Shown here: one piece after another, positions 1 to 64,000 of the stretch | Layout: each line of letters starts with the position of its first letter | Position numbering within the stretch: the first letter of the stretch is position 1 | Source of the DNA: an uncultured Thermococci archaeon | Lineage (GTDB): Archaea > Methanobacteriota_B > Thermococci > Methanofastidiosales > B48-G16 | Reading direction: 5' to 3' | DNA: 64,000 bases | NCBI GenBank assembly: GCA_964595645.1 | Contig: CAZQQT010000003.1 | Location: 1-64,000 of the forward strand | The notes under the pieces: generated by a model | What the model was told of the DNA's origin: nothing | Seen by the model: only the letters and a program-made list of their open reading frames with translations | Database searches by the model: none | Translations under genes and position numbers: made by a program

Positions 1-302
1 TTCTGGTTGGTTCTTATAGGTTTATAAACTTATCGGTCAAATGGTTCCAAAGCCGATTGATGTTATATTGAAAGGACAATTTTTTTATAAATGGAATTCC
101 CAAACACTACATGAGAGACATGAATGATGATCTTAGTCTAGATGAATGGGAAGATATTTTTCAGAAAATTGCGAATCCCTCTATGGATCCTTGATTCAGA
201 TTATAACATCTTAAAAATTAACAGAGCAGCAGTTGACGTTATAGAAATCCGGTGAATCTAGGACATGATTTGTCTACTATCTATATCTCTTCTTTTTTAT
301 CC

Positions 303-890
303 TTACTGTGAGACATACGGGTTATTTTCGATAAAAAATCTCCACTTTTTGTGTTTGTACTCTTCTGCATAATCGATGTTTATCCTCGTTGACGATTTGA
401 TTGTGTATTTTTGTGAATTATCTAAAATATACAAGTTATTTTTCTTGCCAAGCCTTTTCCCATTCAATTGCACATCAATTTTTAGGGCCTCACAGAGCTT
501 GCCAGGACCATTGTTTAATTCAACATCATTGTGTATCTTTTTCTTCCTATTTTGTTTCAGGTATTCTACGTTATTTAACGGTTCAACAGCTCGTATTAAG
601 ACTGCTTCTGGTTTTCCTTTTTTGTTCGCAACGATGTTTAGACAATGGTACATTCCATAAATCAAGTATACGTACATATGGCCGCCTTCATAGAACATAG
701 GTTTTGTTCTTTTCGTTTTTTTGTTGTTGTATGCGTGACACCCTTTATCTTTTGGTCCGATATACGCTTCAGTTTCCACGATTTTTGTTTCGATCACATG
801 TTTATCAACATTTCTCACGAGAGTCTTCCCCACTAACGCTCTACTGAGTGATACCCCGTCCTGTTGATAGAATTGCTTTGGTAACATCAT
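303..890 (-). CDS. DNA-3-methyladenine glycosylase (MPG/AAG family)
   Basis: 195-aa ORF. Segments ETEAYIGPKDKGCHAY and GGHMYVYLIYGMYHCLNIV are characteristic of the 3-methyladenine DNA glycosylase (MPG) family. Confidence 0.75.
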   Translation of the reverse strand: MMLPKQFYQQDGVSLSRALVGKTLVRNVDKHVIETKIVETEAYIGPKDKGCHAYNNKKTKRTKPMFYEGGHMYVYLIYGMYHCLNIVANKKGKPEAVLIRAVEPLNNVEYLKQNRKKKIHNDVELNNGPGKLCEALKIDVQLNGKRLGKKNNLYILDNSQKYTIKSSTRINIDYAEEYKHKKWRFFIENNPYVSQ

Positions 891-908
891 ACCTCTCCGT
901 TCATACGG

Positions 909-1103
909 TTACTTCTCTTTTTTCCTCTCCTTCACTATCATATAAATATAAGGTGGTACTCCCGCCGCGACTAAAGGTGCTCCCACCTGTATCCACACAG
1001 ATTCGTCGGCATATACTCCAACGGCAATGAGTAGCCAGCCAAATATCATCGTTACTATGCAAATACCTTTATATATTGCCCTTTTCGACTTTTCGTTCGC
1101 CAT
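909..1103 (-). CDS. small membrane protein (2 predicted TM helices)
   Basis: 64-aa ORF immediately upstream of the glycosylase gene on the same strand (19-nt gap). It has two hydrophobic stretches. No recognisable family. Confidence 0.35.
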   Translation of the reverse strand: MANEKSKRAIYKGICIVTMIFGWLLIAVGVYADESVWIQVGAPLVAAGVPPYIYMIVKERKKEK

Positions 1104-1290
1104 ATACCGGAGTATTCTTCAAGAATTATAAATAGTTTAGGGGCACGTTTGCAGCGATCTTTTACCCGATCGAGTAGGCTGCTCGTTCATGGGACCTACT
1201 AATTTTCAACGCTTTTGATGATCCCCCACTTTCTCTGGATTGCGAGATAAGACGATGAATTTTACTTTAAAAAATAAATGGGGTGTAGGG

Positions 1291-1530
1291 AAGTAACTGT
1301 AACAACATAGTACACTTCCATGGGGATTTATCACACAAACAAGACACTGAGAAATTTGTAAGCGTATTAGCAGGGTAAAGGCCCAAAATATGCGATTTTC
1401 ACATACTTATTTTTTATGTATTTTATGAGTGTTAGTTAAATCGTAAATAGAGCCATTTTTATCCTGTAGATCTCACCACTTTTCTCTACGGCGATCGGAT
1501 CTTAATTACTATGAATTGTAGTAATTTCTT
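1291..1530 (+). repeat. IR-A copy 1: ~240-bp noncoding element; inverted copy at 61708..61950
   Basis: By-eye alignment to the reverse complement of 61708..61950 gives about 80% identity, with blocks identical over 20-30 nt (aagtaactgtaacaacatagtac; gcgattttcacatactt; gtattttatgagtgttagttaaatcgtaaata; cctgtagatctcac). Both copies end in a hairpin, aattacta-N7-tagtaatt, with different loops. No ORF lies in it. Confidence 0.7.
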
Positions 1531-1600
1531 AAAGATAAGCTTCACAAAGTCCATGAAACCTTAAGAAAAATAAGAGCGTTGAATAAGCTATTAGAAAAGA

Positions 1601-1807
1601 AAAAACTATTTATAGAATGAAAAGAATAGTATAACGATCAGGATGAGTAAAAAAGAGGAAGAAGGCATACGAGAGTTATACACATATCTTACTGACAACA
1701 AAGATAAGATGAGTGAGGAAGAGTACAGGGAGTTACAGGCGGATCTAAAAAAGACATTACTCCATGCACATAAAGAGAATAACATCTCAGATGAGTTTTT
1801 TGAAGAA
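1601..1807 (+). repeat. IR-B copy 1: 5' region plus first ~55 codons of the 1643..2500 gene; inverted copy at 56078..56283
   Basis: Near-identical DNA (about 95% by eye) from about 42 nt upstream of the ATG (aaaactatttatagaatgaaaagaatagtataacgatcaggATG) through codon ~55, ending at gatgagttttttgaaga. Confidence 0.8.
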
Positions 1808-2500
1808 TATCATGGAAAGCTAAAGAAGTTGGAAGAGAAAACGGAAATAAAAATCTGTCCACAGTGTTGGCATGATAATAAGCGAGATTCTGTGTATTGT
1901 GAAAACTGTGGATACAAGTTTGAAGAAATAAAAGAGGAGAATAAAAGGATCTCTTTGAAAAAAATCCTTCCTGTGGCCACCATTATAGTACTTATAGGGG
2001 TAGCGCTATACTTTACGTTACCTTGGGGCGAGACTCCCGAAACAACAATACCAACGACCACAGCACCTACCACCACATCAGTATCAATATGGACGACAGC
2101 TCCAACAACACCCGCCATTACGACTGCAAAGCATGATGATTTAGCATTCGTAAACTGGATGGACAGGATAAGTAGTCCGATAATAGCAGATCTTGAAAAT
2201 ATAAGTTACGCAGCAAACATGGAAAGTTTTAATTTACTGAATGAGTACGGCCTTGATCTGTATAATGATTGTAGCGATGCTTTGGATGAGATCGATGAAT
2301 ATGATGTATCACCAAAGTTAGGACCGGTACAACGAGAGTTTAGATTGGCTCTTTTAAATTATAAAAATGCTGGTGCAATATTGGCCGATGTGGGACCATA
2401 TGACACTAAAAAAATGGAAAGGGCTACAGACTACATGGAAACTGGAATGACACATATCAATGTAGCAAATGAATATATTGAAGAACATTATGAAGGGTAG
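1643..2500 (+). CDS. zinc-ribbon / single-TM / Thr-Pro-stalk surface protein (family member 1, carries the N-terminal module)
   Basis: 285 aa. N-terminal ~60-aa module MSKKEEEGIRELYTYLTDNKDK..., zinc ribbon CPQCW-x11-CENCGY, TM helice ILPVATIIVLIGVALYF, stalk TTIPTTTAPTTTSVSIWTTAPTTPAITT, then a C-terminal ~130-aa domain. Confidence 0.7.
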   Translation: MSKKEEEGIRELYTYLTDNKDKMSEEEYRELQADLKKTLLHAHKENNISDEFFEEYHGKLKKLEEKTEIKICPQCWHDNKRDSVYCENCGYKFEEIKEENKRISLKKILPVATIIVLIGVALYFTLPWGETPETTIPTTTAPTTTSVSIWTTAPTTPAITTAKHDDLAFVNWMDRISSPIIADLENISYAANMESFNLLNEYGLDLYNDCSDALDEIDEYDVSPKLGPVQREFRLALLNYKNAGAILADVGPYDTKKMERATDYMETGMTHINVANEYIEEHYEG

Positions 2501-2575
2501 AAATAAAAGAAATTCCCTCTAACTATTCGTTTAAACTCCCAAATCTATATAAAGACGAACTTTAAAAAACATATC

Positions 2576-2767
2576 ATGGCTGAAAAATATTGTAGGAACT
2601 GTAAGCAGATGGTGACTCCCACACAGGGAACAAACCTGATTGTGTTCATCATTTTGCTTTTCTTCTTTCTTGTTCCTGCATTTATTTACCTTTTTTGGGC
2701 GGAAGGAAAGGCAGGAAAATGTCCGATCTGTGGGAGTAAAAATTGGGGAACACCACCAAAAGAGTAA
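2576..2767 (+). CDS. small zinc-ribbon membrane protein
   Basis: 63 aa. CRNC ... CPICG pairs flank a TM helix (LIVFIILLFFFLVPAFIYLFW). Confidence 0.45.
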   Translation: MAEKYCRNCKQMVTPTQGTNLIVFIILLFFFLVPAFIYLFWAEGKAGKCPICGSKNWGTPPKE

Positions 2768-2906
2768 CATCATGCAGTGTAGAAACTCAAGAATGCGCAA
2801 AATCAAAAGCTTTATTAAGGATCATATTCATAGTAACATGGAGATAGAGGGTATTTTCTAAAATAGAAACTTTAAAAAATCGTAAGAACTGAACCGAGGG
2901 TAAATA

Positions 2907-2991
2907 TGCGGGGGAGGGGATTCGAACCCCCGAACTCCTACGAGAATGGATCTTGAGTCCATCGCCTTTAACCTGGCTCGGCAACCCCCGC
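2907..2991 (-). tRNA. tRNA-Leu (anticodon CAA)
   Basis: Reverse complement reads GCGGGGGTTGCCGAGCCAGGTTAAAGGCGATGGACTCAAGATCCATTCTCGTAGGAGTTCGGGGGTTCGAATCCCCTCCCCCGC. It has a 7-bp acceptor stem, anticodon stem ATGGA/TCCAT with loop CTCAAGA (anticodon CAA), a long variable arm and a GTTCGAATC T-loop. No CCA is encoded. Confidence 0.85.
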
Positions 2992-3071
2992 AGGGGATAG
3001 TATTAGTGTGTATGCAGAGTTAAAAAATCTTGCGTTGTGAAAATGGATAAATAAAAAAGAGAAATATAACC

Positions 3072-4289
3072 TTACACCGCAGTGTACGTGGCAGTCGTGG
3101 TAGTGTTTGCTGCTGTAACGGTGATGGTGTACGAGGCTTCGGGGGTAATATCAGGAACGCTGACTGTGATATGGCCTTCGTGGTAAAACGTAGTCTCTCC
3201 ACCGAGGAACATCGCATCTCCAGATTCTGTGACGAGTTGGTTTACTATCGTGTGGTGTGAGCTGTTTTTGATCACCACTCGTACCTCAGATGTAGAAGTA
3301 TTACTGCCCACATCCATCGTGCCGTTCCCGTTATCCGTGACAAGGGTGTATCCTGTGTTGTTGTAGATCATGATATAAAATTTCTTGTCATCATTTGTAA
3401 CGTTCACTATGTGGAGTTCACCTGAGACCTGTTCTTCAGATGTTTCTCCACCGTAAGTAGACATAAAGTCCTCCCAGTCCTTTGCGAACTTCGCATCTTC
3501 CGGCATATCGATAACTACCTCTGCGTTGTAGCTTGACATGGAGGTAGTCAGCGTGAGCGTTCCATCTGTAGTTGCACCCTGCGCACCAGGGATCTCTGTC
3601 ATCTCGAGGTCCATAGTGACAACGGACTTGACGATCCGATGCGTCGTTTTTGAGATCCAGTACTCGACCGTATAGTCCTTTATCGACTTCTCAAGCTGCG
3701 CAATGTTGAGCTGTCCCTCCGCTGTACCGAGCTGTTGAGAGATCGTCTGTGTTTCCTTGTACATCTTCAGCAGCTGACTCAGTGTGGACTGGAGGGTGAG
3801 ATGATAGGCATCCTTTCCGTCCAGTGTTGTTTCCTCCAGCATGAGGATTTCAGCCGATGTAAGGAGGTCCTCGAGTGCCTTCGTTTGATTCAGCGCCGAT
3901 GCATCCTCCAGCTCTTTTTTGTACCAGTCGCCGAGCATTTTCATGTAGAATGTATTCCCTTCAATGTACGTCTCGCCGTCAAGCGTATAGTTCATATCGG
4001 TGTCTTTGACGTTCACGTTCATAGAGAAATCGCTTTTTTGCTTGGCGTGCTGTTCATCCACGGCACTATCCATCTTCATTACCATCGTCATCGAGGTTTC
4101 CTCTCCCTGCATTTGCATGGTCATATCCATCTGCATGTGTGTCTGGATTTTGTATGTCGTTACTGTGGTATACGCATCAGCAACATGCTGCCCTATATTC
4201 TCTTTGGTAATTTCATCTTGTTCCTCCTGACACATCGTTGTGCATACGAGGATCCCGATGAGCATCCCCACCAGCAGTATTTTTTTCAT
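3072..4289 (-). CDS. secreted or surface-anchored protein (signal peptide, Thr-rich C-terminus)
   Basis: 405 aa. N-terminal MKKILLVGMLIGILVCTTMCQ signal or lipobox-like segment; C-terminus TVTAANTTTTATYTAV. No catalytic motif seen. Confidence 0.6.
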   Translation of the reverse strand: MKKILLVGMLIGILVCTTMCQEEQDEITKENIGQHVADAYTTVTTYKIQTHMQMDMTMQMQGEETSMTMVMKMDSAVDEQHAKQKSDFSMNVNVKDTDMNYTLDGETYIEGNTFYMKMLGDWYKKELEDASALNQTKALEDLLTSAEILMLEETTLDGKDAYHLTLQSTLSQLLKMYKETQTISQQLGTAEGQLNIAQLEKSIKDYTVEYWISKTTHRIVKSVVTMDLEMTEIPGAQGATTDGTLTLTTSMSSYNAEVVIDMPEDAKFAKDWEDFMSTYGGETSEEQVSGELHIVNVTNDDKKFYIMIYNNTGYTLVTDNGNGTMDVGSNTSTSEVRVVIKNSSHHTIVNQLVTESGDAMFLGGETTFYHEGHITVSVPDITPEASYTITVTAANTTTTATYTAV

Positions 4290-4309
4290 GACAACCTCTT
4301 TTTACTTAT

Positions 4310-5650
4310 TCACTCTGGAGGAGCTTTGATGAATCCCTCTTTCATGAGGAATTTTGTCTCGTCCCGGGCTCGCTTAATGATTTCCTCAGCGGATTCGAGG
4401 AGTTCCTGTCGTGACTTTTTGACCCGTGCGACACCGTCTTTTACCGCCTGGCGGCCTACGGCCGCAGCTTCTCGTGGGAAAACCTCCCATTCATCCATAG
4501 TGGGTACGATGTACTCTTCTGTCAACCCGTTATCTTCCGCCGTTTTGGCGAGTTCTTCTGCAGCCGCGATACACATCTCATCTGTGATTGTTCTTGCCTT
4601 TACATCTAGTGTCCCTCTGAATATTCCGGGGAATCCGAGAGAGTTGTTTATCTGATTGGGGAAGTCTGACCGTCCCGTGGCCACAACACGTGCACCGGCT
4701 TCTTTTGCCTCCCACGGCCAGATCTCCGGCACGGGGTTGGCAGTGGCAAACACGATGGCATCATCGGCCATTTCTGCAACCTCTTCTTTTGTAATTACAC
4801 CGGGACCGGGTTTCGATGCAGCGATAACGATATCAGCACCTTTCAACGCTTCTTTCGTGTCACCTTCTCTGTCCTCCTTGTTCGCATTCACGCACATGTC
4901 CCATTTGTAGGGATTGACATCTTTTTTCGCTTCGAGATCTTTTCGATGCGAGTTAAGAATTCCAGTGGAGTCCACCATGATAATGTTTCCTTTTTTTGCG
5001 CCTGCCTTTGTGAGAACTCGCGAGATTGCGATGTTTGCTGCTCCAGCACCCACCATCGCAATTGATGCCTCACTCATCTTTTTTCCAACGAGTTTTAGCG
5101 CGTTGATCGCACCGGCAACCTCAATCGCCGCAGTCCCCTGCTGATCATCATGCCAGACGGGAATATCCATCTCTTCCCGCAGTCTATCGAGAATGTAGAA
5201 ACACTTCGGTTTCGCGATGTCCTCAAGGTTGATCCCGCCAAATGATGGCTTGAGGAGTTTCACCGTTTCAATAAACTTGTCGGGGTCCTTGGTGTCCAGA
5301 CATATGGGGAAGGCATCGACTCCTCCAAGATACTTAAACAGAAGCGCTTTTCCTTCCATCACAGGGAGTCCCGCTTCAGGTCCAATATCACCGAGGCCGA
5401 GCACTCTCGTCCCATCTGAGACGACGGCAACAGTATTCCATCTATTCGTGTACTCAAATGATTTTTCTTTATCTTCGGCAATTTTTTTACACGGTTCTGC
5501 AACGCCAGGAGTGTACCATATCGCAAAATCATCAAAATCTCGAATCGTACATTTGGCTGTAATCTCTATCTTCCCCTTGTAGAAGGGATGCAGTTTCATG
5601 GCGTCCTTTCCAGGCTTCTCAGCCTTCTTCAAAAGATCTTCTTTCTTCAT
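4310..5650 (-). CDS. NAD(P)-dependent malic enzyme
   Basis: 446 aa. Malic-enzyme N-terminal domain (FAIWYTPGVAEPC, VVSDGTRVLGLGDIGPEAGLPVMEGK) and NAD(P)-binding domain (MVGAGAANIAISRVL). Confidence 0.9.
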   Translation of the reverse strand: MKKEDLLKKAEKPGKDAMKLHPFYKGKIEITAKCTIRDFDDFAIWYTPGVAEPCKKIAEDKEKSFEYTNRWNTVAVVSDGTRVLGLGDIGPEAGLPVMEGKALLFKYLGGVDAFPICLDTKDPDKFIETVKLLKPSFGGINLEDIAKPKCFYILDRLREEMDIPVWHDDQQGTAAIEVAGAINALKLVGKKMSEASIAMVGAGAANIAISRVLTKAGAKKGNIIMVDSTGILNSHRKDLEAKKDVNPYKWDMCVNANKEDREGDTKEALKGADIVIAASKPGPGVITKEEVAEMADDAIVFATANPVPEIWPWEAKEAGARVVATGRSDFPNQINNSLGFPGIFRGTLDVKARTITDEMCIAAAEELAKTAEDNGLTEEYIVPTMDEWEVFPREAAAVGRQAVKDGVARVKKSRQELLESAEEIIKRARDETKFLMKEGFIKAPPE

Positions 5651-5724
5651 GCATTGTGTTCTGATCAGATATTAAAAAACCTTTGTTAGTTACTTTTTAA
5701 TATACAAAAACACAACTAAGAGTA

Positions 5725-7326
5725 ATGACAAAACTGCAGGAAAAACGAATGCTTCTGGACAAGTATTTCAAGGTAAATAAAAAAACAGAGCATCTACTAA
5801 GGAAACGATTAAATTTAGGATTGAACTTGAATAATATTCGGCATGTAACAGATGAAGAACTCTCTGACCTTTTTTCTATCTTAAAAGAATATAAAAAGCC
5901 TGAAGATACCTTTTATGGTAATTACTATACTGTAGAGGATGGGGATCTCAGTGTAACGTCTTCATGGGATGATATGAGGGAAAAGCTCCTTGAATGTCTA
6001 TACAGTGAAGAAGGAGATAAAGCATATAAAATCCTGAAGATGTTAGAGAAAAAAACGGAGTATGCTCGCATAAAGACAGAAGTGTTCAACTGTCGAACGG
6101 CACTGGACATGCTCCTTGGACGGGATATCATAAAGAAGGAAATTTCTCAGGGAAGAACAGTCTACTATGTACGTGAGGAGATTAAGCCGCTTGTGAAACA
6201 AACGTTGAACCGTGTAAATCTCACAGAAAAGACAAAAATAAAGTCTAAACTGGCAAAAGAGGAATTGTCAGAGATGAGAAGAATGGATAGGAGATTTGAG
6301 GGGCATCTCTCAAGTATTTCAGACTATGACGGTGTTGATCTCGATTTTCTTCTGACATATCTAAAAGAAAGCTTTGGAAAGCTTTATTTTGACATTTTTT
6401 TGAGTATCGTACAGCAATACTCTCTCACCGATGTGGACATTGTTAACGCCTCCCATGAAACTGTAATAAAAACGGGATTCAACCTGGCGTTCTTCGGCGA
6501 TCCGGGAACAGGAAAAACTTTTGCCATCGATACGATCATTCGAGGAGATGAGAGAAAGAATATTCCACCTCACGGACTCCCCGGAAGGAACAGGTACTGC
6601 GGTGGCATGACGGCGGCGCGGTTTATCCGGATCGGTGAAGCCTACCAGAACAGGAAATTCAATTTTATCATCCCTGAGTTCAATGATTGGTTTAAGTATC
6701 GGGGGATGGTGGAGCCGCTGAAACTGGCCATGGAACAGAAGGAGATCAAGTACGAGATAAAAAACGAGGTCGTCGGTCCGTACCGGTTTGAATCGTTTTT
6801 TGCCGTGAACTACAACACGAAGGTCTCTGAGAAAGGGTACAAAACAACGGTACAGGATCCAAACTTCAACGCAATTGAGGACAGAATGCTTTGCAGACTC
6901 CACAGACTCACACAGGAACGGTACAGAGCGATTGCGGAGAGTCAGAAAAATCTGGCACTGGGAAGAATAGACCTCTCAAAAAGTCAACAGATACGGGATC
7001 ATCTCACCTACGTGTATGCGTGCGGTCAGGGCTATAAAGAATTTTACAAGCCGGTGCTTCTTGAAGAACGAGTGTATAAAGGGATAGAGAAGCTACGGGA
7101 TAAGATTCTCGATGAGGTGGATGATATATCCTTCTCACCTCGACTTGAGAGCAGAGCAATTCAGCTGGCGTGTTCAATCTCGCTGCTGAACTACATGGAG
7201 TACGACTCCGTGGTGGAAATCGATGAGAAGGCGCTGGATTTAGCGCTTCGATTCCTACTGGAAGAGGTGTGGATACGGAGCGGTGAGTCCTTCGATCTCA
7301 CGACATTCTCTGAGTATCTTGTGTGA
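5725..7326 (+). CDS. P-loop NTPase domain protein, function unknown
   Basis: 533 aa. Walker A FFGDPGTGKTF, candidate Walker B FNFIIPEFND, long N-terminal alpha-helical region. Not assignable by eye. Confidence 0.55.
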   Translation: MTKLQEKRMLLDKYFKVNKKTEHLLRKRLNLGLNLNNIRHVTDEELSDLFSILKEYKKPEDTFYGNYYTVEDGDLSVTSSWDDMREKLLECLYSEEGDKAYKILKMLEKKTEYARIKTEVFNCRTALDMLLGRDIIKKEISQGRTVYYVREEIKPLVKQTLNRVNLTEKTKIKSKLAKEELSEMRRMDRRFEGHLSSISDYDGVDLDFLLTYLKESFGKLYFDIFLSIVQQYSLTDVDIVNASHETVIKTGFNLAFFGDPGTGKTFAIDTIIRGDERKNIPPHGLPGRNRYCGGMTAARFIRIGEAYQNRKFNFIIPEFNDWFKYRGMVEPLKLAMEQKEIKYEIKNEVVGPYRFESFFAVNYNTKVSEKGYKTTVQDPNFNAIEDRMLCRLHRLTQERYRAIAESQKNLALGRIDLSKSQQIRDHLTYVYACGQGYKEFYKPVLLEERVYKGIEKLRDKILDEVDDISFSPRLESRAIQLACSISLLNYMEYDSVVEIDEKALDLALRFLLEEVWIRSGESFDLTTFSEYLV

Positions 7327-8568
7327 TCATCTGACTACTAGGTCTTTTGCTACTTTTTCCGCTTTTTCCACTATTTTTTCCTCGTTGAGTGTAAGTATTT
7401 TCCTATTCTTCATGATGAATTTTCCATCCACCATTACGTCCTTTATACTCTCTGGATTCATCGCATACACTATATTTGAGAGGAGATTGTGGTGTGGATT
7501 CATGGCGGCTGAACCGAGATCGACAAATATGAGATCGGCTAGGTACCCTTCCTCTATTTTTCCGACAGGAAGATTCAGTGCCTTTCCACCGTTTTCTGTG
7601 GCGATTTTAAAGGAAGTTTCTGCATTGAGGTTTCGGGGATCCTTCAGTTTATGGATTAATGCCATTGTCTTCAGATCGTCCCACATATCGAGTGAGTTGT
7701 TGGAGGCCGCACCATCTGTACCCAGTGATACTGTCATATTGTTCTCCAATAGCTGAGGAATAGGAGCAATACCCGAGGAAAGCTTGAGATTTGAGACGGG
7801 ATTATGCGAGATTTTCACGTTCTTTTTTTTGAGGATTTGGATTTCTTTGTCTGTGAGGAGGACTGTATGTGCGGCTAGGACGTTCTCACCCAAGAAATCT
7901 TCGAGGTACTCCACAGGACGCATTCCATGCTTTTCGTTGATGTCTTCTACCTCTCCCTTCGTTTCAGAGATATGAATGTGTATCTGCTTGTTGTATTTCT
8001 CTGCGAGTTCTTTTATTTTCATTAAAAACCCCTTAGAACAGGTGTACGGAGCGTGAGGACCGAACATGAATTCTGTTCTCTCGTGATTCTCGCACACCTC
8101 CATGACGCGGAGCGTCTCCTCTATTTCTTCTTCCCACTTATCTGACTTCCCGAGTTCTATTGCTCCATGACTTAACACGCCCCGAATTCCTGACGCTTCA
8201 ACAGCATCCGCAACCCTATCCATAAAAAAGTACATATCGTTGAAACACGTCGTCCCACTCTTTATCATCTCAACCATACCCAGAAGACTCCCATAGTAGA
8301 CATCATTTCCTGTTAAACTAGACTCTGCGGGCCAGATGTACTCTTCGAGCCATGTGTTCAACGGCATATCGTCTGCATATCCTCGCAGTAATGTCATTGC
8401 AAGATGTGTGTGCGTGTTCACCAAGCCCGGCAGGATGAGCTTGTTCTCTGCGTCGTACTCTTCACCCCCCAGGTTCTTCCCTATTTTTACAATTTTGTTA
8501 CCGTCTACCTCGATATCTCTTTTGAGAATTTCTCCTTTGTAATACACAAGGCCGTTTCTGAGTATCAT
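7327..8568 (-). CDS. mtaD: amidohydrolase of the MTA/SAH (5'-deoxyadenosine) deaminase / chlorohydrolase family
   Basis: 413 aa. LPGLVNTHTHLAMTLLRGYADDMPLNTWLEEYIWPAE metal-binding signature and C-terminal HGM...D motifs typical of MtaD/DadD-type deaminases. Confidence 0.8.
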   Translation of the reverse strand: MILRNGLVYYKGEILKRDIEVDGNKIVKIGKNLGGEEYDAENKLILPGLVNTHTHLAMTLLRGYADDMPLNTWLEEYIWPAESSLTGNDVYYGSLLGMVEMIKSGTTCFNDMYFFMDRVADAVEASGIRGVLSHGAIELGKSDKWEEEIEETLRVMEVCENHERTEFMFGPHAPYTCSKGFLMKIKELAEKYNKQIHIHISETKGEVEDINEKHGMRPVEYLEDFLGENVLAAHTVLLTDKEIQILKKKNVKISHNPVSNLKLSSGIAPIPQLLENNMTVSLGTDGAASNNSLDMWDDLKTMALIHKLKDPRNLNAETSFKIATENGGKALNLPVGKIEEGYLADLIFVDLGSAAMNPHHNLLSNIVYAMNPESIKDVMVDGKFIMKNRKILTLNEEKIVEKAEKVAKDLVVR

Positions 8569-8647
8569 GCGTTTTGTAACAATGGAATTTATAAATAGGT
8601 TGGCGATCGTGTGGCTTTACAGGTTTACAAATGAAAAAGTATTTTAG

Positions 8648-8905
8648 GTGAAAATCGGAGAGTATAGTATGAACAATAACGCTCGATGGATGGAGACACT
8701 GAGTATAGTGGTGGTACTCCTTGGGTTCTTCGTTCTCGGTAGCGGGACAGGATTTTTCTCGAGGTTAGCCGCAGCTATTTCCCCTACAGCTCGTGTACCG
8801 CATCCAGAGATCAATATTACAGTTGTAGGAGCAGGAATTGCGTTCACTGCTATTGGGAGTGTACTATGGTTGCGTACACTTCATAAAAAAAGGAAAGAAA
8901 ATTAA
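8648..8905 (+). CDS. small membrane protein
   Basis: 85-aa ORF with two hydrophobic helices, intergenic between convergent genes. Start may be the internal Met at 8669. Confidence 0.3.
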   Translation: MKIGEYSMNNNARWMETLSIVVVLLGFFVLGSGTGFFSRLAAAISPTARVPHPEINITVVGAGIAFTAIGSVLWLRTLHKKRKEN

Positions 8906-8908
8906 AAA

Positions 8909-10888
8909 TTAAAAGAGCGGAGCGAAAATAATTGCCACAATAGACATCAACTTAATGAGGATGTTTAGCGACGGTCCTGAAGTATCCTTGAACGGATCTC
9001 CCAGCGTATCACCAACAACTGACGCCTTGTGGGCGTCACTGCCTTTTCCTCCGAAGTTTCCTTCTTCAATGTACTTCTTCGCGTTGTCCATTGCACCTCC
9101 AGCATTTGCCATGAATACAGCGAGCAGGAATCCGGTGACTACCGCACCGCCTAGGAGTCCGCCGAGGGCTTCAGGTCCAAGGAGAAGTCCAACGGCAATG
9201 GGCACTACAACGGCTAACGTTCCCGGAAGTATCATCTCTCGCAGTGCAGCACTTGTGGAGATCTCAATACATCTTTCGTAGTCCGGTTTTGTTTCTCCTT
9301 CCATGATGCCGGTAATCTCTTTGAACTGTCGTCGTACCTCGTTTACCATTTTATACCCTGTTCTTCCCACGGCTCGCATCGTGAATGCCGAGAAGAGGAA
9401 TGGCAGTAATCCACCTATGAAGAGTCCTGCCATTACGTACGGGTCTGTAATCGAGAGTTCTGCTGTTTCTGCGACCTTTGCGGTATATGCGGAGAATAAT
9501 GCCAATGCCGTTAACGCAGCGGATCCTATAGCGAATCCCTTCCCTATTGCAGCTGTAGTGTTCCCTACTGCATCAAGTGCTTCCGTTCGTTCTCTCACTT
9601 CGCTTCCAAGACCTGCCATCTCCGATATTCCCGCAGCATTGTCTGCTACGGGTCCGTAGGTATCCGTGGCGAGGGTGATTCCCAGCGTGGAGAGCATTCC
9701 AACAGCAGCGATTGCAATTCCGTACAGATCTGCGAAATGGTATGCGACAATAATCGCTGCCGAGACAGTAAGTATTGGTATCAGTGTAGAGAGCATTCCA
9801 ACAGCTATCCCTTCTATAATAGTGGTAGCAGCTCCCGTCTTGGCGGCTTCAGAGATGCCTCGTGTCGGCGAGTAATTATGTGAGGTGTAGTACTCTGTGA
9901 CGAGGCCTATTACAATTCCCACAACGAGTCCTGCCAAGGCAGCGTAGAATATCTCCAGAACTCCTGTGAGATAGTAAATCGCTACCCCTGAAAAGATCGC
10001 AGTGAGTAATGAAGATGAGAATATCCCCATGTTTAACGAGGTGTGTAGCTTTTCTTTTTCTCCTCCCCTCACAAAGAACGTTCCAATAATCGCACAGATA
10101 ATTCCTATTCCTGCGATGAGCATTGGGAGGATGACGAGTTCGTCACTCAAATACTTTCCCCCAATAGTCAGTCCTGAGACACCGATGGCCATAGAGACAA
10201 TGATGGAATCCACGTAACTCTCAAACAGATCAGCACCCATTCCTGCAACGTCTCCCACATTATCTCCTACGTTATCCGCAATTACTGCAGGATTTCGCGG
10301 ATCGTCTTCAGGAATACCCGCTTCTACCTTGCCAACGAGATCGGCCCCAACATCGGCACCCTTCGTGTAGATTCCTCCTCCGACTCGTGCAAAAAGTGCG
10401 ATCGATGATGCTCCAAATCCAAATCCATAAACTAAGTCTGGATCTCCAAGTACTATGTACAGCACTGAGACACCGAGAAGACCGAGGCTCACGACGGAGA
10501 GTCCCATCACAGCACCACTGGAGAACGCAATGGTCAGTCCCTTTCCTATTTTTTCCTTTGCAGCCTGAGCAGTTCGTGCATTGGACGCAGTGGCGATTCT
10601 CATCCCTATGTTCCCTGCAAGTGCTGAAAACACTGCACCGACTATGAATGCCCCCGCAATCCTCGGATCTATCGCAATGGCCAGCGCGACACAAACCACG
10701 AGGACAAAGAACACAAGTACCCTGTACTCCTTGTTCAAAAAGGTCATTGCTCCTTTGTGAATCGCATCAGAAATCTCTTTCATCTTTTCAGTACCTTTAT
10801 CATACTTATACACTTTTCTAGTTAGGTATCCAGCAAATAGAAGACCTATAAAACTAATTACTGGTCCTAGTATCAATAAGTTGTCCAT
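8909..10888 (-). CDS. hppA: membrane-bound proton/sodium-translocating pyrophosphatase
   Basis: 659 aa, polytopic. Diagnostic [55 protein letters not shown] and C-terminal [22 protein letters not shown]. Confidence 0.95.
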
Positions 10889-10946
10889 GGTATCATCTCC
10901 TTGTCATTACTTCCTTGGTTATTTTAAAAAAGTTTTCCACACCCTA

Positions 10947-12779
10947 TCACGATTTTTTCTTTATTCGTGATCTTCCTGACGGGAGCACTTGGATAATCTC
11001 ATCAAGGTTGTGGTGATCAATAGCCTCTGAAATCTGTTTTGCGAGGGCTTCCTTCCTTTTTCCCCCTTGTGATATCTCAACGTAATTCTCACAGTGCTTT
11101 TTTACAGCAGAAGGAGGACCACACATCACTTTATCTTTATATTTTCCAATAGCTAGTGATAATGGCATTTTGGTGAGGAAATTTTTCTCACCTTCGATAA
11201 AAAATGCTCCCGTAGGGAGATACTCTCCAGCGGGCGGAGACTTTGTTACCTGTTCTGGGTACACCCAGTACACATCGAGGCCGGCAATCTTCTCCTTCCA
11301 TCCCTTGGAGAAGGAAACTGCGAAGATAGCAGCCTCATCCACTGTATTTTCGGAGGCCTCCTGCCCATCTTTTATAATGACATGGGGAGCACCATGGATA
11401 TCCGCGTGGAGGTAGAGATCCGTTGATTCCATATAATTTTTTACCAGCATTTCATTTGTTTTTGTGTCTTTTCCTCCAAGTATGAGATGGTTGTCGCTGG
11501 AGAAGCACCATCTGAATTTTTCATACCATTCTCTTTTTCTTCTTTTCTTCACTTCTACCTCTTTTTCAAGAATTTCTCCTTCTTTAAGAGATTTTATTTT
11601 CTTTTTTGTATTTTTTAGAGCTTTTTTAGCACCTTCCAGCTTTTCTTTCGCCTTCTTCGATTGTTCATAGTATATTTCTGCGTTTTCCGGTATCGTTTTG
11701 GTGAGATCGATGATGAATGTTTTTTCAAAAGTGAGTGTCAATTTTTTTGGAGTCAGATCGTCGATGTATTTGTTTTCTTTCGCCTTTTCTCGGATCTCCT
11801 CCCAACTATGATTGTTCTCTCGGGCCTTTGCTATTGCGTCCAAAATTGTCTCGATTTCCTGATAATGAAGGTAGATCAGATCCCCAATCCTTTTATTTGT
11901 TGTGATCGCATCTTCGAATCCTTTAATGGCGTTTTTTTGAGATGACGCGATCCTCTCGTATTTTCCTATTTTTTTTTCTAATTTTCTTTTTTCAGAACTT
12001 TTCTCTTTTTTAAGCTCTTTTTTTGCATAAATTTCATCAAAAGCTTCATTTAAACTATCGTAATATTCCCTAGTCTCCCCCTCAACCGTTGATAGTTCAT
12101 ATGGGTAGATCGTTCCATTCACCACAGTGACCTTTTTTTCAAGTGACTCGAGTTTTTGTATTCCTTCCCTCAATGTTTTCCTGTCAACCTCCTTTGCGGG
12201 AGTGTGTTTATCGATATCTGCAAGCCGGCACAGTTCTTCGGCGTAGATGCTGCCGAGGTTATAGTCTGACGCCAAAACTCTCACGATCTCTCTGTCCGTC
12301 TCCTCCAGCTCGAATCCTGTGAAAATGTCGTTACTCTCCGGAAACTCGTAATGATCCCCCACGTATATCTCCCGTTTGTGGTGTTTCTTCCACGATGTAA
12401 GAATTTCATATTCCGGATCTGTCAAAATGAGGTTTCCCTCTCCAAAAAGTTCTGCGATAAGATGGTATATTGTGTCGTCGAGACCGATATCCACTTCCAC
12501 AATTCGGTCGAAGTTTATCTGTCTGAGATCAAGTATTTTTAAGTTTTGTAGCTTCTTTCTCAGGTACATTGCCAGACCAGAGGGATTTCTTGGGCCCGGC
12601 TTCGGATATCGTGTTAGATGGATACGTTCTCCCGCTTTAATGATCAGGTCTTTTCTTCCACCTCCGTGTAATTTAAATCTAAATTCTGAGTTTCTCTGAT
12701 ATACCTTCTGTATTCTCATATTTATTATGGAGGCGTCCTTCATTTCTTGGACAATAACCTTAATATCAAAGGAATACAT
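10947..12779 (-). CDS. NFACT-family protein (archaeal RqcH/NEMF/FbpA homolog, ribosome quality control)
   Basis: 610 aa. NFACT-N-like N-terminus, central coiled coils, NFACT-R/DUF814 segment (WYEKFRWCFSSDNHLILGGKDTKTNEMLVKNYMESTDLYLHADIHGAPHVIIK). Confidence 0.8.
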   Translation of the reverse strand: MYSFDIKVIVQEMKDASIINMRIQKVYQRNSEFRFKLHGGGRKDLIIKAGERIHLTRYPKPGPRNPSGLAMYLRKKLQNLKILDLRQINFDRIVEVDIGLDDTIYHLIAELFGEGNLILTDPEYEILTSWKKHHKREIYVGDHYEFPESNDIFTGFELEETDREIVRVLASDYNLGSIYAEELCRLADIDKHTPAKEVDRKTLREGIQKLESLEKKVTVVNGTIYPYELSTVEGETREYYDSLNEAFDEIYAKKELKKEKSSEKRKLEKKIGKYERIASSQKNAIKGFEDAITTNKRIGDLIYLHYQEIETILDAIAKARENNHSWEEIREKAKENKYIDDLTPKKLTLTFEKTFIIDLTKTIPENAEIYYEQSKKAKEKLEGAKKALKNTKKKIKSLKEGEILEKEVEVKKRRKREWYEKFRWCFSSDNHLILGGKDTKTNEMLVKNYMESTDLYLHADIHGAPHVIIKDGQEASENTVDEAAIFAVSFSKGWKEKIAGLDVYWVYPEQVTKSPPAGEYLPTGAFFIEGEKNFLTKMPLSLAIGKYKDKVMCGPPSAVKKHCENYVEISQGGKRKEALAKQISEAIDHHNLDEIIQVLPSGRSRIKKKS

Positions 12780-12838
12780 ACAGATTCTACATACAAAACC
12801 TTTTTAAAGATTGTCATGAAGAATGATTCGGTGAGATA

Positions 12839-13105
12839 ATGAATGACAAAAACAAATCCTCATTAATTTTCTGCGCAACAGGGATACTCACAGGTATTAT
12901 TTCAGGCGTTGTGTTAAAAGGGATGTCGAGTTATCTGATTCTCGTAGTAGCGGTAGGAATTTTCTACGCTACTTCATATCTCGTCCCTCTTGTCGGTGTG
13001 AATGTCGAAAGACTTGGAGGAAAAACTAGTGTAATCAAAGGAGGAGTATTTTCGTTCCTTATGTGGTGGCTTTTCTGCTGGTTTTTAACTTACAACATTG
13101 CTTAA
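12839..13105 (+). CDS. small membrane protein
   Basis: 88 aa, 3 hydrophobic helices. Confidence 0.35.
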   Translation: MNDKNKSSLIFCATGILTGIISGVVLKGMSSYLILVVAVGIFYATSYLVPLVGVNVERLGGKTSVIKGGVFSFLMWWLFCWFLTYNIA

Positions 13106-13177
13106 CAATAATAATAACTAATGTTATAGAAAACTTTTTATAGTAGTTTCTATAGTATTGGTATAAAGAGGATTCCT

Positions 13178-14053
13178 ATGGCAGAAGAAAAGAAAGAAAA
13201 TTATTGGAAAAAGATCGCGAAAAAACAGAGAGAAGAGATAGAGAAACTGAAAGGGAAGTCGTCGAAGGGCAACGATATATGGCCAATTATATCCATTATA
13301 CTTTCGATATTCCTTGTCGCCTCACTCTTTGGAGCAGCATATCTTGCCATGCGTTACTCTGATGTCAATTCCAATTACCAATCATTGAAAACAAGCTTCG
13401 AAAGTCTTGAAGACCAGAAGGATTCTCTTCTTCTGGAACGAAAGACGCTTACGGATCAAATATCTACGCTCAATAGTCAAATAGAAGGACTTCAGACAGA
13501 AAAGACACAGCTTTCTTCTCAGGTAACAGATCTTCAAACAGAGGTCAGTACGCTGGAAGAGGAGAAGAAGGAGAAAGAAGACGAACTGACACAAAAGAAC
13601 GCTGAGATAGACGATCTCGAAGCGGAGGTCGCCTCGCTCAATAACTCAGTAGAGAAGTATAAAACGTGGATAGATCAGTACAAAAGTACAATCGATGAAC
13701 TGAACGCACAGCTTGGACAGACAAGTGAAGAGGTAAAAGATCTGGAGGATGTAATCGCCCAGTGTATCGGCTGCGGTATCAGCTGTGTGGATATCGAAGC
13801 TAGTGGCGATCCAACGTACAATGCCAGTACAAACGCCACGACGCAGTACTACAACCTGTTCATCTACTTTGATACAGACTGCACTACGTGTGGTTCGAGC
13901 AGCACCTGCACTAGTTCTTCATGTGGTCCCTGCTACGACCCCTGCTGTTCTACCTACTGTTGCCCCCACATGCGGGTGAGGCTGAGAGTTGTCTACGATC
14001 TGGACACAGACACCTTCTCCACGACCGTTCTAAGCTGGTACTGGTGCAATTAA
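13178..14053 (+). CDS. membrane-anchored coiled-coil protein with Cys-rich C-terminal domain
   Basis: 291 aa. TM at IWPIISIILSIFLVASLFGAAYLAM, then ~120-aa heptad coiled coil (LQTEKTQLSSQVTDLQTEV...). C-terminal 90 aa hold 16 Cys (CIGCGISC ... CTTCGSSSTCTSSSCGPCYDPCCSTYCCPH). Confidence 0.6.
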   Translation: MAEEKKENYWKKIAKKQREEIEKLKGKSSKGNDIWPIISIILSIFLVASLFGAAYLAMRYSDVNSNYQSLKTSFESLEDQKDSLLLERKTLTDQISTLNSQIEGLQTEKTQLSSQVTDLQTEVSTLEEEKKEKEDELTQKNAEIDDLEAEVASLNNSVEKYKTWIDQYKSTIDELNAQLGQTSEEVKDLEDVIAQCIGCGISCVDIEASGDPTYNASTNATTQYYNLFIYFDTDCTTCGSSSTCTSSSCGPCYDPCCSTYCCPHMRVRLRVVYDLDTDTFSTTVLSWYWCN

Positions 14054-14081
14054 TTCTTTTTTTCTTTTTTTAGGTGGGGTT

Positions 14082-15848
14082 ATGAGGATTGCTGTTATCA
14101 ATTTTGACAAGTGTAAACCAGAAAAATGCGATTATATGTGTATAAAGTACTGTCCTCGAGTTAGAATGGGCGATGAAACAATTACTGTCAATGAAGAAAC
14201 GAAAAAACCGGTAATATCTGAGGAGCTCTGTGTGGGATGCGGTATCTGCGTACACAAATGTCCCTTTGACGCAATCCATATTGAAAACCTTCCCGAGGAA
14301 TTGGAAGAGCCTGTTCACCAGTACGGCAAGAACGCTTTCAGACTCTACAGGCTCCCAATCCCAAAGGAACACCAGGTACTTGGAATTATAGGGAGCAACG
14401 GCATCGGAAAAACTACAGCGCTGCAGATTCTCTCCTCAAAAATTGTGCCGAACTTCGGCGACTGGAATACCACAACTCTCGACGAAGAGAAGGTACGTGA
14501 GTACTTCAGAGGGAGTGAGTTACAGGCATACTTTGAGAAACTGGAAAGTGGAATCAACGCTGTAGTGAAACCTCAGTATATCGATAAGACCCCAAAAATG
14601 GTATCAGGTACTGCAGAGGAGATATTAGAACGGACAGACGAGAGGGGAGTCTCCGAAGTACTCATAAAAAAACTTGATATGGAAAGCTGCCTGAACAGGG
14701 AGATAGAGAAGCTTTCAGGGGGTGAACTTCAGCGGCTTGCTATCATTGCTGCCATTTCACGGGAGGGAGAGGTGTACTACTTCGACGAACCTTCGTCATA
14801 TCTGGATATATATCAGCGGCTTAATGTAGCGAGGAGTATTCGTGATCTCGCTGAGGAGAAAACCGTGATTGTTGTGGAGCACGATCTGGCGGTACTTGAT
14901 TATCTAAGTGATTATGTACATATTTTCTATGGGAAACCCGGTGTCTATGGCGTTGTTTCCTCGCCGATGAGTGTACGGGTGGGGATCAACGCCTATCTCA
15001 GGGGCTATCTTAAAGATGAAAATGTACGGTTTAGATCGCAAGGCATCGATTTCGACCTCCGAGGAGAAAGTAGAACACCCATAGGAAAAGAAATTTTAAC
15101 GTATCCTGAACTCGTAAAGGCGTTTGAGGGGTTTTCACTGAAGGTGGACAGCGGTGCGCTGCACAAAAAGGAAATCATTGGAATCATTGGTCCAAACGCC
15201 ACAGGAAAATCTACATTTATAAAAATGCTTGCCGGTGTAGAAAAACCCGACAACACTGACATGGATACGACACTGACTGTCTCTTATAAACCCCAGTATA
15301 TCAAGAGAGATTTTGACGGCACGGTGAGACAGCTTCTCCGATCCGTCTCAGGGACGGACTCTGGCTACTTTCAACATGAGATCATGGAGCCTCTGAGTCT
15401 TGAAGAGGTGCTGGACAGTCATATTGAGGAGATATCTGGCGGTGAACTGCAGAGGGTAGCGATAGCAGTGTGTCTTGCACAGGAGGCTGACATCTATCTC
15501 CTGGACGAGCCATCTGCGTACCTCGATATAGAACAACGACTGTCGATGACGAATATCGTGCGAAAAAGGATAGAAAATGCTGAAAAATGTGCGATGGTGG
15601 TGGAACATGATATTGTCAGCGTGGACTATATCTCTGATAGAACAATCGTGTTCGCTGGTGAACCCGGGACCGACGGTCACGCCTCCCCACCCCTCGCGAT
15701 GAGAGAGGGAATGAACAGATTTCTGAAGGATGTGGGTATTACCTTCCGACGAGATCCCGATACCAAACGACCTAGAGCAAATAAGCAGGAATCACGACTG
15801 GACAGGAAACAAAAAAATACAGGAGAGTTCTATTACATTAGTGAGTAA
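14082..15848 (+). CDS. abce1: ABCE1 / RNase L inhibitor-type ribosome recycling ATPase
   Basis: 588 aa. N-terminal two 4Fe-4S cluster domain (CKPEKCDYMCIKYCP ... CVGCGICVHKCP) followed by two ABC ATPase domains (GIIGSNGIGKTT, LSGGELQR twice, GIIGPNATGKST). Confidence 0.95.
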   Translation: MRIAVINFDKCKPEKCDYMCIKYCPRVRMGDETITVNEETKKPVISEELCVGCGICVHKCPFDAIHIENLPEELEEPVHQYGKNAFRLYRLPIPKEHQVLGIIGSNGIGKTTALQILSSKIVPNFGDWNTTTLDEEKVREYFRGSELQAYFEKLESGINAVVKPQYIDKTPKMVSGTAEEILERTDERGVSEVLIKKLDMESCLNREIEKLSGGELQRLAIIAAISREGEVYYFDEPSSYLDIYQRLNVARSIRDLAEEKTVIVVEHDLAVLDYLSDYVHIFYGKPGVYGVVSSPMSVRVGINAYLRGYLKDENVRFRSQGIDFDLRGESRTPIGKEILTYPELVKAFEGFSLKVDSGALHKKEIIGIIGPNATGKSTFIKMLAGVEKPDNTDMDTTLTVSYKPQYIKRDFDGTVRQLLRSVSGTDSGYFQHEIMEPLSLEEVLDSHIEEISGGELQRVAIAVCLAQEADIYLLDEPSAYLDIEQRLSMTNIVRKRIENAEKCAMVVEHDIVSVDYISDRTIVFAGEPGTDGHASPPLAMREGMNRFLKDVGITFRRDPDTKRPRANKQESRLDRKQKNTGEFYYISE

Positions 15849-15890
15849 CCGTACCGGAACATTTTAAAAGAAAAGCATCTGAGAGTATCT

Positions 15891-16514
15891 ATGAAGTTCT
15901 TTAAAAAGAACGTACTCATGAGCATCATCCGAAGAAACAGAAATTTTGTCCTGGTAGGTGTTATTCTTTTTATTCTCGGTTCTATTGTGGGATACGTCAC
16001 ATATCTCCAGGATCCCGCTATAGGAGAGCCCGATGAGTCTCCGCTTCTTCATGCACTGGAAGAAAAGTTTTCCCTTTTTGAAAATTTGAATGTTCCCGGA
16101 AAAATTCTTTTTGTCTTCCTTAACAATCTTCTCGTATCGTTTCTTTCCATCTTTTTAGGTGCTGTTCTCGGCTTATTCCCCATATTTGCTGCTTTAGTAA
16201 ACGGATTTATGGTGGGCATTGTTGCAGGAACCACGATAGAGAGTGAGGGTGCTGGCTATCTCATCGCCGGGATTGCGCCTCATGGAATTGTGGAACTTCC
16301 CGCGATTTTCCTTTCAATAGGGCTCGGATTAAAGTTTGGATATCTGATTATCGGGACGATTGTGTCAATATTCAAGGGAGGGTCTACAGAAGACGCAAAA
16401 TTCAAAGCGTTCTTTCTTGAGGTGAAAAGAATACTCCCGTTTATTGCGGCGTTACTCTTGATAGCCGCCTTTATTGAGGTTTTAATCACAGGAACGATTG
16501 TCGGAGGAGGATAA
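15891..16514 (+). CDS. SpoIIM/DUF95-family membrane protein
   Basis: 207 aa, polytopic, with PHGIVELPAIF motif typical of stage II sporulation protein M-like (DUF95) proteins. Its C-terminal GGG codons (ggaggagga) form the SD of the next gene. Confidence 0.55.
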   Translation: MKFFKKNVLMSIIRRNRNFVLVGVILFILGSIVGYVTYLQDPAIGEPDESPLLHALEEKFSLFENLNVPGKILFVFLNNLLVSFLSIFLGAVLGLFPIFAALVNGFMVGIVAGTTIESEGAGYLIAGIAPHGIVELPAIFLSIGLGLKFGYLIIGTIVSIFKGGSTEDAKFKAFFLEVKRILPFIAALLLIAAFIEVLITGTIVGGG

Positions 16515-16515
16515 A

Positions 16516-16680
16516 ATGAAGAAAGAGCTGATAGATATTCTGGCGTGCCCTGTTTGCAAGGGAGACGTCCATCTCGATGAGAAGGAAAATAAAATTGTGT
16601 GCAACGAGTGTGGACGAAAATATCGGATTGAGGAGGGAATACCGATCATGCTGGAAGAGGAAGCAGAACTGGAGGAATAA
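16516..16680 (+). CDS. Trm112-like small zinc-finger protein
   Basis: 54 aa from ATG 16516 (the listed ORF uses an upstream TTG). LACPVCKG ... CNECGRKYRIEEGIPIML matches the Trm112p/UPF0434 pattern. Confidence 0.7.
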   Translation: MKKELIDILACPVCKGDVHLDEKENKIVCNECGRKYRIEEGIPIMLEEEAELEE

Positions 16681-16718
16681 CTACCTCTCCTGAACTAGCG
16701 TACAACCCATTCCTCTAC

Positions 16719-18203
16719 TCAATGTCTGGTCTTCCCTTCTTCAAAAACAATCTCCCCGTTAAAAATCGTAGTGTCTATACGTACGTTCTGTATGTTCTCA
16801 GATGCAATATTTCCTGAGAGAATAACGAGATCTGCAAGTTTCCCCTGTTCGATCGTTCCAAGATCGTGCTCTCTGTATGCGAGGTACGCACTTCCTTCAG
16901 TGTAGTACTGTATTGCATCTTCCACGGATATTCCTTCTCCGTAGGGATCGTTCACTGCCCACTGTATGCCGAAGAGCGGTGAGAATGGCATACAGTCTGA
17001 TCCAAACCCCATTGCAATTCCTTTTTCTTTCATCGCTTTTATTCGGTTGTTCAGTCGGGCTTTCTCCCCGAGTCTTTTAATGTACATGTTTTCGGACCAT
17101 TTGAGGAAATTTGGTTGTATGGAGCAGGGAATATTCAATGTTTTGATTCTTTCACGGATTTTTTCCGTAGTGATTTCGACGTGTTCTATTTTGTGTCTCA
17201 TCGTTCCTGCTACACGTTCCACAGCATCGAGTACGTGCATAATCGCTCTATCGCCGATACAGTGGATCATCGCCTGGAGTTCGTGCTCCTCGGCTTTCTG
17301 TACCAATGCTGTGAGTTCTTCGGACGTGTAGAGAAGATCTCCATTTTTCTCAGAATCTTTGTAGCGAAATGAGAGCGCAGCTGTTTTCGCTCCCAAGGAT
17401 CCATCGGTAAATATTTTAATCCCATTAAACCGTAGTTTTTCCGATCCTATCCGTGAAAGGCCTGTACGTACTACATCATCGATATACTTTGCCTTCATGT
17501 AGAGATGGGCACGTACTCCAAGGGTTCCTGCGTTTTCCACTCGCTGGTACGTCCTGAAGACATGAGGATTCACCGTGTCTACAACACTTGTCACACCGAG
17601 TGAGTACGCCTGTTCTGTGGCATGTTCTATCCCCGTCGCGTAGTCGGCAACTGTTTTCGGAAAAATTTTCGAGATTGCAGAGAGGGTATCCTCTCTGAAC
17701 CTTCCTGTCTCAAGGTTGTAGAATGCTGGATCGAGCTCGTCTACATCGATCTTTTCTATTGCTGCAGAGTTCAGTACGGCCAGATGTCCACAGACTCTGT
17801 ACGCGATCACGGGGAAGTCAAATACGTCCAGATCTTTTCGGTGGATGTATCGATCTTCCCCCAATGACGTTTCATCCCAGCCGTGAACAGCATTGAGTCC
17901 TTTCTCGTCTATTAGCCCAAGTATCTCGTCGATACTTTCACACTCCGAGACATCCGCCTCCATCCTCGTCCCCATGGCCGCAAAATGTGTATGCGCATCG
18001 AAAAATCCTGGAATAACCGTTTTTTCCTCCGCATCTATCACTACTGTATCATTTTCGATGAGTTTTTCCACGTTCCCCACTTTTTTTATCCTGCCGTTCT
18101 CTACGTACAGTGCTGTCTCACTCGTACCAAATATATCTCCATTGATAATCGCGAGCGACATAGTACTATAGTATGGCGAGATCGTTATATAGGTAACTCC
18201 CAA
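16719..18203 (-). CDS. amidohydrolase-3 family metal-dependent hydrolase
   Basis: 494 aa. PGFFDAHTHF metal-ligand motif, C-terminal GSDCMPFSP and D...GKLADLVIL features. Confidence 0.8.
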   Translation of the reverse strand: MGVTYITISPYYSTMSLAIINGDIFGTSETALYVENGRIKKVGNVEKLIENDTVVIDAEEKTVIPGFFDAHTHFAAMGTRMEADVSECESIDEILGLIDEKGLNAVHGWDETSLGEDRYIHRKDLDVFDFPVIAYRVCGHLAVLNSAAIEKIDVDELDPAFYNLETGRFREDTLSAISKIFPKTVADYATGIEHATEQAYSLGVTSVVDTVNPHVFRTYQRVENAGTLGVRAHLYMKAKYIDDVVRTGLSRIGSEKLRFNGIKIFTDGSLGAKTAALSFRYKDSEKNGDLLYTSEELTALVQKAEEHELQAMIHCIGDRAIMHVLDAVERVAGTMRHKIEHVEITTEKIRERIKTLNIPCSIQPNFLKWSENMYIKRLGEKARLNNRIKAMKEKGIAMGFGSDCMPFSPLFGIQWAVNDPYGEGISVEDAIQYYTEGSAYLAYREHDLGTIEQGKLADLVILSGNIASENIQNVRIDTTIFNGEIVFEEGKTRH

Positions 18204-18248
18204 AAATGAGTACTCAGACCTACTTTTATAAATGTTCTATCCAATTCT

Positions 18249-19085
18249 GTGTACATGATACGGTTTCAGAATGTTTCATTCCGGTATTCAAAAAGCGAGG
18301 ATTACGCGCTTCAGGACCTCACCTTCACCGTAGAAGAGGGAGAATTTCTCGGCATTTCGGGCCCCTCTGGTTCCGGCAAATCTACGCTGTGCTTGATGAT
18401 GGAGGGGATCATTCCCAAAACGATTCAGGGAGAGTTGTCTGGGGAGATATATATCGATGGAGAGAATATCGAAGAGAAAGAAGTTCATGAACTTTCAGAA
18501 AAAGTAGGGCTGATTCTCCAAAATCCGGAATCACAGCTCTTTTCCATGACCGTCGAGGAGGAGCTGGCCTTCGGCCCTGAAAATCTCGGTATCTCGCGGG
18601 AGGAGATAGGTACGAGAATTTCATGGGCGCTGGAGCTGGTGGGAATGGAACAGTTTCGGGGGGCATTTCCGCACAAGCTCTCCGGCGGTGAGAAGCAGAA
18701 GGTCGCCATTGCCTCTCTCCTCACCATGAAACCGGAGATATTGGTACTTGATGAGCCCACGAGTAATTTAGATCCTCGGAGCAGAGTGGAGATATTCAAG
18801 ATTATCCAAAAACTGAACAGAGAGGGAATGACTGTCGTCGTGGTAGAACACGAAACGAACTATATCAGCGCTGCAGATAGGATCATGATTCTTCACGAAG
18901 GGCAGATTGCGAATTACGGTACGCCAAAGGAAGTATTTAGGGAGTCAGAGGCACTAAAAGAGATGGGTGTGAGAGTCCCTGGACTTGTGGAGTTTTCCAA
19001 CCGTCTTATCCAGGATGGATACACCGATGATATTTTTCTCTCGGTCACAGAGGCATTGGAGGCATTGAATGTTGAACGTAGTTGA
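18249..19085 (+). CDS. ecfA1: ECF transporter ATPase subunit A1
   Basis: 278 aa. Walker A GPSGSGKST, signature LSGGEKQKVAIA, Walker B ILVLDEPTSNLD. First of a tandem ATPase pair followed by a T component. Confidence 0.85.
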   Translation: MYMIRFQNVSFRYSKSEDYALQDLTFTVEEGEFLGISGPSGSGKSTLCLMMEGIIPKTIQGELSGEIYIDGENIEEKEVHELSEKVGLILQNPESQLFSMTVEEELAFGPENLGISREEIGTRISWALELVGMEQFRGAFPHKLSGGEKQKVAIASLLTMKPEILVLDEPTSNLDPRSRVEIFKIIQKLNREGMTVVVVEHETNYISAADRIMILHEGQIANYGTPKEVFRESEALKEMGVRVPGLVEFSNRLIQDGYTDDIFLSVTEALEALNVERS

Positions 19086-19863
19086 TCTCTGCTATGCGTA
19101 TGAAGACGCAGGATTCAGCCTGAGCCATATCCACCTAGAGATCCGTAGCGGTGAATCTGTGGGAATTCTCGGTGAGAATGGATCGGGGAAAACGACGCTC
19201 GTGAAGAATGTGATGGGGCTTCTGCGACCCAAATCGGGAAAAATACGCCTCAATGGACAGGACACCGCCGAGATGAGCGTCGCTGAGATTGCTCGGACTG
19301 TGGGGTTTGTGTTCCAGAATCCAGAGCATCAGATATTCGCAGCGAGCGTTGAGGAGGAGGTACGGTTCGGTCCCGAGAACTTGCAGATGGACAATATTGA
19401 TGAGAGAGTGACGGATGTGTTGAACCAGACGGATCTTGCGAAGTACAGAGATACCCACCCGTTCAACCTCTCAGGGGGAGAGAAACAGCGACTGGCGTTG
19501 GCATCGGTTCTCGTCATGGATCCGCAGATACTCATCCTCGATGAGCCCACGTCGGGTCTCGATCTCAAAAATGCGAGAAAACTCATGGAGATCGTGAAGG
19601 ATCTTCAGGCTCAGGGGAAGACACTGATCGCGATCTCACACGATATGGAGTTGATCGCGGATCTCTGCGAGCGGTTCGTGTTGATGAAATCGGGAGAAAT
19701 TATCGCCAATGGCACTGCACAGGAGATATTTCGCAATGAGGAACTGCTTGAGGAGACACGACTCGAACTTCCGGAGATCGCAAAACTCTCCAAGATACTG
19801 GGGCTCGGTGTGGTATTCGATCCGGATGAACTCTACAGAAAATGGGGGGGTATGCGTGATTAA
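19069..19863 (+). CDS. ecfA2: ECF transporter ATPase subunit A2
   Basis: 264 aa. GENGSGKTT, LSGGEKQRLALA, ILILDEPTSGLD. Overlaps ecfA1 by 17 nt. Confidence 0.85.
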   Translation: MLNVVDLCYAYEDAGFSLSHIHLEIRSGESVGILGENGSGKTTLVKNVMGLLRPKSGKIRLNGQDTAEMSVAEIARTVGFVFQNPEHQIFAASVEEEVRFGPENLQMDNIDERVTDVLNQTDLAKYRDTHPFNLSGGEKQRLALASVLVMDPQILILDEPTSGLDLKNARKLMEIVKDLQAQGKTLIAISHDMELIADLCERFVLMKSGEIIANGTAQEIFRNEELLEETRLELPEIAKLSKILGLGVVFDPDELYRKWGGMRD

Positions 19864-19870
19864 CTACACG

Positions 19871-20647
19871 ATGTTTCTTCCACGGGACTCACTGCTCCAC
19901 AGGCTCGATCCACGACCCAAAATCGTCCTCTCATTGGTACTCTTCGTCGTCTGTATCCTTTTCAACCACCCACTTGTTCTCGGCGTACTGTTCTTCTCGC
20001 TTCTCCTCTTGCTCAGAGTAGGTGGGAAGATAGAAGTGAAACGAGTGCTCTCGCTACTCAGACCTATGGTACCCTTCGTGCTCATGATCATGCTTCTCTG
20101 GATCCTTCTAGGGAGTGAGAAGGGAATTGTCCTCTATCAGGTATGGAAACTCAAGATCAAGGATGTGAATATCATGATGGCGCTTGCCATGGGGTTTCGT
20201 GTGCTTGCCATGATCCTCTCGACCTTCTTACTGCTCATGACCACGGAACAGCGAGATCTCGTGCTCGCACTGGTAAAAATGAAACTCCCCTATGAGTACG
20301 GACTCACCATCACTATTGCACTACGATATGTGCCTACACTCGCGAGTCTTGCGAAATCTATTACCGATGCCCAGAAAGCTCGTGGACTTGAGCTGGAGAA
20401 GGGTAACATTCTTGAGAAGATGCGGAAGTACATTCCTATCCTCGTGCCGCTAATTGTGAAATCAATACAGCTGGCACAGGAGCTCGCTATTGCTATCGAG
20501 ACGAGAGCCTTCGGCAGACCATACAGAACCTTTTATCGCGACCTGAAGTTCAGCGTGAAAGATGGCGTGTTTCTTTCTCTGACGCTCGTATTTTTTGTAG
20601 GAATTGTGTATCTGAGACTGAGGGGGTATGGTGTACTGGAAGTGTAG
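19871..20647 (+). CDS. ecfT: ECF transporter transmembrane T component (CbiQ family)
   Basis: Starts at internal ATG 19871 (MFLPRDSLLHRLDPRPKIV...). The longer listed ORF begins inside ecfA2. Polytopic, with the ALRYVP and ARG motifs of EcfT. Confidence 0.8.
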   Translation: MFLPRDSLLHRLDPRPKIVLSLVLFVVCILFNHPLVLGVLFFSLLLLLRVGGKIEVKRVLSLLRPMVPFVLMIMLLWILLGSEKGIVLYQVWKLKIKDVNIMMALAMGFRVLAMILSTFLLLMTTEQRDLVLALVKMKLPYEYGLTITIALRYVPTLASLAKSITDAQKARGLELEKGNILEKMRKYIPILVPLIVKSIQLAQELAIAIETRAFGRPYRTFYRDLKFSVKDGVFLSLTLVFFVGIVYLRLRGYGVLEV

Positions 20648-20659
20648 TATATCTCGGTA

Positions 20660-21178
20660 TTACTCAAAAACTTTTTCCAGTACGTCCTTATAACATTTAT
20701 ACATCTCTTCCCCGAAACAGACAAATACGACTTTCTCCATTTCGTTGTTCCTTTCTAAAAATTTTTTTGCTTCTTCAAGTGCGATTCTAGCTGCTTTTTT
20801 GAGAGGGAAGTTGTAAGTACCTGTACTGATGGCTGGAAATGCAATCGTTTTGAGGTTATACCTTCCTGCAAGGGAGAAGGAGTTCCTGTAGCATCGTGCC
20901 AACGCTTCACTTTCACCGTTGTTACCACCATCCCATACAGGACCAACCGTATGAATCACATGTTTTGCGGGCAGTTCATACCCCTTTGTGATTTCTGCTT
21001 CGCCGGTACCGCATCCATTGAGCTCTCTGCACTCTTCACGAAGTCCAGGACCTGCAGCACGGTGGATCGCCTCGTTTATCCCCCCATTTTCTTGGAGGGA
21101 TCTGTCTGCTGCGTTTACTATGGCGTCTACTTCCTGTTGTGTGATGTCCCCCTGGACGATCTCTATCCGTTGTCTCAT
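20660..21178 (-). CDS. macro-domain protein (ADP-ribose / O-acetyl-ADP-ribose processing)
   Basis: 172 aa. VQGDITQQEVDAIVNAA..SL..GGGINEAIHRAAGP and HTVGPVW motifs of Af1521/YmdB-type macro domains. Confidence 0.85.
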   Translation of the reverse strand: MRQRIEIVQGDITQQEVDAIVNAADRSLQENGGINEAIHRAAGPGLREECRELNGCGTGEAEITKGYELPAKHVIHTVGPVWDGGNNGESEALARCYRNSFSLAGRYNLKTIAFPAISTGTYNFPLKKAARIALEEAKKFLERNNEMEKVVFVCFGEEMYKCYKDVLEKVFE

Positions 21179-21643
21179 GTCGGTATCTGAGAAACACTCC
21201 TTTTTAATAGTTTCTGTTCATTTTCCCCGGCACATCGGTCCAACGTTCAAGGGTATATAGGACGGATTACTCTACACAATGTCCTTCTGGAGGGTTCATG
21301 TTGCCTATGGGATGATCTACCCACCTAGCAGTATCAAGATACTTAGCATTGTGGGGATTACCAAGAGTATCAGTCCTGCTCCTGCCACACATTCAAGAAT
21401 TGCATCCACTATGAGAAGTTCCTTATCAGATGTAAGAGCGGCCATGGGGGATAGATCTATATAAATAATGTAGGTACCAACAACAATTGCACCTTTCTTT
21501 ACATTACCATTTGTATTTTTGATCAATACCTACCACATGTATATTGATTATGTAACGTACGAGGAAAAGGAGAAAGAGAGTTACTGGCATCGGGCCACCT
21601 CACAACCTTTTTATTGTATCGAGCACATACCCCTCTTATAATG

Positions 21644-22594
21644 TTCAGAAATATTCCAATAATTAAAAGAGAAGAAATAATAAATAAAGCCTTTAGAAGA
21701 GCATCACGTGTCAATTTCCCAAAAAGAAATCTCCCCGTTGGAATCAAAGTGAGAAATAAAGAGATGACACGGGTAAATGTAGCTTCGCAGGTAATCAACT
21801 CCATGCTGGAGAAGGTGGTAGAGAGGTATCCCACCTTTGATCATCTCACCCCCTTTTATCAGGAAATGATCGACGCAACTGTCGGACTGGATGAGTTGAA
21901 ACACAACATAGGAGCGCTCAGCTGGGCGATGAGGACGATAAAAAAAGTACGAGGTGAGATACTACGAAAGATGAAGAGAACAAGGGATGTCGATAGATTA
22001 GACAGTCTCAGGAGGCAAGCGTATGGACGGTACAACTCCATACTAAAACGAATTGAAGACAATATGGAGTTTCTCAACTCGGCGAGAGAGGCGCTCAAGA
22101 CACTACCCCAGGTAAAATCCTGCTACACAATTGTTATCGCCGGCATGCCCAATGTGGGGAAATCGACACTTCTGTACCATCTTACTGGCTCACAGCCTGA
22201 GGTCCAGAGTTACCCCTTTACCACAAAGGGAATCAACCTTGGATACTTTGAGTACAGACATACGAAAATACAAGTGATCGACACGCCTGGCCTGTTGGAC
22301 AGACCGTTCGATGAGCGGAATAGGATAGAACTGAAGGCCGCGTTGTCACTGCGACATCTCGCCGATTTAATTGTCTTCATGGTAGATCCCTCGGAAACAT
22401 GCGGCTATCCTCTTGAAGAGCAGCGTCATTTACTAGAAGATATAAAAACAATGGAAATCCCGATAATTGTATGCCAGAACAAGACGGATCTAGCATCAGC
22501 CTCCGATATCCCACTGAAGATCTCTGCAGAAAATGGGGAGATTGCTCCTCTCAAAAGAGAAATTTTTAAAAGGCTCGATACAGAGGTAAGGTAG
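21644..22594 (+). CDS. Nog1-family GTPase
   Basis: NOG1 N-terminal helical domain followed by G-domain GMPNVGKST ... DTPGLLDRP ... CQNKTDL. Start taken at MFRNIPI (21644). Confidence 0.8.
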   Translation, partial: FRNIPIIKREEIINKAFRRASRVNFPKRNLPVGIKVRNKEMTRVNVASQVINSMLEKVVERYPTFDHLTPFYQEMIDATVGLDELKHNIGALSWAMRTIKKVRGEILRKMKRTRDVDRLDSLRRQAYGRYNSILKRIEDNMEFLNSAREALKTLPQVKSCYTIVIAGMPNVGKSTLLYHLTGSQPEVQSYPFTTKGINLGYFEYRHTKIQVIDTPGLLDRPFDERNRIELKAALSLRHLADLIVFMVDPSETCGYPLEEQRHLLEDIKTMEIPIIVCQNKTDLASASDIPLKISAENGEIAPLKREIFKRLDTEVR

Positions 22595-22601
22595 TGGTCA
22601 C

Positions 22602-22985
22602 ATGTATAAGAAGATACTTGTCGCAATGGATAATTCTGATCTTGCAAAAAAAGCATTGAATAAAGCCATAGAGCTCGCAAAACTCGCGAATTCGGAAGTA
22701 TACGTGGTGACGGTCATAGAAAAAGAGACCCCCCACAACAAAGCTGAGGCAGAGAAACTACTCACACACGCAGAGGAACAGGCAGAGGATCAGGGGGTCA
22801 TGATAAACCCCTTTATTCGTGTCGGTGAGCCTCCTGACGAAGTGGTATTTTTGGCAATGGATGAGCGGATCGATCTCATCGTCTTGGGAGAACATGGTGA
22901 GACAGGCGTGAGACGGTTATTGTTGGGAAGTACCGCTCAGGAAGTGATACGGTTTGCGAAATGTTCGATTCTCGTGGTGAAATGA
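22602..22985 (+). CDS. universal stress protein (UspA family)
   Basis: 127 aa. KKILVAMDNSDLAKKAL ... DLIVLGEHGETGVRRLLLGSTAQEV pattern. Confidence 0.8.
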   Translation: MYKKILVAMDNSDLAKKALNKAIELAKLANSEVYVVTVIEKETPHNKAEAEKLLTHAEEQAEDQGVMINPFIRVGEPPDEVVFLAMDERIDLIVLGEHGETGVRRLLLGSTAQEVIRFAKCSILVVK

Positions 22986-22996
22986 CAGGTGCCGAT

Positions 22997-23599
22997 ATGA
23001 TTGTGGGTATTGTTCCTTCCGGTATGGGTGTGATTCGACGAAACAGGATGTTATTCATTGAGAAGGTGATGGACGGTATAGAAAAATCCTTTAAAAAGGC
23101 GAACGTGAATCTTTCCTGTCAACTTATACCAGAAAAGCCGCTAACCATCCCGCATCAGGCGTACAATGAGAACGTGGGGAAGTATGCCACAGGTCCCTTC
23201 TTCGATCTTGGGAGGGAGATGAAGAGTAAGGTGAAACGAGTCTCGGGTAAAGATATTGGGAAGGTACTGGTCTTGACGGATGTCGACATCTTCGATCCAC
23301 CATACGTCGAGCTGTACGGGCAGGCAGATAACTCTATTGCCGTGGTTTCTATCTGCAGACTAAAGCGATATCGGGCCCGATCCGTCAAACTCCTCGAGCG
23401 AACGATAAAAGAAGCTGTTCATGAACTGGGGCACACCTTTGGACTCGATCATTGTAAAAAAAGAGATTGCGTGATGAACTTCTCTTCAGACCAACATGAT
23501 ATCGATAATAAACGGCAGTTTTTCTGCGGGCGATGTACCAATACCCTCGAGACTAATGGACGGGAGACCTGGGCATCGTGGGACTGGGTGGAGGATTGA
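22997..23599 (+). CDS. amzA: archaemetzincin (zinc metalloprotease)
   Basis: Extended zinc motif HELGHTFGLDHC followed by CVMNFS and CGRC cysteines. Start taken at MIVGIVPSG (22997). Confidence 0.85.
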   Translation: MIVGIVPSGMGVIRRNRMLFIEKVMDGIEKSFKKANVNLSCQLIPEKPLTIPHQAYNENVGKYATGPFFDLGREMKSKVKRVSGKDIGKVLVLTDVDIFDPPYVELYGQADNSIAVVSICRLKRYRARSVKLLERTIKEAVHELGHTFGLDHCKKRDCVMNFSSDQHDIDNKRQFFCGRCTNTLETNGRETWASWDWVED

Positions 23600-23647
23600 G
23601 GCAGCAACGATACATTTTTATCATTCTATGAGTAGTACTGTATCACA

Positions 23648-24916
23648 ATGAAGTTTGCCAAAAAAGTTGTGCAAAAAAATGAATTAATCAGTAAAAATAA
23701 AAAATTACAAAAGAATAAGTGTGTTCTATGCAAAGGAAGCAGAATGCTTTGCGGCAAATCAAAATGTCCCATTCTTGTCAATCTCAACTTCCACTCTAAA
23801 TATAAATTAATGGACAAAAAAGATATCGATGGGAGCTCACCGCCGAGCGTCTTTGTGGGGCGAATTGGATATCCTAACGTGTACATTGGCCCGATGCTTC
23901 CACCAGAGCGAGGAGATACTTCTATTATTGACTCCCCTGAACGGTGGTTTGGCAAGAGTATCGAAGAAATTGCGGATTTTAGAATCAAGCTCATTCGAGG
24001 GATGCACAGAGTAAACGTGAAGGATAGGAACAACTTAGTGGAAAAAACGAGGGAAATCGCACTCGCCGATAAATCGGTGGATTCGGAGATGAACCTCTCA
24101 AAGAAACCAAAACGTGCAACGATCATGAGCGATGAAGTGCAACCCTTCGGTGCCTCGGCACCAATGAGAGATTTCAGCATCGATAACACGTACTGGAACA
24201 GGAAGATGGAGAAATGCCACTATGACACGGATTTGAAGTCAAAGGATGCAGTGCGTATGCTGTATGAACGTGGAGTTCCGGTATCCTCAATCCAGAAAGC
24301 ATTCAGCCTTGGATCCTTCGGCGTTGATAAGAACAGAAAGCTTGTACCCACGCGATGGAGTATCACAGCGGTAGATGACATGCTCAGCAAGGATCTACGG
24401 GAAGAAGTGAAAGGATACCCCCTAATCAACGAGTACCGTGTATACGAGTCTGAGTTTCTCGATAACCGATTTGAGATTCTCATGATCCCCGATGCGTGGA
24501 GCTACGAGTCAATGGAAACCTGGTATCCGGGGACACTATGGAACAAGAGTCAGTCGAACTTTGTCCTTTACTCGGACTATGAACACCACAATGGAAGGAC
24601 CACCTACGCGAAAATTGGGGGATGCTACTACTCGGCACGACTGGCCACACTGGAGCGGCTGAGGAAGGAACGGCGACAGGCTACTGTCATCGTGATGAGA
24701 GAGGCACATCCAGGCTATATCATGCCAATAGGCGTGTGGCACGTCCGCGAGAACGTGAGAAATGCTATGAAACAGGAACCATTGACGTTTGATACCCTTG
24801 AAAAAGCACTTGAAAGGGTTGCTGAACGATTTGAGATCCCGTTGGAGTTCTGGATGAGAAATTCGGACTTGTTGCAGGAACAGCGTACACAAAAAAAGCT
24901 TACTGACTGGACTTAA
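23648..24916 (+). CDS. nreA: NreA-like archaeal DNA repair protein (DUF650/DUF651 architecture)
   Basis: 422 aa. N-terminal CVLCKGSRMLCGKSKCP zinc motif and SPPSVFVGRIGYPNVYIGP segment as in Nre proteins. C-terminal QKKLTDWT resembles a PCNA-interacting PIP box. Confidence 0.55.
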   Translation: MKFAKKVVQKNELISKNKKLQKNKCVLCKGSRMLCGKSKCPILVNLNFHSKYKLMDKKDIDGSSPPSVFVGRIGYPNVYIGPMLPPERGDTSIIDSPERWFGKSIEEIADFRIKLIRGMHRVNVKDRNNLVEKTREIALADKSVDSEMNLSKKPKRATIMSDEVQPFGASAPMRDFSIDNTYWNRKMEKCHYDTDLKSKDAVRMLYERGVPVSSIQKAFSLGSFGVDKNRKLVPTRWSITAVDDMLSKDLREEVKGYPLINEYRVYESEFLDNRFEILMIPDAWSYESMETWYPGTLWNKSQSNFVLYSDYEHHNGRTTYAKIGGCYYSARLATLERLRKERRQATVIVMREAHPGYIMPIGVWHVRENVRNAMKQEPLTFDTLEKALERVAERFEIPLEFWMRNSDLLQEQRTQKKLTDWT

Positions 24917-26147
24917 TTATTCGCACCTGTACGATCTTTTTTTCTTCCATTCTCTCAATAATAAACATATTCCCATCATACTCTATCTCTTCTCCCTCTT
25001 CAGGCACCTTATCGAGGTTTTCCATCATGAATCCTGCCAACGTATCAACGGGCTCTGTCGGAAGGGCTAATCTCATCTCCTCGTTCAACTCATCCATGGG
25101 GATACGCGCATCCACGATGGCAGTATTTTCATCCAGGTGGAGTATCTCCTCCTCTGCGATATCGTACTCGTCAAATATCTCTCCCACAATCTCTTCGAGG
25201 AGGTCTTCCAGGGTTACCAGTCCTGTAACTCCACCGTACTCTCCGATGACAATTGCCATATGCACTCTTTCTCTCTGCATTTCTTTAAGAAGATCATCGG
25301 CTCTTTTTGTTTCTGGTATAAAATACGCCTTTCTTTTAATTTTTCCTGCACATACACCGGAATTTCCGTTTTGCAGATGTTTCAATAGGTCTTTTATGTA
25401 TAGTATTCCTATGACATTGTCTATCTTCTTTTTATAAACGGGAAGCCTGGAATAGCCCGCATCTATTGCTCTGGTCAAGATCTCATCCAGTGTTTCATCG
25501 GCCTCCACACACACCATATCAACTCGGGGGATCATGATCTCCTTCACTCTCGTGTCCTCCAGCTCGAATATGCTCGTTATCATCTCTTTTTCATCTTCCT
25601 CAATAGCTCCCTGCTCCTCACTCACATTAATAAGTGTTTTAATCTCCTCTTCAGTAAAAATAGTATCTTTTCTGGCACTTTTTCCTAAAAAAATGTTAGA
25701 TAATCCTGTAAATGCCAAAAGTATTGGATAAAAAATTTTTGAAAGGATATTGAGAAGAGGAGATACAAAGAGGATGAGTTTTTCTGCATTTCGTATTGCG
25801 TAGTTTTTTGGAGTGATCTCACCGAAGACAAGAATGAGAAATGTCATTACTCCTACGGCGATTCCCACTCCTTTCTGTCCAAAGATATCTATTGCCAGTG
25901 CGGTTGCTATTGATGAAGCAGAGACATTGACCAGATTATTACCTATCAAAATTGTCGTTATTGTTTTTTCGGGATCTTTTTTTAGTTTTTCAAGTGTTTT
26001 AGCTCTTTTATCCCCCCCTGCAGCTAAATGTTTGATTCTTAAAAGACTAATATGAGTAAATGCTGTTTCAGAACTCGAAAATAGCCCTGAGAGGAATAGA
26101 AGGATTATCAGAGACACAATTTCTAACACTATTTTTTCGTCAATCAA
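24900..26147 (-). CDS. CorC/HlyC-family (DUF21-CBS-CorC) putative Mg/Co efflux protein
   Basis: 415 aa. N-terminal 4-TM DUF21, CBS pair (IMIPRVDMVCVEADE ... VHMAIVIGEYGGVTGLVTLEDLLEEIVGEI), C-terminal CorC_HlyC domain. Confidence 0.85.
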   Translation of the reverse strand: MIDEKIVLEIVSLIILLFLSGLFSSSETAFTHISLLRIKHLAAGGDKRAKTLEKLKKDPEKTITTILIGNNLVNVSASSIATALAIDIFGQKGVGIAVGVMTFLILVFGEITPKNYAIRNAEKLILFVSPLLNILSKIFYPILLAFTGLSNIFLGKSARKDTIFTEEEIKTLINVSEEQGAIEEDEKEMITSIFELEDTRVKEIMIPRVDMVCVEADETLDEILTRAIDAGYSRLPVYKKKIDNVIGILYIKDLLKHLQNGNSGVCAGKIKRKAYFIPETKRADDLLKEMQRERVHMAIVIGEYGGVTGLVTLEDLLEEIVGEIFDEYDIAEEEILHLDENTAIVDARIPMDELNEEMRLALPTEPVDTLAGFMMENLDKVPEEGEEIEYDGNMFIIERMEEKKIVQVRIIKSSQ

Positions 26148-26489
26148 TTGAGATCAGACCCCGATTACTACTTTTTCTTTCCCTTTCTTCTTTAAAAGCT
26201 TTTTGGTTTTTACGTTACAATAGGACACCATTGAAAAAAAGGAGGGTAGCCACCTCTTTAGAACATTTCAATGCACTGCACACTAAAAGGTCTTGAGAAT
26301 ACTAAGAGATAGAAATACTCATATTTACCTTTTAAAATGGGAAATAGTGTATAAAAATATATAAATTTACTTTTTTTTCTTGATTTTTCTTTTTATTTAA
26401 CACTATTTAGTTACTTTAATTCCATATTAACATTAATCCTCTTAATTCTCTCAGAAAATTATATAAATACACGAATGAGAAAATAGAGT

Positions 26490-27074
26490 ATGGGGTTATT
26501 TTCTCGGAAACCGAAAATAGAGCAATTACGAAATAACGGGGATATTAGAGGATTGAATGAAGCGCTTGCTCATGAAGACACTATGATCAGATTTGAATCT
26601 TCTTTAGCGCTTGCAGATCTTGCTGAAAAAGGGATAGGAAGCAGTTCTTCTATACCGCCTCTCAACCGTGCACTGAATGATACAGATCCGTATGTGAGGA
26701 GCAATGCCGCTCTTACACTTGTACGGCTTGTGCAAATAGGTGTGGGAGATTCCTCGTCTATTCCGTATCTGCACAAAGTATTGCAGAATAACTATGCACA
26801 TTCGCCAGCAAACATGTATGCACGAGGATTTGCCATTGATACGCTTCGATTCTTGGCGCAGAAAGGGATAGTAGATCGTTCTTCACTTTCTGTTCTTGAT
26901 ACCGTATATAAAGAAGATCCTGAGTATGAAATAGCAAGAGCTGCTCGAAATGCCTTTAAGGAGATCCAAAAAATAATGGGATCTTCTTCCCAAGAAAAAG
27001 GCGAATGCCCGTCTTGCGGACATGAGAATCCTCCAGATTCGATGTACTGCAGTAGCTGTGGAAATAAATTGTGA
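26490..27074 (+). CDS. HEAT (PBS-lyase-like) repeat protein with C-terminal zinc ribbon
   Basis: 194 aa. Repeated DxxVRxxAAxALxxL units; C-terminal CPSCGHENPPDSMYCSSCGNKL. Confidence 0.7.
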   Translation: MGLFSRKPKIEQLRNNGDIRGLNEALAHEDTMIRFESSLALADLAEKGIGSSSSIPPLNRALNDTDPYVRSNAALTLVRLVQIGVGDSSSIPYLHKVLQNNYAHSPANMYARGFAIDTLRFLAQKGIVDRSSLSVLDTVYKEDPEYEIARAARNAFKEIQKIMGSSSQEKGECPSCGHENPPDSMYCSSCGNKL

Positions 27075-27091
27075 AAACAGAGGATTTCGCT

Positions 27092-28216
27092 ATGAAACAA
27101 TCAGATATCAGAAAAATGAGAAATAATAGAGATATTTGTGGATTAAATGCTTTAATAACTCACAACGATCTAGAAACAAGAATACAGGCTATGGTAGCGC
27201 TTGCAGATCTTGCAAAGAAAGGCATCGCAGATTCATCGTCGTTACCGTATTTGAACAATGCATTGAGCGATACAGAGGAAGGTGTACGGATCAACGCAGC
27301 GTATGTGCTTGCATCCCTCGCAGAAAATGACATCAAGGACGAATCCTCGATTGCTCCTTTGAAAAAGGCTCTCGAAGACCGCAATGTATATGTACGGATA
27401 AATGCACGAGGAGCACTGAGAAGAATGGGCGTTCAGGCGAAAAAATCCGTCCGAGATTCCATACCCCTAGGCAATCCATTGGCAGAGCTTCTAAAGAGGG
27501 CCGAAAACATAGAGAAATTAAACGTTATACTCGAAACCGGCACCGATAAAGAAAAGACCAATGCTGCCTACGCGCTTGGACAGCTTGCCGATGCTGGAAA
27601 AGGAGATAAATCCTCGATACCTCTTCTTAACAATGCATTAGAAGAGGATAACAAGTATCTCCAATCAGCAGCTGCCTACGCACTGAGTTTTCTCGCAGGG
27701 ATAGGAGTAGGCGATGTTTCCTCACTGCCATCACTGAAAAGAGTATTACAAGAAGGAGACGATTCTGCAAAGAACATGGCTGCACACGCAGTCGCAAACC
27801 TTGTCAAAATGGGCATCGTTGATACATCGCTTATCACACCTTTAAACAGAGCTCTTACCACGGGGGACGAGTCCGTACGCTCTGCATCTGCCCATGCTCT
27901 AGCTTCTCTTGCCGAAAAGCAAGTAGGTGATCCATCGTCGATCACTCCTCTCAACGCTCTTGTACAAACTGACGATCTCATGGGGAAGATATACGGAATC
28001 TACGCGATCCAGTGTCTTGCAGAAATGGGCATCGGCGATCCGTCCTCAATACCATACGTAACAGAAGCCTTAGGAGACGAAGAGGTAGCAGAATCTGCAC
28101 GAAAAGCGTGTAATGCTCTCCAAGCACTCCTTCAGAAAAAGACATGCTCAAACTGCGGAGAAAAATTCCCTATAAATTCAATATACTGTTCCAACTGCGG
28201 AAAGAAGTTACAGTGA
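27092..28216 (+). CDS. HEAT repeat protein with C-terminal zinc ribbon (larger paralog)
   Basis: About 374 aa from ATG 27092, with at least 8 HEAT-like units (D.SSIP.L..AL.D....VR..AA.AL..LA). C-terminal CSNCGEKFPINSIYCSNCGKKLQ. Stop codon of the upstream HEAT gene lies 17 nt before the start. Confidence 0.7.
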   Translation: MKQSDIRKMRNNRDICGLNALITHNDLETRIQAMVALADLAKKGIADSSSLPYLNNALSDTEEGVRINAAYVLASLAENDIKDESSIAPLKKALEDRNVYVRINARGALRRMGVQAKKSVRDSIPLGNPLAELLKRAENIEKLNVILETGTDKEKTNAAYALGQLADAGKGDKSSIPLLNNALEEDNKYLQSAAAYALSFLAGIGVGDVSSLPSLKRVLQEGDDSAKNMAAHAVANLVKMGIVDTSLITPLNRALTTGDESVRSASAHALASLAEKQVGDPSSITPLNALVQTDDLMGKIYGIYAIQCLAEMGIGDPSSIPYVTEALGDEEVAESARKACNALQALLQKKTCSNCGEKFPINSIYCSNCGKKLQ

Positions 28217-29374
28217 GTGTATTTCTTTTAGTATGGGGGGTATAGGAAGTTCTGCTTTCTCAAGACTTCGTTTGTATCCCCTCAGTGCCTGAAGACCTTG
28301 AGGTGTGAGGTACCATCGGATGGATGTAGGACGACGTGGTGCCCGCGAAGGACTGAAGATTGACTCGGCAATGGAATGGGCTGTTTTCGAAAGCGAGGAT
28401 CGTTCTTCGTTTGTTATCGTATCTCCCCACGGATGGTTGTAGTATCCTCTGTTTTTGAGGCCTCTGATTGTTACTTTTGGGAATGTTTCCTTGTATGTGA
28501 TTTCTCCCTTAATACGCTGGTACCAGTAGGAGGACTGCGTCGCATGTTGTCCATGCCAGACCTGTGCACATGTGAGGGGTAAATCTTCGACACCTGTATC
28601 AAAGTCCACCGCTCCCTTTTTCGCGAGTGCGGTAGCAACAATAAGCTCATTTTGTTTTATTTTATTGTCAATTGCGACGAGGATCGGACCTGCAGAGATA
28701 AGTACAGGCCCCGGACCGTCCCTCACCATTACTTTCACGGGGTATCCGTAGTAGGATGCAATGATCTGGGCAATCTCAGACGCACGAGAAAATATTTCCC
28801 GATGGAAAAGACATAACCCAAGGGCATGCAATTCTCGGTACGTTCCTGTGGAAAATCCTGAGAGTTCGGTGTACTCACTGAGGTATTGTATACCACCATT
28901 TTCACTGGCAAAATGAAGTGATACTTCCTGCAGCCGAAACTTCATCTTGATATACTCACGCACAATCTCCTCAAAGTCTGGAATACTCTCGAAGGAAGGA
29001 ACGTTTTTTCTCTCGGTGTATTCCCGGAGTTTTTTCATTTTGTGCTCTCGTATCTCCTTTGCAAGAGGATTAGCCTCTTTGTCTACCATTGCGTAGAGCC
29101 CTAAAAGCGTCTCTTTCATTGCAGCAACACGATCGTATACAATGTTCGTTGCACCACAGTAGTCGCAGGCAATGACTTCCTTCATATTTCCCCGGTATTC
29201 CATCGGTGCACCGCACTGCTGGCAGGTTACCAGATCGAAGATAAGCGAGGATTCCATCGTTTCAACAGTTTTCGTGGCGGCTTGCGGCGTTAATGCTGTT
29301 CCGCAGAAAGAGCAGTACTGTGAATCTGAGGGAGTTTTCGCACTGCAGTTGGGGCATACGAGTCGTTCTGCCAT
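28208..29374 (-). CDS. double zinc-ribbon protein with uncharacterised C-terminal domain (last gene of the rSAM/SPFH operon)
   Basis: Start taken at MAERLV (29374, SD gaggt 7 nt upstream). CPNCSAKTPSDSQYCSFCG and CQQCGAP ... CDYCG ribbons, then a ~300-aa domain with no recognised motif. Confidence 0.6.
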   Translation of the reverse strand: MAERLVCPNCSAKTPSDSQYCSFCGTALTPQAATKTVETMESSLIFDLVTCQQCGAPMEYRGNMKEVIACDYCGATNIVYDRVAAMKETLLGLYAMVDKEANPLAKEIREHKMKKLREYTERKNVPSFESIPDFEEIVREYIKMKFRLQEVSLHFASENGGIQYLSEYTELSGFSTGTYRELHALGLCLFHREIFSRASEIAQIIASYYGYPVKVMVRDGPGPVLISAGPILVAIDNKIKQNELIVATALAKKGAVDFDTGVEDLPLTCAQVWHGQHATQSSYWYQRIKGEITYKETFPKVTIRGLKNRGYYNHPWGDTITNEERSSLSKTAHSIAESIFSPSRAPRRPTSIRWYLTPQGLQALRGYKRSLEKAELPIPPILKEIHSL

Positions 29375-29403
29375 GTAATACCTCGATAATAAAAAAAGAA
29401 GCT

Positions 29404-30372
29404 CTAAAGTTTTTCTCCACACTCCGGACAGAATTTACTTCCCGTTGGAATCTCAGCGCCGCATTTTTTACATTTCAATTTTGTTTTCGGCATCGAAAGT
29501 TCATTCCCACAGTTGGGGCAGAACTTTGAGCTTCGTGGCACCTGATAGTTACATTTTGGGCAGATAACTGTTGCCACACCAGCACCTTGTGGCGCCAGAA
29601 GATTTGTCGCGCCCTGCATTGCATAGGGAACTGCCATGAACCCCGCACCTAATGCGGCACCACCTCCTTTCGTCTCCTTAATAGCATCTGCAAACTTTTC
29701 TGCTACTTCCTTCCCTACCAACTGTTCAGCAGTAACGCCGCGCTGTAAATAGAATAGCTTGTTTTTGTATTCGTCGGGGATTGTAACTCCTTCAATTTTT
29801 AAGTCCACCATATCGATACCGAATCTGTCAAAATCACCTCGTAGCCGCGCTTTGATAAATATTGATGTTTCTTCTGTTTGTTGGTAGACATTGTAAGATG
29901 TCTGCTCGGCGAGGTTGTCGATGAACTTCTCGATAATAAACGCTTCTACAAAGTTCCTCACATCTTCCTTGGTGAATTTCCCAAGATTTCCGACGATCTC
30001 GACAATAAACAGTTTCGGATCCTCAATCTGCACAAAACATCTCCCAAAGGCACCACAAGGCACCATGTCCCTTAGCATGACCTTCTGTTTCGTGCCGAAT
30101 TTGAACTCCACCTTCGAAGTGTTCACAAAGACTACTTCTGCGGTGAAGGGAGTTCTCCCCTGGAAGAGTATTTTATATGCGTTGAAAATCAGAGGGATGT
30201 TCATCGTTGTCAGTGTGTGTCTTCCTGGACCCAGTACATCGTACGCCTTCCCGTCTCGGAAGAAAACCGCCTGTTGATTCTCTCGTACTACCAGCTGGTC
30301 TCCCATAGTAACCTCCCCTCTGTATGCGTAGGCGAGGTCATTTTCCGTTCCTCTCCAATCGATAACTCTCAT
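29404..30372 (-). CDS. SPFH/Band-7 (Band_7_1 type) protein with C-terminal double zinc ribbon
   Basis: 322 aa. MRVIDWRGTEND ... LVVRENQQAVFFRDGKAYDVLGPGRH ... VVFVN ... fits the Band_7_1 SPFH pattern (B. subtilis YdjI-like). C-terminal CPKCNYQVPRSSKFCPNCG and CKKCGAEIPTGSKFCPECG. Confidence 0.65.
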   Translation of the reverse strand: MRVIDWRGTENDLAYAYRGEVTMGDQLVVRENQQAVFFRDGKAYDVLGPGRHTLTTMNIPLIFNAYKILFQGRTPFTAEVVFVNTSKVEFKFGTKQKVMLRDMVPCGAFGRCFVQIEDPKLFIVEIVGNLGKFTKEDVRNFVEAFIIEKFIDNLAEQTSYNVYQQTEETSIFIKARLRGDFDRFGIDMVDLKIEGVTIPDEYKNKLFYLQRGVTAEQLVGKEVAEKFADAIKETKGGGAALGAGFMAVPYAMQGATNLLAPQGAGVATVICPKCNYQVPRSSKFCPNCGNELSMPKTKLKCKKCGAEIPTGSKFCPECGEKL

Positions 30373-30836
30373 TCATTCACCTTTTCATCGCCCTCACTCA
30401 CATCCGTCATTATATCTTCTCTTTTTTCAAACTCGTCCTCTATAACTCTGAGATGTTTCAGGATGTTTTTTGGGTCTTCTCTCTCTTTTATTTCTTCAAT
30501 CCTTTTTAATATTTTCTCATCGTACTTGTAGAGTCTCTCAAGCTCTTCTTCATCAATATGTATTGGATCAAAAAATCCTGCATAGCCGTAATCTGCGTGT
30601 TCTATCTTATCGATCATCTTCTGGATCTGCTGGATGATTTCCTCGCAGTGTTTCAACTCATCCATTTCTTTGACTCCCTCTTCCATGTACTCAAAATCCT
30701 TTTTAATATACTTTAATTCGTCACATATTTTCTCTCGCAGATGTTTATCACTTTCTCTTCTCAGCTCTTTTTTCTTGTAGCCCTTAAACCCCGGTATTAA
30801 CAACTCTATTTTTTCCAATATTCTACGTTTTTCCAT
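30369..30836 (-). CDS. coiled-coil protein (possible PspA/ESCRT-III-like helper; unverified)
   Basis: 155 aa, highly charged, heptad-rich. Its last 4 nt overlap the SPFH gene start. Confidence 0.5.
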   Translation of the reverse strand: MEKRRILEKIELLIPGFKGYKKKELRRESDKHLREKICDELKYIKKDFEYMEEGVKEMDELKHCEEIIQQIQKMIDKIEHADYGYAGFFDPIHIDEEELERLYKYDEKILKRIEEIKEREDPKNILKHLRVIEDEFEKREDIMTDVSEGDEKVNE

Positions 30837-30844
30837 AAAAACAC

Positions 30845-32098
30845 CTACCTACAGTATGTATCAAGAGGACACCCGGCAGTACATTCTTTGTCTTTGTACA
30901 TCTCACACTCCTTGCAGTCCTCCGGCATGTACTCTCTCTGCCGTATGTATTTGGCCAATTTTGAGTTCCATATTACCTCCCACGGATCGGTCAGCATGTT
31001 TCCCATAGGCTCGAACCAGCTCTGACAGGGGATTACATCTCCATTTGGCTCTACGGTAACGTTGATCCGTGCAGCAGAACAGACCTTCAATCCGAGTCCG
31101 TACTCCACAGGATCGATCTTACATCGCTCTGTGGGCGTGTACCAGATCAGTTCCAGCCCGAGCTCATCACAGGTCGTCACGACTCTTTCGAGTGTCTCTT
31201 TCAGTTGCTCTACAGAAAGAGCATGTTCTCTCTTTGCTTTTCCAGAGTAAATAATGGAGTTAAATGCAACTCTCTCCAGACCTAAATCGCTCAAAAAATG
31301 GATAAAATCTTCTACATCCTTATAGTTATACTCCATCAATGTCGTGTTCGTGAGAGTGAATACAGAGGAGTCTATAGCTTTTTTGATTCCCTCCACGGTT
31401 TCTTTCCACGCATTCGCTCCGACGATTTTATTGTGGACATCTTCAAATCCCTCGATGGTAATCTGCACGTGATCGAGTTCCGCCTGTTCCAGTGCATCCA
31501 TTTGTTGTGAGAGGAGTCTTCCATTGGTGATGAGGCCGGTGACCAGTTCATTACTGTATGCTACCAAATCCACAAGATCATCCCGCAGTAACGGTTCTCC
31601 ACCGGTGAAGACGATGGCGTTACTCAGTTCAGAAATTTTTTCAATGATTACCTTCCATTTCTTTGTGCTGAGCTCCTCTTTCTCCCGTGGAGACGCTGCG
31701 TAACAGTGGATACATTTATTATTGCATCGGTACGTGAGTGCAAGATCGAACCTGTGCGGCGCCGAGAGATCATACTCCTTTGAAAAGGGAGAGATACGTT
31801 CTATATCAAGCGAAGAGAAGGGACAGAGATCTGTGGATGATGCCAGCCCAATGATATTGAAGTATACCTTCTCGTAGTCCTTTTCCACCTTTTCTTTCTC
31901 CACTGTGTATTCTTTTGTCATGATGTCCACTATCTCTTCTCTCGTGTTCTCGTCCATGATATGTTTTACATATTCTGCAGCTGTGTTGTTGAGATAGAGG
32001 ATATGAGCGCCGTTTATATTCAACACAGAGAAATCTTTTTCCTCTCGTAAGCTCAGCCGTATTTTTCCTTCTTCAAATTTTAGTGTCTTTCTACGCAT
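30845..32098 (-). CDS. radical SAM / SPASM-domain enzyme with N-terminal PqqD-like (RRE) domain
   Basis: Start MRRKTLKF at 32098 (ATGA overlap with upstream stop; SD GGAGGAGGTGG 7 nt upstream). Residues ~15-90 (SVLNINGAHILYLNNTAAEYVKHIMDENTREEIVDIMTKEYTVEKEKVEKDYEKVYFNI) resemble a PqqD/RRE winged helix. CNNKCIHC is a CX3CX2C radical SAM motif. C-terminal SPASM cysteines are C-x13-GDVIPC and CKECEMYKDKECTAGCP. Confidence 0.8.
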   Translation of the reverse strand: MRRKTLKFEEGKIRLSLREEKDFSVLNINGAHILYLNNTAAEYVKHIMDENTREEIVDIMTKEYTVEKEKVEKDYEKVYFNIIGLASSTDLCPFSSLDIERISPFSKEYDLSAPHRFDLALTYRCNNKCIHCYAASPREKEELSTKKWKVIIEKISELSNAIVFTGGEPLLRDDLVDLVAYSNELVTGLITNGRLLSQQMDALEQAELDHVQITIEGFEDVHNKIVGANAWKETVEGIKKAIDSSVFTLTNTTLMEYNYKDVEDFIHFLSDLGLERVAFNSIIYSGKAKREHALSVEQLKETLERVVTTCDELGLELIWYTPTERCKIDPVEYGLGLKVCSAARINVTVEPNGDVIPCQSWFEPMGNMLTDPWEVIWNSKLAKYIRQREYMPEDCKECEMYKDKECTAGCPLDTYCR

Positions 32099-33684
32099 CA
32101 GAATCCACCTCCTCCTGCACAGGCACACGCGCAGGATACACAGGCACACGCGCAGGCACAGGATGCACATGCACAGACACAGGCTTTCTCGGAGTGTCCC
32201 ACTTCCTTTCCCGCGATGATTCCTGCGAATGTCTTCTCACTGAGGCCCGGGTTTTTCTCAACACTTTGTTTCCCTTTGTTGAACTCCTCTGCAAACTTCT
32301 CTCCAGAGTACTCCCCCTTCGGAAGATGGTACCAGAGCCACCACGACGTGGGCGTGAAAGCGGTATCAACATCTTTAAATGTTGTTCTTGCCCGGCCGTC
32401 AAACTTCTCATCGATCATCAGCCATCCAGCCTTCTTGCCGAAGAGTCTATATTTCTCCTCAGGAGATATAGTTTTGAGTTCTCCCCAGTACGCTTCAATC
32501 TCGTCTGTATAGTATTTTTCTGTATCTTTTCTACAGTATCCCTTCATTTTTCTATTCACTGCATTATTCAGGCCCTTCAGGACCAGTTTCATACCTTTTT
32601 CATCGAATGTCCCATCCTTCTTCATCCCTTTGAGGAGGAACTGATTTTCGTAGTAGAAGGTTTTTCCTTCGAAGGTAACCTCACAACCGCAGTACTCACA
32701 GAACTCTCTTTCAGATTCTCCTGTCATAGGTGCACCGCAGTTTGGACAGTGATATGCTTTCTCTTCCTCTCGTGACGGGAGTATCTCAACTTTTACAGGG
32801 CTCCATTCCTGTATTCTTATTTTTCCTTTTTTCACCAATCCGTAGAGAAGAATGTTAATTATTTTAAAGGGATGCGCACCCAAAAGTACAGCAGCTTCAA
32901 TATTATCAAGATCCTTCCTTACACCAAGTGATTCCATATGCATTTTTGGGTCTATATACTCTTTCGCCTTTTTTGCTGCTTTGTAGATACCATAACCTAT
33001 GAATATAACAACTACTAGAATAATTGCTACACCTATGAGTATTGAAGACGTATCCGGACCGGGTTTTTCCTCCGTCACATTTGTTACGTACCCTTCCGGG
33101 AATGAGATTCCGCATCTAAATTTTTCTCCTTCTCCAAGTGTTCTTTCCCAGTAGGCAAATGCCCAGCCGTTCTCTTCATCGAAGGTGTCTGCAGGTGCCG
33201 GCTCACATCCAAGCTCGTTCAGCGTTACACCCTCGGGTGCAATTAGTTTTACCCGCAGTACTTTTACCTCTTGATAGTCCCACCAGGCAGGATAAAATTC
33301 TACCCCCACCCTCCCTTCCTCATCTTTGTATACCATTTTTGGAACAATAAGATGGATTTTCATTCGTGTGACATCGCCCGTCTCGGCAACACGGGGGAAG
33401 TAGATCTTCAATCTCGTCCCTTGTTTCTCCACATCCAGCATTCTTCCATCGGATGTGACTGTGTAATCAATAATTTCTTCCTTTGGAATTCCAAAATAGA
33501 TCCCTTGCTGAGGTCCTTCTGTCGTTTTTATCGTTAGAAAGTACCATATGTCTAGAGAAGAGTCTTTTTGTACTGTAACTTCTACATTTTCCTCTTCTAT
33601 AAGAAATTCTGGTCCATCAGCAGAAAATGCACCAAGAAACAAAAAAAATGTCAGGATAAGAACAAGTCCATAGCATTGTTTCAT
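32098..33684 (-). CDS. type I membrane protein with cytoplasmic zinc ribbon and C-terminal (Cys-Ala)n-GGGGF tail
   Basis: 528 aa from MKQCYGLVLILTFFLFLGAFSA (ATG 33684, SD aggag upstream). ~230-aa ectodomain, TM ILIGVAIILVVVIFIGYGIY, cytoplasmic region with CPNCGAPMTGESEREFCEYCGC. Tail is KACVCACASCACACACVSCACACAGGGGF, followed by a TGA that overlaps the rSAM ATG. Confidence 0.7.
   Translation of the reverse strand: MKQCYGLVLILTFFLFLGAFSADGPEFLIEEENVEVTVQKDSSLDIWYFLTIKTTEGPQQGIYFGIPKEEIIDYTVTSDGRMLDVEKQGTRLKIYFPRVAETGDVTRMKIHLIVPKMVYKDEEGRVGVEFYPAWWDYQEVKVLRVKLIAPEGVTLNELGCEPAPADTFDEENGWAFAYWERTLGEGEKFRCGISFPEGYVTNVTEEKPGPDTSSILIGVAIILVVVIFIGYGIYKAAKKAKEYIDPKMHMESLGVRKDLDNIEAAVLLGAHPFKIINILLYGLVKKGKIRIQEWSPVKVEILPSREEEKAYHCPNCGAPMTGESEREFCEYCGCEVTFEGKTFYYENQFLLKGMKKDGTFDEKGMKLVLKGLNNAVNRKMKGYCRKDTEKYYTDEIEAYWGELKTISPEEKYRLFGKKAGWLMIDEKFDGRARTTFKDVDTAFTPTSWWLWYHLPKGEYSGEKFAEEFNKGKQSVEKNPGLSEKTFAGIIAGKEVGHSEKACVCACASCACACACVSCACACAGGGGF
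32104..32115 (-). promoter_or_regulatory. Shine-Dalgarno site of the rSAM gene, embedded in the Gly codons of the upstream gene
   Basis: Minus strand reads gcaGGAGGAGGTGGAttctgATG. The GGGGF-stop codons of the upstream gene double as the SD. Confidence 0.6.
32116..32185. repeat. imperfect tandem repeat (~21-nt unit, TGT-GCN alternation) encoding the Cys-Ala tail
   Basis: Plus strand: cacaggcacacgcgcagg-ataca-caggcacacgcgcagg-cacaggatgcacatgcacagacacagg. It causes the shadow ORFs 32083..32775 (+) and the MCILCLRVCLC extension of the rSAM ORF. Confidence 0.7.
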
Positions 33685-33747
33685 GCAATCTCCTCTTTCT
33701 ATTCTCTTCATGGAGAACTTTTTAAACTTTGCCATTGTAGCGTATAT

Positions 33748-34161
33748 ATGGATGATCGTTTTTTTGTGTATATCGGGCATGAACTCGCGCATGTAAATGA
33801 TCATCTCCCGGAAAAAAAGATTTCCTTAAAAGAACTGGCAGCCCAGAAGGTGCCCCAGGTAAAAACAAAGGCCGGAGAGCACTATTTTGATCGTAAAGAC
33901 ATAAATTTCCTAAAGACCTTTGTTCCAAAGGAATTTTGGAGAAAGATATCGCTCCCATTGATAATTTTTAGAAAAAGGGAAGCGTACGCCTTTGAAGGAA
34001 ACACGTATGAATGTTTTCTCATTAAGAAATTATTGGAAGGGGAAGAGTACACCAGCGAGGCTGTGATAGAGACTGAAAGGACGTTGACGCTCTATACACC
34101 CCAGGTGACAGAATTAAAGAGAAAGTATAAAAGTCTCTTTGTGATAGGATTTAGTGTGTGA
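33748..34161 (+). CDS. hypothetical protein
   Basis: 137 aa from internal ATG 33748 (MDDRFFVYIGHELAHVNDH...). No motif recognised. Divergent from the Cys-tail gene. Confidence 0.3.
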   Translation: MDDRFFVYIGHELAHVNDHLPEKKISLKELAAQKVPQVKTKAGEHYFDRKDINFLKTFVPKEFWRKISLPLIIFRKREAYAFEGNTYECFLIKKLLEGEEYTSEAVIETERTLTLYTPQVTELKRKYKSLFVIGFSV

Positions 34162-34254
34162 TGAATGAATCCAATGCTGACGTATGGATGATGAGACTTA
34201 TGAGCGCTGATCCTTCTTTTTCTTTTTTTAATAAAACCAAGGTTTTTATACACA

Positions 34255-35154
34255 GTGGGACAATACAACTCAATGGAATCCGATACTCTCGCTCCCGAAA
34301 TCAAAAGGAAGCTTCTTACCGCCCAGAAAAATGAGATCACAGAGTATCATATCTATAAAAAGCTGTCAAAATCTACGAAAGATCCCCACAATAGAGACGT
34401 GCTCTCCCGTATTGGTGACGAGGAACTGGAACATTATCATTTCTGGAAAGAGTATACTCACGAGGAAATCACACCCAACCGATTAAAAACATGGCTATAC
34501 TACCTCATTGCACGGATATTTGGAATAACATTCAGCGTAAAGTTAATGGAAAAAGGAGAAGAGGATGCACAAATCACGTACGAAAAGATCGCGGAGACGA
34601 TTCCTGAGGCCAGTAAAATCGTTGAAGATGAGGATGAACACGAGGAGGAACTTATTGCACTAATCGATGAAGAACGTCTCAGATACGTTGGTTCTATCGT
34701 ACTTGGATTGAACGATGCCTTAGTTGAACTAACCGGTGCCCTCGCAGGATTCACCCTTGCACTTCAGAACACCGAGCTTATTGCAATCACAGGACTCATT
34801 ACTGGCATCGCTGCGTCACTTTCTATGGGGACTTCGGAGTATCTTTCTACAAAATCGGAGGAAAGCGAACAGAGTCCCGTAAAGGCGTCTATTTACACAG
34901 GTAGTGCATATATCCTTACAGTCTTTTTCTTGATTTTTCCCTTTCTACTTTTTGCAAATCTCTATCTCTGTCTTGGCGTGACAATTTTTAATGCAATTGT
35001 GGTGATTTTTATATTCACATTCTACATCTCCGTCGCCAAAGACGCTCCTTTTAAAAAACGATTTTCCGAGATGGCGTCGATGAGTCTCGGTATTGCGGCT
35101 ATCACGTTTGTGATAGGCTTTGCTATACGGCAGTTTTTGGGCGTAAGTGTGTGA
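34255..35154 (+). CDS. VIT1/CCC1-family Fe/Mn transporter with N-terminal ferritin-like (rubrerythrin-type) domain
   Basis: 299 aa. N-terminal diiron-like helices (EITEYHIYKKLSK ... EELEHYHFWKEY), C-terminal VIT1 membrane core (LGLNDALVELTGALAGFTLA ... SLSMGTSEYLS). Confidence 0.8.
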   Translation: MGQYNSMESDTLAPEIKRKLLTAQKNEITEYHIYKKLSKSTKDPHNRDVLSRIGDEELEHYHFWKEYTHEEITPNRLKTWLYYLIARIFGITFSVKLMEKGEEDAQITYEKIAETIPEASKIVEDEDEHEEELIALIDEERLRYVGSIVLGLNDALVELTGALAGFTLALQNTELIAITGLITGIAASLSMGTSEYLSTKSEESEQSPVKASIYTGSAYILTVFFLIFPFLLFANLYLCLGVTIFNAIVVIFIFTFYISVAKDAPFKKRFSEMASMSLGIAAITFVIGFAIRQFLGVSV

Positions 35155-35191
35155 CCGAAACTTATTTTTATCGTGCCTTGTGTGATAAAGT

Positions 35192-36391
35192 ATGAAGGAG
35201 TATCTCCACGATCCCTACACGACACAATTTGAGGCTAACGTAGTGAGCATTGACGAGAATGCGGTGATACTGGATAGAACGTACTTTCATCCCGAAGGAG
35301 GAGGACAACCCGCAGACAGAGGATATATTGGCGGCGCTGAGGTACAGGATGTCCAGGAAAAGGAGGATACTGTTGTTCATTATCTCTCGGAGATTCCCTT
35401 TTCTGAAGGGCAGAAGGTGTTTTGTGACATCGATGAGGAGTTCCGACGATACTGTATGCGGTCCCACACTGGTGCACACATTGTTTTTGGTGCGGCCCGG
35501 ACACTTTTTGACGATGTTTCGTATGCTGGATTTGGGATAGGCGAGACGTCCACGAGGATAGATTTCGGTACGGAAACCACGGTTGACGACGATCTTCTTC
35601 TCCAGCTTGAATACCTCTCAAACAAGATCGTGCTGGAAGGAAAAGAGATCTTGCACTACTTCTCGGATGAAGTAGACGATGAACGGCTAAAAAAACTTGT
35701 GTACGCGAAGGAGATGCCTTCTGGGAGAATGAGGGTGGTAGAAATTGAAGATTGGGATGTCGCCGCGTGCAGCGGTACGCATTTCACAAATACTCGCGAA
35801 ATCGGACTTATCACGGTACTTGGAAAATCGAAGTTGCAGGAGGGTGTTACACGGATAGAGTTTACCGTGGGAGACCATGCGCTCGATAGATATATGGATG
35901 AAAAAAAGGAGCTTCATGAGGCTGCGTCTCTGCTGCATACGTCGACGAACGAGGTCTCTCAAAAGATTGCCAAACTCTTTGAGGAGTTGGATGCCAAAAA
36001 GAAAGAAAATAAGGAGCTGAAAGAGCGTCTTGTCGGTCAGGAAATCGAAAAACTGCAGCGTTCTCCCATAAATATAGGAGATTATCAGCTGCATATGGGA
36101 AAAATTTCGAGTAATGATCCAAATAACCTCGGTATTCTCTCAAAAAAAATGGTAGAAACGAAAGAAAAGTCGGTTGCTGTGTTACTATCAGAGATCCATG
36201 GAAAGATGACACTTGCAGCAAGTTGCACACCAGACATTCCGATTAATCTCAGCGATGCCTTGCAAGATGTTGTGAGAAAGCTCGGAGGGGGTGGAGGAGG
36301 CGGTCCCCGCTTTTTCCAGGCGGGTGGGATTACTGCACCATGTGAGAAGTTGCAAATGAGTGTGAAGAAGGAATTTTCGAAAAAATTATAA
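35192..36391 (+). CDS. alaX: AlaX-L-type alanyl-tRNA editing protein
   Basis: 399 aa. AlaRS second-additional/editing domain motifs HTGAHIV and CSGTHF, plus a C-terminal DHHA1-like domain with GGGGGGGP. Confidence 0.85.
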   Translation: MKEYLHDPYTTQFEANVVSIDENAVILDRTYFHPEGGGQPADRGYIGGAEVQDVQEKEDTVVHYLSEIPFSEGQKVFCDIDEEFRRYCMRSHTGAHIVFGAARTLFDDVSYAGFGIGETSTRIDFGTETTVDDDLLLQLEYLSNKIVLEGKEILHYFSDEVDDERLKKLVYAKEMPSGRMRVVEIEDWDVAACSGTHFTNTREIGLITVLGKSKLQEGVTRIEFTVGDHALDRYMDEKKELHEAASLLHTSTNEVSQKIAKLFEELDAKKKENKELKERLVGQEIEKLQRSPINIGDYQLHMGKISSNDPNNLGILSKKMVETKEKSVAVLLSEIHGKMTLAASCTPDIPINLSDALQDVVRKLGGGGGGGPRFFQAGGITAPCEKLQMSVKKEFSKKL

Positions 36392-36414
36392 GGAACGAAA
36401 ATGGAGGAAATACT

Positions 36415-37158
36415 ATGTTAGAAATAAACATCCTAGGAATCTCAGCAAGTCCACGAGAAGGAAATAGTATGTACTTGTTACAAGAAGCACTAAACGCTGC
36501 GAAAGAAGTTAATCTCTCCCATGTTGAAGCTGAAACATATTCTATCAAAGGAAAAACCTTCAAGCCATGTATACACTGTTATGCTTGTCAAGACAAACTT
36601 AATGGGGAATGCGCAATTAAAGATGATTTTCAGGAACTAAGAAACAAATGGGTAGAGGCAGATGTTATTATTTATTCAGTACCGGTTTATCATATGAGTA
36701 TTCCAGGACAATTGAAATGTTTCATTGATAGGTTAGGCAATAGTCTAAATACATACTATAATCATAAATATGAGGAAAAAGGGATAATGAGATCAATGAA
36801 AGTGATTGGTTCAATAGCACAGGGTAGGCATATTTTTTCAGGACAAGAACATACTCTCACTGATTTAATTAATCATACTATCCTTATGGGAAGTGTTCCC
36901 CTTTCTGCAGATTTATGGGAGGCATATATAGGTGTAGGAGGATGGACAGCTAACAAAAGAGACAAAAACTCTATAAAAAAACTCAACAATAAAAAAGACT
37001 TCGATGCATCAATCACCGTAAAGGCATGTAGAAATTTAGGAAAGAGATCAGTCGAACTTGCATCAATACTTATAGGGGGAGCGCTTGAATATAGAAGTTA
37101 TCTCGAAAAAGATCCTTCTTACGCTCCGTTACTTCGTAGATCAGAAAGATTCACTTAA
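36415..37158 (+). CDS. iron-sulfur flavoprotein (Isf / NADPH-dependent FMN reductase-like)
   Basis: 247 aa. Flavodoxin-like start (INILGISASPREGNS) and compact cysteine cluster CIHCYACQDKLNGEC. Confidence 0.7.
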   Translation: MLEINILGISASPREGNSMYLLQEALNAAKEVNLSHVEAETYSIKGKTFKPCIHCYACQDKLNGECAIKDDFQELRNKWVEADVIIYSVPVYHMSIPGQLKCFIDRLGNSLNTYYNHKYEEKGIMRSMKVIGSIAQGRHIFSGQEHTLTDLINHTILMGSVPLSADLWEAYIGVGGWTANKRDKNSIKKLNNKKDFDASITVKACRNLGKRSVELASILIGGALEYRSYLEKDPSYAPLLRRSERFT

Positions 37159-37701
37159 TTGCAAAGTAATTGTAAAAAACTCTGTAGTGAGAGAAACTTT
37201 ACAGTTATGGTTAAGATCTTCAAAAAAGTTAACAAAGTATTTGGAAAGTATCTCTGAATAATGGTAACCCATATAATGATAGAATGTTAATGTTACATCA
37301 CCACTAATGGGATACTCAACAGTAATTCTTTCAAACCAATTGTTGGCTTTATAATTAAATGCGAGATGTTTCACTATTTTTTCCAAGGGTAGGTCTTCTA
37401 AGGATTCTTTTGTTATTATTTCTAGAGCTCTTCTGCAGCTTTTTTTATCCGAAAAATTTTCTATTTTTCCTTCTAATAAGTAATTAAAAGACTTTTTACT
37501 AAGAAATACTGCGTTATGATCTTTCATCCGCAACCAGTAAGAGTCTTCATCGGAGACTTCTTTAAGATTAATTTTTTCATCAAGTGCATCCAATGCTATT
37601 TCTATAACTTTCTTCTGTGTTTTAAAGTATTTTGCGAAAAATTTTAATTTATCATAATACTCTATGCTTAGGGTGGTATGTATTTGTTTAGTTTCTACCA
37701 T
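37141..37701 (-). CDS. hypothetical protein (AT-rich gene)
   Basis: 186 aa, no motif. Convergent with the Isf gene; the 3' ends overlap. Confidence 0.4.
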   Translation of the reverse strand: MVETKQIHTTLSIEYYDKLKFFAKYFKTQKKVIEIALDALDEKINLKEVSDEDSYWLRMKDHNAVFLSKKSFNYLLEGKIENFSDKKSCRRALEIITKESLEDLPLEKIVKHLAFNYKANNWFERITVEYPISGDVTLTFYHYMGYHYSEILSKYFVNFFEDLNHNCKVSLTTEFFTITLQLSESF

Positions 37702-37836
37702 ATTTGTCCACTAATCCATGTACATAAATATCTCTTTTGTGTACACAAGTTCTTATATACATGTACACGCATATAAACTTTTGGTAGACAAAGAATAAAT
37801 CTTTGTCTATAACAAAAAATTGAAGGAGGAAAAAAA

Positions 37837-37995
37837 ATGGCTTGGGGATTTCCAACGACGACTTTTTGGATGCTTATACTGACAGTGTTCGTAGGATTGC
37901 TACCGCTTTTGATATATATCTATGACATTGTGGCATATAGTAAAGTTGCTCCCGCAAAGCGTGCTAAGGAAGTAAGATCCAAGGAGGAGGAGTAA
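37837..37995 (+). CDS. small membrane protein, likely accessory subunit of the downstream symporter (not in the ORF track because under 60 aa)
   Basis: ATG 37837 follows SD aaggagga. Encodes MAWGFPTTTFWMLILTVFVGLLPLLIYIYDIVAYSKVAPAKRAKEVRSKEEE (52 aa, one TM). TAA stop lies 1 nt before the ATG of the SSS transporter, and its KEEE codons (aaggaggaggag) form that gene's SD. Confidence 0.5.
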   Translation: MAWGFPTTTFWMLILTVFVGLLPLLIYIYDIVAYSKVAPAKRAKEVRSKEEE

Positions 37996-37996
37996 A

Positions 37997-39454
37997 ATGG
38001 ACATAAAACTGATATTGTTTGGGGTCTACTGCATTGGAATATTGTTAGTGGGCTATCTAGGATACCTAAAAACAAAAACGTTGGGCGATTTCTATCTTGC
38101 AGGGCGGAAAATAAACAAATGGATCGGTGCCGGTACCTTTGCAGCTACTTTTGTAAGTGCAATTACCTTCGTATCGTGGATTGGCTTCGGCTGGCAATTT
38201 GGTACTGCATTAGTGCCAGTGTATATCTTTGGATGCTTGGTCGGGTTTTTCCTTTATGCTATCGTTGCTCCAAAGATAAATATCATTGCACATAGAAATG
38301 AGACGTATACACCATCGGATTATTATGAGGGACGGTTTGATAGCAGTTTTCTTAAGCTATGGGCCACTACGTTTACTATAGTAGGCTTTTGTGTCTATCT
38401 CGTAATACAGTTGATAGGAACTGGTGTACTCTTTGAAGTAATTGTAGGAATACCATTTGCTCAAGCTCTGATCATTCTTGGAATTGTGTATACTATTTAT
38501 ACACTGCTTGGCGGGATGAAATCTGTTGCGTGGACAGATACAATACAATTTTCAGTATTTGTACTCGCAACAATAATTGCTTTCATCTACGTACTGCCAG
38601 AAGTAGGTGGATTTAGTGGACTGACGACAACCATAAAATCGATTAATCCAAGCTTGTTGACACTGACATCTGGAGGCACGTTTAGCCCCTTGTGGATTTT
38701 TGGAATAGCATTTGCAGTTGCAGTAGTTATACCTCTCCACTACGGTTATTTCTCGCGGGCAATGGCAGCCAAAAGTCCTCGTGAAGCTCGTGCAATGGTC
38801 GGTATCGGTTCGACGGGATTATTGATATTTTACCTTGCTATAGCCGTATTGGCCCTTGCCGCAAGAGCCTATATTCCTGATACAAGCGCTATTGCAACAG
38901 ATGAAGCATTCCCTACAATGGTATTGGAACACTTTCCGACGTTACTAGCTGCGTTTATCCTCGCATCGTTAGGTGCTGCAGTGATGTCTACCACAGATTC
39001 GATTCTGTTACAGGTCGGTGCAAATGTTTCGAACGATATTTACGCCAAATTTATAAATCCCGATGCATCAGACAAGAAGACACTTATGGTAGCCCGAGTA
39101 CTCGTTATTGTATTTGCCATAATAACGATTCTTCTAGGGCTTACAAAGCCAGCTGTGCTATGGGAGATCTATAACTTCTTTATCGTATTCCTCGTAGCAC
39201 CGTACTTTGCAATCTTTTTCTTGGGACTGTACTGGAAAAAAGCTACAAAGGCTGGAGCGATTGTCGGTGCCGTATCCGGTGGAGTAATTGGATGTGCAAT
39301 CAATGGATGGCAAGTACTTGGAGGAGTACCAGAAGTTCTTTCGTACCATCCAACACTGTATGCCGTTCCAATCTCAGTGGTACTGATGATAATCGTCTCT
39401 TATATGACGAAGCCACTACCAAAAGAAGTTGTCGAAAAATGGTACAAAATTTAA
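37997..39454 (+). CDS. sodium:solute symporter (SSS) family transporter
   Basis: 485 aa, ~13 TM. N-terminal FYLAGRKINKWIGAGTFAATFVSAITFVS and a GG..S.AWTDTIQ segment, as in PutP/PanF-type SSS transporters. Confidence 0.85.
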   Translation: MDIKLILFGVYCIGILLVGYLGYLKTKTLGDFYLAGRKINKWIGAGTFAATFVSAITFVSWIGFGWQFGTALVPVYIFGCLVGFFLYAIVAPKINIIAHRNETYTPSDYYEGRFDSSFLKLWATTFTIVGFCVYLVIQLIGTGVLFEVIVGIPFAQALIILGIVYTIYTLLGGMKSVAWTDTIQFSVFVLATIIAFIYVLPEVGGFSGLTTTIKSINPSLLTLTSGGTFSPLWIFGIAFAVAVVIPLHYGYFSRAMAAKSPREARAMVGIGSTGLLIFYLAIAVLALAARAYIPDTSAIATDEAFPTMVLEHFPTLLAAFILASLGAAVMSTTDSILLQVGANVSNDIYAKFINPDASDKKTLMVARVLVIVFAIITILLGLTKPAVLWEIYNFFIVFLVAPYFAIFFLGLYWKKATKAGAIVGAVSGGVIGCAINGWQVLGGVPEVLSYHPTLYAVPISVVLMIIVSYMTKPLPKEVVEKWYKI

Positions 39455-39510
39455 AAAATCTCCTTTTTTTTTATTTGTCATTTTTTTTGGTCCACAAAGT
39501 CGTGATATTA

Positions 39511-40181
39511 TGGGTATAAAGGATAAAATAAAGTGTGGTGTTACAGGGTGCCCAAACGAGGTGATAGGTGAGTGCGATTATTGTGGCATACCTTTGTGCG
39601 AAGATCATGCTCAAAAATTAGAGACGAATAAGAGTACGGAGCTTTATTGCGCCGGATGTTTTCTTTATGTTTCAGTTTCTGGATTAAAAGAGAGAGATCT
39701 AGATCGTAGACTCATCCCAAATGTGTTATTCGTAAATAGTAGGAAATGCACAGGATGCAGAACCTGTGAACTTGTATGTTCGTTTGAGCATTTTGGAGTG
39801 TTTAGTTATGACAAGTCTGCTGTAGAATTAAAAAAGGATGAAGAATACGGCAAAACTGAAATTGTGCTATGCAGACACTGTGATGATCCAAAATGCGTTG
39901 AAATTTGTCCTACTGATGCGTTAAAAAAAGACAAAAATACTGGACTTGTTTCATTGAATAGAGAAAAATGTATTCAGTGTATGCGTTGCGTAGAAGAATG
40001 TCCTTATGATGCCATCTTTAGTTCCAAAGACAAAAAAATAATTAAATGTGATTTGTGCGGAGGAGATCCGATGTGTGCAAAATATTGTCCTGCAGAGGCT
40101 ATAGAATGGGTGAAAAAACATAAAATTGGAGAAAGAAAGAAACTTACTTATTTTATTTATCCAGAAGAGGAGGAAAGATGA
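39511..40181 (+). CDS. 4x[4Fe-4S] ferredoxin-type protein (electron partner of AOR)
   Basis: Start MGIKDKI at 39511. Four CxxCxxCxxxCP clusters (CTGCRTCELVC, CRHCDDPKCVEICP, CIQCMRCVEECP, CDLCGGDPMCAKYCP). Its PEEEER codons hold the SD of the AOR gene. Confidence 0.8.
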
Positions 40182-40182
40182 T

Positions 40183-42063
40183 ATGTCACTTAATAAAAAA
40201 ATCATAAAAGTGGATCTCACAAAGAAAAAAATAAACAAAGAGAGACTACCAAAGAAATTTTTCGAAAATTATCTTGGTGGAAGAGGGATGGGTGCAAAAA
40301 TTCTTTTCGAGGGAGTCAGTGAGACTACAGAACCTCTTTCTCCAGAAAATATAGTGATTGTGTCTACCGGGACGCTGGCAGGTACATTTGCTCCAGCATC
40401 AGCTAGACTCACGATCACATCTAAATCTCCCGAAACGGGTATCTACTGCAAAAGTAGCGTAGGTGGTCATTTTTCTCCAGAATTAAAATTTGCAGGGTAT
40501 GATGGCATTGTGATTTCTGGAGCTTCTGAAAATCCTGTTTATCTTAATATAAGAGATGATCTGGTTGAGATAAAAGATGCAACACATCTGTGGGGCAAGG
40601 ATGTACGCAAAACGAATGCTATACTGAAAAGAGAACTTGAAGATAAAAAAATCAATGTGCTCTCAATTGGTCCTGCAGGCGAAAATCTTGTGAAATATTC
40701 CTCGATCGTAAGTAATATATATAGACAAGCTGCAAGAGGGGGAATGGGCACTATTTGGGGATTTAAAAAACTTAAAGCTATAGCAGTAAGGGGTACAACA
40801 CCTTTGAAAGTTGCAAATCCCTCTCAATTCAAAAAAATAGCGTTGAAAGCAAGGAGGTCAGTGAAAAATGATCAGGATAGATTCTATCGCTATTTTTATT
40901 TTGGAGCAAACAGGGGACTTGTAGGGGCAAACGAGGTGGGATTTAACCCAACTAAAAATTTCCAGACTACTTACATGAAAAATGCTTATCCTACAGGAGG
41001 GGAATATATCCGCGAAAAATATATAGTACGAGAGAATGGATGTGGGTCGTGCGTTCTCTGTTGCGGACAGTCTTATGAAATTGATGATGGCCCCTTTGTC
41101 GGCACACATTCTGAAGGTCCAGAATGGGAAGCAGGAAGTTCATTCGGCGCGAGGATTTTCAATAACGATCCAGAAGTAGTCCTAAAAGCTAATGAGATAT
41201 GCAATATTAATGGTCTTGACCTCTCTTCAGCAATGAGTGTGATAGCGTTTGCAATGGAATGCTACGAGAACGAATTGTTGACTAAAAAGGATACAGAGGG
41301 ATTTTCCTTAGAATGGGGTAATACGGACACTGTACTAGAGCTCTTAAGAAAAATAGCGGAGAGAGAAGGTTTTGGAGATTTTCTCGCAGATTCAATTAAA
41401 GAAGTTTCAGGAAAGATAGGCAAAGAATCAGAAAAATATGCAATCCAAATCAAAGGACTGGGGCTTACAAGTGTTGATTTAAGATCAACTGTCCCATACG
41501 CTCTTGCCTTTGCGGTCAATCCTCGAGGAGGAGATCACTTACACACAGAAATAATTTGCCAGTTTGGTGGAACACCAGAGCATGAAGAAATCGCAAATAG
41601 AATAAGTGAAAGCTCCAAAGGAGCAGATCGTTTCTCCTTTAAAGGAAAGGCAAAAATGGTGAAGTATCACGAAGAAATTTGTTGCGCTTCAGATTGTTTA
41701 GGCATCTGTTTCATGCACACTCTTTCTTCACATAGAGTAAGTCCTGAACTTCTCTCAGGCATGTTTGAGAGTGCTACAGGTATTCCAATGAGCACAGGAA
41801 AGCTTCATAGAGCATGTGAAAGGATAGTGAATATAGAGAGGATGTTCAATGTGCGAGAAGGTTTGGGGAAGAAGGACGATACATTACCAAGGCGATTTTT
41901 CGATGAATCAGTGCCAAATGGGCCAGCAGAAGGATACAGAATACCTAAAAATAAATTTGATGAACTGCTTCAACAATATTACAGGATACATAGGTGGAAT
42001 TCTAGTGGAGTCCCCAAAGAAGAGACGTTAAAGAAACTCGAACTCGAAGAGTTAGTAAAGTAA
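40183..42063 (+). CDS. aor: tungsten-type aldehyde:ferredoxin oxidoreductase (AOR family)
   Basis: ~626 aa from ATG 40183. AOR N-terminal domain (FFENYLGGRGMGAKILFEGV), cluster-ligand region CGSCVLCCGQ, C-terminal pterin-binding domains. Confidence 0.9.
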   Translation: MSLNKKIIKVDLTKKKINKERLPKKFFENYLGGRGMGAKILFEGVSETTEPLSPENIVIVSTGTLAGTFAPASARLTITSKSPETGIYCKSSVGGHFSPELKFAGYDGIVISGASENPVYLNIRDDLVEIKDATHLWGKDVRKTNAILKRELEDKKINVLSIGPAGENLVKYSSIVSNIYRQAARGGMGTIWGFKKLKAIAVRGTTPLKVANPSQFKKIALKARRSVKNDQDRFYRYFYFGANRGLVGANEVGFNPTKNFQTTYMKNAYPTGGEYIREKYIVRENGCGSCVLCCGQSYEIDDGPFVGTHSEGPEWEAGSSFGARIFNNDPEVVLKANEICNINGLDLSSAMSVIAFAMECYENELLTKKDTEGFSLEWGNTDTVLELLRKIAEREGFGDFLADSIKEVSGKIGKESEKYAIQIKGLGLTSVDLRSTVPYALAFAVNPRGGDHLHTEIICQFGGTPEHEEIANRISESSKGADRFSFKGKAKMVKYHEEICCASDCLGICFMHTLSSHRVSPELLSGMFESATGIPMSTGKLHRACERIVNIERMFNVREGLGKKDDTLPRRFFDESVPNGPAEGYRIPKNKFDELLQQYYRIHRWNSSGVPKEETLKKLELEELVK

Positions 42064-42076
42064 AAAGGTGATCAAT

Positions 42077-42787
42077 ATGAGAATAAAAATTGTATTGCCG
42101 GTACCACATAATATGTGGAATGATCAAATACTTGCGAGCTGCAAGGAGGCTGCAAGTCAAAAGGCTGAAATTGAATTAGTGAACACTCAACATGGGGCAG
42201 AAACGTTAGAAGGATTTTATCACGCTAGTTTTGCTGAAAGAGACACGATTAATGAGATAATACAGGCTGAAAAAGACGGGTACGATGTTGTAGTGGTATG
42301 GTGCACTGCTAATGTAGGGGTAGAAGCAGCAAGGGAAGTAGTAAAAATACCTGTTGTTGGTATTATGGAGGCTGCACACTTATTGGCGATGTTACTCGGA
42401 CGAAGATTCTCAGAACTAGTTTCAGTAAAAAATGTAGTGGTGAGGCATGAAAGGAACGCAGAAATTCTCGGTTCCAATTCGAAACTTGCTTCTGTAAGAG
42501 AAATTGCGCTGCCAGTTAAAAAATTCCATGAAAATTTGGATTTAACTTATAAAAAGATGTTTGAAGCGGGAAAAAAAGCGATCGATGAGGACAATGCAGA
42601 TGTACTTGTACTTGGCTGTGGCGCAATGCTCGGAATAACTGATAAATTGAGTAAGGAGCTCGGCGTTCCAGTTATTGAACCTGGCAGTGCAGGCGTACAA
42701 ATGGCCGAAATGCTTGTGCATTTACATAAAGCTCACAGTAAAAAAGCGTATCCACTCCCCCTTGATGATATAAAGGTGATTAAATGA
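42077..42787 (+). CDS. Asp/Glu/hydantoin racemase superfamily protein
   Basis: ~236 aa from ATG 42077. Two-domain pattern (VVVWCTANVG ... IPVVG and VLVLGCGAM ... GVPVIEP), as in hydantoin racemase / EutA / maleate isomerase relatives. Confidence 0.55.
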   Translation: MRIKIVLPVPHNMWNDQILASCKEAASQKAEIELVNTQHGAETLEGFYHASFAERDTINEIIQAEKDGYDVVVVWCTANVGVEAAREVVKIPVVGIMEAAHLLAMLLGRRFSELVSVKNVVVRHERNAEILGSNSKLASVREIALPVKKFHENLDLTYKKMFEAGKKAIDEDNADVLVLGCGAMLGITDKLSKELGVPVIEPGSAGVQMAEMLVHLHKAHSKKAYPLPLDDIKVIK

Positions 42788-43779
42788 CAATACTAAAATA
42801 TGCAAAACTTGGAAGTTATGTAGTAAAAAAGTTGGCGAATATAGCTCCTAATGAAACTGTATTACTTTTAGGAGATACAGGAAGTAACAAATCAATGATG
42901 GATGCCATAATGTCTGCATCTATAGGGTTAGGTGTGGAAGTACAAATGCTCATGTATCCTGAGAGAAACACCACCAATGTCGAACCGTCAAGAGCAATTG
43001 CCGAAGCAATGAAAAATTCGGATGTCATAATTGATCTCTCAGTAAACTATTTTATTCATACCCAAGCGTATGATGATGCTCGCACAGCGGGTGCTCGGGC
43101 ACTTGTTACGATACCGCCAGGAATAGAAGAGTATATAAATGCAGGAGTTGTGGGGATAAATTATGAAAAAATGGTTAAAGAAGGCCAGATAATTGCCGAT
43201 CTATTTGAAAAGTCTAAAAAATGTAAAGTAATATCAGAAGAAGGAACTCATTTAGAAATGAACCTTGGTGAGAGACCTGCAGTGCTGAGAGATGGAATGG
43301 TGGTGAGCAGTGGTGAGATAGATTACTTCCCCGGAGCCCAAGTTTCACTGGCCCCTCTAGAGGATTCAATGAATGGTAAAATTGTCGCGAACGGGTCGAT
43401 ATATCCTCCGATCGGAAAACTTAGCGGAAACGTAGAAATTCAAGTAGAGGAGGGTACTATAGTTGAAATAAGTGGTTCTACAGATGCACAGGAATGGAAA
43501 AAATGGTTAAAGAGTCTAGAAGATAGAGAAATGTACAATATTGCACATTTTAGCATTGGATTCAACCCTAATGCAAATTTGAGAGGATATATCATCGAAG
43601 ATGAGAGAATTAGAGGCTCTGTGACTTGCGGATTTGGTTCTCAGATGATTGATTTCAAAGGAAAGTACGGAAAGGCAAAATCACATACAGATGTTGTTTC
43701 ACTCTTTAACACTGTTTTTTTGGATGATAAAAAGATTGTTGAAAATGGCAACATTCTTGTAGATGATAAAGATGAATAA
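42784..43779 (+). CDS. M29 aminopeptidase-like (AmpS / 2,5-dihydroxypyridine dioxygenase-like) protein
   Basis: 331 aa. N-terminal YVVKKLANIAPNETVLLLGD and C-terminal HFSIGFNPNA segments resemble peptidase family M29. Assigned by eye only. Confidence 0.45.
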   Translation: MTILKYAKLGSYVVKKLANIAPNETVLLLGDTGSNKSMMDAIMSASIGLGVEVQMLMYPERNTTNVEPSRAIAEAMKNSDVIIDLSVNYFIHTQAYDDARTAGARALVTIPPGIEEYINAGVVGINYEKMVKEGQIIADLFEKSKKCKVISEEGTHLEMNLGERPAVLRDGMVVSSGEIDYFPGAQVSLAPLEDSMNGKIVANGSIYPPIGKLSGNVEIQVEEGTIVEISGSTDAQEWKKWLKSLEDREMYNIAHFSIGFNPNANLRGYIIEDERIRGSVTCGFGSQMIDFKGKYGKAKSHTDVVSLFNTVFLDDKKIVENGNILVDDKDE

Positions 43780-44965
43780 GATACGATTGATCGAGAAGGA
43801 GGTAAATAGAAATAAAAATAGAATTATTGGATTAATACAAAAATTAGTAAAAATTCCAAGCTTTTCAGGAGACAAAAAAGGACTATCAGAAATAGCCCAG
43901 ATACTTTCTGACGAGATGAATAAGATTGGTCTTTCTGTGGAATTTATTGAAGCAGAAAAAGGATTACCTAATGTCGTGGGAAGGTTCAATAGCACTGATA
44001 GTAGCAGTCCATGGATTTTATTCAATGGCCATACAGATGTTGTGCCTGTTCAGAACGAAGAGAAATGGATCGTAGATCCATTCAAAGCCGAGATAAAGGA
44101 TGGAAAGATGTACGGTAGAGGCGCATGTGATATGAAGGGAGGGCTTGGAGCGATGGTAGCTGCTTCAAGAATAGTTTTGGATCTTTTCCCTGAATACAAT
44201 GGTAATTTTGTACTTACCGGCACGGTAGATGAAGAAATTGGAGGGGCCATAGGTATGCAATATATCCTGAAGAAAGGAGTGAGGGCAAATATGGGCATTG
44301 TGTGCGAACCGTCAGACCTCATGATTACCAATGTGTGTAAGGGACTTGTGTGGACGAAACTTAAGACTATTGGAAAGAGTGCCCATGGTAGCATGCCTGA
44401 AAATGGTATCAACGCTGTATATAAGATGTCGAAAATTCTTCATGTGTTAGAAGGATATACTTTCGATCGCCCACCTCATGAGATGCTGGGAAGTCCTACT
44501 ATAAATGTTGGAACGGTAAGGGGAGGATCAAAGCCCAACTTAATCCCTGATTTATGCGAAGTAGAGCTCGATATAAGATACTTACCTGATCAGACATATA
44601 AAGAAGTCATGAATGATTTAGAACGTATAATCAACGAACTGAAGGAGGAAGATCCAGAAATAAAGACTGAAATGGATATGATCCGTTATCGTTCCTCTGT
44701 AGAAGTACAAAAACATGAAAAAATAATACAAACTATCGTAGATGCAACAAAAAAGGTTAAAGACGCCCATCCTGGCTTCAAGGGCATGCCTTCACCAGGA
44801 GACAGTGAACATTTAGTTAAAGCTGGCATCCCTAGTGTAATGTTTGGTCCAGGCTCTGAAGATCTATGTCATGTAGACAATGAGTGGATTGCGGTTAATG
44901 AAATTTTGACCGCAGTAAAAATTTATGCAGCAATTATGTTGGAAGGTGAGAAAAATGGAAAATAA
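43763..44965 (+). CDS. M20-family metallopeptidase (ArgE/DapE-type deacylase)
   Basis: 400 aa. NGHTDVVPV, GRGACDMKGG, VDEEIGG and C-terminal SEHL/HVDNE motifs. The start overlaps the upstream gene. Confidence 0.8.
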   Translation: MIKMNKIRLIEKEVNRNKNRIIGLIQKLVKIPSFSGDKKGLSEIAQILSDEMNKIGLSVEFIEAEKGLPNVVGRFNSTDSSSPWILFNGHTDVVPVQNEEKWIVDPFKAEIKDGKMYGRGACDMKGGLGAMVAASRIVLDLFPEYNGNFVLTGTVDEEIGGAIGMQYILKKGVRANMGIVCEPSDLMITNVCKGLVWTKLKTIGKSAHGSMPENGINAVYKMSKILHVLEGYTFDRPPHEMLGSPTINVGTVRGGSKPNLIPDLCEVELDIRYLPDQTYKEVMNDLERIINELKEEDPEIKTEMDMIRYRSSVEVQKHEKIIQTIVDATKKVKDAHPGFKGMPSPGDSEHLVKAGIPSVMFGPGSEDLCHVDNEWIAVNEILTAVKIYAAIMLEGEKNGK

Positions 44966-45956
44966 TATAGATGTTGGTCAAGAAATACTCTATTTGACTC
45001 TAGAAGATATAGAAAGAATACAACTAAATGAAGAAAAAGTGTTTGAGATAGTGGAAGGTGCTTTGGCTGAACACGGAAGAAAAAACTGTGAAATGCCTGC
45101 AAAAATAGGATTACATCCATTGAAGGACACTCTTATGCACGCTATGCCTGCTTTCATTCCTAAATTTAAGGCGTGCGGAATAAAATGGGCGTCATGTTTT
45201 CCAGAGAACCATAAATATAATCTTGCCCAAACATCAGGATTACTTGTTCTCAATGATCAAAACACGGGCTGGCCTATCGCTGTGATGGACGCTATCTGGA
45301 TTACTGCTAAAAGAACTGCTGCTGTTACAAGAGTTGCATGCAAATACCTGGCAAGAGAAGATTCTGAGCAGCTTGGCATTATAGGTACTGGTGTTCAAGG
45401 AAACGAACATATAAAAGTGCTACCCAAAGTATTACCAAATCTTAGGACAATAAAAGCATACGATATGCGTGCCGATGCGAGAGAAGAGTTTGTGAAAAAA
45501 TACAATAACGAACTAGATTGCAATGTTGAAATAGCATCTAATTATAAAGAAGCTGTTGCAGATTCTGATGTAATAGTTTCTGCTACTGCCATTCTTCAGA
45601 AACCTGATCCGCAAATTAAAGATAAATGGATCAAGGAGAGAGGCGTGTTTATTGCCCCTGTTGATTTTGATTCGTTATGGGAGTTCGCTACCATGTCACG
45701 AATGGACAAATTCCTTGTAGACTCGATTGATGAAATGAATTATTTTGAAAGCATTGGCTATTTACCTCATGGACTTCCTCCCTCTCTCCATGGAGAAATA
45801 GGAGAGGTGGTTGCAGGATTAAAACCAGGTCGAGAAACAGATGAAGAGAACATTATGGACATGAACATAGGTATGGCAGTAGAAGACATGCCTGTGGCAA
45901 AAGAACTTTATAGACAAGCATTAAAAAATGGAATAGGCAAAAAACTTCCTCTTTAG
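44955..45956 (+). CDS. ornithine cyclodeaminase / mu-crystallin family protein
   Basis: Start MENNIDVGQEIL at 44955 (SD ggaaggtgag). OCD pattern with Rossmann GIIGTGVQG and NTGWPIAVMDA. Confidence 0.8.
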   Translation: MENNIDVGQEILYLTLEDIERIQLNEEKVFEIVEGALAEHGRKNCEMPAKIGLHPLKDTLMHAMPAFIPKFKACGIKWASCFPENHKYNLAQTSGLLVLNDQNTGWPIAVMDAIWITAKRTAAVTRVACKYLAREDSEQLGIIGTGVQGNEHIKVLPKVLPNLRTIKAYDMRADAREEFVKKYNNELDCNVEIASNYKEAVADSDVIVSATAILQKPDPQIKDKWIKERGVFIAPVDFDSLWEFATMSRMDKFLVDSIDEMNYFESIGYLPHGLPPSLHGEIGEVVAGLKPGRETDEENIMDMNIGMAVEDMPVAKELYRQALKNGIGKKLPL

Positions 45957-46232
45957 ATTTTCTTATAAAGAGCTAAAAGTTTAAATGATAAAGAATAGCA
46001 TTGTGCAGATAAAATGTATTTTAAACGAGAGATGATAAAGGTATTTGTATGCAAAACTAACGAAACGTAAGAAGACACTGTGATAATCGCCTGCCTACGT
46101 GAAACATTCTATGAGAGATATCCTATATATATCCAAGACTAAAAATTGTAGCCATACGCATCATTGATCCTATCATAGCTACTGTTATAATGATGCAGAT
46201 TCATCGTACATACAATATAGAGGGGATTTATT

Positions 46233-47150
46233 ATGTTAAAACAAGTTATGGAGATACATAAATTGTTGGATAATATTCAGGTTAGTGGAGAAAAAGTAGC
46301 GACATTTCTTAAACACAGAGGAGCAGACGAAATAGAAATAAAAAAAGTAGAAGGGAAAGAGAAATCGACAGATTTTATCAAAATCCAGCTCTACGGGAAG
46401 AATAAAGATGCCCCAACACTCGGAATTATTGGACGACTCGGCGGTATCGGTGCACAACCACATAGAAAGGGGTTTGTATCAGATGCAGATGGGGCTATTA
46501 CCGCACTCGCCTGTGCGCTCAAATTAGCTGAGGTGAAGCAGGACGGAAACTTACTAAATGGCGATGTGGTTATTGCAACACATATCTGCCCAAATGCGCC
46601 GATTATTCCCCACGAACCTGTGCCATTTATGGGATCACCGGTGACAATGGAGGAAATGAACAGACACGAGGTCAATGAGCAAATGGATGCAATACTTTCC
46701 ATTGATACAACAAAGGGAAACAGGCTGCTCAATTACCGTGGATTTGCGATTACACCCACTGTGAAGGAAGGATATATCCTCAGAGTGAGCGAGGATCTTC
46801 TGAACATCATGGAATGGACCACAGGGAAACAACCACGGGTTTTTCCGATCACCACCCAAGACATCACACCCTACGGGAATGAAGTATTCCATGTAAACAG
46901 TATCCTTCAGCCTTCCACTGCAACAACAGCACCTGTCGTAGGTGTGGCGATTACTACCGAGACAGCGGTACCGGGATGTGCAACAGGAGCAACTCATGAG
47001 ACAGATATAGAAGAGGCAGCTCGGTACTGTATTGAGGTGGCGAAAGCTTTTACTGAAAGAACGTGCAGGTTCTATGACAAAAAAGAGTTTGCCAGGCTTG
47101 TGAGCATTTATGGGGAGATGCGTGCTCTCCAGACCCTCAGTGGCAAATAG
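46233..47150 (+). CDS. hypothetical protein, possibly DUF1177 family
   Basis: 305 aa, no catalytic motif recognised (GIIGRLGGIGAQPHRKGFVSDADGAITALACALKLAE). Size and context are compatible with DUF1177 (about 300 aa, found in archaea and bacteria), but this is unverified. Confidence 0.4.
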   Translation: MLKQVMEIHKLLDNIQVSGEKVATFLKHRGADEIEIKKVEGKEKSTDFIKIQLYGKNKDAPTLGIIGRLGGIGAQPHRKGFVSDADGAITALACALKLAEVKQDGNLLNGDVVIATHICPNAPIIPHEPVPFMGSPVTMEEMNRHEVNEQMDAILSIDTTKGNRLLNYRGFAITPTVKEGYILRVSEDLLNIMEWTTGKQPRVFPITTQDITPYGNEVFHVNSILQPSTATTAPVVGVAITTETAVPGCATGATHETDIEEAARYCIEVAKAFTERTCRFYDKKEFARLVSIYGEMRALQTLSGK

Positions 47151-47192
47151 ACCTAAAGCCTTTTATATGTAGAGTTTCCAGAGAGAAACGAT

Positions 47193-47912
47193 ATGCGTCT
47201 TATATTTTTCGATCTCGATAGGGTCCTGACACCCGCGTCTCACGTGCTCCTGATAGCCGAAAGAATCGGACAAAAGGAGAAGTTTGAAAAACTTTTTAAA
47301 GGAAGTGTGGAAGGCAAAACAGGATTAGAATGGATAGTAAAGCAGGGTATCACGTTTCTTGAGGGGCATGACCCTTCACTTTTTGAAGAAATCGCAAAAA
47401 ACATGAAGATTATAGAAAATGGGGTAGAAGTAGTAACGACCTTAAAGGAAAATGGGTATCACCCTATTATTATTACCAATGGATTTTACCGCGTTGCCCA
47501 AATTTTTGGTGAACGAATAGGGGTTAAGGAGGTGTATGGTAATAGAGCAGAGAAAAGAGATGGCGTCTTCACAGGGAAGATTTACTCCGATCTCCTCACT
47601 CTAAAATCGAAGGGTGACGTGGTGAGAAGGATCATCAAGAAGAAAAATCCAAGTATCTCCGTTTCCGTTGGCGATGATGAGAACGATTGGTTTATGTTCG
47701 AAGAAACAGACTTTTCTATTCTTTTTAATCCAACACCTTCGATTCTCCAGAAAGTACGATCCCTCAAAGAGAAGAAGGGAATGAGAGAGCTCACCAAATT
47801 CATCAACCTCATTGTTGCCAGGGATGATCTCAGTCTTATTCTTCCCTTTCTTGTCCCTGAGCCCGATCTTTTCCCAAAGTCAGTTACTGCAGAGCGAAAA
47901 ATTATCAGATGA
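47193..47912 (+). CDS. HAD-superfamily hydrolase (phosphoserine phosphatase-like)
   Basis: 239 aa. Motif I FFDLDRVLT, motif III K (GKIYSD), motif IV GDDENDWFMF. Confidence 0.7.
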   Translation: MRLIFFDLDRVLTPASHVLLIAERIGQKEKFEKLFKGSVEGKTGLEWIVKQGITFLEGHDPSLFEEIAKNMKIIENGVEVVTTLKENGYHPIIITNGFYRVAQIFGERIGVKEVYGNRAEKRDGVFTGKIYSDLLTLKSKGDVVRRIIKKKNPSISVSVGDDENDWFMFEETDFSILFNPTPSILQKVRSLKEKKGMRELTKFINLIVARDDLSLILPFLVPEPDLFPKSVTAERKIIR

Positions 47913-47966
47913 CCCATCTGTATTTAATGGAAACCTTTTTTTATCTCATCCCCTATTATCTATCCT

Positions 47967-48422
47967 ATGACGGATGATCTTGATATAAAGATACTCAGAG
48001 AACTGCAGGAAAACGCAAGGGCACCCTTTCGAGATCTCGCAAAAAAGTTTGGAGTCTCCGCACAGACAATCAGCGATAGAGTAAACAAAATGATGAAAAA
48101 AGGTGTTATTAAACGATTTACTGTGGACTGCGATCTACCCCTGCTCGGCTATGGGTTGACCTTCTTTGTCCACGTGAACACGAAGATTTCAAAACTAAAG
48201 AAAGTAGCGAATAAGATGAAGAACTACAATGAGCTGTACTCAGTTCATATCACGACGGGAGATCATGATATTGTTGGGATAGGTGTTGCCCGAGACACCA
48301 ACCATCTTTATGAAATCATAGAGAATAAAATATCTCAGATAAATGGCGCAGAAAAGACAATTACGTACGTATGTCTCAAAGAAATAAAAGATGTAGAAAA
48401 AGTAAGCGCGGTCACGAAGTAA
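47967..48422 (+). CDS. Lrp/AsnC-family transcriptional regulator
   Basis: 151 aa. N-terminal HTH (DIKILRELQENARAPFRDLAKKFGVSAQTISDRVNKM) and C-terminal RAM domain. Confidence 0.85.
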   Translation: MTDDLDIKILRELQENARAPFRDLAKKFGVSAQTISDRVNKMMKKGVIKRFTVDCDLPLLGYGLTFFVHVNTKISKLKKVANKMKNYNELYSVHITTGDHDIVGIGVARDTNHLYEIIENKISQINGAEKTITYVCLKEIKDVEKVSAVTK

Positions 48423-49401
48423 CGATTTTTCGTATATTTTCCTGCGTTTCTTTGGGCGGTGTTCGGGTGTTTACCATGTAGAGATCTACAAGCTTGAAGT
48501 AATTTTCGAAAAATTCTTTTCTAATTCGTATCTTTCTCTCGTTTCGTATAAGCTGGTGAGGGTTGCAAAAATCATTTTTCACAACGTAGTCAAGCGCTTC
48601 TTTCCACCCCATCTCATAATAAAGTTCTTCTTCATCGTCTCTCTTTAAAAAGAGTACCTTTTCCATAGTGGTTTCACTTTTTGTTCCTGTTTTTCCGATT
48701 ACTCGTGAAATATCCACCACAGCTCTATCTTCAGTGTCTAACTCCACATCTTTGATCAACCGCTGAAACTCTGGGTAAATATCAGCGATATCCTTGCGGA
48801 TGTAGCAATTCTTCTCGGAAGCCCGTGCCACCACCGAGTTCCCCAATATTCTCGTGTAGTACCAGTCGTCTGCCACTAATTTTGTATTATTGAGGAGGAG
48901 GAGTCCATACGAGTGTGTTGTTTTTCCCATACCTGAGGGAGCTATCATTGAGATCCCCTTGCCCTTATAATCTATTGCAGCTCCATGGACAGAGTGTCGG
49001 GAGTGAATGGAGTGATATTCTTCGAGAAAATCCCCTGCCACAGCAAGAGCGAGACTTTTCACATGACCATAGTATCGTGAGTTAAAGATAAAGCATGTTT
49101 TTGATATCGGTTCGTAAAAGACCTTCAATGGCCCTTCACTGCTCAATGTGAATACCCTCCCGTGAGGGCGGATGTACTCAAGCATATGTTTGAAATTGTC
49201 CTCCCACATGTCCTTGAAGGTATGGTTATCTGTTAAGAGTTTAATGCACATTCCGGCGAGATCTGCTTTTCTTTCGTAGAGAATCTGATCTTTGAACTCT
49301 TCGATAAGTTGATCTTTCCTGTCTGGATATATTTCTTCTACTTCGTACATGCATCTCGACAATGGAGGGGATATAAAAATGTTATGGTGGTAGTAGAACA
49401 A
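48412..49401 (-). CDS. HPr kinase/phosphorylase C-terminal-domain-like P-loop protein
   Basis: 329 aa. IAPSGMGKTTHSYGLLLLNNTKLVADDWYY resembles the HprK P-loop plus the conserved LVADD segment. Confidence 0.5.
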   Translation of the reverse strand: MFYYHHNIFISPPLSRCMYEVEEIYPDRKDQLIEEFKDQILYERKADLAGMCIKLLTDNHTFKDMWEDNFKHMLEYIRPHGRVFTLSSEGPLKVFYEPISKTCFIFNSRYYGHVKSLALAVAGDFLEEYHSIHSRHSVHGAAIDYKGKGISMIAPSGMGKTTHSYGLLLLNNTKLVADDWYYTRILGNSVVARASEKNCYIRKDIADIYPEFQRLIKDVELDTEDRAVVDISRVIGKTGTKSETTMEKVLFLKRDDEEELYYEMGWKEALDYVVKNDFCNPHQLIRNERKIRIRKEFFENYFKLVDLYMVNTRTPPKETQENIRKIVTS

Positions 49402-49433
49402 ACCTTTTTTTAAAGGAGAGATACACTATACAC

Positions 49434-50795
49434 ATGCTTAAAAAGAGTCTCATGCTGTTCGGTACCAACATCGTCAACAGAGGTGTTAACTTCCTCTTCA
49501 AGGTGTTACTCAAAAATATTCTCAGTGCAACACAATTTGGCATTTTCTCCGTGATCCTCCCTGTCCAGAGCCTGATACTGATGCTCACGTCCTATGGGGT
49601 GACACCATCCATATCAAAGTTTGTGTCAACATATAAGGCGAAACAGCGGGACTATACAAAGTCTTCATTTGGATTTGTCTTTATGGGGATAGGGCTGTTT
49701 GTGATTTTGTTTTTTCTCGCTCCTTTTTTCTCGAATTTTTTTGGCGAAGAGTTTCTCAACTCAGCGTACTACTTCAGAATCGCCGTACTCATTATTCCAT
49801 TTGGAATTATCCTCTCGATATTCACGGGTATTTTTATGGGGACAGGGCGAGTGAAAATTGTCTCGACGCTCCTGATTATCGTGCAGATGTGCAGTTTGAT
49901 ATTTGGGATTGTCATGGCGTTTTATAATTTTTCGTTGGTGTTCCTTTCCTTCGGCGTTGGATACGCTGTGAGTACTGCTGTTGGTGTATATTTCTATAAA
50001 AAATACAACATCAACGGAAAATTTGCTGTATTGGAGTTCAAGAGAATCTTCGTGTTCTCTCTTCCGATTTCTACCACGGCCATCGGGCTCGTGTTCCTTT
50101 TTAACACAGATATCGTCGTGTTAGGTCATTATTTTACCCCGATCGAGACGAGTGTCTACGGTATTGTCATGCCCACAGCACGGTTAGTACCTGCTTTCAG
50201 CATTGCTCTAGCAACCATTGTGCTTCCGGAAGTTGCCGAGAAAGTGGCACTGAAGGAGACAATTGATGAAAAGGTGACAGGGAGTTTTTCACTGGCGCTC
50301 TACATGGGTGTGCCGATGGCGGTCTCCATTTTCGCATTTTCGGAGGAAATTCTCTACGTCCTCGCAGGCGATCCCTCTGGATCCACTGCCCTCAAGGTGC
50401 TCTCTCTTGGCATGTTCGCGTACTCGTTGTACTACACATCGAACTCAATCTTTCAGGGGACGAACAGACCGTGGACACCAGCAAAGATCATCGTGATCAC
50501 GGTGATCCTCAATGTTCTCCTCAATGTCCTCTTAATCCCAGAATACTCACTACTCGGTGCAGGAATCGCCACGAGTCTCTCCTGCATTTTTGCGGCAGTA
50601 GCATCACTGATAGTGTTGAAACCCGATCTGAAATTTAACCCTCTTTATCTGAGTACACTGCTCCCATTGTTCATTTTCGAGTATGTTGTGGGATTACAGG
50701 GACGATTTTCTACATTGATACTCTACGGTCTTTTTGGCGGTGGTATTCTTCTCCTATACTTTTATTTAGTGAGGGTAGAGATACTGAAGAAATGA
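49434..50795 (+). CDS. MOP-superfamily flippase (polysaccharide biosynthesis/Wzx-like)
   Basis: 453 aa, ~14 TM, N-terminal GTNIVNRGVNFLFKVLL pattern of polysaccharide biosynthesis proteins. Confidence 0.8.
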   Translation: MLKKSLMLFGTNIVNRGVNFLFKVLLKNILSATQFGIFSVILPVQSLILMLTSYGVTPSISKFVSTYKAKQRDYTKSSFGFVFMGIGLFVILFFLAPFFSNFFGEEFLNSAYYFRIAVLIIPFGIILSIFTGIFMGTGRVKIVSTLLIIVQMCSLIFGIVMAFYNFSLVFLSFGVGYAVSTAVGVYFYKKYNINGKFAVLEFKRIFVFSLPISTTAIGLVFLFNTDIVVLGHYFTPIETSVYGIVMPTARLVPAFSIALATIVLPEVAEKVALKETIDEKVTGSFSLALYMGVPMAVSIFAFSEEILYVLAGDPSGSTALKVLSLGMFAYSLYYTSNSIFQGTNRPWTPAKIIVITVILNVLLNVLLIPEYSLLGAGIATSLSCIFAAVASLIVLKPDLKFNPLYLSTLLPLFIFEYVVGLQGRFSTLILYGLFGGGILLLYFYLVRVEILKK

Positions 50796-50841
50796 AAAGA
50801 TTTTTTAACTCGTAATACAATATAGCACACGGTGATAAGAA

Positions 50842-51717
50842 ATGGATTTTAGAACAGGAACATTAATGATACTCCTCACACTCCTCCTTGTCATTGCGGG
50901 AGGTGTTGTTGGAGTCGTTGTTGGACTCCCACTTACCATGGTGAGCATTGCGTTCATCATGGCCATCGTTGTCAATTTTATCGCGTACTGGTACTCTGAT
51001 AGAATTGTACTTTCAATGTATGGCGCAAAAGAAACGAACGAGAGCGATTATCCGGACCTCCACGCGATGGTATCGCGGGTAGCAGAGACTGCGGGTATTC
51101 CAAAGCCAAAGGTTGCGTATATTCCCAAAGACACGCCTAATGCCTTCGCCACAGGACGAAACGAAGACCATGCAGTGGTAGCAGTGACTAAAGGAGCCAT
51201 AAATACGCTTAGTGAAGAAGAACTTGAGGCGGTCATTGCTCACGAGATAGGGCATATAAAAAACAATGATATGAAAATACAAACGATTGCAGCAGTTATC
51301 GCTGCCATCATTGGCTATCTTGGATTCATGGGTCGATTCATGATGTTCAGCAGCGGCAGAAGTAGAGGAAATGCCCAGTTGATTGGTATTATCCTCCTGG
51401 CAGTCTTTCTTCCAATTGCTGCACTGCTCATTCGAATGGCGATCTCCCGAAGGCGGGAGTACGGTGCCGATGAGCGAAGTGCTCAGTTCACAAGGAAACC
51501 GGACACGCTGGGGCGTGCGTTGTTGAAAATCGAGAATGCGGTAAAGAAAACCCCGATGAAAAAAGAGAATCCAGCCACCGCGCACATGTTCATTGTCAAC
51601 CCCTTCCGAGGAGAGAGTATTCTGCGGCTCTTTTCCACGCATCCGCCCACGCAGAAACGTGTTGCACGACTCAATAAGATGGCGGACGTTATGGGAAGAC
51701 CACAGGTGAACGTATGA
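50842..51717 (+). CDS. htpX: HtpX-type M48 membrane zinc protease
   Basis: 291 aa. Two N-terminal TM, HEIGHIKNNDM zinc motif, two further TM and downstream E (REYGADERSAQF). Confidence 0.85.
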   Translation: MDFRTGTLMILLTLLLVIAGGVVGVVVGLPLTMVSIAFIMAIVVNFIAYWYSDRIVLSMYGAKETNESDYPDLHAMVSRVAETAGIPKPKVAYIPKDTPNAFATGRNEDHAVVAVTKGAINTLSEEELEAVIAHEIGHIKNNDMKIQTIAAVIAAIIGYLGFMGRFMMFSSGRSRGNAQLIGIILLAVFLPIAALLIRMAISRRREYGADERSAQFTRKPDTLGRALLKIENAVKKTPMKKENPATAHMFIVNPFRGESILRLFSTHPPTQKRVARLNKMADVMGRPQVNV

Positions 51718-52010
51718 TACTGGAGGTGACGATCTACCCCCTCGGCGAGATCAGTCTCTCAACGTATGTGGCTGAAGTGATCGATATTTTTGAGGATGCA
51801 GGACTTACCTATGAGCTCCATCCGATGGGTACGGTCATTGAAGGTGACTGGGACGAGGTGATGCCCGTGATCAAACAAGCCCATGAGCACGTCTTCGAAA
51901 TGGGCGCAGTACGGGTGAGCACTACTATTAAGATAGATGATAGGCGTGATAAAAAGGTCAAGAAAGAGGATAAAATCGAGAGCGTGCGACATAAGCTGAC
52001 GAGACGATAA
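51714..52010 (+). CDS. MTH1187/YkoF (UPF0045) family protein
   Basis: 98 aa. MILEVTIYPLG ... YELHPMGTVIEGDWDEVMPVIKQAHE matches the MTH1187/YkoF fold family. Confidence 0.75.
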   Translation: MILEVTIYPLGEISLSTYVAEVIDIFEDAGLTYELHPMGTVIEGDWDEVMPVIKQAHEHVFEMGAVRVSTTIKIDDRRDKKVKKEDKIESVRHKLTRR

Positions 52011-52076
52011 GTCCTCGACGATGGAGCCACACCCCTACGAAAGCTTTTTAAATTGATTTCTGTTAGAGGATACCAT

Positions 52077-52151
52077 GCTCCGGTAGTGTAGACCGGTCAA
52101 TCATTCCGGCCTTTCGAGCCGGTGACTCGGGTTCAAATCCCGGCCGGAGCA
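52077..52151 (+). tRNA. tRNA-Glu (anticodon UUC)
   Basis: GCTCCGGTAGTGTAGACCGGTCAATCATTCCGGCCTTTCGAGCCGGTGACTCGGGTTCAAATCCCGGCCGGAGCA. 7-bp acceptor stem, anticodon stem CCGGC/GCCGG with loop CTTTCGA (anticodon TTC), T-loop TTCAAAT, discriminator A, no CCA. Confidence 0.85.
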
Positions 52152-52470
52152 TATTTACCCTGCATTTAATGCTCTCTGCTCTTTTTTTCCTTTTTTCCAG
52201 AAAGTATTTCCTATCTGTATGTTACTATGAACATAGTCCTTGATAAAGCTTTCGATCGTGGTCATTCTTGAGTTTCTATACTTCGTGATATGTATTATCT
52301 CACTCACAGAGATCGTGTCATATTCGGGCTCTCAGCGGTTCATATGCGACCTGTAGGATCCGAGAGAAGGGATTTATGACACTCTCCAACTGTAAGGTAC
52401 CAGAAGATCAATATCGCATTATCTTGTTTCGAAATACTTGGAGATCTGAAACTAATTTTAGATCGTATTT

Positions 52471-54408
52471 TTAAAGTTTCTCTAATCCACCTTCCTTTAT
52501 CTTTTTAGAATGTATCTTATCGGTGAAATATTCTTCTCCTTTCTCCCAAATTGTACTAATAGGCCCCATTAATCCGACAATCAAGGCAATGAGGAGAGGG
52601 AGAAACGTGGCTACATTCCGAAATAAATCCCATTCTTTATTGATTATACAATATACTAGTGGCAAGGAAAAAATTAGTATATAGCAACCTTTAAAAAACA
52701 GTATATATTTTTTAGCAGATTTTTTAGATGTTTTTCTTAATCTTTTTTTAATGCTTTCAATTTTTTCGAGCCACTCTTCATCTTTTTCTTTTTCTTTTTT
52801 AGAGATCTCTTTATCCAATTGTTCCGTGAATTCTTTTTCTTTTTCTTTAACTTTGCTTTTAACCCTCTTCTCTGGTAGTTTAGAAGCTTTTTCAATTTCT
52901 TCTAAGGCAAAATCTGGAGTAATCTCATCTAAATCACTCTCATCCATACCACTTAATGCATCTTCTATATAATTTTGGTAAAATAGCATTGAAAGCTTCT
53001 TGTCGTCCACTTTTTCTTCTTTTTTTAAAGTTTGAAGAGCATTATAAAATTTATCCCAAACTCGCCTGTTGACAAAGAGATCACGAGAATAAGTTCCAAT
53101 TATTGATTTGAGAGGAGGGTTAACATTCGGATCTTTTAACCATAAAACATTTGCTAGCAACCTGTCCAGAATGATTTCACATACAGTTCCCCTTTCTTTA
53201 TGTCCCATCCCTATAAAGTTAAATCTACTAAGTTTATGATCCGAAGTCAAAAAGAATACTTTCGCATTCTCTAATTTTCTAACTGGTTCCTTTCTAAATT
53301 CTTTAATCTTTTCAATGATAGCAATATCATGATTCTGATGAAAGGTGTTTTGGGAACCCTTCCACATACTCATCCGATCTCTGAGCCCATCATTGCACGG
53401 TCTGTACGCCTTTAGGTCTACATCAGTCCGTTCTATAGCTATTTCAAGTCTACGTAAGGTATTTCCGATCTCCATTACAAATTCTCTGGCGTCTGTTTTT
53501 CTCCAGCCTTTTCTCTTTAGACTACTATAAAGCGAATTAACTTTAATACTAGCAGGATAACGGTGAGCTTTTGTAATATAACCACTGATAACTTTACAAA
53601 TTTCGTTTATAGTAAAGTCAAATATTTTAAGGCTAAATCCAAATTCCTTAAGTAAGTTAAAAAGCTCTTTTGCAGGGTCATTGAACTCTGGACTGTGAAG
53701 ACCCAATACAAAAAAGGCAAAATTAGTATCTAAGAAAACTTGGCAATGTTCAAATTTTTTGGTTCTCATTTCAGTAATATCGGAAGTGTTTTCAACATGC
53801 AAAACCACTGAGATAACTGATCCTAGAACCATATCTTGTAGGATTTTATATTTTTCAGGTTTTTGTCTCTCCGCGAGTTTGATGTATTGTATTAAGAGAC
53901 GTTCCCGATCTTTTACTTCTTTTGAGATGGACAGTTCACTTATATTGGCAGAGGGGTTCATAAATTCTATGAGAGGATCAATATTTCCACAAAGAAAGGA
54001 AAGAAGTAGATCATAGATCTGTTCTTGAGTTAAAGAAACATTTTTCTTTCTAAAAAATTTTTCTAAATCTCCAATCAACGAATTAATCCTTCTATTAACT
54101 TCCTTATCAGTTTCAAGTCTAGATAAATACTCAAATCCATTCTCAGTGGGTTTATATTTTTTTTCAGTTTCTTTTTGTGTTATAAAATCTTTTTCTATAG
54201 CCCTATCCAAAATACTCCTGAGAACATGAAGTGGTATTTTTAAATCAAACTGTTTCTTTAATTGCCTTTGAATAGTTTTTAGACCTGAAAACTTATCTTC
54301 TGAGAATGTTTTTATAGCGAATGGCCAAAAACAATCAATATAGTCTCCCCCCTGATCATAAAGAGATTTTATAAGGGCATACGTGTAAATCAACCTTGTC
54401 ATTCTCAC
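52471..54408 (-). CDS. large hypothetical protein (N-terminal alpha-helical/wHTH-like region, PIN-like motif, C-terminal TM helices)
   Basis: 645 aa, AT-rich. Central VFLDTNFAFFVLGL resembles the first acidic strand of PIN-like nucleases. Lys/Glu-rich coiled segment, then two C-terminal TM helices (YILIFSLPLVYCII, FLPLLIALIVGLMG). Confidence 0.55.
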   Translation of the reverse strand: MRMTRLIYTYALIKSLYDQGGDYIDCFWPFAIKTFSEDKFSGLKTIQRQLKKQFDLKIPLHVLRSILDRAIEKDFITQKETEKKYKPTENGFEYLSRLETDKEVNRRINSLIGDLEKFFRKKNVSLTQEQIYDLLLSFLCGNIDPLIEFMNPSANISELSISKEVKDRERLLIQYIKLAERQKPEKYKILQDMVLGSVISVVLHVENTSDITEMRTKKFEHCQVFLDTNFAFFVLGLHSPEFNDPAKELFNLLKEFGFSLKIFDFTINEICKVISGYITKAHRYPASIKVNSLYSSLKRKGWRKTDAREFVMEIGNTLRRLEIAIERTDVDLKAYRPCNDGLRDRMSMWKGSQNTFHQNHDIAIIEKIKEFRKEPVRKLENAKVFFLTSDHKLSRFNFIGMGHKERGTVCEIILDRLLANVLWLKDPNVNPPLKSIIGTYSRDLFVNRRVWDKFYNALQTLKKEEKVDDKKLSMLFYQNYIEDALSGMDESDLDEITPDFALEEIEKASKLPEKRVKSKVKEKEKEFTEQLDKEISKKEKEKDEEWLEKIESIKKRLRKTSKKSAKKYILFFKGCYILIFSLPLVYCIINKEWDLFRNVATFLPLLIALIVGLMGPISTIWEKGEEYFTDKIHSKKIKEGGLEKL

Positions 54409-54610
54409 ACCTTGTCAACTAAATTTTCTATCATGTTCCTACTATAGAGATATAGTACTTTTGGTTTTTTAATCTTTTGGTCTTGCAAATTCAGTCGTTT
54501 ATTTTTTTATTTGACCTGCCTAATTTTCCTAAGCCCAATTGAGGGAGCTTTTTCAGTTCCTCTCACTCTTCTGACTCTCATCTCCAGATCCTTTATCTAA
54601 GAAAGAGACT

Positions 54611-56056
54611 TCAATCCCCAGCGCTTCCGCTTGCTGTCGCTATCACATAGGCTCCAGAGCTTGTAGTTTCTTTGTAGAGATGCTCATCCACATATATTTT
54701 AACTGTTACTGTTCCAGATTTTCCACAGTTCTGAGCAGAGATATACAAGAACTCTCCTCGTTCTGTTTTAAATGTATACTCCCATGGGACACTCACATTG
54801 CTTTCTTGAGCTGTTCCTCCCCCTACAGATGCGTAGGTAACATCCACTTCATCAGCTGTTCCTTCCACAACATACTTTACCCTGTATTCTCCATGCCCTG
54901 GAACTTCTGGTTTCGGTTCAGGCGTTTCTCTGGTAGTGGGCGTTGCAGAAAATTCCCATGAGGCTATGGGGTTGTCTTCTAACTCTTCAATTGTATTCCA
55001 CTCCATTGCCGACGTATAAATATTGACTTTAGCATCTCTGAAATCAATATTGACAGGTACTTCTATTGGTACCCATCCCTCATTTGTTTCATTAGGTTTT
55101 ACATCCCCACCGTAGTAAATGAAATCATCGGAGGCCTGATCCTTTGCTCCATACTTTTCCTCGTAGAAAAAGAATCTATGATAAATTTTACCATCATATT
55201 CTACGGTTACATCCCAAGAGGGAGCCCTTTGTATAGTTTCGTTCTTGTTTCTTTGTTTCACATAGATAAAAAGATACTTCATCCCCTGCGTTGGCTCGAA
55301 ATCAGTACCATAATCTGATCTATACATTGTAAGCTGATCGCACTTTGTTACAGAAATTTCCCATCTTTCTGTTTGTCCTCCGTAGTTTTTCATCTCGTAT
55401 ATTGTACTCTCGCCCAGTTTTAACGTAGGGCCTTTGTTTGGCGAGGGGGTGGTGGTAGGAGCTACAGTGGTGGGGCTTTCAGGCTCTACTCTAAAAACTA
55501 CCATGTGTTCTCCTATTTCAAAATCGTGCTCACCTATCCCTTGAGCCTCAAAATGAACATAATGGTCATTATTATACCCATGAGGCACATCGCTCACATT
55601 TATTTCATCAGTGTATGTAGTACGAGAGCTCATATCTATAATTGGTTTTGTGTACGAGTATGTTAGGGTAGTATCTCCCCTTCCACCGCTATTGTACAGT
55701 TTCAAATAGATCCTAACATTTTCTCCGGGTCTAAACACTTCTTTTTTCAGATACAATCCCCTTAATTCTATATCTGGGGGAGCTGTCGTAGAAGGAGCTA
55801 CTGTGGTAGTGGGTGTGGAGGTAGTCGAGATTGATGTTGTAGGGGCTGGCGTTGTGGTAGAAAGAGTTTCTGGTGTTTCTGCTTCTTCTCCCAAAGGAAA
55901 TACAAGATACACCACTGCAACAAGCACACCGATGGCGATAATTCCCGGTACTATCTTTTTCAACGGGATTCCTTTTTTCTCTTTTACTCCTTCCTCTTTG
56001 TTTCTCTTTATTTCTTCTTTAGTCCTTTCTGTCTTTTTTCCCATCTCTCCCTCCAA
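54611..56056 (-). CDS. TM / Thr-Pro-stalk surface protein (family member 2, body)
   Basis: Likely starts at ATG 56044 (MGKKTERT; SD ggaggga upstream). The listed ORF uses an upstream TTG. TM GIIAIGVLVAVVYLVF, stalk TTTPAPTTSISTTSTPTTTVAPSTTAPP, then a ~400-aa ectodomain. Homologous to 1643..2500 downstream of that gene's zinc ribbon. Confidence 0.6.
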   Translation of the reverse strand: MEGEMGKKTERTKEEIKRNKEEGVKEKKGIPLKKIVPGIIAIGVLVAVVYLVFPLGEEAETPETLSTTTPAPTTSISTTSTPTTTVAPSTTAPPDIELRGLYLKKEVFRPGENVRIYLKLYNSGGRGDTTLTYSYTKPIIDMSSRTTYTDEINVSDVPHGYNNDHYVHFEAQGIGEHDFEIGEHMVVFRVEPESPTTVAPTTTPSPNKGPTLKLGESTIYEMKNYGGQTERWEISVTKCDQLTMYRSDYGTDFEPTQGMKYLFIYVKQRNKNETIQRAPSWDVTVEYDGKIYHRFFFYEEKYGAKDQASDDFIYYGGDVKPNETNEGWVPIEVPVNIDFRDAKVNIYTSAMEWNTIEELEDNPIASWEFSATPTTRETPEPKPEVPGHGEYRVKYVVEGTADEVDVTYASVGGGTAQESNVSVPWEYTFKTERGEFLYISAQNCGKSGTVTVKIYVDEHLYKETTSSGAYVIATASGSAGD

Positions 56057-56241
56057 GGATTTACTTTCTCATAGTACTCTTCAAAAAACTCGTCTGAGAT
56101 GTTATCCTCTTTATGGGTATTGAGTAATGTTTTTTTTAGATCCGCCTGTAACTCCCTGTACTCTTCCTCACTCATCTTATCTTTGTTGTCAGTAAGATAT
56201 GTGTATAACTCTCGTATGCCTTCTTCCTCTTTTTTACTCAT
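56008..56241 (-). CDS. stand-alone N-terminal module ORF (family member 2, head), overlapping the body gene in another frame
   Basis: 77 aa, MSKKEEEGIRELYTYLTDNKDKMSEEEYRELQADLKKTLL... First 40 residues are identical to the N-terminus of 1643..2500. Ends out of frame relative to the downstream body ORF. Confidence 0.55.
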   Translation of the reverse strand: MSKKEEEGIRELYTYLTDNKDKMSEEEYRELQADLKKTLLNTHKEDNISDEFFEEYYEKVNPWRERWEKRQKGLKKK

Positions 56242-56283
56242 CCTGATCGTTATACTATTCTTTTCATTCTATAAATAGTTTTT
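56078..56283 (-). repeat. IR-B copy 2 (inverted copy of 1601..1807)
   Basis: See IR-B copy 1. Identity includes ~42 nt of upstream sequence. Confidence 0.8.
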
Positions 56284-56412
56284 TATATTTTCGAAAAAAG
56301 TTTATAATCTCGGGAGAGATATGGGCGATATGCATCGAGGTTTTAAAGAGACACAAAAAATCTAAAAAAAAAGAAAATATTTATATTTTTTATTTATTTT
56401 ATTCAGGGAAAA

Positions 56413-57489
56413 TCACCATTGTATCTCAAATTCAAAGTCATTTATCTCTACATCCCAACTTTCAGTACTCCCTTCGAATATAAACTTTGCATGTCCCTTT
56501 TCCATATCCAATGCACTAAAAATAACTACACCAGAAGCCTCAGTTCCAGATTTTATTTTTAAAGGGATTGTAGGATAATCTATATAAAGACTCCAATCGC
56601 TAAATTTTGTCTCAAATTGTCTATTTCCCTGTATAGCTACAGCATAAATATCGTAGAATGTTATTTCTTCGTTTCTCTCATTTTTTATTGTGAGATAAAC
56701 TCTTGTCTCGTCTTCTGCCAGTTCAACATAGTCTAAAGTCATTACGTATCCTTTATGATCCAGTGTTTCTCCTACGTTTACTCTCTCCATGGTTGGGGTC
56801 AGGAACTGTTTGGGATCGATTTTTGTAACGCTGTCTGCCGAAATGATCAAATCCCCCATTATATCCTTGCCTTCTATTGTACCTTCAACTCTCACAATTT
56901 CATCGTTTTTCGGTGTATATTCTCCCTCTGTATATACTGTAACACTTAGCCATGTATCATCTTTATCCGGATGGAAATAAAACCCGTACTTACCTTCTTC
57001 ACTCGTTTCTATACCTACTATGCCCATTAAATTGACTTTTGCCCCTTTATACTTTTCAGGGTTTTTAACTGCGGTGTTTCTTAAATTTTCATTTGTAATC
57101 AATTCGATAGGGGGAGATGGTGCAGCCGTTGTCGTTGGAGCAACTGTCGTTGTTGGTGCTGCTGTCGTTGTTGGTGCTGCTGTCGTTGTAGGTTCAGGTG
57201 TGGTGGTAGGAGCCTCTGTCTCTGCTGGTGTTGTCGTTGTTGTGGTACCATTTTCTTCGGTGGGAATACTCAAACACGTGCCAACAACAATTACAAGAGC
57301 AAACAATGTGATTAAAGCCCCTTTCTTCGTTTTGAAGAGGCTACTTAATATTTTTTTGATCGTGGATGTTTTTTGGTTACTTTCAGTCCTTTCTGTCTTC
57401 TCCTTAAAGTTGTATCCACAGTTTTCACAGTACAATGCATTCTCTTCATTTTCTGATCCGCATTGCGGACAAAACTTCTTCTCTCCCAT
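56413..57489 (-). CDS. zinc-ribbon / TM / Thr-Pro-stalk surface protein (family member 3)
   Basis: 358 aa. N-terminal CPQCGSENEENALYCENCGY, TM LITLFALVIVVGTCL, stalk TTTTTPAETEAPTTTPEPTTTAAPTTTAAPTTTVAPTTTAAPSPP, ~240-aa ectodomain ending FEFEIQW. Confidence 0.7.
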   Translation of the reverse strand: MGEKKFCPQCGSENEENALYCENCGYNFKEKTERTESNQKTSTIKKILSSLFKTKKGALITLFALVIVVGTCLSIPTEENGTTTTTTPAETEAPTTTPEPTTTAAPTTTAAPTTTVAPTTTAAPSPPIELITNENLRNTAVKNPEKYKGAKVNLMGIVGIETSEEGKYGFYFHPDKDDTWLSVTVYTEGEYTPKNDEIVRVEGTIEGKDIMGDLIISADSVTKIDPKQFLTPTMERVNVGETLDHKGYVMTLDYVELAEDETRVYLTIKNERNEEITFYDIYAVAIQGNRQFETKFSDWSLYIDYPTIPLKIKSGTEASGVVIFSALDMEKGHAKFIFEGSTESWDVEINDFEFEIQW

Positions 57490-57676
57490 ACATCTTGAAT
57501 GTCTCTTTTTTTATAAATAACTTTTCCCTCTTTCTGAAAGAAACGTTTATAAACTTCAACATCTCTGGAATATTGGAGGGTCTGGAGTGGTACTGTTTTC
57601 AAAGACCTCCCACACCCCTCTCCAGATCCTCCATATCCTCTTTTCAGGGTCCTATTCACTTTTGTTTTTCAACTGA

Positions 57677-58132
57677 TCAAAAGACTAAAATAAGTATGTC
57701 GAAAACAATGAAGAGCAATATAAAAGGTAAAAAAATCAAAAATACGAAGGATGCGATTGAAGGTGAGAGCAATCGAAAAATGAAAAATAAAAAAGATGAA
57801 ATAGATAATCCTGCAAAAAACAAAGCGCATACAAAGAAGATTTTACCTGAAAAAGTTACAAAATATTTTGAGTTTTCTATTTTGTCTCGAAAGAGTTTTT
57901 CTGTTTTAGAGGACGTTATATTTCTGTAAACCTCGAATAAAAGTACAGATAAACCAAAGAAAGAGGCAAAAAGGGCTATTATTTTTTCATTACTGAGTTC
58001 AATACGGATCATATCAGTAAATGTAGTTATAAAAATCAGAGAAAGAAGGAAAGAATACATTACTATGGCCTTGGCAATATATTCTTTTAATCCTTTCCTT
58101 TTTTCATTGTCCCTTGACTTTTTTTCCTTCAT
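57677..58132 (-). CDS. membrane protein (4 predicted TM)
   Basis: 151 aa, very hydrophobic, between the R-M gene and family member 3. Confidence 0.4.
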   Translation of the reverse strand: MKEKKSRDNEKRKGLKEYIAKAIVMYSFLLSLIFITTFTDMIRIELSNEKIIALFASFFGLSVLLFEVYRNITSSKTEKLFRDKIENSKYFVTFSGKIFFVCALFFAGLSISSFLFFIFRLLSPSIASFVFLIFLPFILLFIVFDILILVF

Positions 58133-58159
58133 CTAATCTTGGTACTCACTTAACAGCAT

Positions 58160-61100
58160 TTAGTAGTTATTTACTGTCTTTTCAATTGGTAGTACTACCT
58201 CGTTAGATTTAATTTTTTGAATCTGCTCCCTGATGTCATTGTCTTCTTTAATACTATTGAAAATTTCTTTTATCACAGCTAATTTTTCGTCTTCAGATTT
58301 TAAGTTTTCAATGCCTTTTAGATAGGGCTTAACCAATTCCATAAGAGTTGTTTCGAGTTTTTCTTCGAAGTAAAGCTCATAAATGAGAGAATCGATGATT
58401 TGCTCATCGATAAAACGAATGAGCTTTTCCTCTGAGCTTCGACGTTTTTCTGTTTCATTGAGAAAGAGCATATAGGTACAGAGGGTAATAAAAGGCTGTT
58501 GATTTTGGAGGGAGATTTTTTTAACTGGAAGTCTCTTGAAGTCATTAGGATAAAAGTAATACTCTATTCTATGCCTCCTAATTGTATTGAGATAAAACTT
58601 GGCGAATTTTGAGTTTAACACAGTTAGAATGTATTTGAGGTCAAAATTGGATGATATTTTCTCCAATTCATCTCTTGGCTTGTCAGTCCATTTCGTGATA
58701 CTCATAGTGATACTTCGGTTCGAAACAGACTTGAGACTTTCGTATCTCACCATCACATTGATACTATGGTTACATATTATTCCACTCTCATCATAGGTTC
58801 CATCTACCGTAGCTCCACGAATTATTTTGGGGTAGATATACAATTCAGGAAAAGTTGGCCTCCTAATTTTGGTAGGGCATCGTTCAGTATCCCATTCCAA
58901 GTATTTGGTTTTATTAATTGTGTACCTATCAATATATTTGGCCTCTACATAAGGCTTACTATTAATTCTTGTTTCAGTATCAGAAATTAGGTCGTCCTTT
59001 TTAAATTCGCCCTTAGCTTTTTTTTCATGAGCATTTAAAACCATACCAACACTTATAAAGCAGATATTTCCCAATAGCTCTGTATTTTTAAATGCGTCTT
59101 CAAAATCCATCGTGGGAGCTATTCTAAAAATCTTATTTATATCCTCAGATGGCTCAAGCTCTTCAATATTTCCAAAAGAATTAACATGCAAAATCCGCTC
59201 TGTCTTCTCTTCCTTTTCTTTATTTTCTACGATAAGTATAACATTTTCGACGCCCACTCCTCTGAAAATTTCAATATTTTCAAAAAAATCAACTTTTTTT
59301 AAATGATAATTTCCCAAAATAAATTTTTTACTCTTTTTAGCGAATTTTGAGGTATTAAATGACTTTGAAATTATGTATGAGAAAACTCCTCCCTCTGAGA
59401 TCGATTTTAGGCTTCTTTCAATGAAGGCAATGAAAAGATCCCATTTTTCATAAAACGTTTGGTATTCTCCTGTGTCCTCTAACACTTCTCTTAGTCTCTG
59501 ATATGTTTCGTCTTCGTTATCTGCCCGTACGTAGGGTGGATTTCCAATGATGATATCGAATCCTCTACCCTCTTGCGATTTTTTCGGATCGAAAACTTCA
59601 TAAAATTCAAATCCCCAGTGAAAAGGACTGAACTCATCAAATTCTTCTTGCGGAATCTTTATATCCTTAGATCTTAACGCTCTATAAAACTCTAAATCGA
59701 GTAATTCTCTTAATTTTTTGTCTATTTTTTCTATTCTTTTTCTCAAAGGTTTAAGTTCGCTATATTTTGCTTTTTTATACGTATGAACAAGGTTTTCTCT
59801 TTCTTCCAATAATTCATACAGTGAATTTTCCTTGGTCCAGTACTCTAAATTTGAGTGATCTCTATCTTGGAACTTACTGATATCCTTATACCCGACCAGA
59901 GTGTTCCCGCGTCTGAGATTATATTCTATATTTGGCAATGGCTTGATATCTTCTGGTTTATATGAATCTACAAGCCACAGTCATAACCGTAATTTTGTTA
60001 TTTCAATAGCATTAGGATTTATGTCTACGCCATACAAATTCTCTAAAAGAATTATTTTTTTAATAACAGAATCGGGATTTTTTATGTTCAGTTTATTAGA
60101 TATTTTTTTGATTAAATCGAATAATATATGAGCCGCTGCCAGTAAAAAGGCTCCAGAACCACAGGCATTATCACAAACGTTCAGTTTTAGTATGATTTTC
60201 TTCAAAATTTCATTTAAAGTTGTTTCATGAAGTATAAAGATTTCGTCAATGTTCTCAATCAACTCTGTCTCTTTATACTCCTTTTCTTCCTTCAAAAAAG
60301 TGTTTATCCTACCTATTAGACAAGAATAAATAGCATTTTCTGCAATATATCTTGTTATATACTTTGGCGTATAATAAGCACCCGTACCTTTCCTATCGGA
60401 AGCGGTCATCGCCCTTTCGAATATATAGCCCAATATCTCCGGATCTATTGAATCTCCATTGCCAAGAGACTCTTTATGTACAAACTTGAAACTATCCAAA
60501 AAATTGACCAGTTCTCTTAAAATTTCAGCCTTGATTCTGTAATTTGGATTTTTTTTCTCTACGTTCGTCTTGAGAAATAAACTCCCATTTAAGTATGGTA
60601 TGTCCTCGAAATTAGAGTCTATATCTACTCTTTCACTTTCTGGAGTATTCAAAACTCTAAAAAATAGTTGTTTTAATCGATCGTTCATGATATCTTGGTC
60701 TTGCTCAGCCAAATAGGCCAAAATATCTTTTTCGATAATCCCTTTCGATTGGAGAAATTTTATAAAGATCAATCGATCGACAATCACCTGAGCAACTTGC
60801 TCTCTACTTCCCAAATCCTCGATATTGAGGATATTCTGTATCAAACAGTCTTCTTCAGAGATCCGTTGTGTTTTATTCTCTCTATCTTTGTATCTCCCCC
60901 CATGCAACAAAGCGTTATACCATGCGTAAAATCTCTTTGTGATTTCCTCCTCTGTCTTATCAGAGATTACTCTTTCTTTTCCACGTAAAAAATCTTCAAT
61001 TTTTTCATGATCCTCTTTTAAATCAAGTTTTGCTGTTTCCTCACCATTTTTATCTATAAATATCCACGTCAATCCATCTGTAGCTATCCCAAACTCATAG

Positions 61101-61495
61101 TTATCTCTTACTTCGGCTAATCTGAATAATCCCTTTATCTGATTCACTGCACTATCCTTTCCTTTGTACAAATCGGCATTTATCGGTTTAACTTCTGCTA
61201 AAAACATTCTTCCTTCAGAATCTTTTATCCTATAATCCGCTTTTCGTATGGTACCCCTACTTGTTCTAAAATGCCTTTCTGGCAATACTTCCAAGTCTAA
61301 CAAGTTAAAGATTTTTTTAATGATAAATTTTTTAGTAAATTCTTCGGGGTCTATTTCCTCCTCTAAAAAAACAGACAAAAGCTTCCTTTTTTCTTCAAAA
61401 ACCCTTTTTCTTCCGTTAAGAGTCATCCTTTTTCGAATACCAGCTATAATACTTACAATAACATCGTTAGTTAATAGGCTATTTTTATTTTTCAT
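58160..61495 (-). pseudogene. Type IIG restriction-modification fusion enzyme (PD-(D/E)xK nuclease + gamma-class N6-adenine MTase + target-recognition region), interrupted by one in-frame TGA at 59981..59983
   Basis: Upstream part (61495..59984) has the nuclease motif ADYRIKDSEGRMFLAEVKP and MTase motif I CDNACGSGAFLLAA, ending ...NAIEITKLRL-TGA. The same frame continues LWLVDSYKPEDIKP-LPNIEYNLRRGNTLVGYKD ... with MTase motif IV IIGNPPYV and a ~500-aa C-terminal region. The two listed ORFs are in the same frame (all codon first positions = 1 mod 3). The second listed ORF merely restarts at a TTG. Confidence 0.7.
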
Positions 61496-61707
61496 ATACT
61501 CTCAACATCTATCATTTTTCAAATTTTTAAAAGTTTCCCTTATAGCAAACCAAAGTATTCGTATTTCAAAATTCACGTGTATATCAAAGTTTTATGTAGA
61601 GGTTTTGAAATTTTTTTATTTCTACTAATACTTTTTAAAAAATATTGATAAAATTTAACACTCAAATATTTCCCAAGGTCTCAAGGATTTCCATAGGACC
61701 GATCCTA

Positions 61708-61950
61708 AAGAAATTACTACATACCGTAGTAATTAGATACCGATCCCCTTTCAAGGAAAAATCAGTGAGATCTACAGGACAGAAACGGCTTTATTTACGA
61801 TTTAACTAACACTCATAAAATACATGAAAAAGAAGTATGTGAAAATCGCATGTTTTGGGCGTTTACCCTACCTATCACGCTTACGCATTTCTCAGGTTTC
61901 GCTTGTGTGGCAAGGTCTCCCTGGAAGTACTATGTTGTTACAGTTACTTG
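61708..61950 (-). repeat. IR-A copy 2 (inverted copy of 1291..1530)
   Basis: See IR-A copy 1. This copy carries an extra perfect palindrome AGTTACT-TG-AGTAACT at 61942..61957. Confidence 0.7.
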
Positions 61951-62347
61951 AGTAACTTAAATCTTAGATGGTATTTTTTTGTCAAAGATTGTCAGTAATT
62001 ATAAGACATTGGGATCGATACGCTCCAGTGAGGGGGCATACTTCTCTTTACAGTCCCTTTATTCAGAGGAAGGGAACTCTCCGATACGGGCATCTCACAG
62101 CATTCGGGGGCAGTATGCCCTTATTCATCGATACTTTGAGGCAAAGTGTTCAATATTGTAAAGTAGTACTCTTTCTCCAGAAGTGATTTTTTGTCAGTAA
62201 TAGCAGGTCTCAGTAATAGTTTACTTACAAATTAAGCATTTTGGTAGTTTTTTTCCATGGAATTTCAGAGTTTTTGTAAGTGGATTTGTCAGTGAACGAC
62301 CATTTTTGTAAGTTATTAGTAAGTTGTTTTACAAAGTTTGTACAATG

Positions 62348-63271
62348 TTATTCTAACTTTGGCACCATGGCAATGAGCTTTCTCACTACTACCCTGTCTG
62401 GAATCATCTCTCCATTGGGCCATGAGAACTTCCTCTCCACTCTCAGTGCAGGATAACTCGCCATGCGTTTACTGTACACGTTGATGGTATTGTTGTTCCC
62501 GCTGAGCTTCATTTTTATGTTCTCTATACGGTTTTTGTTAATGCCTATGTAATCTGCATTGAGTTCGAGTCTGTTGATACACGTCGATCTTGGGAGATTT
62601 TTGAGGAGCCTATAGAACTCCAAGATGGAGAGGGGATTTTCCGTACAGTGGAGGTAGGAGGTAACCGTCTCTTCTCCCCTGCTGTTCTCGGGAAGTTTTA
62701 CCTCTCGGTTTTGCCCGATCTCTACCCCGAAAAAGGTAGTATCTGTGAGGTGTTCGGGGGGGGGACTCACCCCCCATTCTTTCGTGGTATGGGTCATCAT
62801 GAGATTGTGGAATCCCAGTACTACATCTCCAGAGTGATAATGTTCTACATGCAGATCAAAGACGTGTAAGTACTGGTACATCCCATGGCCCCACGGAATC
62901 AGGAACCCTTCATCTCTTAACGCATATATGTACTTTCTTACCGTATTCTTGGAACGATTGAGATCTTTTGAAATTTCTTTGATAGTGAAAGCACTTTCCT
63001 TTTCTTTTATTTTTTTGAGGTACTTCTCCATGGTAACTGACTGTGTATTTCCAAAAATTTTTGTGAGGTCCTCTCGATCTCTTTCCTCCAGCATCTCGGG
63101 ATTGGTAACGATGCTTTCGGTTCCCCACGGATTTTCGAGATTGGATTCCCTTGTTACTGCCGAGTCACTCATCTTTGTTTCCTCCCACTTCAAGAACCGC
63201 CAGTGCCATGGCTCGTACGATGGGATCACCTGACTGAGCAAGTTTCTGGAGCCACTCCTTATTTTCTTCAT
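62348..63271 (-). CDS. hypothetical protein with winged-helix HTH
   Basis: 307 aa. Central FTIKEISKDLNRSKNTVRKYIYALRDEGFLI helix-turn-helix. Rest unassigned. Confidence 0.5.
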   Translation of the reverse strand: MKKIRSGSRNLLSQVIPSYEPWHWRFLKWEETKMSDSAVTRESNLENPWGTESIVTNPEMLEERDREDLTKIFGNTQSVTMEKYLKKIKEKESAFTIKEISKDLNRSKNTVRKYIYALRDEGFLIPWGHGMYQYLHVFDLHVEHYHSGDVVLGFHNLMMTHTTKEWGVSPPPEHLTDTTFFGVEIGQNREVKLPENSRGEETVTSYLHCTENPLSILEFYRLLKNLPRSTCINRLELNADYIGINKNRIENIKMKLSGNNNTINVYSKRMASYPALRVERKFSWPNGEMIPDRVVVRKLIAMVPKLE

Positions 63272-63438
63272 AGTACTTTTTAATAGATTTCATAAAACTA
63301 ATTTTAGCCCTTTATTTAAATAATATATAGATTATTAAACTATTTTTGGAAATTGAACAGGTTTAATCAAGTGATCTAATTAAACCGATAGCTTGAAGGA
63401 TCGAAAGATTAATAATTACAAGAGAAAACTTTTGTTAA

Positions 63439-64000
63439 GTGGTTTATTTGAATGAGAGAGACACCCCACAGCATGAACAATATATTGAAAATTTCTTCGA
63501 TACATCAGACCAAAGAAAAATTGGAGGATACATTGGTAAGGTCAACGTTTTGATTAGCATAAAAAAGTTTTATGAGAAAAAAGGAAAATGGCCTGTACAA
63601 AAAGAATTGAGTGAGATGGCCGGAATCGAAAAGAGCACGATCTCTAATATTGTAAAGGAACTCCATAACAACGAACTCATAAAAAGGAGCCCTCGACCCA
63701 GTGGAGGTCTTTATTGCTGTATCTTATCTTCCTTTCTATCTAACTTTCGAGCTATTGAGGACCTCATAACATTCTCATTTAACCAAAAACGATATGGATT
63801 AATTTATGGTCTCATTAAATATTTTGATTACGTGGAACTCTTGAGTGAGTTTTATGACAAAAGTGATCGGGGGAGGGAAGAGTTCATTCACAGGATCCCC
63901 GATGAACTTTTTGACATTGCCCCAGTTGCCGAGTTACTTTCTGAGAAGATCTGCTCCAGTAAGGGATTCAGAGAGGAGTGTACTCGGTTATGTGAGTTTC
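63439..64000 (+). CDS. partial ORF running off the window end; HTH (MarR/ArsR-like) protein
   Basis: Open frame from the TAA at 63436..63438 to the window end with no stop. Candidate GTG/TTG starts at 63439/63448 and an internal ATG at 63605. The ORF contains an HTH segment: SEMAGIEKSTISNIVKELHNNELIKRS. Absent from the ORF track because it lacks a stop within the window. Confidence 0.35.
   Translation, partial: MVYLNERDTPQHEQYIENFFDTSDQRKIGGYIGKVNVLISIKKFYEKKGKWPVQKELSEMAGIEKSTISNIVKELHNNELIKRSPRPSGGLYCCILSSFLSNFRAIEDLITFSFNQKRYGLIYGLIKYFDYVELLSEFYDKSDRGREEFIHRIPDELFDIAPVAELLSEKICSSKGFREECTRLCEF

Follow-up and report, generated by a model that had tools for sequence, protein, structure and literature searches.

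A near-invariant cysteine-rich tail of an archaeal membrane protein as the putative substrate of an adjacent radical-SAM/SPASM enzyme

In the radical-SAM (rSAM) systems of SkfB, AlbA, CteB, PapB, and Tte1186, an RRE, a radical-SAM core, and a SPASM domain are combined with an adjacent Cys-rich substrate. In the thioether-forming enzymes PapB and Tte1186, a Cys of the substrate ligates the auxiliary cluster (PMC10177961). rSAM enzymes also act on whole proteins or on repeats, as exemplified by QhpD/QhpC (PMC8172795), the HxS repeats of HxsA (PMC13128918), and TVGG repeats (PMC9062424). The rSAM/SPASM enzyme QhpD installs several intra-protein Cys thioethers in QhpC, which stays in a functional complex (PMC8172795), and HxsA, itself of full protein size, carries an additional domain (PMC13128918). 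Here we describe an archaeal gene pair that shares the above components, in which the candidate substrate is the C-terminal tail of a membrane protein (gene A) and the candidate enzyme is encoded immediately downstream (gene B).

The pair lies on a 64,000-nucleotide stretch of DNA from an uncultured Thermococci archaeon (contig CAZQQT010000003.1; the whole stretch is called the window), and all features under study are located on its minus strand. Gene A (32098..33735, minus strand) encodes a protein of 545 aa according to one public source, which places the start at 33735. The ORF is open to 33804 (32098..33804, 568 codons), and the homologues begin with MKQ or MKK, corresponding to a position near 33684 in the window. 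The protein consists of an N-terminal signal/anchor helix, a β-sandwich ectodomain of ~170 aa, a TM helix that is Lys-rich on its inner flank, a cytoplasmic helical domain into which a zinc ribbon (CPNCG...CEYCG) is inserted, and finally a Cys-rich tail that is predicted to be disordered. When its profile was compared with PDB sequences, no significant match was obtained; ribophorin I reached E = 0.46, and the remainder was zinc-ribbon noise.

The tail (32101..32181, minus strand) encodes CVCACASCACACACVSCACACAGGGGF, which follows the residues EKA, reads CVCACAS-CACACACVS-CACACA-GGGGF, and ends at the TGA stop codon. A repeat of ~30 codons, in a stretch of 88 nt, had originally been described here; the repeat is present, with a length of 22 codons of Cys-X, in which all 10 Cys are found, followed by five terminal codons (first Cys codon at 32179-32181, Phe codon at 32101-32103). 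The tail is laid out as three Cys-X blocks with 3 + 4 + 3 Cys, Ala/Val/Ser spacers, a 9-residue period, and a Gly-Gly end.

Homologues of gene A were found at >150 loci in Methanofastidiosia, Theionarchaea, Bathyarchaeia, other Thermoproteota, and one Asgard MAG. Although these proteins share only 24-76% identity, their tail is nearly unchanged, and it is near-invariant in 119 further (Bathyarchaeia) cluster representatives as well. In an alignment of 127 full-length homologues, the columns of the tail average an identity of 0.98, versus 0.25-0.79 elsewhere. The Ala, Val, and Ser positions are as invariant as the Cys positions. At the same time, every tail position uses all synonymous Cys and Ala codons, and close relatives show many synonymous differences in the tail at a constant codon count. 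Judged from these alignments, the tail is a peptide motif and not a DNA motif, and one of the most conserved peptide motifs of the family. Because CACACACV was among the patterns used in the genome scan, the invariance was re-tested on loci found through the rSAM gene only and on whole-protein matches. Among 8,000 candidates scored, ~1,740 gene A clusters (90% identity) were obtained at E <= 1e-10. When the 33-aa tail was used as a phmmer query on 1.84 billion representatives, two matches were returned; the composition correction suppresses such a low-complexity query, so that this low number says little about other scaffolds. Some bacteria have a shorter tail, with 3-5 + 3 Cys; the tail of a bacterial (WOR-3) pair that was found via its rSAM is shorter as well and reads CACACACAGCACACAGGGR. 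A 105-aa 'mini-precursor' (P0149, locus L164) was considered as a short tail-bearing precursor and rejected as a probable chimeric assembly: on its 1.1-kb contig, the tail region is joined to a bacterial-type butyrate/acetate-kinase-like ORF (judged from sequence) and to an N-terminus that is unrelated. A full-text literature search with the motif string retrieved nothing relevant, and a survey of RiPPs from archaea refers to predicted rSAM clusters only generally.

Gene B (30845..32098, minus strand) encodes a protein of 417 aa, in which a PqqD-like RRE (aa 25-77) precedes a radical-SAM core with the motif CNNKCIHC (aa 125-132) and a SPASM domain at aa 340-399. Pfam scores were 85.8 bits for Radical_SAM (above the cut-off), 43.2 bits for SPASM (cut-off 21.5), and 31.1 bits for PqqD (cut-off 23.4). 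The CX3CX2C motif (C125-x3-C129-x2-C132) is invariant across 12 diverse homologues, and so are seven Cys of the SPASM region (C326, C340, C358, C395, C398, C406, and C410). In the AF2 model, residues 2-87 form a β-sheet with three helices, resembling an RRE. This PqqD-like domain is homologous across the rSAM family, while Pfam finds it in some members only (not in the rSAM of locus L009). Gene B shows the general features of RRE-dependent rSAM/SPASM peptide maturases, namely CX3CX2C, the SPASM Cys, a PqqD-like RRE, and an adjacent candidate substrate. The closest solved structures are SkfB and PqqE by sequence and SkfB, CteB, PqqE, and SuiB by fold. On the other hand, gene B stayed far short of all curated NCBIfam equivalog cut-offs with which it was compared (64-123 bits versus 300-850). 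Its scores were 59-115 bits versus 265-850 for the specific families SkfB (TIGR04403), AlbA (NF012164), PqqE (TIGR02109), MftC (TIGR03962), ACGX (TIGR04340), HxsC (TIGR03977), and PapB (NF047865), and the rSAM orthologues from Bathyarchaeia and WOR-3 likewise stayed under all of these cut-offs. Its best-scoring models include the tetrapyrrole enzymes NirJ2, AhbD, and AhbC alongside peptide maturases. PADLOC gave generic viperin-fold matches to the rSAM core only, and the pair was therefore not assigned to a defence system.

The two genes are tightly linked. In the genome loci, the rSAM gene lies directly downstream of gene A in ~73 of 79 cases. A further 80 metagenome loci were found by rSAM-only patterns and are therefore unbiased with respect to the tail; at the 79 that could be assessed, the tail is encoded directly upstream of the rSAM gene in 75, downstream in one, and is absent in three. 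Exceptions occur in both directions: rSAM orthologues are found without gene A nearby (L081/L090, L106, and L137), and gene A is found without an rSAM directly downstream, the latter being located upstream (L010 and L035) or lacking within the locus (L074, L078, and L080). An extra zinc ribbon is always associated with the pair, either inside gene A, as in the window, or as a separate zinc-ribbon protein with two TM helices encoded directly upstream (60 of 80 loci). Three operon partners follow on the same strand of the window (28208..30836, minus). The first encodes a 155-aa protein without a Pfam match (30369-30836), the second a protein of the SPFH/Band-7 type that contains a double zinc ribbon (29404-30372), and the third a zinc-ribbon protein of 404 aa (28208-29422). 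Genes for the 155-aa and SPFH/Band-7 proteins recur 3' of the rSAM in no loci other than those of close relatives (L001, L003, and L008), and upstream of gene A in L022; going by this distribution, they are outside of the universal core. The conservation of the tail and its tight synteny with an RRE-containing rSAM/SPASM maturase were overlooked in the original prediction and are the main biological interest of the locus.

We consider it reasonably probable that the tail is a cytoplasmic, disordered, C-terminal substrate of the downstream rSAM that becomes cross-linked, probably by thioethers, and whose Gly codons would double as a Shine-Dalgarno (SD) sequence. Synteny and domain architecture are what makes the tail probably both modified and a substrate. 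In the proposed mechanism, the tail would serve as dedicated substrate, or 'core', of the neighbouring enzyme, whose architecture is that expected of a three-part peptide-modifying rSAM maturase (PqqD-like element, rSAM core, and SPASM domain with auxiliary Fe-S clusters). The recognition domain would dock just upstream of the tail, after which an auxiliary cluster would receive the Cys thiolates, the 5'-deoxyadenosyl radical would take a hydrogen from a neighbouring small residue, and C-S (thioether) cross-links would be made repeatedly along the repeat. As a result, a full-size protein would carry a rigid appendage that is cross-linked or resembles a cofactor, in other words a protein-tethered, RiPP-like modification.

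Sactipeptide and ranthipeptide (SCIFF) maturases are the closest sequence and fold matches of gene B. Their substrates, however, are leader-core peptides of 40-60 aa, whereas here the target would be the tail of a membrane protein of ~530-550 aa (545 in the window); a membrane-anchored substrate of >500 aa is atypical for RRE-dependent maturases, which counts against the substrate reading. In addition, the Cys of the tail strictly alternate with Ala/Val, and the Asp, Thr, and Phe acceptors of known sactipeptide and ranthipeptide examples are lacking. QhpC differs in being a soluble 9-kDa subunit that has a CTQ cofactor and whose links are of the Cys-Asp/Glu type; it contains no repeat and is unrelated to gene A in sequence. 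The HXS (HxsA/HxsB/HxsC), ACGX (TIGR04340), and TVGG poly-cyclopropylglycine systems are similar in that short tandem peptide repeats are iterative targets of adjacent rSAMs, but their repeat chemistry and enzymes differ from those of the gene A/B pair, and the rSAM of the window reached 64 bits with TIGR04340, for which the cut-off is 400, and 63 bits with HxsC, for which it is 268. Moreover, HXS is a bacterial periplasmic anti-phage effector, while no defence link was found for gene A/B with PADLOC.

If the tail is the substrate of the rSAM, the pair would represent a large, apparently uncurated enzyme-substrate family of uncultured anaerobic archaea with an unusual substrate, i.e., a full-length membrane protein with ten strictly alternating cysteines. 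To our knowledge, such an arrangement is absent from the characterised sactipeptide, ranthipeptide, and protein-thioether systems, and new radical chemistry or a protein-derived cofactor is therefore plausible. Such a pair is directly testable and comes from host lineages with almost no known post-translational chemistry. More tentatively, it is possible that the enzyme of a phylum-spanning module turns the invariant (Cys-Ala)n tail into a new protein-tethered structure, which might be a ladder of closely spaced Cys-Ala/Val thioethers between neighbouring residues, or a protein-derived redox or metal cofactor at the cytoplasmic face of the membrane. The module would comprise two or three genes. 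One would encode a DUF2207-like membrane protein and another a dedicated enzyme of the RRE-rSAM-SPASM type, while the zinc ribbon would be supplied by a small membrane protein or by an inserted domain. The module would extend over Bathyarchaeia, other Thermoproteota, Methanofastidiosia/Theionarchaea, an Asgard MAG, and some WOR-3-type bacteria; in this reading, it is as yet undescribed.

CxC-rich tails can also simply bind metals. This is one of the points that speak against the substrate reading, together with the missed NCBIfam cut-offs, the patchy detection of PqqD by Pfam, and the unpaired genes. The tail might accordingly be a metallothionein-like metal or Fe-S ligand, or a sulfur relay, that is not covalently modified, with the rSAM either drawing on the tail as a cluster or sulfur donor or being only loosely linked. 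This would suit a cytoplasmic segment that is predicted to be disordered and carries 10 Cys in 22 residues as CxC, the constant association with a zinc ribbon (in gene A, or in the separate upstream protein at 60 of 80 loci), and the Fe-S richness of rSAM/SPASM proteins themselves. Cys density, CxC spacing, and disorder are indeed shared with metallothionein-type Cys-X-Cys tails. Nevertheless, we regard this explanation as rather unlikely. The tolerant spacers of metallothioneins were not seen; the invariance of Ala, Val, and Ser is unexpected for a metal ligand, for which the thiolates alone would matter. The length of the tail is invariant as well, and its pairing with a candidate peptide-modifying rSAM is nearly obligate. 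The enzyme also has a peptide-recognition (PqqD) domain, its nearest solved relatives are peptide cross-linkers, and the synteny is very tight (76/79).

The Gly codons of the tail spell an SD-like motif, GGAGGAGGTGG (32105..32115, minus strand), as putative SD of the downstream rSAM gene. An SD is complementary to the conserved 3' end of the 16S rRNA, which is not encoded in the window (two tRNAs were the only Rfam matches). The 11-mer ends 6 nt upstream of the ATG (32096-32098), and the GGAGGTG that it contains (32106-32112) ends 7 nt upstream. The TGA of gene A (32098-32100) shares one base with this ATG, forming TGATG (32096..32100, minus strand), as is also the case in L001-L003, L005, L006, and L008. 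An SD-like motif located 7 nt before an overlapping start codon was thus predicted correctly, and the start of the rSAM at MRRK is in agreement with the N-termini of homologues and with relatives whose rSAM ATG follows the stop codon. Across the window, GGAGGTG is not enriched (8 found versus 5.0 +/- 2.1 expected), and the evidence against chance is comparative, consisting of the tail conservation (0.98) and the codon bias at the Gly sites. The second Gly of the tail is encoded by GGA in 125 of 152 unique loci (82%), compared with a background of 32% for Gly codons elsewhere in those genes and 30% where a Gly codon opens another Gly-Gly pair. The sequence GGAGG is present in 133/152 loci, and its distance to the rSAM start has a mode of 9-12 nt (9 nt in the window), which supports the proposal that the Gly codons double as a downstream SD. 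In most archaeal lineages the codons of Gly-Gly are kept as GGA-GGN and so also spell the putative SD of the rSAM. With the TGATG overlap, this embedded putative SD would be consistent with genes A and B being translationally coupled. RNA folding gave no support for a hairpin in such coupling: the minimum-energy fold pairs the SD into a hairpin, but its energy is ordinary for the composition (z = -1.06).

Given the strong synonymous bias towards GGA-GGN and the suitable spacing, it could be argued that the Gly-rich end exists mainly for the ribosome-binding site and that the peptide is unimportant there. We consider this quite improbable: bacterial-type loci keep the Gly-Gly as GGC GGC GGN with their own SD in the spacer, and the Gly-Gly is also kept where the rSAM is located upstream or absent (L010, L035, L074, L078, and L080). 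The start lies >20 nt away from GGAGG in 39 archaeal loci (some starts being frameshifted or mis-assigned), 23 of which have a separate SD-like site; since the share of GGA remains as high as 72% with such distant starts, SD usage explains the bias only partly. The suggestion that the glycines are constrained as much by the ribosome-binding site as by the protein thus holds for the codon bias, while the retention of Gly-Gly without GGAGG, and of GGA with a distant start, argues against it. An SD that lies within the end of the preceding gene, next to a stop-start overlap, is in principle nothing unusual; GGAGGTG 7 nt before an ATG overlapping the TGA and a detectable synonymous constraint resemble other such operons, but here they are overlaid on an invariant Gly-Gly and conserved across archaeal phyla. 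The Gly codons illustrate dual coding cleanly, through a synonymous constraint that can be measured across phyla, albeit of an unsurprising kind.

At the DNA level, the tail contains an imperfect tandem repeat (32118..32156, minus strand), for which Tandem Repeats Finder gave a better score at period 27 (2.6 copies, score 89) than at period 21 (3.0 copies, 81% matches, score 68). The 21-nt unit of the original prediction is real in the window's genome, as period 21 was detected and a perfect 18-nt pair (32118-32135 and 32139-32156) is offset by 21 nt; across the family, however, the periodicity is 27 nt, corresponding to nine residues. Perfect repeats of at least 18 nt occur in a few loci only. 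In most loci, the units no longer match each other at synonymous sites, and the longest stretch of perfect repeat typically measures 9-12 nt (median ~11 nt). Within loci, units compared in the 27-nt register show an elevated synonymous identity (0.458 versus 0.408 +/- 0.013; reached by 0/2000 permutations), and concerted evolution in the 21-nt register was rejected (z = 1.4-1.6, no significant excess identity). Long near-perfect repeats maintained at the DNA level, as in a contingency locus, were not found beyond this modest signal. The DNA repeat is a by-product of the peptide periodicity.

Frequent slippage between strains or cells, as had been anticipated, is largely not borne out. The copy number is identical in 49/49 strain-level sequences of the window's nearest clades (the window's own species being one sequence) and in 152 loci, and it is canonical in 115/119 Bathyarchaeia cluster representatives. 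In-frame variants are rare (~1-5% of sequences) and arise in units of 27 nt and not 21 nt. In Theionarchaea, two contigs lack one unit and one has gained a unit (3 of ~17-20 strain-level sequences): P0183 and P0186, from two assemblies, are short by one 27-nt unit at a locus (L165) that is 99.4% identical over 4.7 kb to L167, which has a perfect 27-nt x2 repeat, and P0202 has one additional 27-nt unit. Among the 119 Bathyarchaeia representatives, one (P0235) has one unit fewer. A contingency locus, whose copy number is often altered by slippage to give heterogeneity among strains or cells, is highly improbable, as these rare variants and the raised 27-nt-register identity are set against canonical copy numbers in nearly all sequences, the absence of excess identity in the 21-nt register, and imperfect repeats in most genomes. 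Occasional 27-nt slippage does occur, and selection holds the copy number; a peptide repeat can thus be mutationally labile and yet fixed in copy number by selection. The loss or gain of single nine-residue units and the bacterial tails with 3-5 + 3 Cys suggest that the repeat modules are handled independently.

Lastly, the repeat had been held responsible for long artefactual shadow ORFs on both strands. Such ORFs do exist, at 32083..32775 (plus strand, 230 aa) and 32091..32411 (minus strand, 106 aa), and the rSAM frame extends upstream by 24 codons (up to 32170, minus strand), but the repeat itself contributes only ~25 stop-free codons to each.

Gene A, the membrane-protein gene with a cysteine-rich C-terminal tail (ORF 32098..33804; a 545-aa product is called by one public source), and gene B, a 417-aa radical-SAM (rSAM) ORF (30845..32098), lie head to tail in the window, where all relevant features are on the minus strand. 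The stop codon of gene A (32098-32100) and the ATG of gene B (32096-32098) have one base in common, and the C-terminus of gene A reads ...GHSEKA-CVCACAS-CACACACVS-CACACA-GGGGF-TGA. The original prediction is partly right: the repeat itself is present as described, and the tail holds ten cysteines rather than some 15 Cys-Ala pairs. More interesting than the repeat is a point that the original prediction missed, namely that the tail and the neighboring enzyme probably form an enzyme-substrate module.

The tail is the best-preserved part of gene A. All 25 whole-protein homologues (38-76% identical; from Methanofastidiosia/Theionarchaea MAGs) end in CVCACVSCACACACVSCACACA[SG]GGGF, and across 127 full-length homologues column identity averages 0.98 over the tail vs 0.25-0.79 in other regions. 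A genome scan delivered 80 loci (55 labeled Bathyarchaeia, 9 other Thermoproteota, 1 Asgard MAG, 1 Methanocella MAG, and the remainder others), a set biased for the tail since the motif was one of the two search patterns; gene A is only 24-30% identical to the window's copy in these loci and the tail is identical, with the rSAM gene directly downstream in about 73 of 79. Metagenomes were therefore scanned with rSAM-only patterns to remove this ascertainment bias, and in 75 of 80 loci the tail immediately precedes the rSAM gene in the same orientation (one further locus carries it downstream, three have none, and one was too short for assessment). Of 8,000 candidates scored in a search with a Bathyarchaeia copy of gene A, 1,740 clusters reached E <= 1e-10, and the canonical 3+4+3 cysteine layout was present in 115 of the 119 listed representatives with a C-terminus; three of the other four have lost the first cysteine, and one is a 9-residue unit short. 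In the DNA, all synonymous codons for Cys and Ala occur at each tail position, and the window's nearest relatives show many synonymous differences with an unchanged codon count. The tail is a peptide motif rather than a DNA motif.

A bacterial branch (WOR-3-type, a source's name for rSAM cluster P0118) has a shorter tail, (CA)3-5-G-(CA)3-GGGR. In loci of this type (L082, L117, L121, L136, L140, L150, and L159), the first Cys block is absent from the gene A homologue, the tail uses GGC codons, a spacer of 16-90 nt with its own Shine-Dalgarno (SD) site precedes the rSAM gene, and the neighbors include an Era-like GTPase and T9SS. In six Bathyarchaeia loci (L025, L132, L162, L109, L126, and L131) the usual stop of gene A is lost and 6-8 residues are added (e.g., GGGVGIKGDGLKR), and the stop of the extended gene overlaps or abuts the rSAM start. 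For the rSAM orthologues of L081/L090, L106, and L137, which share about 45-48% identity with the window enzyme, the available flanks contain neither gene A nor a Cys-rich ORF; one of these contigs is labeled Coatesbacteria and has a methyltransferase beside the rSAM gene. P0149, a 105-aa ORF on a 1,139-bp ENA contig (L164), was considered as a free precursor peptide and rejected as probably a chimeric assembly: the canonical tail region is fused to an unrelated N-terminus, downstream of a butyrate/acetate-kinase-like ORF (bacterial-type, judged by eye).

Gene A has no match in Pfam or NCBIfam. Its layout includes a transmembrane helix and, after it, a helical domain on the cytoplasmic side that carries a zinc-ribbon insertion, and in its AF2 model (pLDDT 71) the tail falls below pLDDT 30 and is predicted to be disordered. 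A Lys-rich stretch follows the transmembrane helix, so by the positive-inside rule the tail would be cytoplasmic. The segment that precedes the tail (...EKFAN... or ...KKLAGII...) is conserved as well. In gene B, the PqqD domain (a RiPP recognition element, RRE), the Radical_SAM domain, and the SPASM domain each exceed the Pfam cut-off, and the CX3CX2C motif and seven SPASM cysteines are unchanged across diverse homologues. The enzyme stays below the cut-off of every curated NCBIfam model searched, its best matches being a mixture of peptide maturases and tetrapyrrole rSAMs. The solved proteins nearest in sequence are SkfB and PqqE and those nearest in fold are SkfB, CteB, PqqE, and SuiB, which are RRE-rSAM-SPASM peptide cross-linkers. 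Orthologues of the enzyme are 37-82% identical and thus better conserved than gene A.

We infer that the tail is the substrate of the rSAM enzyme and, by analogy, that the chemistry would be Cys-directed cross-linking, because the nearest structural relatives are thioether synthases and because in thioether-type rSAM enzymes a substrate cysteine ligates an auxiliary cluster (PMC10177961). The data themselves comprise tail conservation, rSAM synteny, the domain architecture of the enzyme, the predicted topology of gene A, and the Gly codon bias. As precedents, there are rSAM systems in which an entire protein or a repeated motif is the target: QhpD/QhpC (PMC8172795), HxsA (PMC13128918), and the TVGG peptides (PMC9062424). 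The main rival explanation is that the tail binds a metal or cluster. The Ala, Val, and Ser spacers between the cysteines are invariant, which argues that they matter as well, possibly as acceptors or for the fit in the active site, and modification of the tail is for this reason favored over plain metal binding.

A third component seems to belong to the system. In Bathyarchaeia and other Thermoproteota, the gene that immediately precedes gene A, frequently with an overlap, encodes a protein of about 115 aa in 60 of the 80 genome loci; this protein contains two transmembrane helices and ends in a zinc ribbon (CPNCSA...C.YCG..FEVTEEPKW; in locus L009 at 5672-6022, plus strand). The window's clade instead has a comparable ribbon (CPNCGAP...CEYCGCEV) built into the cytoplasmic domain of gene A itself (residues ~350-380, about 32665-32755, minus strand), as if this component had undergone domain fusion or fission. 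Downstream of the rSAM gene and on the same strand, three genes (28208-30836, minus strand) encode a 155-aa protein without a Pfam match, an SPFH/Band-7 protein with a double zinc ribbon, and a 404-aa protein that also has a zinc ribbon. The genes for the 155-aa and SPFH proteins occupy this downstream position only in the window's close relatives (L001, L003, and L008), and in the Bathyarchaeia locus L022 they precede gene A. The pairing of an rSAM/SPASM maturase with a Cys-rich substrate is known, and what is unusual is the format of the substrate and the archaeal breadth. Neither gene A nor the small zinc-ribbon partner is covered by a model in Pfam, NCBIfam, or PADLOC, and no model in these three resources names the window-type rSAM. 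The tail motif is absent from open-access text; a description in non-searchable literature or resources is possible.

The embedded SD site of the original prediction is borne out. In the window, the SD-like motif GGAGGAGGTGG lies at 32105-32115 (minus strand, read from the window sequence), with a small correction of its spacing to 6-7 nt, and the rSAM start at MRRK is upheld by the lengths of homologues (417-420 aa) and by relatives with an ATG after the stop (L004). Since SD 5-mers precede 10 of 49 first starts vs 6.5% of random positions, the organism uses SD sites. Among 152 unique loci, GGA encodes the first invariant tail glycine in 125 (82%), vs 32% of other gene A Gly codons and 30% at the first codon of other Gly-Gly pairs. 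GGAGG is spelled in 133 of the 152 tails, and it most often stands 9-12 nt ahead of the rSAM start (<=12 nt in 91 loci; 9 nt in the window). This codon choice is consistent with dual coding of peptide and SD site. The Gly-Gly pair is retained as amino acids in bacterial-type loci (GGC GGC GGN) with their own spacer SD, and in 39 archaeal loci with an rSAM start >20 nt away, some of these starts being frameshifted or mis-assigned, a separate SD-like site is present in 23 and GGA still amounts to 72%. Because of both observations, the tail glycines are taken to be constrained independently of the SD, whose use would account for only part of the GGA bias; the idea that they are constrained as much by ribosome binding as by the protein is thus supported by codon bias and weakened by Gly-Gly pairs kept without an SD role.

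Hypervariability of the repeat by slippage between strains or cells is not supported. Tail copy number is fixed in species-level samples and in 49 strain-level sequences from the window's nearest clades. Repeat number across related genomes is nearly always equal, with rare variants of one 27-nt unit. Allele comparisons of otherwise near-identical Theionarchaea contigs (L165 and L171 vs L167 and L168; L166 vs L169) revealed two contigs from two assemblies that lack exactly one such unit (CACACACVS, 9 residues) and one related contig with an additional unit; L165, one unit short, shares 99.4% identity across 4.7 kb with a reference that has a perfect 27-nt x2 repeat. The Bathyarchaeia cluster representative P0235 is also one 9-residue unit short. 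When within-locus synonymous identity between units was tested against between-locus permutations, it was raised in the 27-nt register (0.458 vs 0.408 +/- 0.013; reached by 0/2000 permutations) and not elevated in the 6-, 12-, and 21-nt registers (z <= 1.7). The unit-loss and unit-gain alleles together with this raised identity show that slippage or conversion by 27-nt units happens, sometimes homogenizing the units, and that it is rare. Selection restores the canonical unit number, and the repeat does not appear to behave as a contingency locus.

The tail in the window gives periods of 6, 12, 21, and 27 nt in Tandem Repeats Finder, with the top score for 27. The predicted 21-nt unit exists here as perfect 18-nt copies paired at a 21-nt offset, a local peculiarity: the longest perfect repeat is exactly 18 nt in 4 and longer in 2 of 132 tails, among which the 21-nt offset is uncommon, and the family-wide period is 27 nt. 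Stop-free alternative frames over the repeat, also foreseen, are present in the window ORF scan.

Several minor observations concern the surroundings. A DUF61 protein (33568-34161, plus strand) is divergent from gene A and kept in L001-L003 at 65-73% identity. In 28 of 80 loci, all Bathyarchaeia, the rSAM gene is followed by a co-oriented gene for a 414-aa protein whose N-terminal domain is a HAD-like hydrolase (L009, 9090-10334, plus strand); this may be a clade-specific accessory gene. Rfam found no rRNA in the 64-kb window, its only matches being two tRNAs at 2907-2991 (minus strand) and 52077-52151 (plus strand). C-terminal zinc ribbons are strikingly common in the window on otherwise unrelated proteins, and two adjoining HEAT-repeat proteins at 26490-28216 (plus strand) have the zinc-ribbon ends CPSCGHEN..CSSCG and CSNCGEKF..CSNCG.

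Follow-up and report, generated by a model that had tools for sequence, protein, structure and literature searches.

Related systems

In the Hyu and allantoin/ATC-type systems, a racemase is followed by a ring-opening hydrolase and an M20 amidohydrolase, and a dedicated transporter is present; to our knowledge, a dedicated aldehyde:ferredoxin oxidoreductase (AOR) occurs in no Hyu system. The AorABC system of Aromatoleum aromaticum (PDB 8c0z) and WOR5-type enzymes combine an AOR with an AorA-like polyferredoxin and a flavoprotein. NicX, the 2,5-dihydroxypyridine 5,6-dioxygenase of the aerobic nic cluster, is itself an O2-dependent dioxygenase. The steps of ectoine breakdown by DoeABCD and EutABC, which are accompanied by an AsnC/Lrp-type regulator, and the division between doe and eut genes are established. 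The reductive urate pathway (SsnA, HyuA, YgeW, YgeY, YgeX) breaks down an N-heterocycle anaerobically by successive ring hydrolases, and its YgeY-type M20 enzymes can hydrolyse ureido groups (PMC12507026). Uncharacterised clusters of DUF1177, AroM, DUF917, hydantoin racemase, NicX-like and OPT genes are found in bacteria and archaea, and their families have been noted near non-CDPS cyclodipeptide oxidases (bioRxiv 10.1101/2023.09.25.559410).

The locus described here occupies positions 36415-48422 of the 64,000-nucleotide stretch of DNA that was analysed (the window), which comes from an uncultured anaerobic archaeon, and most of it belongs to an island. The island resembles the Hyu and allantoin/ATC-type systems in its racemase, proposed ring-opening hydrolase, M20 amidohydrolase and transporter, and among solved structures its racemase is most similar to hydantoin and allantoin racemases. 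However, it has no hydantoinase of the amidohydrolase superfamily or of HyuA/B type but encodes a NicX-fold protein in that position; its M20 enzyme is of the ArgE/DapE/YgeY type rather than the AmaB/AllC carbamoylase type, its transporter is a sodium:solute symporter (SSS) rather than an NCS1 protein, and it has a dedicated AOR. The AOR, AorA-like polyferredoxin and flavoprotein recall AorABC and WOR5, but the island flavin protein belongs to the FMN_red family with a CxxCxxCx7C motif, unlike the FAD/NAD-binding AorC, and the AOR gene is embedded in a hydrolase operon. In contrast to the nic cluster, the module is hosted by anaerobes with an O2-sensitive AOR and contains no NicAB, NicC, NicD or NicF homologs, and the island racemase is of the hydantoin type, not a maleate isomerase. 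The YgeY-type M20 enzyme is shared with the urate pathway, although it scores under the YgeY cutoff (234 bits against 321) and the island encodes no homologs of XdhD, SsnA, HyuA, YgeW or YgeX. DUF1177, racemase-like, NicX-like and M20 families are likewise shared with the DUF1177 clusters, while AroM, DUF917, OPT and hyp275 genes are absent from the 64-kb window.

Gene content

The features of the locus and its left flank are as follows.

35192-36391, plus strand: AlaX-type alanyl-tRNA editing protein (Pfam and NCBIfam); host gene, left marker of the insertion site
36415-37158, plus strand: Fe-S flavoprotein of the FMN_red family (Pfam PF03358, E=2e-20); first island gene
37141-37701, minus strand: hyp186, conserved hypothetical protein, divergent from the transporter operon; GC 0.29
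37785-37809, no strand: perfect 10-bp inverted repeat, TAGACAAAGA-N5-TCTTTGTCTA, from a repeat search; in the divergent promoter region
37837-37995, plus strand: small membrane protein of 52 aa, ending 2 nt 5' of the SSS start
37997-39454, plus strand: SSS (PF00474, E=8e-57)
39510-40181, plus strand: AorA-like 4Fe-4S polyferredoxin (Pfam Fer4 families)
40183-42063, plus strand: tungsten-type AOR (AFOR_N, E=2e-74; AFOR_C, E=4e-112)
42068-42787, plus strand: hydantoin/allantoin-type racemase, Asp/Glu racemase superfamily (PF01177, E=1e-33)
42784-43779, plus strand: NicX-family (M29-fold) metalloenzyme; core module member
43763-44965, plus strand: M20 metallo-amidohydrolase, ArgE/DapE/YgeY type (TIGR01910, 279 bits, cutoff 218); core member
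44955-45956, plus strand: OCD/mu-crystallin-family protein (PF02423, E=4e-55); last island gene
45957-46232, no strand: right junction and spacer, marked by a composition switch; resembles neither L086 nor L087 (see below)
46233-47150, plus strand: DUF1177 protein (E=1e-133)
47193-47912, plus strand: HAD-IB phosphoserine-phosphatase-like hydrolase (TIGR01488, above cutoff)
47967-48422, plus strand: Lrp/AsnC-family regulator (HTH_AsnC-type and AsnC_trans_reg domains)

Pfam and NCBIfam bore out the gene content of the original prediction and nearly all of its family calls, except that its M29-like protein belongs to the NicX family and the DUF1177 protein is a true member rather than merely similar; the genes it named are real, but hyp186 and the 52-aa ORF had been missed, and the flavoprotein, although inside the stated coordinates, was left out of the title. 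The run had also been described as mostly co-directional, and 11 of the 12 large genes are indeed on the plus strand.

Extent and origin of the island

The region consists of two parts, a foreign island and a native DUF1177-HAD-Lrp trio. The island carries the genes for the Fe-S flavoprotein, hyp186, the small membrane protein, SSS, polyferredoxin, AOR, racemase, NicX-like protein, M20 and OCD. The plus-strand genes form a tight co-directional operon-like run; from SSS through OCD, starts and stops overlap or lie at most 4 nt apart. GC3 of the whole region is 0.331, versus 0.479 for the 25 genes at 1-36.4 kb (Mann-Whitney p=2e-5). The higher AT content originally attributed to the whole region holds for 36415-45956, where nine island genes have GC3 of 0.25-0.37 against a mean of 0.48 for the 25 core genes, and codon-usage distances are 0.18-0.29 against a core median of ~0.13; it does not hold for the DUF1177, HAD and Lrp genes, which are host-like (GC3 0.43-0.44, distance 0.14-0.19). 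The acquired conserved module stops at 45956, not at 48422.

In the closest relative, L086, the AlaX ortholog directly flanks DUF1177 with a gap of 15 bp and no island between, and the window AlaX and DUF1177 genes are orthologous to this pair (78% and 84% DNA identity). In L087, a colinear island lies 3' of the AlaX ortholog and is followed by a serine dehydratase gene instead of DUF1177. The identity between window and L086 falls across the last ~100 nt of AlaX; at the other end, L087 homology stops at 45958 and L086 homology restarts at ~46231, the spacer in between having no Rfam match and no repeats. Searches of the island revealed no integrase, tRNA or flanking repeats. Because foreign composition is accompanied by a break of synteny with the closest relative, the horizontal acquisition proposed earlier can be upheld for 36415-45956, but not for the native trio. 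The island and AlaX of L087 share one composition (GC3 0.25-0.33), and window and L087 island proteins are 70-82% identical, but their AlaX proteins only 61%. Since its colinear copy is natively composed, L087, a lower-GC relative, appears to resemble the donor, which was likely not a distant source but a related archaeon of lower GC; this direction of transfer is based on composition and one flanking gene.

We favour, with moderate confidence, the explanation that a horizontally acquired 9.8-kb island (~36.4-46.2 kb) was inserted so that it separates AlaX from DUF1177, both of them host genes, that DUF1177, HAD and Lrp are native genes merely adjoining the insertion, and that the island is a mobile module for the anaerobic breakdown of a small amide or cyclic amide derived from an amino acid.

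It is doubtful that the entire region 36415-48422 constitutes one Lrp-controlled catabolic regulon, with DUF1177 as a further amidohydrolase and HAD as a helper. This reading would draw on the common direction of all the genes, on the DUF1177 start only 277 bp past OCD, and on the predicted clan-MH zinc exopeptidase/amidohydrolase fold of DUF1177, a putative metallo-exopeptidase. In 80 other genomes, DUF1177 lies near hydantoin-racemase-like (~25-30 loci), NicX-like (~33) and M20 (~15-24) genes, so that it may still be functionally tied to the island, and in L025 it adjoins an FMN_red-AOR-Fd triad. However, the composition switch falls exactly before DUF1177, L086 has AlaX-DUF1177 without the island, and the L087 island is not followed by DUF1177. 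The AORs of L025 and L029 are 42-44% identical to the window AOR and, judged by sequence, of a different subtype, and DUF1177-AOR proximity at two of the 80 loci is about the chance expectation in AOR-rich genomes. HAD and Lrp homologs were never near DUF1177 or NicX-like genes at the other loci examined, and none of the other 12 NicX-like lineages examined contains DUF1177, HAD or Lrp at the locus; the Lrp regulator, being missing there, is not a conserved bracket of the pathway, as had been suggested. The HAD protein itself scores 90 bits on the SerB model, under its cutoff.

Recurrence of the module

Linkage was counted across 13 dereplicated NicX-like lineages, the window included. M20 and AOR genes are present in 11 lineages each, the ferredoxin gene in 10, the flavoprotein gene in seven, a ThiS/MoaD-like gene, as in aor operons, also in seven, the racemase in five, SSS in four and OCD in three. 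The M20 gene is directly 3' of the NicX-like gene in 11 of the 13, and the module genes occur in at least seven arrangements. The most conserved core comprises NicX-like, M20 and AOR genes with the AorA-like polyferredoxin, and the transporter, racemase and OCD are accessory genes that vary by lineage. Some lineages carry Opp or MFS transporters together with ATC-hydrolase, PTE or MttB genes. The conserved linkage that had been anticipated for the block is found elsewhere for the island genes, while DUF1177, HAD and Lrp accompany them only in the window; the AOR, originally seen as the oxidiser of resulting aldehydes, is not a generic add-on, since it and the polyferredoxin belong to the core. 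The window NicX-like protein and racemase represent a rare subtype of ~24 clusters, distinct from that of the DUF1177 clusters, and its linkage is to AOR and not to DUF1177. No paper describing a NicX-like/M20/AOR module was found in a literature search, and the island, which has counterparts in other sediment microbes, represents a catabolic module that recurs among anaerobes and has so far gone undescribed.

Predicted enzymes of the island

The flavoprotein gene (GC3 0.25) encodes a compact CxxCxxCx7C motif at residue 52, and its homologs in L087, L091 and L025 (76%, 55% and 48% identity) each adjoin Fd-AOR genes; the protein is the probable electron-transfer partner of ferredoxin and AOR. 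The polyferredoxin, whose start was chosen by homology to 222-224-aa homologs, has an additional Cys/His-rich N-terminal segment that distinguishes it from AorA. Its top PDB match is 8c0z_C (AorA, E=1e-28), followed by 9mqx_E and by the WOR5 small subunit, and it is predicted to be the electron-transfer subunit of the AOR. The AOR, which matches 1aor (E=7e-113) and BamB (E=2e-66) and contains the CxxCxxxC cluster motif, falls by sequence into the canonical AOR clade and is 59-79% identical to AORs linked to NicX-like genes elsewhere. It is best read as the predicted three-component tungsten enzyme of the module.

The racemase matches 3qvj (E=5e-27) and 5lfd (E=1e-23) and retains both catalytic cysteines, Cys79 and Cys184; the substrates of its solved relatives are cyclic amides and ureides (PMC12661438). 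The NicX-like protein is 22% identical to NicX, an invariant Asp replaces NicX Ser302, and an invariant EDER motif is present. From the gene context and the Ser-to-Asp ligand change we infer that it may be a ring- or amide-opening hydrolase. The M20 enzyme, with intact metal-site motifs and a match to DapE (7uoi, E=8e-39), is a predicted deacylase or decarbamoylase. The OCD protein, 82% identical to its L087 homolog, scores nearly equally against archaeal AlaDH (1omo), Pyr2C reductase (6t3e) and SbnB (4m54) (E~1e-41 to 1e-43), and is predicted to act as an accessory NAD(P) dehydrogenase or imine reductase. The island enzymes have intact catalytic motifs and PDB or fold matches, but in the profile search none of the module enzymes reached an equivalog cutoff.

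Proposed function

The imported substrate would be a small amide derived from an amino acid, candidates being cyclic amides or ureides, amino acids bearing an N-acyl or N-carbamoyl group, and short modified peptides. The racemase would equilibrate the stereocentre beside its carbonyl. The NicX-like enzyme would then open or cleave the first amide bond, M20 would take off the leftover acyl or carbamoyl group, and OCD would convert the amine to the imine or oxo form and back. Finally, AOR would turn an aldehyde intermediate into an acid, passing electrons via the polyferredoxin to the Fe-S flavoprotein or ferredoxin. The module contains no obvious aldehyde-generating step, that is, no decarboxylase and no conserved transaminase. 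The functional class suggested in the original prediction, in which an N-acylated or cyclic amino-acid derivative is taken up and degraded, is still the most reasonable one.

That the module processes an unsaturated or aromatic N-heterocycle in an internal redox loop seems unlikely. In such a loop, the flavoprotein would reduce the ring with reduced polyferredoxin, the NicX-fold enzyme would open it hydrolytically in an enamidase-like reaction to an aldehyde, M20 would cleave off a formyl, carbamoyl or acyl group, and AOR would oxidise the aldehyde, re-reducing ferredoxin. This would account for ferredoxin, AOR and usually the flavoprotein travelling with two hydrolases, and NicX, the only characterised relative, cleaves a pyridine ring. 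A precedent is nicotinate fermentation by Eubacterium barkeri, in which 6-hydroxynicotinate is reduced by an Fe-S flavoprotein that depends on ferredoxin, and hydrolysis of the ring gives 2-formylglutarate. However, the loop is entirely inferential, the flavoprotein was not seen in five of the 13 lineages (several on short contigs, some with complete-looking arrangements), the transporters nearby resemble carriers of amino acids or peptides, and the racemase implies that the substrate has an sp3 stereocentre.

Quite unlikely, too, is an anaerobic, non-orthologous catabolism of ectoine, hydroxyectoine or a similar cyclic compatible solute, in which the NicX-like protein would replace the ring hydrolase DoeA, M20 the N-acetyl-diaminobutyrate deacetylase DoeB and AOR the aspartate-semialdehyde-oxidising DoeC, with the racemase, OCD and a dehydratase as EutABC. 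The core would indeed supply ring hydrolysis, deacylation and aldehyde oxidation, racemase and OCD being optional as eut is to doe; both systems share OCD and racemase superfamilies and, in the window, a nearby Lrp/AsnC gene. Moreover, ArgE-type M20 enzymes accept N-acetyl-diamino acids, a serine-dehydratase-type gene lies beside OCD in L087, and the SSS-type transporter is osmolyte-like. The Eut/Doe analogy drawn earlier nevertheless failed when orthology was tested: OCD scores 94 bits on EutC (cutoff 472), the racemase does not match the EutA model, no homologs of DoeA (M24), DoeB or the transaminase are encoded, and the hydrolase, deacylase and aldehyde oxidiser are of unrelated folds. No conserved aminotransferase is available for making the semialdehyde, the window Lrp is native and not conserved with the module, and the Opp/MFS, ATC-hydrolase, PTE and MttB genes of some lineages are not predicted by ectoine catabolism.

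That the AOR/ferredoxin/flavoprotein set and the hydrolases are chance neighbours with no common pathway is very improbable: AOR genes are numerous in such anaerobes and L114 has a second AOR set nearby, but 10 of the 11 lineages with enough flanking sequence retain the linkage despite shuffled gene order; it persists at protein identity down to ~59% and in the more distant L110, and is accompanied by translational coupling in the window.

Transport and regulation

The transporters adjacent to the module at the loci examined are always of amino-acid or peptide type (SSS, MFS, Opp or LIV). The window SSS, 77% and 69% identical to its L087 and L091 homologs, is above the TIGR00813 cutoff and under those of PanF (180 bits) and PutP (175 bits); it is distantly PanF/PutP-like and predicted to take up the substrate. 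The 52-aa membrane protein is probably its accessory subunit, the pattern WGF..FW.L..LPLLIY also occurring in the ORFs of 43 aa and 40 aa that precede the SSF genes in L087 and L091.

Hyp186 has no match in the local Pfam copy or the PDB; it shares 56% identity with its positional counterpart in L087, a homolog that has a precomputed PF27313 (AF_0136_C) assignment, and may tentatively be regarded as a candidate island-borne regulator. The inverted repeat at 37785-37809 is a possible operator, and a different inverted repeat is found at the equivalent place in L087.

Gene content and composition of the island

The region at positions 36415-48422 contains a catabolic gene island, which is imported and carries a conserved gene set. 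Its ORFs are those of the original prediction, and Pfam and NCBIfam profiles support an FMN_red flavoprotein, an SSS transporter, a 4Fe-4S polyferredoxin, an AOR, an Asp/Glu/hydantoin racemase, an M20 protein of the ArgE/DapE type, an OCD/mu-crystallin protein, DUF1177, a HAD-IB hydrolase and an Lrp/AsnC protein. Two features had been missed, the gene hyp186 and an ORF encoding a small membrane protein.

Features of the island and its flanks
35192-36391, AlaX, host gene left of the island
36415-45956, island
37141-37701, minus strand, hyp186, conserved and divergently transcribed
37785-37809, perfect 10-bp inverted repeat TAGACAAAGA-N5-TCTTTGTCTA, between divergent hyp186 and the transporter operon
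37837-37995, 52-aa membrane ORF, stop 2 nt before the SSS start, kept upstream of homologous transporters in two related loci (L087 and L091)
42784-43779, plus strand, NicX-like gene
46233-48422, DUF1177, HAD and Lrp genes, right of the island

The genes from the SSS transporter to OCD overlap or lie a few bases apart in an operon-like manner, and a 277-bp gap then precedes DUF1177. The inverted repeat may be an operator; L087, a lower-GC relative with a colinear island copy, has an inverted repeat differing from it at the equivalent spot. Identity as a recognisable regulator was rejected for hyp186, which has neither Pfam nor PDB support. An Rfam scan of 35-49.5 kb at E<=1 returned no match, so it gave no riboswitch or RNA ligand clue.

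The lower GC content ascribed to the whole region is real for its first nine genes. Gene by gene, the atypical composition is confined to 36415-45956, with GC3 of 0.25-0.37 and codon-usage distances of 0.18-0.29; the 25 upstream genes average 0.48 in GC3, and their codon-usage distance is typically about 0.13 (Mann-Whitney p=2e-5). The DUF1177, HAD and Lrp genes have GC3 of 0.43-0.44 and host-like codon usage. The proposed horizontal acquisition is borne out by the atypical composition and by the absence of the island from the locus of the closest relative (L086), and applies to the island without these three native genes, which lie outside the acquired part.

Origin of the island

The closest relative of the DUF1177 protein (83% identical) is encoded at L086, in a Euryarchaeota MAG, where just 15 bp, and no island, separate the DUF1177 gene from the AlaX gene upstream of it. 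Positions 1052-2189 of L086 match 35192-36335 of the window with 78% DNA identity, and positions 2339-3214 match 46311-47198 with 84%; the AlaX and DUF1177 genes of L086 are orthologs of the window's pair at the DNA level. In the window the two are parted by about 9.8 kb of low-GC3 DNA. From AlaX to OCD, L087 and the window are colinear; L087 then carries a serine dehydratase gene, not DUF1177, and its island and AlaX are of one composition (GC3 0.25-0.33). The island proteins of the window are 70-82% identical to those of L087 and AlaX just 61%, while AlaX is 76% identical to that of the island-less L086. Together, the synteny break at L086, the colinearity and uniform composition of L087 and the differing identities of the island proteins and AlaX point to a lower-GC relative as the source of the island and to its import into the window's lineage after the host lineages had split. 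The identity of the window AlaX to L086 drops in the last ~100 nt, where the C-terminus is L087-like, a weak hint that the junction lies within the 3' end of AlaX. An integrase or transposase gene, a tRNA target and flanking direct repeats were sought at the island ends and none was found. The island represents a case in which uncultured sediment archaea exchanged a metabolic island that lacks the usual mobility genes.

Recurrence of the module

The NicX-like subtype is rare: 5.8 billion proteins yielded about 24 clusters of it. Gene neighbourhoods and a metagenome scan, dereplicated at 95%, yielded 13 lineages carrying it.

Occurrence of module genes with the NicX-like gene
M20, 11/13 lineages
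AOR, 11/13 lineages
Polyferredoxin, 10/13 lineages
FMN_red flavoprotein, 7/13 lineages
ThiS/MoaD-like gene, 7/13 lineages
Racemase, 5/13 lineages
SSS transporter, 4/13 lineages
OCD, 3/13 lineages
DUF1177, HAD and Lrp, 1/13 lineages (window only)

Two of the misses in these counts are contig truncations, and the single true exception is a locus (L105) in which the NicX-like gene stands directly behind an Opp-type ABC transporter. The linkage predicted for the whole block holds for the core of ferredoxin, AOR, NicX-like and M20 genes, which recurs, and not for DUF1177, HAD and Lrp, which do not accompany the module elsewhere. Gene order is shuffled, with at least seven arrangements among the lineages; since the linkage is kept nonetheless, it is therefore maintained by selection. 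Plasmids of cultured organisms yielded just relatives of <=32% identity, in unrelated hydrolase or transporter contexts, and a literature search found no paper tying AOR to NicX or to hydantoin racemase. The module, which comprises the ferredoxin, AOR, NicX-like protein, M20 and often the Fe-S flavoprotein, plus accessory genes, is previously undescribed.

On one metagenome contig (L114, 1-15139) the core module is found inside a long co-directional run, with a second AOR set on the opposite strand. Also encoded in the run are an Opp-type ABC transporter, a D-2-hydroxyacid dehydrogenase, an ATC (thiazoline) hydrolase, a corrinoid protein and an MttB-family methyltransferase.

Redox genes

The AOR contains the AFOR_N (E=2e-74) and AFOR_C (E=4e-112) domains of Pfam and the CxxCxxxC motif (4Fe-4S), and its PDB scores are 382 bits for 1aor, 285 for FOR, 235 for WOR5 and 228 for BamB. 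Judged by sequence, it is assigned to the canonical AOR clade, defined by both AFOR domains, the 4Fe-4S cysteine motif and a closer relationship to AOR than to FOR, GAPOR, WOR5 and BamB, and it is predicted to be of the tungsten type. The best match of the polyferredoxin is AorA of the AorABC complex (8c0z_C, E=1e-28), followed by the WOR5 small subunit. The redox part of the module is similar to AorABC except for the flavin subunit: a homolog of the FAD/NAD-binding AorC is absent, and the FMN_red Fe-S flavoprotein occupies its place beside the AorA-like subunit. A CxxCxxCx7C motif is present in the flavoprotein, suggesting a putative Fe-S type that would hand on electrons. At its N-terminus the polyferredoxin has an extra Cys/His-rich segment of about 70 aa (39510-39720; CGVTGCPNEVIGECDYCGIPLCEDH...CAGC), and its PDB alignments with AorA and the WOR5 small subunit start at about query residue 73.

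A deltaproteobacterial MAG (L025, 11034-15396) encodes an FMN_red flavoprotein 48% identical to that of the window, together with an AOR, a polyferredoxin and a Flavin_Reduct gene; this set adjoins DUF1177, an Amidohydro_3 gene, an aminotransferase and a TRAP transporter. The presence of the flavoprotein-AOR-ferredoxin triad in these other surroundings suggests that it is a reusable unit by itself.

Hydrolases, racemase and OCD

The NicX-like protein was originally described as M29-like. Its score against Peptidase M29 (PF02073) is 15.4 bits, under the Pfam gathering cutoff of 27 (E=0.0087), and identity as a true M29 aminopeptidase was rejected. It belongs at the fold level to the NicX family (PF26233), being significantly similar to NicX in both sequence and structure, and has no NCBIfam match whatsoever. 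NicX, an O2-dependent enzyme of a nic cluster, has the Fe(II) ligands His265, Ser302, His318 and Asp320. In the alignment, H255, H301 and D303 of the NicX-like protein correspond to the two His ligands and the Asp ligand, while an invariant Asp290 is found at the place of Ser302; an EDER motif is also invariant. Given this substitution, the lack of other nic genes and an anaerobe with AOR, 2,5-dihydroxypyridine dioxygenase activity appears improbable. The module suggests that the NicX fold includes non-dioxygenase members.

The racemase matches PDB entries 3qvj (E=5e-27) and 5lfd (E=1e-23), retains both catalytic cysteines, Cys79 (VVWCTAN) and Cys184 (VLGCGAM), and is assigned from these features to the hydantoin/allantoin racemase subfamily of PF01177. 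A NicE-type maleate isomerase was rejected, the PDB matches comprising just hydantoin/allantoin racemases and OpaE. The latter epimerises a residue within a cyclic peptide-derived ring (PMC12661438). M20 passes the ArgE/DapE model TIGR01910 (279 bits, cutoff 217.6) and has a complete dinuclear metal site (H90xD, D123, D156-E-E, H370). None of the equivalog models (DapE, ArgE, YgeY) reaches its cutoff; the second-best model is YgeY, the ureidohydrolase of the reductive urate pathway (PMC12507026). OCD exceeds the cutoff of PF02423 (187 bits), carries the Rossmann GxGxxG motif as GTGVQG and scores nearly equally against archaeal alanine dehydrogenase (AlaDH), Pyr2C reductase and SbnB.

The island works like Hyu-type hydantoin utilisation, but without a hydantoinase and with an AOR added. 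Its likeness to the ectoine Eut/Doe route, originally given as an example, is one of logic only. The components of that route were taken as equivalogs of EutA, EutB, EutC, EutD (DoeA) and EutE (DoeB) with a transaminase and a semialdehyde dehydrogenase. Every orthology test failed, and orthology was rejected on the NCBIfam scores: OCD scores 94 bits against the EutC model (TIGR02992; cutoff 471.65), the racemase does not match the EutA model, M20 and DoeB are of different families, and no aminotransferase is present.

DUF1177 and its neighbourhoods

The DUF1177 protein is a full-length true member of its family, as predicted (PF06675, 444.8 bits, E=1e-133, profile positions 2-271 of 272). The family is very conserved, with >8000 matches, and essentially unmentioned in the literature searched, apart from one unrelated mention. 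Its fold is predicted to be that of a clan-MH zinc exopeptidase, and DUF1177 thereby gains a fold-level prediction. Within 10 kb in 80 genomes, DUF1177 was accompanied by AroM (53 loci), DUF917 (32), hydantoin-racemase-like genes (25-30), NicX-like genes (~33), OPT transporters (23) and M20 (15-24), and never by SSS, OCD, HAD or Lrp; none of the canonical DUF1177 partners occurs anywhere in the window. AOR with ferredoxin lay near DUF1177 at just two loci of the 80 genomes (L025 and L029), the AORs being 42-44% identical to that of the window. A general AOR-DUF1177 linkage was rejected, with two of 80 genomes and a different AOR subtype. Control of the catabolic operon by the Lrp/AsnC protein is likewise improbable, as the other 12 lineages have no Lrp gene close to the module, nor do the 80 genomes have one close to DUF1177. 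DUF1177, HAD and Lrp are native genes beside an imported module to which they are unrelated.

Bacterial and archaeal DUF1177 clusters (L001, 773-12975; L041; L062) often contain several paralogous racemase-like, NicX-like and DUF917 genes along with OPT transporters. Such clusters are a widespread uncharacterised multi-hydrolase system.

Proposed pathway

Overall, the original observation was confirmed in part, and its interpretation is supported in part, for an imported catabolic module and not for the three adjoining native genes. The SSS transporter and the small subunit would import the substrate, which could then be racemised at the carbon adjoining a carbonyl. The NicX-fold enzyme may open the first amide bond, and M20 would take off the remaining acyl or carbamoyl group. 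OCD could interconvert amine and imine, and an aldehyde intermediate would be oxidised by AOR, the electrons leaving via the polyferredoxin and flavoprotein. A small amino-acid-derived amide or heterocycle would fit as the candidate substrate class because of the neighbouring transporters (SSS, MFS, Opp and LIV) and the ring hydrolases that some loci have in addition (ATC hydrolase and PTE).

A bolder reading, to which we assign a low probability, is that the ferredoxin-AOR-flavoprotein set with the NicX-like protein and M20 represents an unrecognised O2-independent breakdown of N-heterocycles or cyclic amides. The NicX-fold enzyme would be a hydrolase, not a dioxygenase, and a ring-derived aldehyde the dedicated substrate of a canonical tungsten AOR, with electrons possibly recycled via the polyferredoxin and Fe-S flavoprotein into reductive ring activation.

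For most tungsten enzymes of the AOR family, physiological substrates are poorly defined. In the present case a canonical AOR is tied to two amidohydrolases and a transporter in one small, conserved operon, a setting that makes the search for a dedicated substrate of an AOR, and for a new anaerobic route of catabolism, tractable.

Host and other loci

The core genes Nre, ABCE1, NOG1, NFACT and AlaX show an archaeal host. No other sequence exceeds 79% identity to its ABCE1, and among named matches the nearest are unclassified 'Methanomicrobia/Euryarchaeota archaeon' MAGs (74-77%), followed by Theionarchaea and Methanofastidiosa (~60%); by these identities the host is an uncultured lineage, presumably anaerobic.

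A second block of even lower GC (52076-61495, GC3 0.27-0.35) starts right after tRNA-Glu(ttc) (52076-52152). It contains an Eco57I/TaqI_C-type gene (58160-59938), an MmeI-like restriction-modification gene (59981-61495) and large ORFs without a family match (52471-54408 and 54611-56056), and resembles a defence or mobile island in its own right. On the minus strand, a maturase with radical-SAM, SPASM and PqqD domains (30845-32170) overlaps a 568-aa ORF (32098-33804) that matches no Pfam or NCBIfam model; 30845-33804 may be a peptide-modification locus. Converging on the Lrp gene, and overlapping the Lrp stop codon by 11 nt, is a minus-strand gene (48412-49401); its 329-aa product gives a weak HPr-kinase C-terminal (P-loop) match. 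The host-composition part of the window also encodes amidohydrolase-superfamily proteins at 7327-8568 and 16719-18203 (minus strand; Amidohydro_1 and Amidohydro_3), which are therefore further cyclic-amide hydrolase candidates outside the island.

Follow-up and report, generated by a model that had tools for sequence, protein, structure and literature searches.

Multigene families of variable surface proteins whose 5′ end is conserved are known from bacteria, as in the Vlp/Vsa lipoproteins of Mycoplasma and pilE/pilS of Neisseria. The archaeal proteins described here resemble them in joining a constant promoter and N-terminus to variable C-terminal parts, in their concerted or mosaic evolution, and in interruptions at homopolymer tracts, here an A9 run in a related locus (L013). 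On the other hand, the constant part is here a folded cytoplasmic domain and not a signal peptide, neither a silent-cassette array nor a site-specific recombinase was found here, and within-clone switching is not known from the archaeal family.

The cell-wall island of Haloquadratum walsbyi is described as a replacement-type flexible genomic island with exposed surface structures, and virus pressure has been proposed as the selective driver of such islands (PMC4535781, PMC4033161). As far as these accounts characterize them, flexible islands carry different surface genes at the same chromosomal position in different strains, which fits two of our metagenome contigs (L007 and L008), and they share with our loci an atypical composition and, probably, exchange by homologous recombination through conserved boundaries. 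We analysed a window of 64,000 nucleotides from an uncultured archaeon, in which both islets have an atypical GC content and are bounded by a tRNA-Leu or a tRNA-Glu gene. However, the unit here comprises one gene or a few kb, compared to tens of kb in the islands of those accounts, and one recombination anchor (promoter plus head) lies inside a coding sequence. Moreover, replacement is seen here in relatives, not in this genome, and the present islets contain no glycosylation or S-layer biosynthesis genes. Another resemblance is to TcaA (NCBIfam NF053815), which has the same order of ribbon, transmembrane segment (TM) and ectodomain, and to whose first ~60 residues two window proteins (gene 1 and the third gene) and one relative (P0038) can be aligned. 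These matches reach 15.5–20.5 bits against a cut-off of 550 and cover the ribbon and TM alone, while the ectodomains are unrelated and TcaA has neither a head nor a Thr/Pro stalk. The resemblance is architectural only.

Three homologous stalked proteins and a shared 5′ cassette

The initial annotation proposed three proteins with a common plan, and open reading frames are present at all of their coordinates. Gene 1 (1643..2500, plus strand; 285 aa) contains every module in one frame, as proposed: a head (1643-1840, aa 1-66), a zinc ribbon with a CPQC...CENC motif (1856-1918, aa 72-92), a TM (1964-2020, the sole hydrophobic segment, aa 108-126), a Thr/Pro stalk (about 2021-2131; 52% Thr+Pro) and a helical, four-helix ectodomain (2138-2497). 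The ribbon retains its CxxC motif and matches Pfam DZR/Zn_Ribbon_1 below the cut-off (17.7 bits for PF13240, cut-off 25). A fold assignment for the ectodomain was dropped, since it is a generic four-helix bundle (best E 0.29). In a word-indexed search against 5.8 billion proteins, gene 1 matched itself alone, and exact look-ups with gene 1 matched no contig.

The second member is split on the minus strand. Its stand-alone head ORF (56008..56241; 77 aa, P0002) has 90% identity to the gene 1 head over residues 1-60 in tblastn. The gene 1 head continues into a membrane module in one polypeptide. By contrast, the stand-alone head ORF ends after 77 aa in a frame other than that of the body, with its tail PWRERWEKRQKGLKKK read in the shifted frame and no membrane module in the same polypeptide. 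The body gene (54611..56044; P0004) encodes 477 aa from the ATG used by public annotation, and a longer version starts from a TTG (54611..56056); the head ORF overlaps the body with either start. The body consists of a TM (55898-55954), a stalk (55769-55885), domain 1 (55490-55768), a Thr/Pro linker (55418-55489), domain 2 with a weak DUF4352 match (54956-55417), a second linker (54899-54955) and a C-terminal MmpS-like domain (54614-54898). The separate out-of-frame head, the missing ribbon (no CxxC...CxxC motif was found in the body) and a GGAGG before the body ATG all agree with the initial annotation. This Shine-Dalgarno-like GGAGG (56050-56054, minus strand) lies 5 nt upstream of the ATG (56042-56044), and the arrangement resembles the third gene's own start; the DNA of a KTERT linker is also common to body and third gene (17/18 nt). 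No close orthologue of the body, including its N-terminus, was found among 5.8 billion proteins, and its C-terminal domain matches the C-termini of a set of unrelated secreted proteins (P0005-P0012) at 43-60% identity. A CARDB-like label for domain 1 was dropped: it has no Pfam match, and the BLASTP similarity to P0052 is confined to the head.

The third gene (56413..57489, minus strand; 358 aa) has a ribbon, TM and stalk without a head, again as proposed. Its ribbon (57409-57474, aa 6-27) scores 29.8 bits for PF13240 against the cut-off of 25 and is followed by a TM (57265-57321, aa 57-75), a stalk with 60% Thr+Pro (57106-57264), a first ectodomain module (56800-57105) and a DUF4352-like C-terminal module (56416-56799). 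It has its own TTTATA (57511-57516).

We confirmed that gene 1, the head-plus-body pair and the third gene encode real, homologous Thr/Pro-stalk single-pass proteins with different ectodomains. The head DNA is 95% identical between the two copies (1600-1824 and 56284-56060; E 1e-100) and contains an exact run of 153 nt (1600-1752 and 56284-56132), which spans positions -43 to +110 and thereby takes in the putative TATA box as well as the first 110 bases of the coding sequence. Identity falls sharply just upstream of 1600 and decays gradually downstream. The exact repeat includes a promoter and short leader (1600..1642, plus strand, for gene 1; 56242..56284, minus strand, for the head ORF), which the initial annotation overlooked; their TTTATA elements (1609-1614, at -34 to -29 from the ATG, and 56270-56275) are probably TATA boxes, judging from the archaeal promoter consensus. 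Outside the stalk, gene 1 and the body share the juxtamembrane region and TM (41% identity over 41 aa, E 2e-7), and gene 1 and the third gene share the ribbon plus linker (E 4e-14). The window holds two heads and three Thr/Pro-stalk ORFs in total. Each protein has one hydrophobic segment, with five to six K/R residues on its N-terminal side and none on its net acidic C-terminal side, so that the positive-inside rule predicts an N-in/C-out topology.

The ectodomains had been called unrelated. This holds for BLASTP, which detects no similarity between them, and is weakened by faint DUF4352 (PF11611) matches in two of them: body domain 2 (15.6 bits, E 0.02) and the C-terminal domain of the third gene (17.2 bits, E 0.006), both below the cut-off of 25.9 bits. 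These two domains may belong to a common fold class. For MmpS/Mycobact_memb (PF05423, cut-off 21), the whole body scores 18.4 bits and its isolated C-terminal 99 aa score 21.7 bits. The window proteins are thus below or at threshold for these two families of extracellular β-domains, and the families are uninformative on function.

Beside gene 1, a 63-aa ORF absent from the initial annotation (2576..2767, plus strand) encodes a CxxC-TM-CxxC membrane mini-protein. It is 67% identical to residues 93-150 of a relative (P0043; E 2e-23) that begins with a head. In relatives this module is fused to the head, and the ORF is part of the same system as gene 1. It also has a weak zf-LITAF-like match (E 0.027).

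Relatives of the head and exchange of modules

The head of ~66 aa has no sequence match in Pfam, NCBIfam or the PDB. A profile search of 1.84 billion representatives yielded, among the 150 matches listed, at least ~16 cluster representatives with a head; the relatives are labelled as Methanomicrobia or Euryarchaeota MAGs. Both window heads align over their full length with 10 relatives, with eight invariant columns (I9, Y13, N19, L39, I48, F52, Y56 and K59) and tblastn E values from 1e-9 to 1e-40. An AF2 model based on the head alignment (pLDDT 90.7, pTM 0.72) predicts three helices (2-18, 25-44 and 50-65). The best PDB fold matches, YlaN, bS20 and the MIT domain, were rejected as non-significant (all E ≥ 0.3, best 0.33), the model being a generic three-helix bundle.

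In the relatives, the head is followed by diverse modules: ribbon-TM-stalk-ectodomain, a ribbon-less TM-stalk-ectodomain (P0048 and P0052), multi-TM segments, CxxC-TM-CxxC, or a PMT_2 glycosyltransferase (P0062). Clear DUF4352 domains are found in P0042 (43.4 bits) and P0015. One relative (P0041) is a mosaic in three parts, each 86-97% identical to one of two other proteins. The metagenome contigs L007 and L008 have flanks of ordinary chromosomal genes that are 97-98% identical, while their gene bodies are unrelated and the difference is confined to the gene body. In another genome, upstream DNA is also common to paralogues or alleles. Two further relatives (P0013 and P0014) carry an ectodomain 71-80% identical to that of the third gene on a lipobox signal peptide and Thr/Pro stalk, which replace the ribbon and TM. 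The varied head fusions, the mosaic, the L007/L008 replacement and the lipoprotein anchor bear out the modular, cassette-like diversification that was initially suggested. The evidence for cassette replacement and mosaicism comes from related sequences in metagenomes rather than from strains of this genome.

tRNA-adjacent islets and the frame break

We found that the two loci lie in islets with a GC content of 33-39%, against 44-47% in the core, and are framed by two colinear paralogous flanks. Flank A (1291..1536 on the left and 61702..61949 on the right) is 83% identical over 252 nt (E 5e-59). Its right copy lies about 5.4 kb from the head promoter, with a restriction-modification (RM) gene, a 151-aa membrane ORF and the third gene in between. 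Flank B (2769..2847 and 52211..52289; 82% identity between 2769-2847 and 52289-52211) lies at the left locus between the cassette and a tRNA-Leu(CAA) gene (2906..2992, minus strand), which is convergent with gene 1. The right-hand island is bounded by a tRNA-Glu(TTC) gene (52076..52152, plus strand), and a 13-nt trailer, GCATATTTACCCT, is common to the two tRNA loci. Flank A is regarded as non-coding because all of its reading frames are equally similar in tblastx; it contains a conserved hairpin whose loops differ between the copies. Rfam matched the tRNAs alone in a search for non-coding RNA in the flanks, and covariation has no power with two sequences. The colinear flanks and the tRNA-adjacent, low-GC island context were also overlooked initially. 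Downstream tRNA genes are found in the window and in six related loci (L001, L007, L008 and L010-L012). This adjacency is not universal: the DNA available for L009, L013, L015 and L016 contains none. A defence annotation of a 645-aa ORF was dropped because its LeoBC match is weak (E 0.004), and a scan for bacterial-type promoters and terminators, which is unsuited to an archaeon, showed no enrichment.

The frames of head and body diverge within 56034-56070 on the minus strand, a zone that holds an A6 run (56034-56039) and a body-frame TGA (about 56069-56071). The break can be placed no finer, and the exact lesion is ambiguous within this zone. The break falls where the high-identity tract ends, at 56060. 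An independent Logan assembly (SRR7048220), whose contig is reported for two samples and stops exactly at the repeat edge, has an identical junction with the same A6 length. The body-frame codons TTG GAG GGA GAG ATG GGA AAA AAG align in frame with TTG GAA GAG AAA ACG GAA ATA AAA of gene 1, indicating that the indel lies upstream of the A6 run. The head-frame codons TGG GAA AAA AGA offer no in-phase X XXY YYZ slippery heptamer, and no RNA structure was found downstream of the break (MFE -5.7 kcal/mol, z = -0.28 versus shuffles). The frameshift is real at the consensus level and recoding signals are absent. Thus, the proposed slippage at A6 is not upheld, while the choice between decay and a separately expressed head still stands, given a frameshift seen in an independent assembly and a body that plausibly has its own start site. 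An in-frame TGA is also present in the adjacent RM gene, and the island is therefore accumulating lesions.

It could be argued that the three proteins are no family at all and that convergent composition explains their likeness, the stalks being rich in Thr/Pro and both ribbon and TM being of a generic kind. Thr/Pro linkers are indeed common, as are PF13240 ribbons, and the ribbon also occurs on unrelated proteins elsewhere in the window, so it is an optional, promiscuous module and not a family signature, a point missed by the initial annotation. That annotation had let the family stand or fall on similarity beyond Thr/Pro composition. Such similarity is significant in the head DNA, the juxtamembrane/TM region and the ribbon plus linker, and the promoter DNA is shared and the flanks are colinear; we therefore regard convergence as extremely improbable. 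Another explanation is that a small mobile element associated with tRNAs has left remnants at both loci and that the head genes are its cargo, for example for surface modification or superinfection exclusion, and do not serve host surface variation. The low GC, the flanks A and B colinear at two different tRNA genes, the restriction-modification cargo and the several relatives adjoining tRNAs would fit such an element. However, no integrase or transposase was found, neither islet is flanked by att-like direct repeats or terminal inverted repeats, head relatives are absent from 2.9 million viral contigs, and L007 and L008 differ in the gene body alone between ordinary chromosomal flanks. A mobile origin is thus unlikely, though it deserves consideration.

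As for the split itself, a programmed event (-1 ribosomal frameshifting, transcriptional slippage at A6 or a phase-variation switch) might yield a regulated fraction of fused protein. The body is read in the -1 frame with respect to the head, a change from A6 to A7 would fuse the two, fused ribbon-less architectures exist naturally in P0048 and P0052, and a second, independent split head on the A9 run of L013 is seen in two assemblies. Yet GAA AAA AGA is not an in-phase heptamer, the stimulatory structure is lacking, A6 is invariant between the assemblies, the alignment with gene 1 puts the indel upstream of it, and six adenines are short for polymerase slippage when judged by known slippage tracts; a programmed split therefore seems improbable. 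A sequencing or assembly artefact hiding a single intact ORF is conceivable in an A-rich region whose 5′ part exactly repeats another locus, which may confuse assemblers, as the end of the Logan contig at the repeat edge illustrates. We nevertheless consider an artefact very improbable: a separately assembled contig reported for two samples has the same junction, the break lies outside the exact repeat (1600-1752/56132-56284), the only homopolymer at the break is A6, with no long homopolymer present, and the island's other lesion, an in-frame TGA, is of the substitution rather than the indel type.

A probable recombination-shuffled family of surface proteins

The interpretation that we favour as probable is that these are surface proteins of type II topology (N-in, C-out, single-pass) that form an archaeal, lineage-restricted family shuffled by recombination, in which the split copy is a frameshift mutant. 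Each member would begin with a constant 5′ cassette, made of an archaeal promoter and the ~66-aa cytoplasmic three-helix head, followed by an optional zinc ribbon of the rubredoxin type, a TM anchor whose juxtamembrane motif, LKKI(L/V)P, is conserved, a Thr/Pro-rich spacer that may be extended and O-glycosylated, and interchangeable globular ectodomains. The islets that house the members would be variable and low in GC, the members often converging on a tRNA gene. New combinations could arise by recombination, for which the constant 5′ cassette, the flank on the tRNA side and probably also the stalk DNA would supply the homology. The right-hand copy would be a ribbon-less member whose head and body were uncoupled by a frame change of net 1 nt where the converted tract ends. 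The head promoter would drive one transcript, from which a soluble 77-aa head and, by way of GGAGG-ATG, a head-less, membrane-anchored surface protein of 477 aa should both be made. The head may be a shared cytoplasmic docking or oligomerisation handle. We infer that the most likely role of the family is strain-variable surface recognition or adhesion, which stays an inference because the ectodomain folds are weakly assigned; virus pressure plausibly lies behind the surface variation.

A bolder extension, which we consider rather doubtful, is a dedicated cassette-exchange system built on the promoter-plus-head unit and the tRNA-side flank, analogous to bacterial antigenic variation. The frame breaks here and at the A9 run of L013 would then be reversible switches between head-tethered and head-less forms, and the head a new cytoplasmic adaptor linking many different surface modules, including the PMT-type glycosyltransferase, to one intracellular partner.

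Loci of variable surface genes are common, as are frameshifted paralogues, and nothing is overturned by these findings. If the favoured interpretation is correct, the locus would be a compact, sequence-defined case of an uncultured archaeon diversifying its exposed proteins, in which the promoter and a cytoplasmic domain stay constant, anchors and ectodomains are swapped, and the exchange is visible as mosaics in metagenomes. The head is a new small domain and a candidate for domain databases, and the locus may serve as a marker for strain-level variation and possibly for virus-host interaction surfaces in these archaea.

Three membrane-anchored proteins and a shared head domain

All open reading frames (ORFs) named in the initial annotation are present. 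Gene 1 (1643..2500, forward strand) encodes, in a single ORF, a head (a predicted cytoplasmic N-terminal domain of about 66 residues), a CxxC...CxxC zinc ribbon, a transmembrane (TM) segment, a Thr/Pro-rich stalk and an ectodomain. On the reverse strand, a 77-aa head ORF (56008..56241) overlaps a body gene, which runs from an ATG at 56044, with GGAGG 5 nt upstream, to 54611 and is publicly annotated as a 477-aa protein (P0004). The third gene (56413..57489, reverse strand) has a ribbon over the Pfam threshold, a TM segment and a stalk, without a head. Its exact 358-aa product was not found in a 15-billion-protein collection that does include the products of neighbouring genes on this contig; the gene may be annotated from another start, or uncalled. 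Each of the three proteins has one hydrophobic segment with 5-6 Lys/Arg on its N-terminal side and an acidic C-terminal side with 0 Lys/Arg, and the positive-inside rule predicts an N-in/C-out topology. Their likeness is not compositional, in agreement with the proposal of one family: the head DNA of gene 1 and the head ORF is 95% identical across 226 nt, gene 1 and the body match in the juxtamembrane and TM region with the stalk excluded (E 2e-7), and gene 1 and the third gene match in the ribbon and linker (E 4e-14). Thr/Pro stalks occur in only these three ORFs of the window, and heads in only two.

We searched 1.84 billion cluster representatives with a profile of head, ribbon and TM segment and considered the best 150 matches. 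About 16 of those listed carry the head, and the others share the generic ribbon alone. The parts downstream of the head differ strikingly among the head-bearing proteins: a ribbon-TM-stalk-ectodomain arrangement (P0038/P0016, P0042 with a clear DUF4352, P0046 and P0054), a ribbon-less TM-stalk-ectodomain (P0048, P0052 and P0050), a multi-pass membrane domain (P0040), a CxxC-TM-CxxC module (P0039 and P0043) and a PMT_2 glycosyltransferase with an F5/8-type C domain (P0062). Since heads occur with or without it, the ribbon is optional within the family. AlphaFold confidently models the head as a three-helix bundle (pLDDT 90.7, 12 sequences). It has no match in Pfam, NCBIfam or the PDB sequences, and none of its fold matches (YlaN, bS20, MIT) is significant. 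The head is a distinct domain without annotation in the libraries searched. Directly downstream of gene 1, a 63-aa ORF (2576..2767, forward strand) encodes a free-standing CxxC-TM-CxxC (LITAF-like) membrane mini-protein with 67% identity to the head-fused module of P0043. In P0039 and P0043 this module is fused behind the head, with or without a ribbon. The 63-aa ORF is part of the head-family system.

The ribbon itself is a promiscuous appendage in this genome, being found on HEAT, SPFH and other proteins. In a cluster at 26490-30372, the encoded proteins have PF13240 zinc ribbons at their termini: a pair of neighbouring HEAT-repeat paralogues, the first with a C-terminal PF13240 ribbon and the second with only a C-terminal CxxC...CxxC motif, an SPFH/Band-7 protein ending in two ribbons, and a 404-aa protein beginning with a double ribbon.

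A constant promoter and head with exchangeable bodies

The two head loci share an exact 153-nt repeat (1600-1752 = 56284-56132), spanning -43 to +110 from the ATG and including a TTTATA box at -34 to -29. Upstream of this run identity falls abruptly to background, and downstream it decays gradually. Both loci are bounded in the same order by paralogous, colinear non-coding flanks: flank A (1291-1536 vs 61949-61702, 83% identity) and flank B (2769-2847 vs 52289-52211, 82% identity). Flank B adjoins tRNA-Leu(CAA) at the left locus and tRNA-Glu(TTC) at the right locus. The two tRNAs have a 13-nt trailer, GCATATTTACCCT, in common. A hairpin, AATTACTA-loop-TAGTAATT, is conserved in both copies of flank A, with a different loop in each; Rfam gave no match for the flanks.

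The islets thus bounded measure 1.6 kb (left) and 9.7 kb (right). In the right islet, flank A and the head promoter are separated by a type IIG restriction-modification gene, a membrane ORF of 151 aa and the third gene. The restriction-modification gene (58160-61495, reverse strand, about 1,096 codons, MmeI/Eco57I-like) contains a single in-frame TGA at 59981-59983, within the methyltransferase motif region (KLRL*LWLV). This is probably a TGG-to-TGA nonsense mutation, and the enzyme is therefore likely dead. Between the body and flank B lies a 645-aa ORF (52471-54408, reverse strand) with no Pfam or NCBIfam match, a weak PADLOC LeoBC match (E 0.004) and a hydrophobic C-terminus; it may be a defence gene or an island gene of another kind. 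The islets showed neither an integrase nor att repeats, and a search of 2.9 million viral contigs gave no relatives of the head.

The proposal that the modules are swappable is supported by evidence from relatives. L007 and L008, two contigs from one metagenome, agree at 97% identity from the upstream DNA to about nucleotide 130 of the head and at 98% over tRNA-Glu(CTC) (L007 2781-3129 and 4356-4482 vs L008 1-349 and 1464-1590); the 1.1-1.2 kb in between is unrelated. The site, between a DNA-glycosylase-like gene and the tRNA, holds two unrelated head-family gene bodies, and the contigs represent one locus with two cassettes. P0041 is a mosaic: its residues 47-190 are 86-94% identical to the L007 protein and P0042, residues 191-292 are 93% identical to P0052 and missing from L007, and residues 293-410 are 97% identical to L007 and missing from P0052. 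P0013 and P0014, which match the ectodomain of the third gene at 71-80% identity, begin with a lipobox signal peptide followed by a Thr/Pro stalk in place of the ribbon and TM segment. P0016 joins a head and a ribbon/TM region 51% identical to that of the third gene to a different ectodomain. The extended ORF calls of P0041, P0050 and P0052 include translation of the shared upstream DNA. A tRNA gene convergent with the head gene is found in L001, L007, L008 and L010-L012, and is not seen in the available DNA of L009, L013, L015 and L016. Promoter and head together form the family's constant unit, and the break-points lie inside the head, at or close to the stalk and at the flank on the tRNA side.

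The split between head and body

The body is in the -1 frame relative to the head. The high-identity tract with gene 1 stops at 56060, beyond which the body-frame codons TTG GAG GGA GAG ATG GGA AAA AAG align in frame with TTG GAA GAG AAA ACG GAA ATA AAA of gene 1. This alignment points to a net loss of 1 nt near 56057-56066, upstream of an A6 run at 56034-56039; because a global alignment gives several small indels, the lesion is bounded no closer than 56034-56070. A Logan assembly of SRR7048220, whose contig is reported for two samples and stops exactly where the exact repeat starts, shows no base difference at the junction or in its A6 run. The assembly of the deposited genome therefore did not create the split, and we regard an artefact of any sort as highly improbable. 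Nearly as improbable is a programmed or phase-variable fusion of head and body. The initial annotation had named the A6 run as a possible slippage site, a suggestion that did not hold up: the indel is placed upstream of this short run, the run is unchanged in the second assembly, and the junction has neither an in-phase slippery heptamer nor downstream structure (z = -0.28).

We consider it reasonably probable that a fixed mutation left a predicted free 77-aa head and a head-less, anchored 477-aa protein. The body start, MGKK then KTERT, resembles MGEKK-[ribbon]-KTERT of the third gene, including a 17/18-nt match, so the body ATG with its GGAGG may be inherited rather than fortuitous. Intact ribbon-less head-TM fusions exist elsewhere (P0048 and P0052). 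In the simplest history, a ribbon-less member, or a third-type gene minus its ribbon, would have been placed behind the constant cassette and now lies out of frame. The related locus L013 (~4132-4140) has a split head of its own, independent of the first, where a frameshift on an A9 run falls in helix 3 of the head and a ribbon-less TM segment and ectodomain go on in the -1 frame. This split is identical in two assemblies (JGI Ga0190285_1001278 and Logan SRR35109388). This A-rich head family thus shows recurrent frame breaks.

Ectodomains, genomic setting and known systems

The C-terminal ectodomain of gene 1 is predicted to be a four-helix bundle (pLDDT ~80), with no significant match in a fold search. 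The body ectodomain comprises three modules with Thr/Pro linkers between them. The first has no Pfam hit, the second matches DUF4352 weakly, and the C-terminal one (~90 aa) is borderline MmpS-like, with 43-60% identity to the C-termini of secreted proteins from bacteria and archaea that are unrelated to the body elsewhere. In the third gene, a conserved first module precedes a weak DUF4352/Big_14 module. These are typical extracellular binding-type domains and give no indication of function. In archaeal surface glycoproteins, Thr-rich linkers carry O-glycans, and the head-bearing PMT-type glycosyltransferase P0062 is a suggestive lead towards glycosylation.

The window is archaeal chromosome, encoding archaeal RqcH, RLI, a Na+-pyrophosphatase and an aldehyde:ferredoxin oxidoreductase. 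The head family has its nearest relatives in a 'Methanomicrobia archaeon' MAG, a 'Euryarchaeota archaeon' MAG and JGI metagenomes. GC content is 33-39% in the two head-locus regions vs 44-47% in the core. Another stretch of lowered GC (36001-46000, 35-40%), with strongly positive GC skew, encodes a solute symporter, an aldehyde:ferredoxin oxidoreductase, a racemase, an M20 peptidase and an ornithine cyclodeaminase-like protein, and may be another acquired block.

TcaA resembles the ribbon-TM-ectodomain plan over only ~60 residues, far under threshold. In behaviour, the family in the window comes near to bacterial multigene surface families whose 5' ends are constant. It comes nearest to flexible genomic islands of the replacement type that encode exposed structures, as described for aquatic bacteria and Haloquadratum (PMC4033161, PMC4535781). 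The libraries searched contain no description of the head domain or of this manner of family assembly; systems of this general kind are already familiar.
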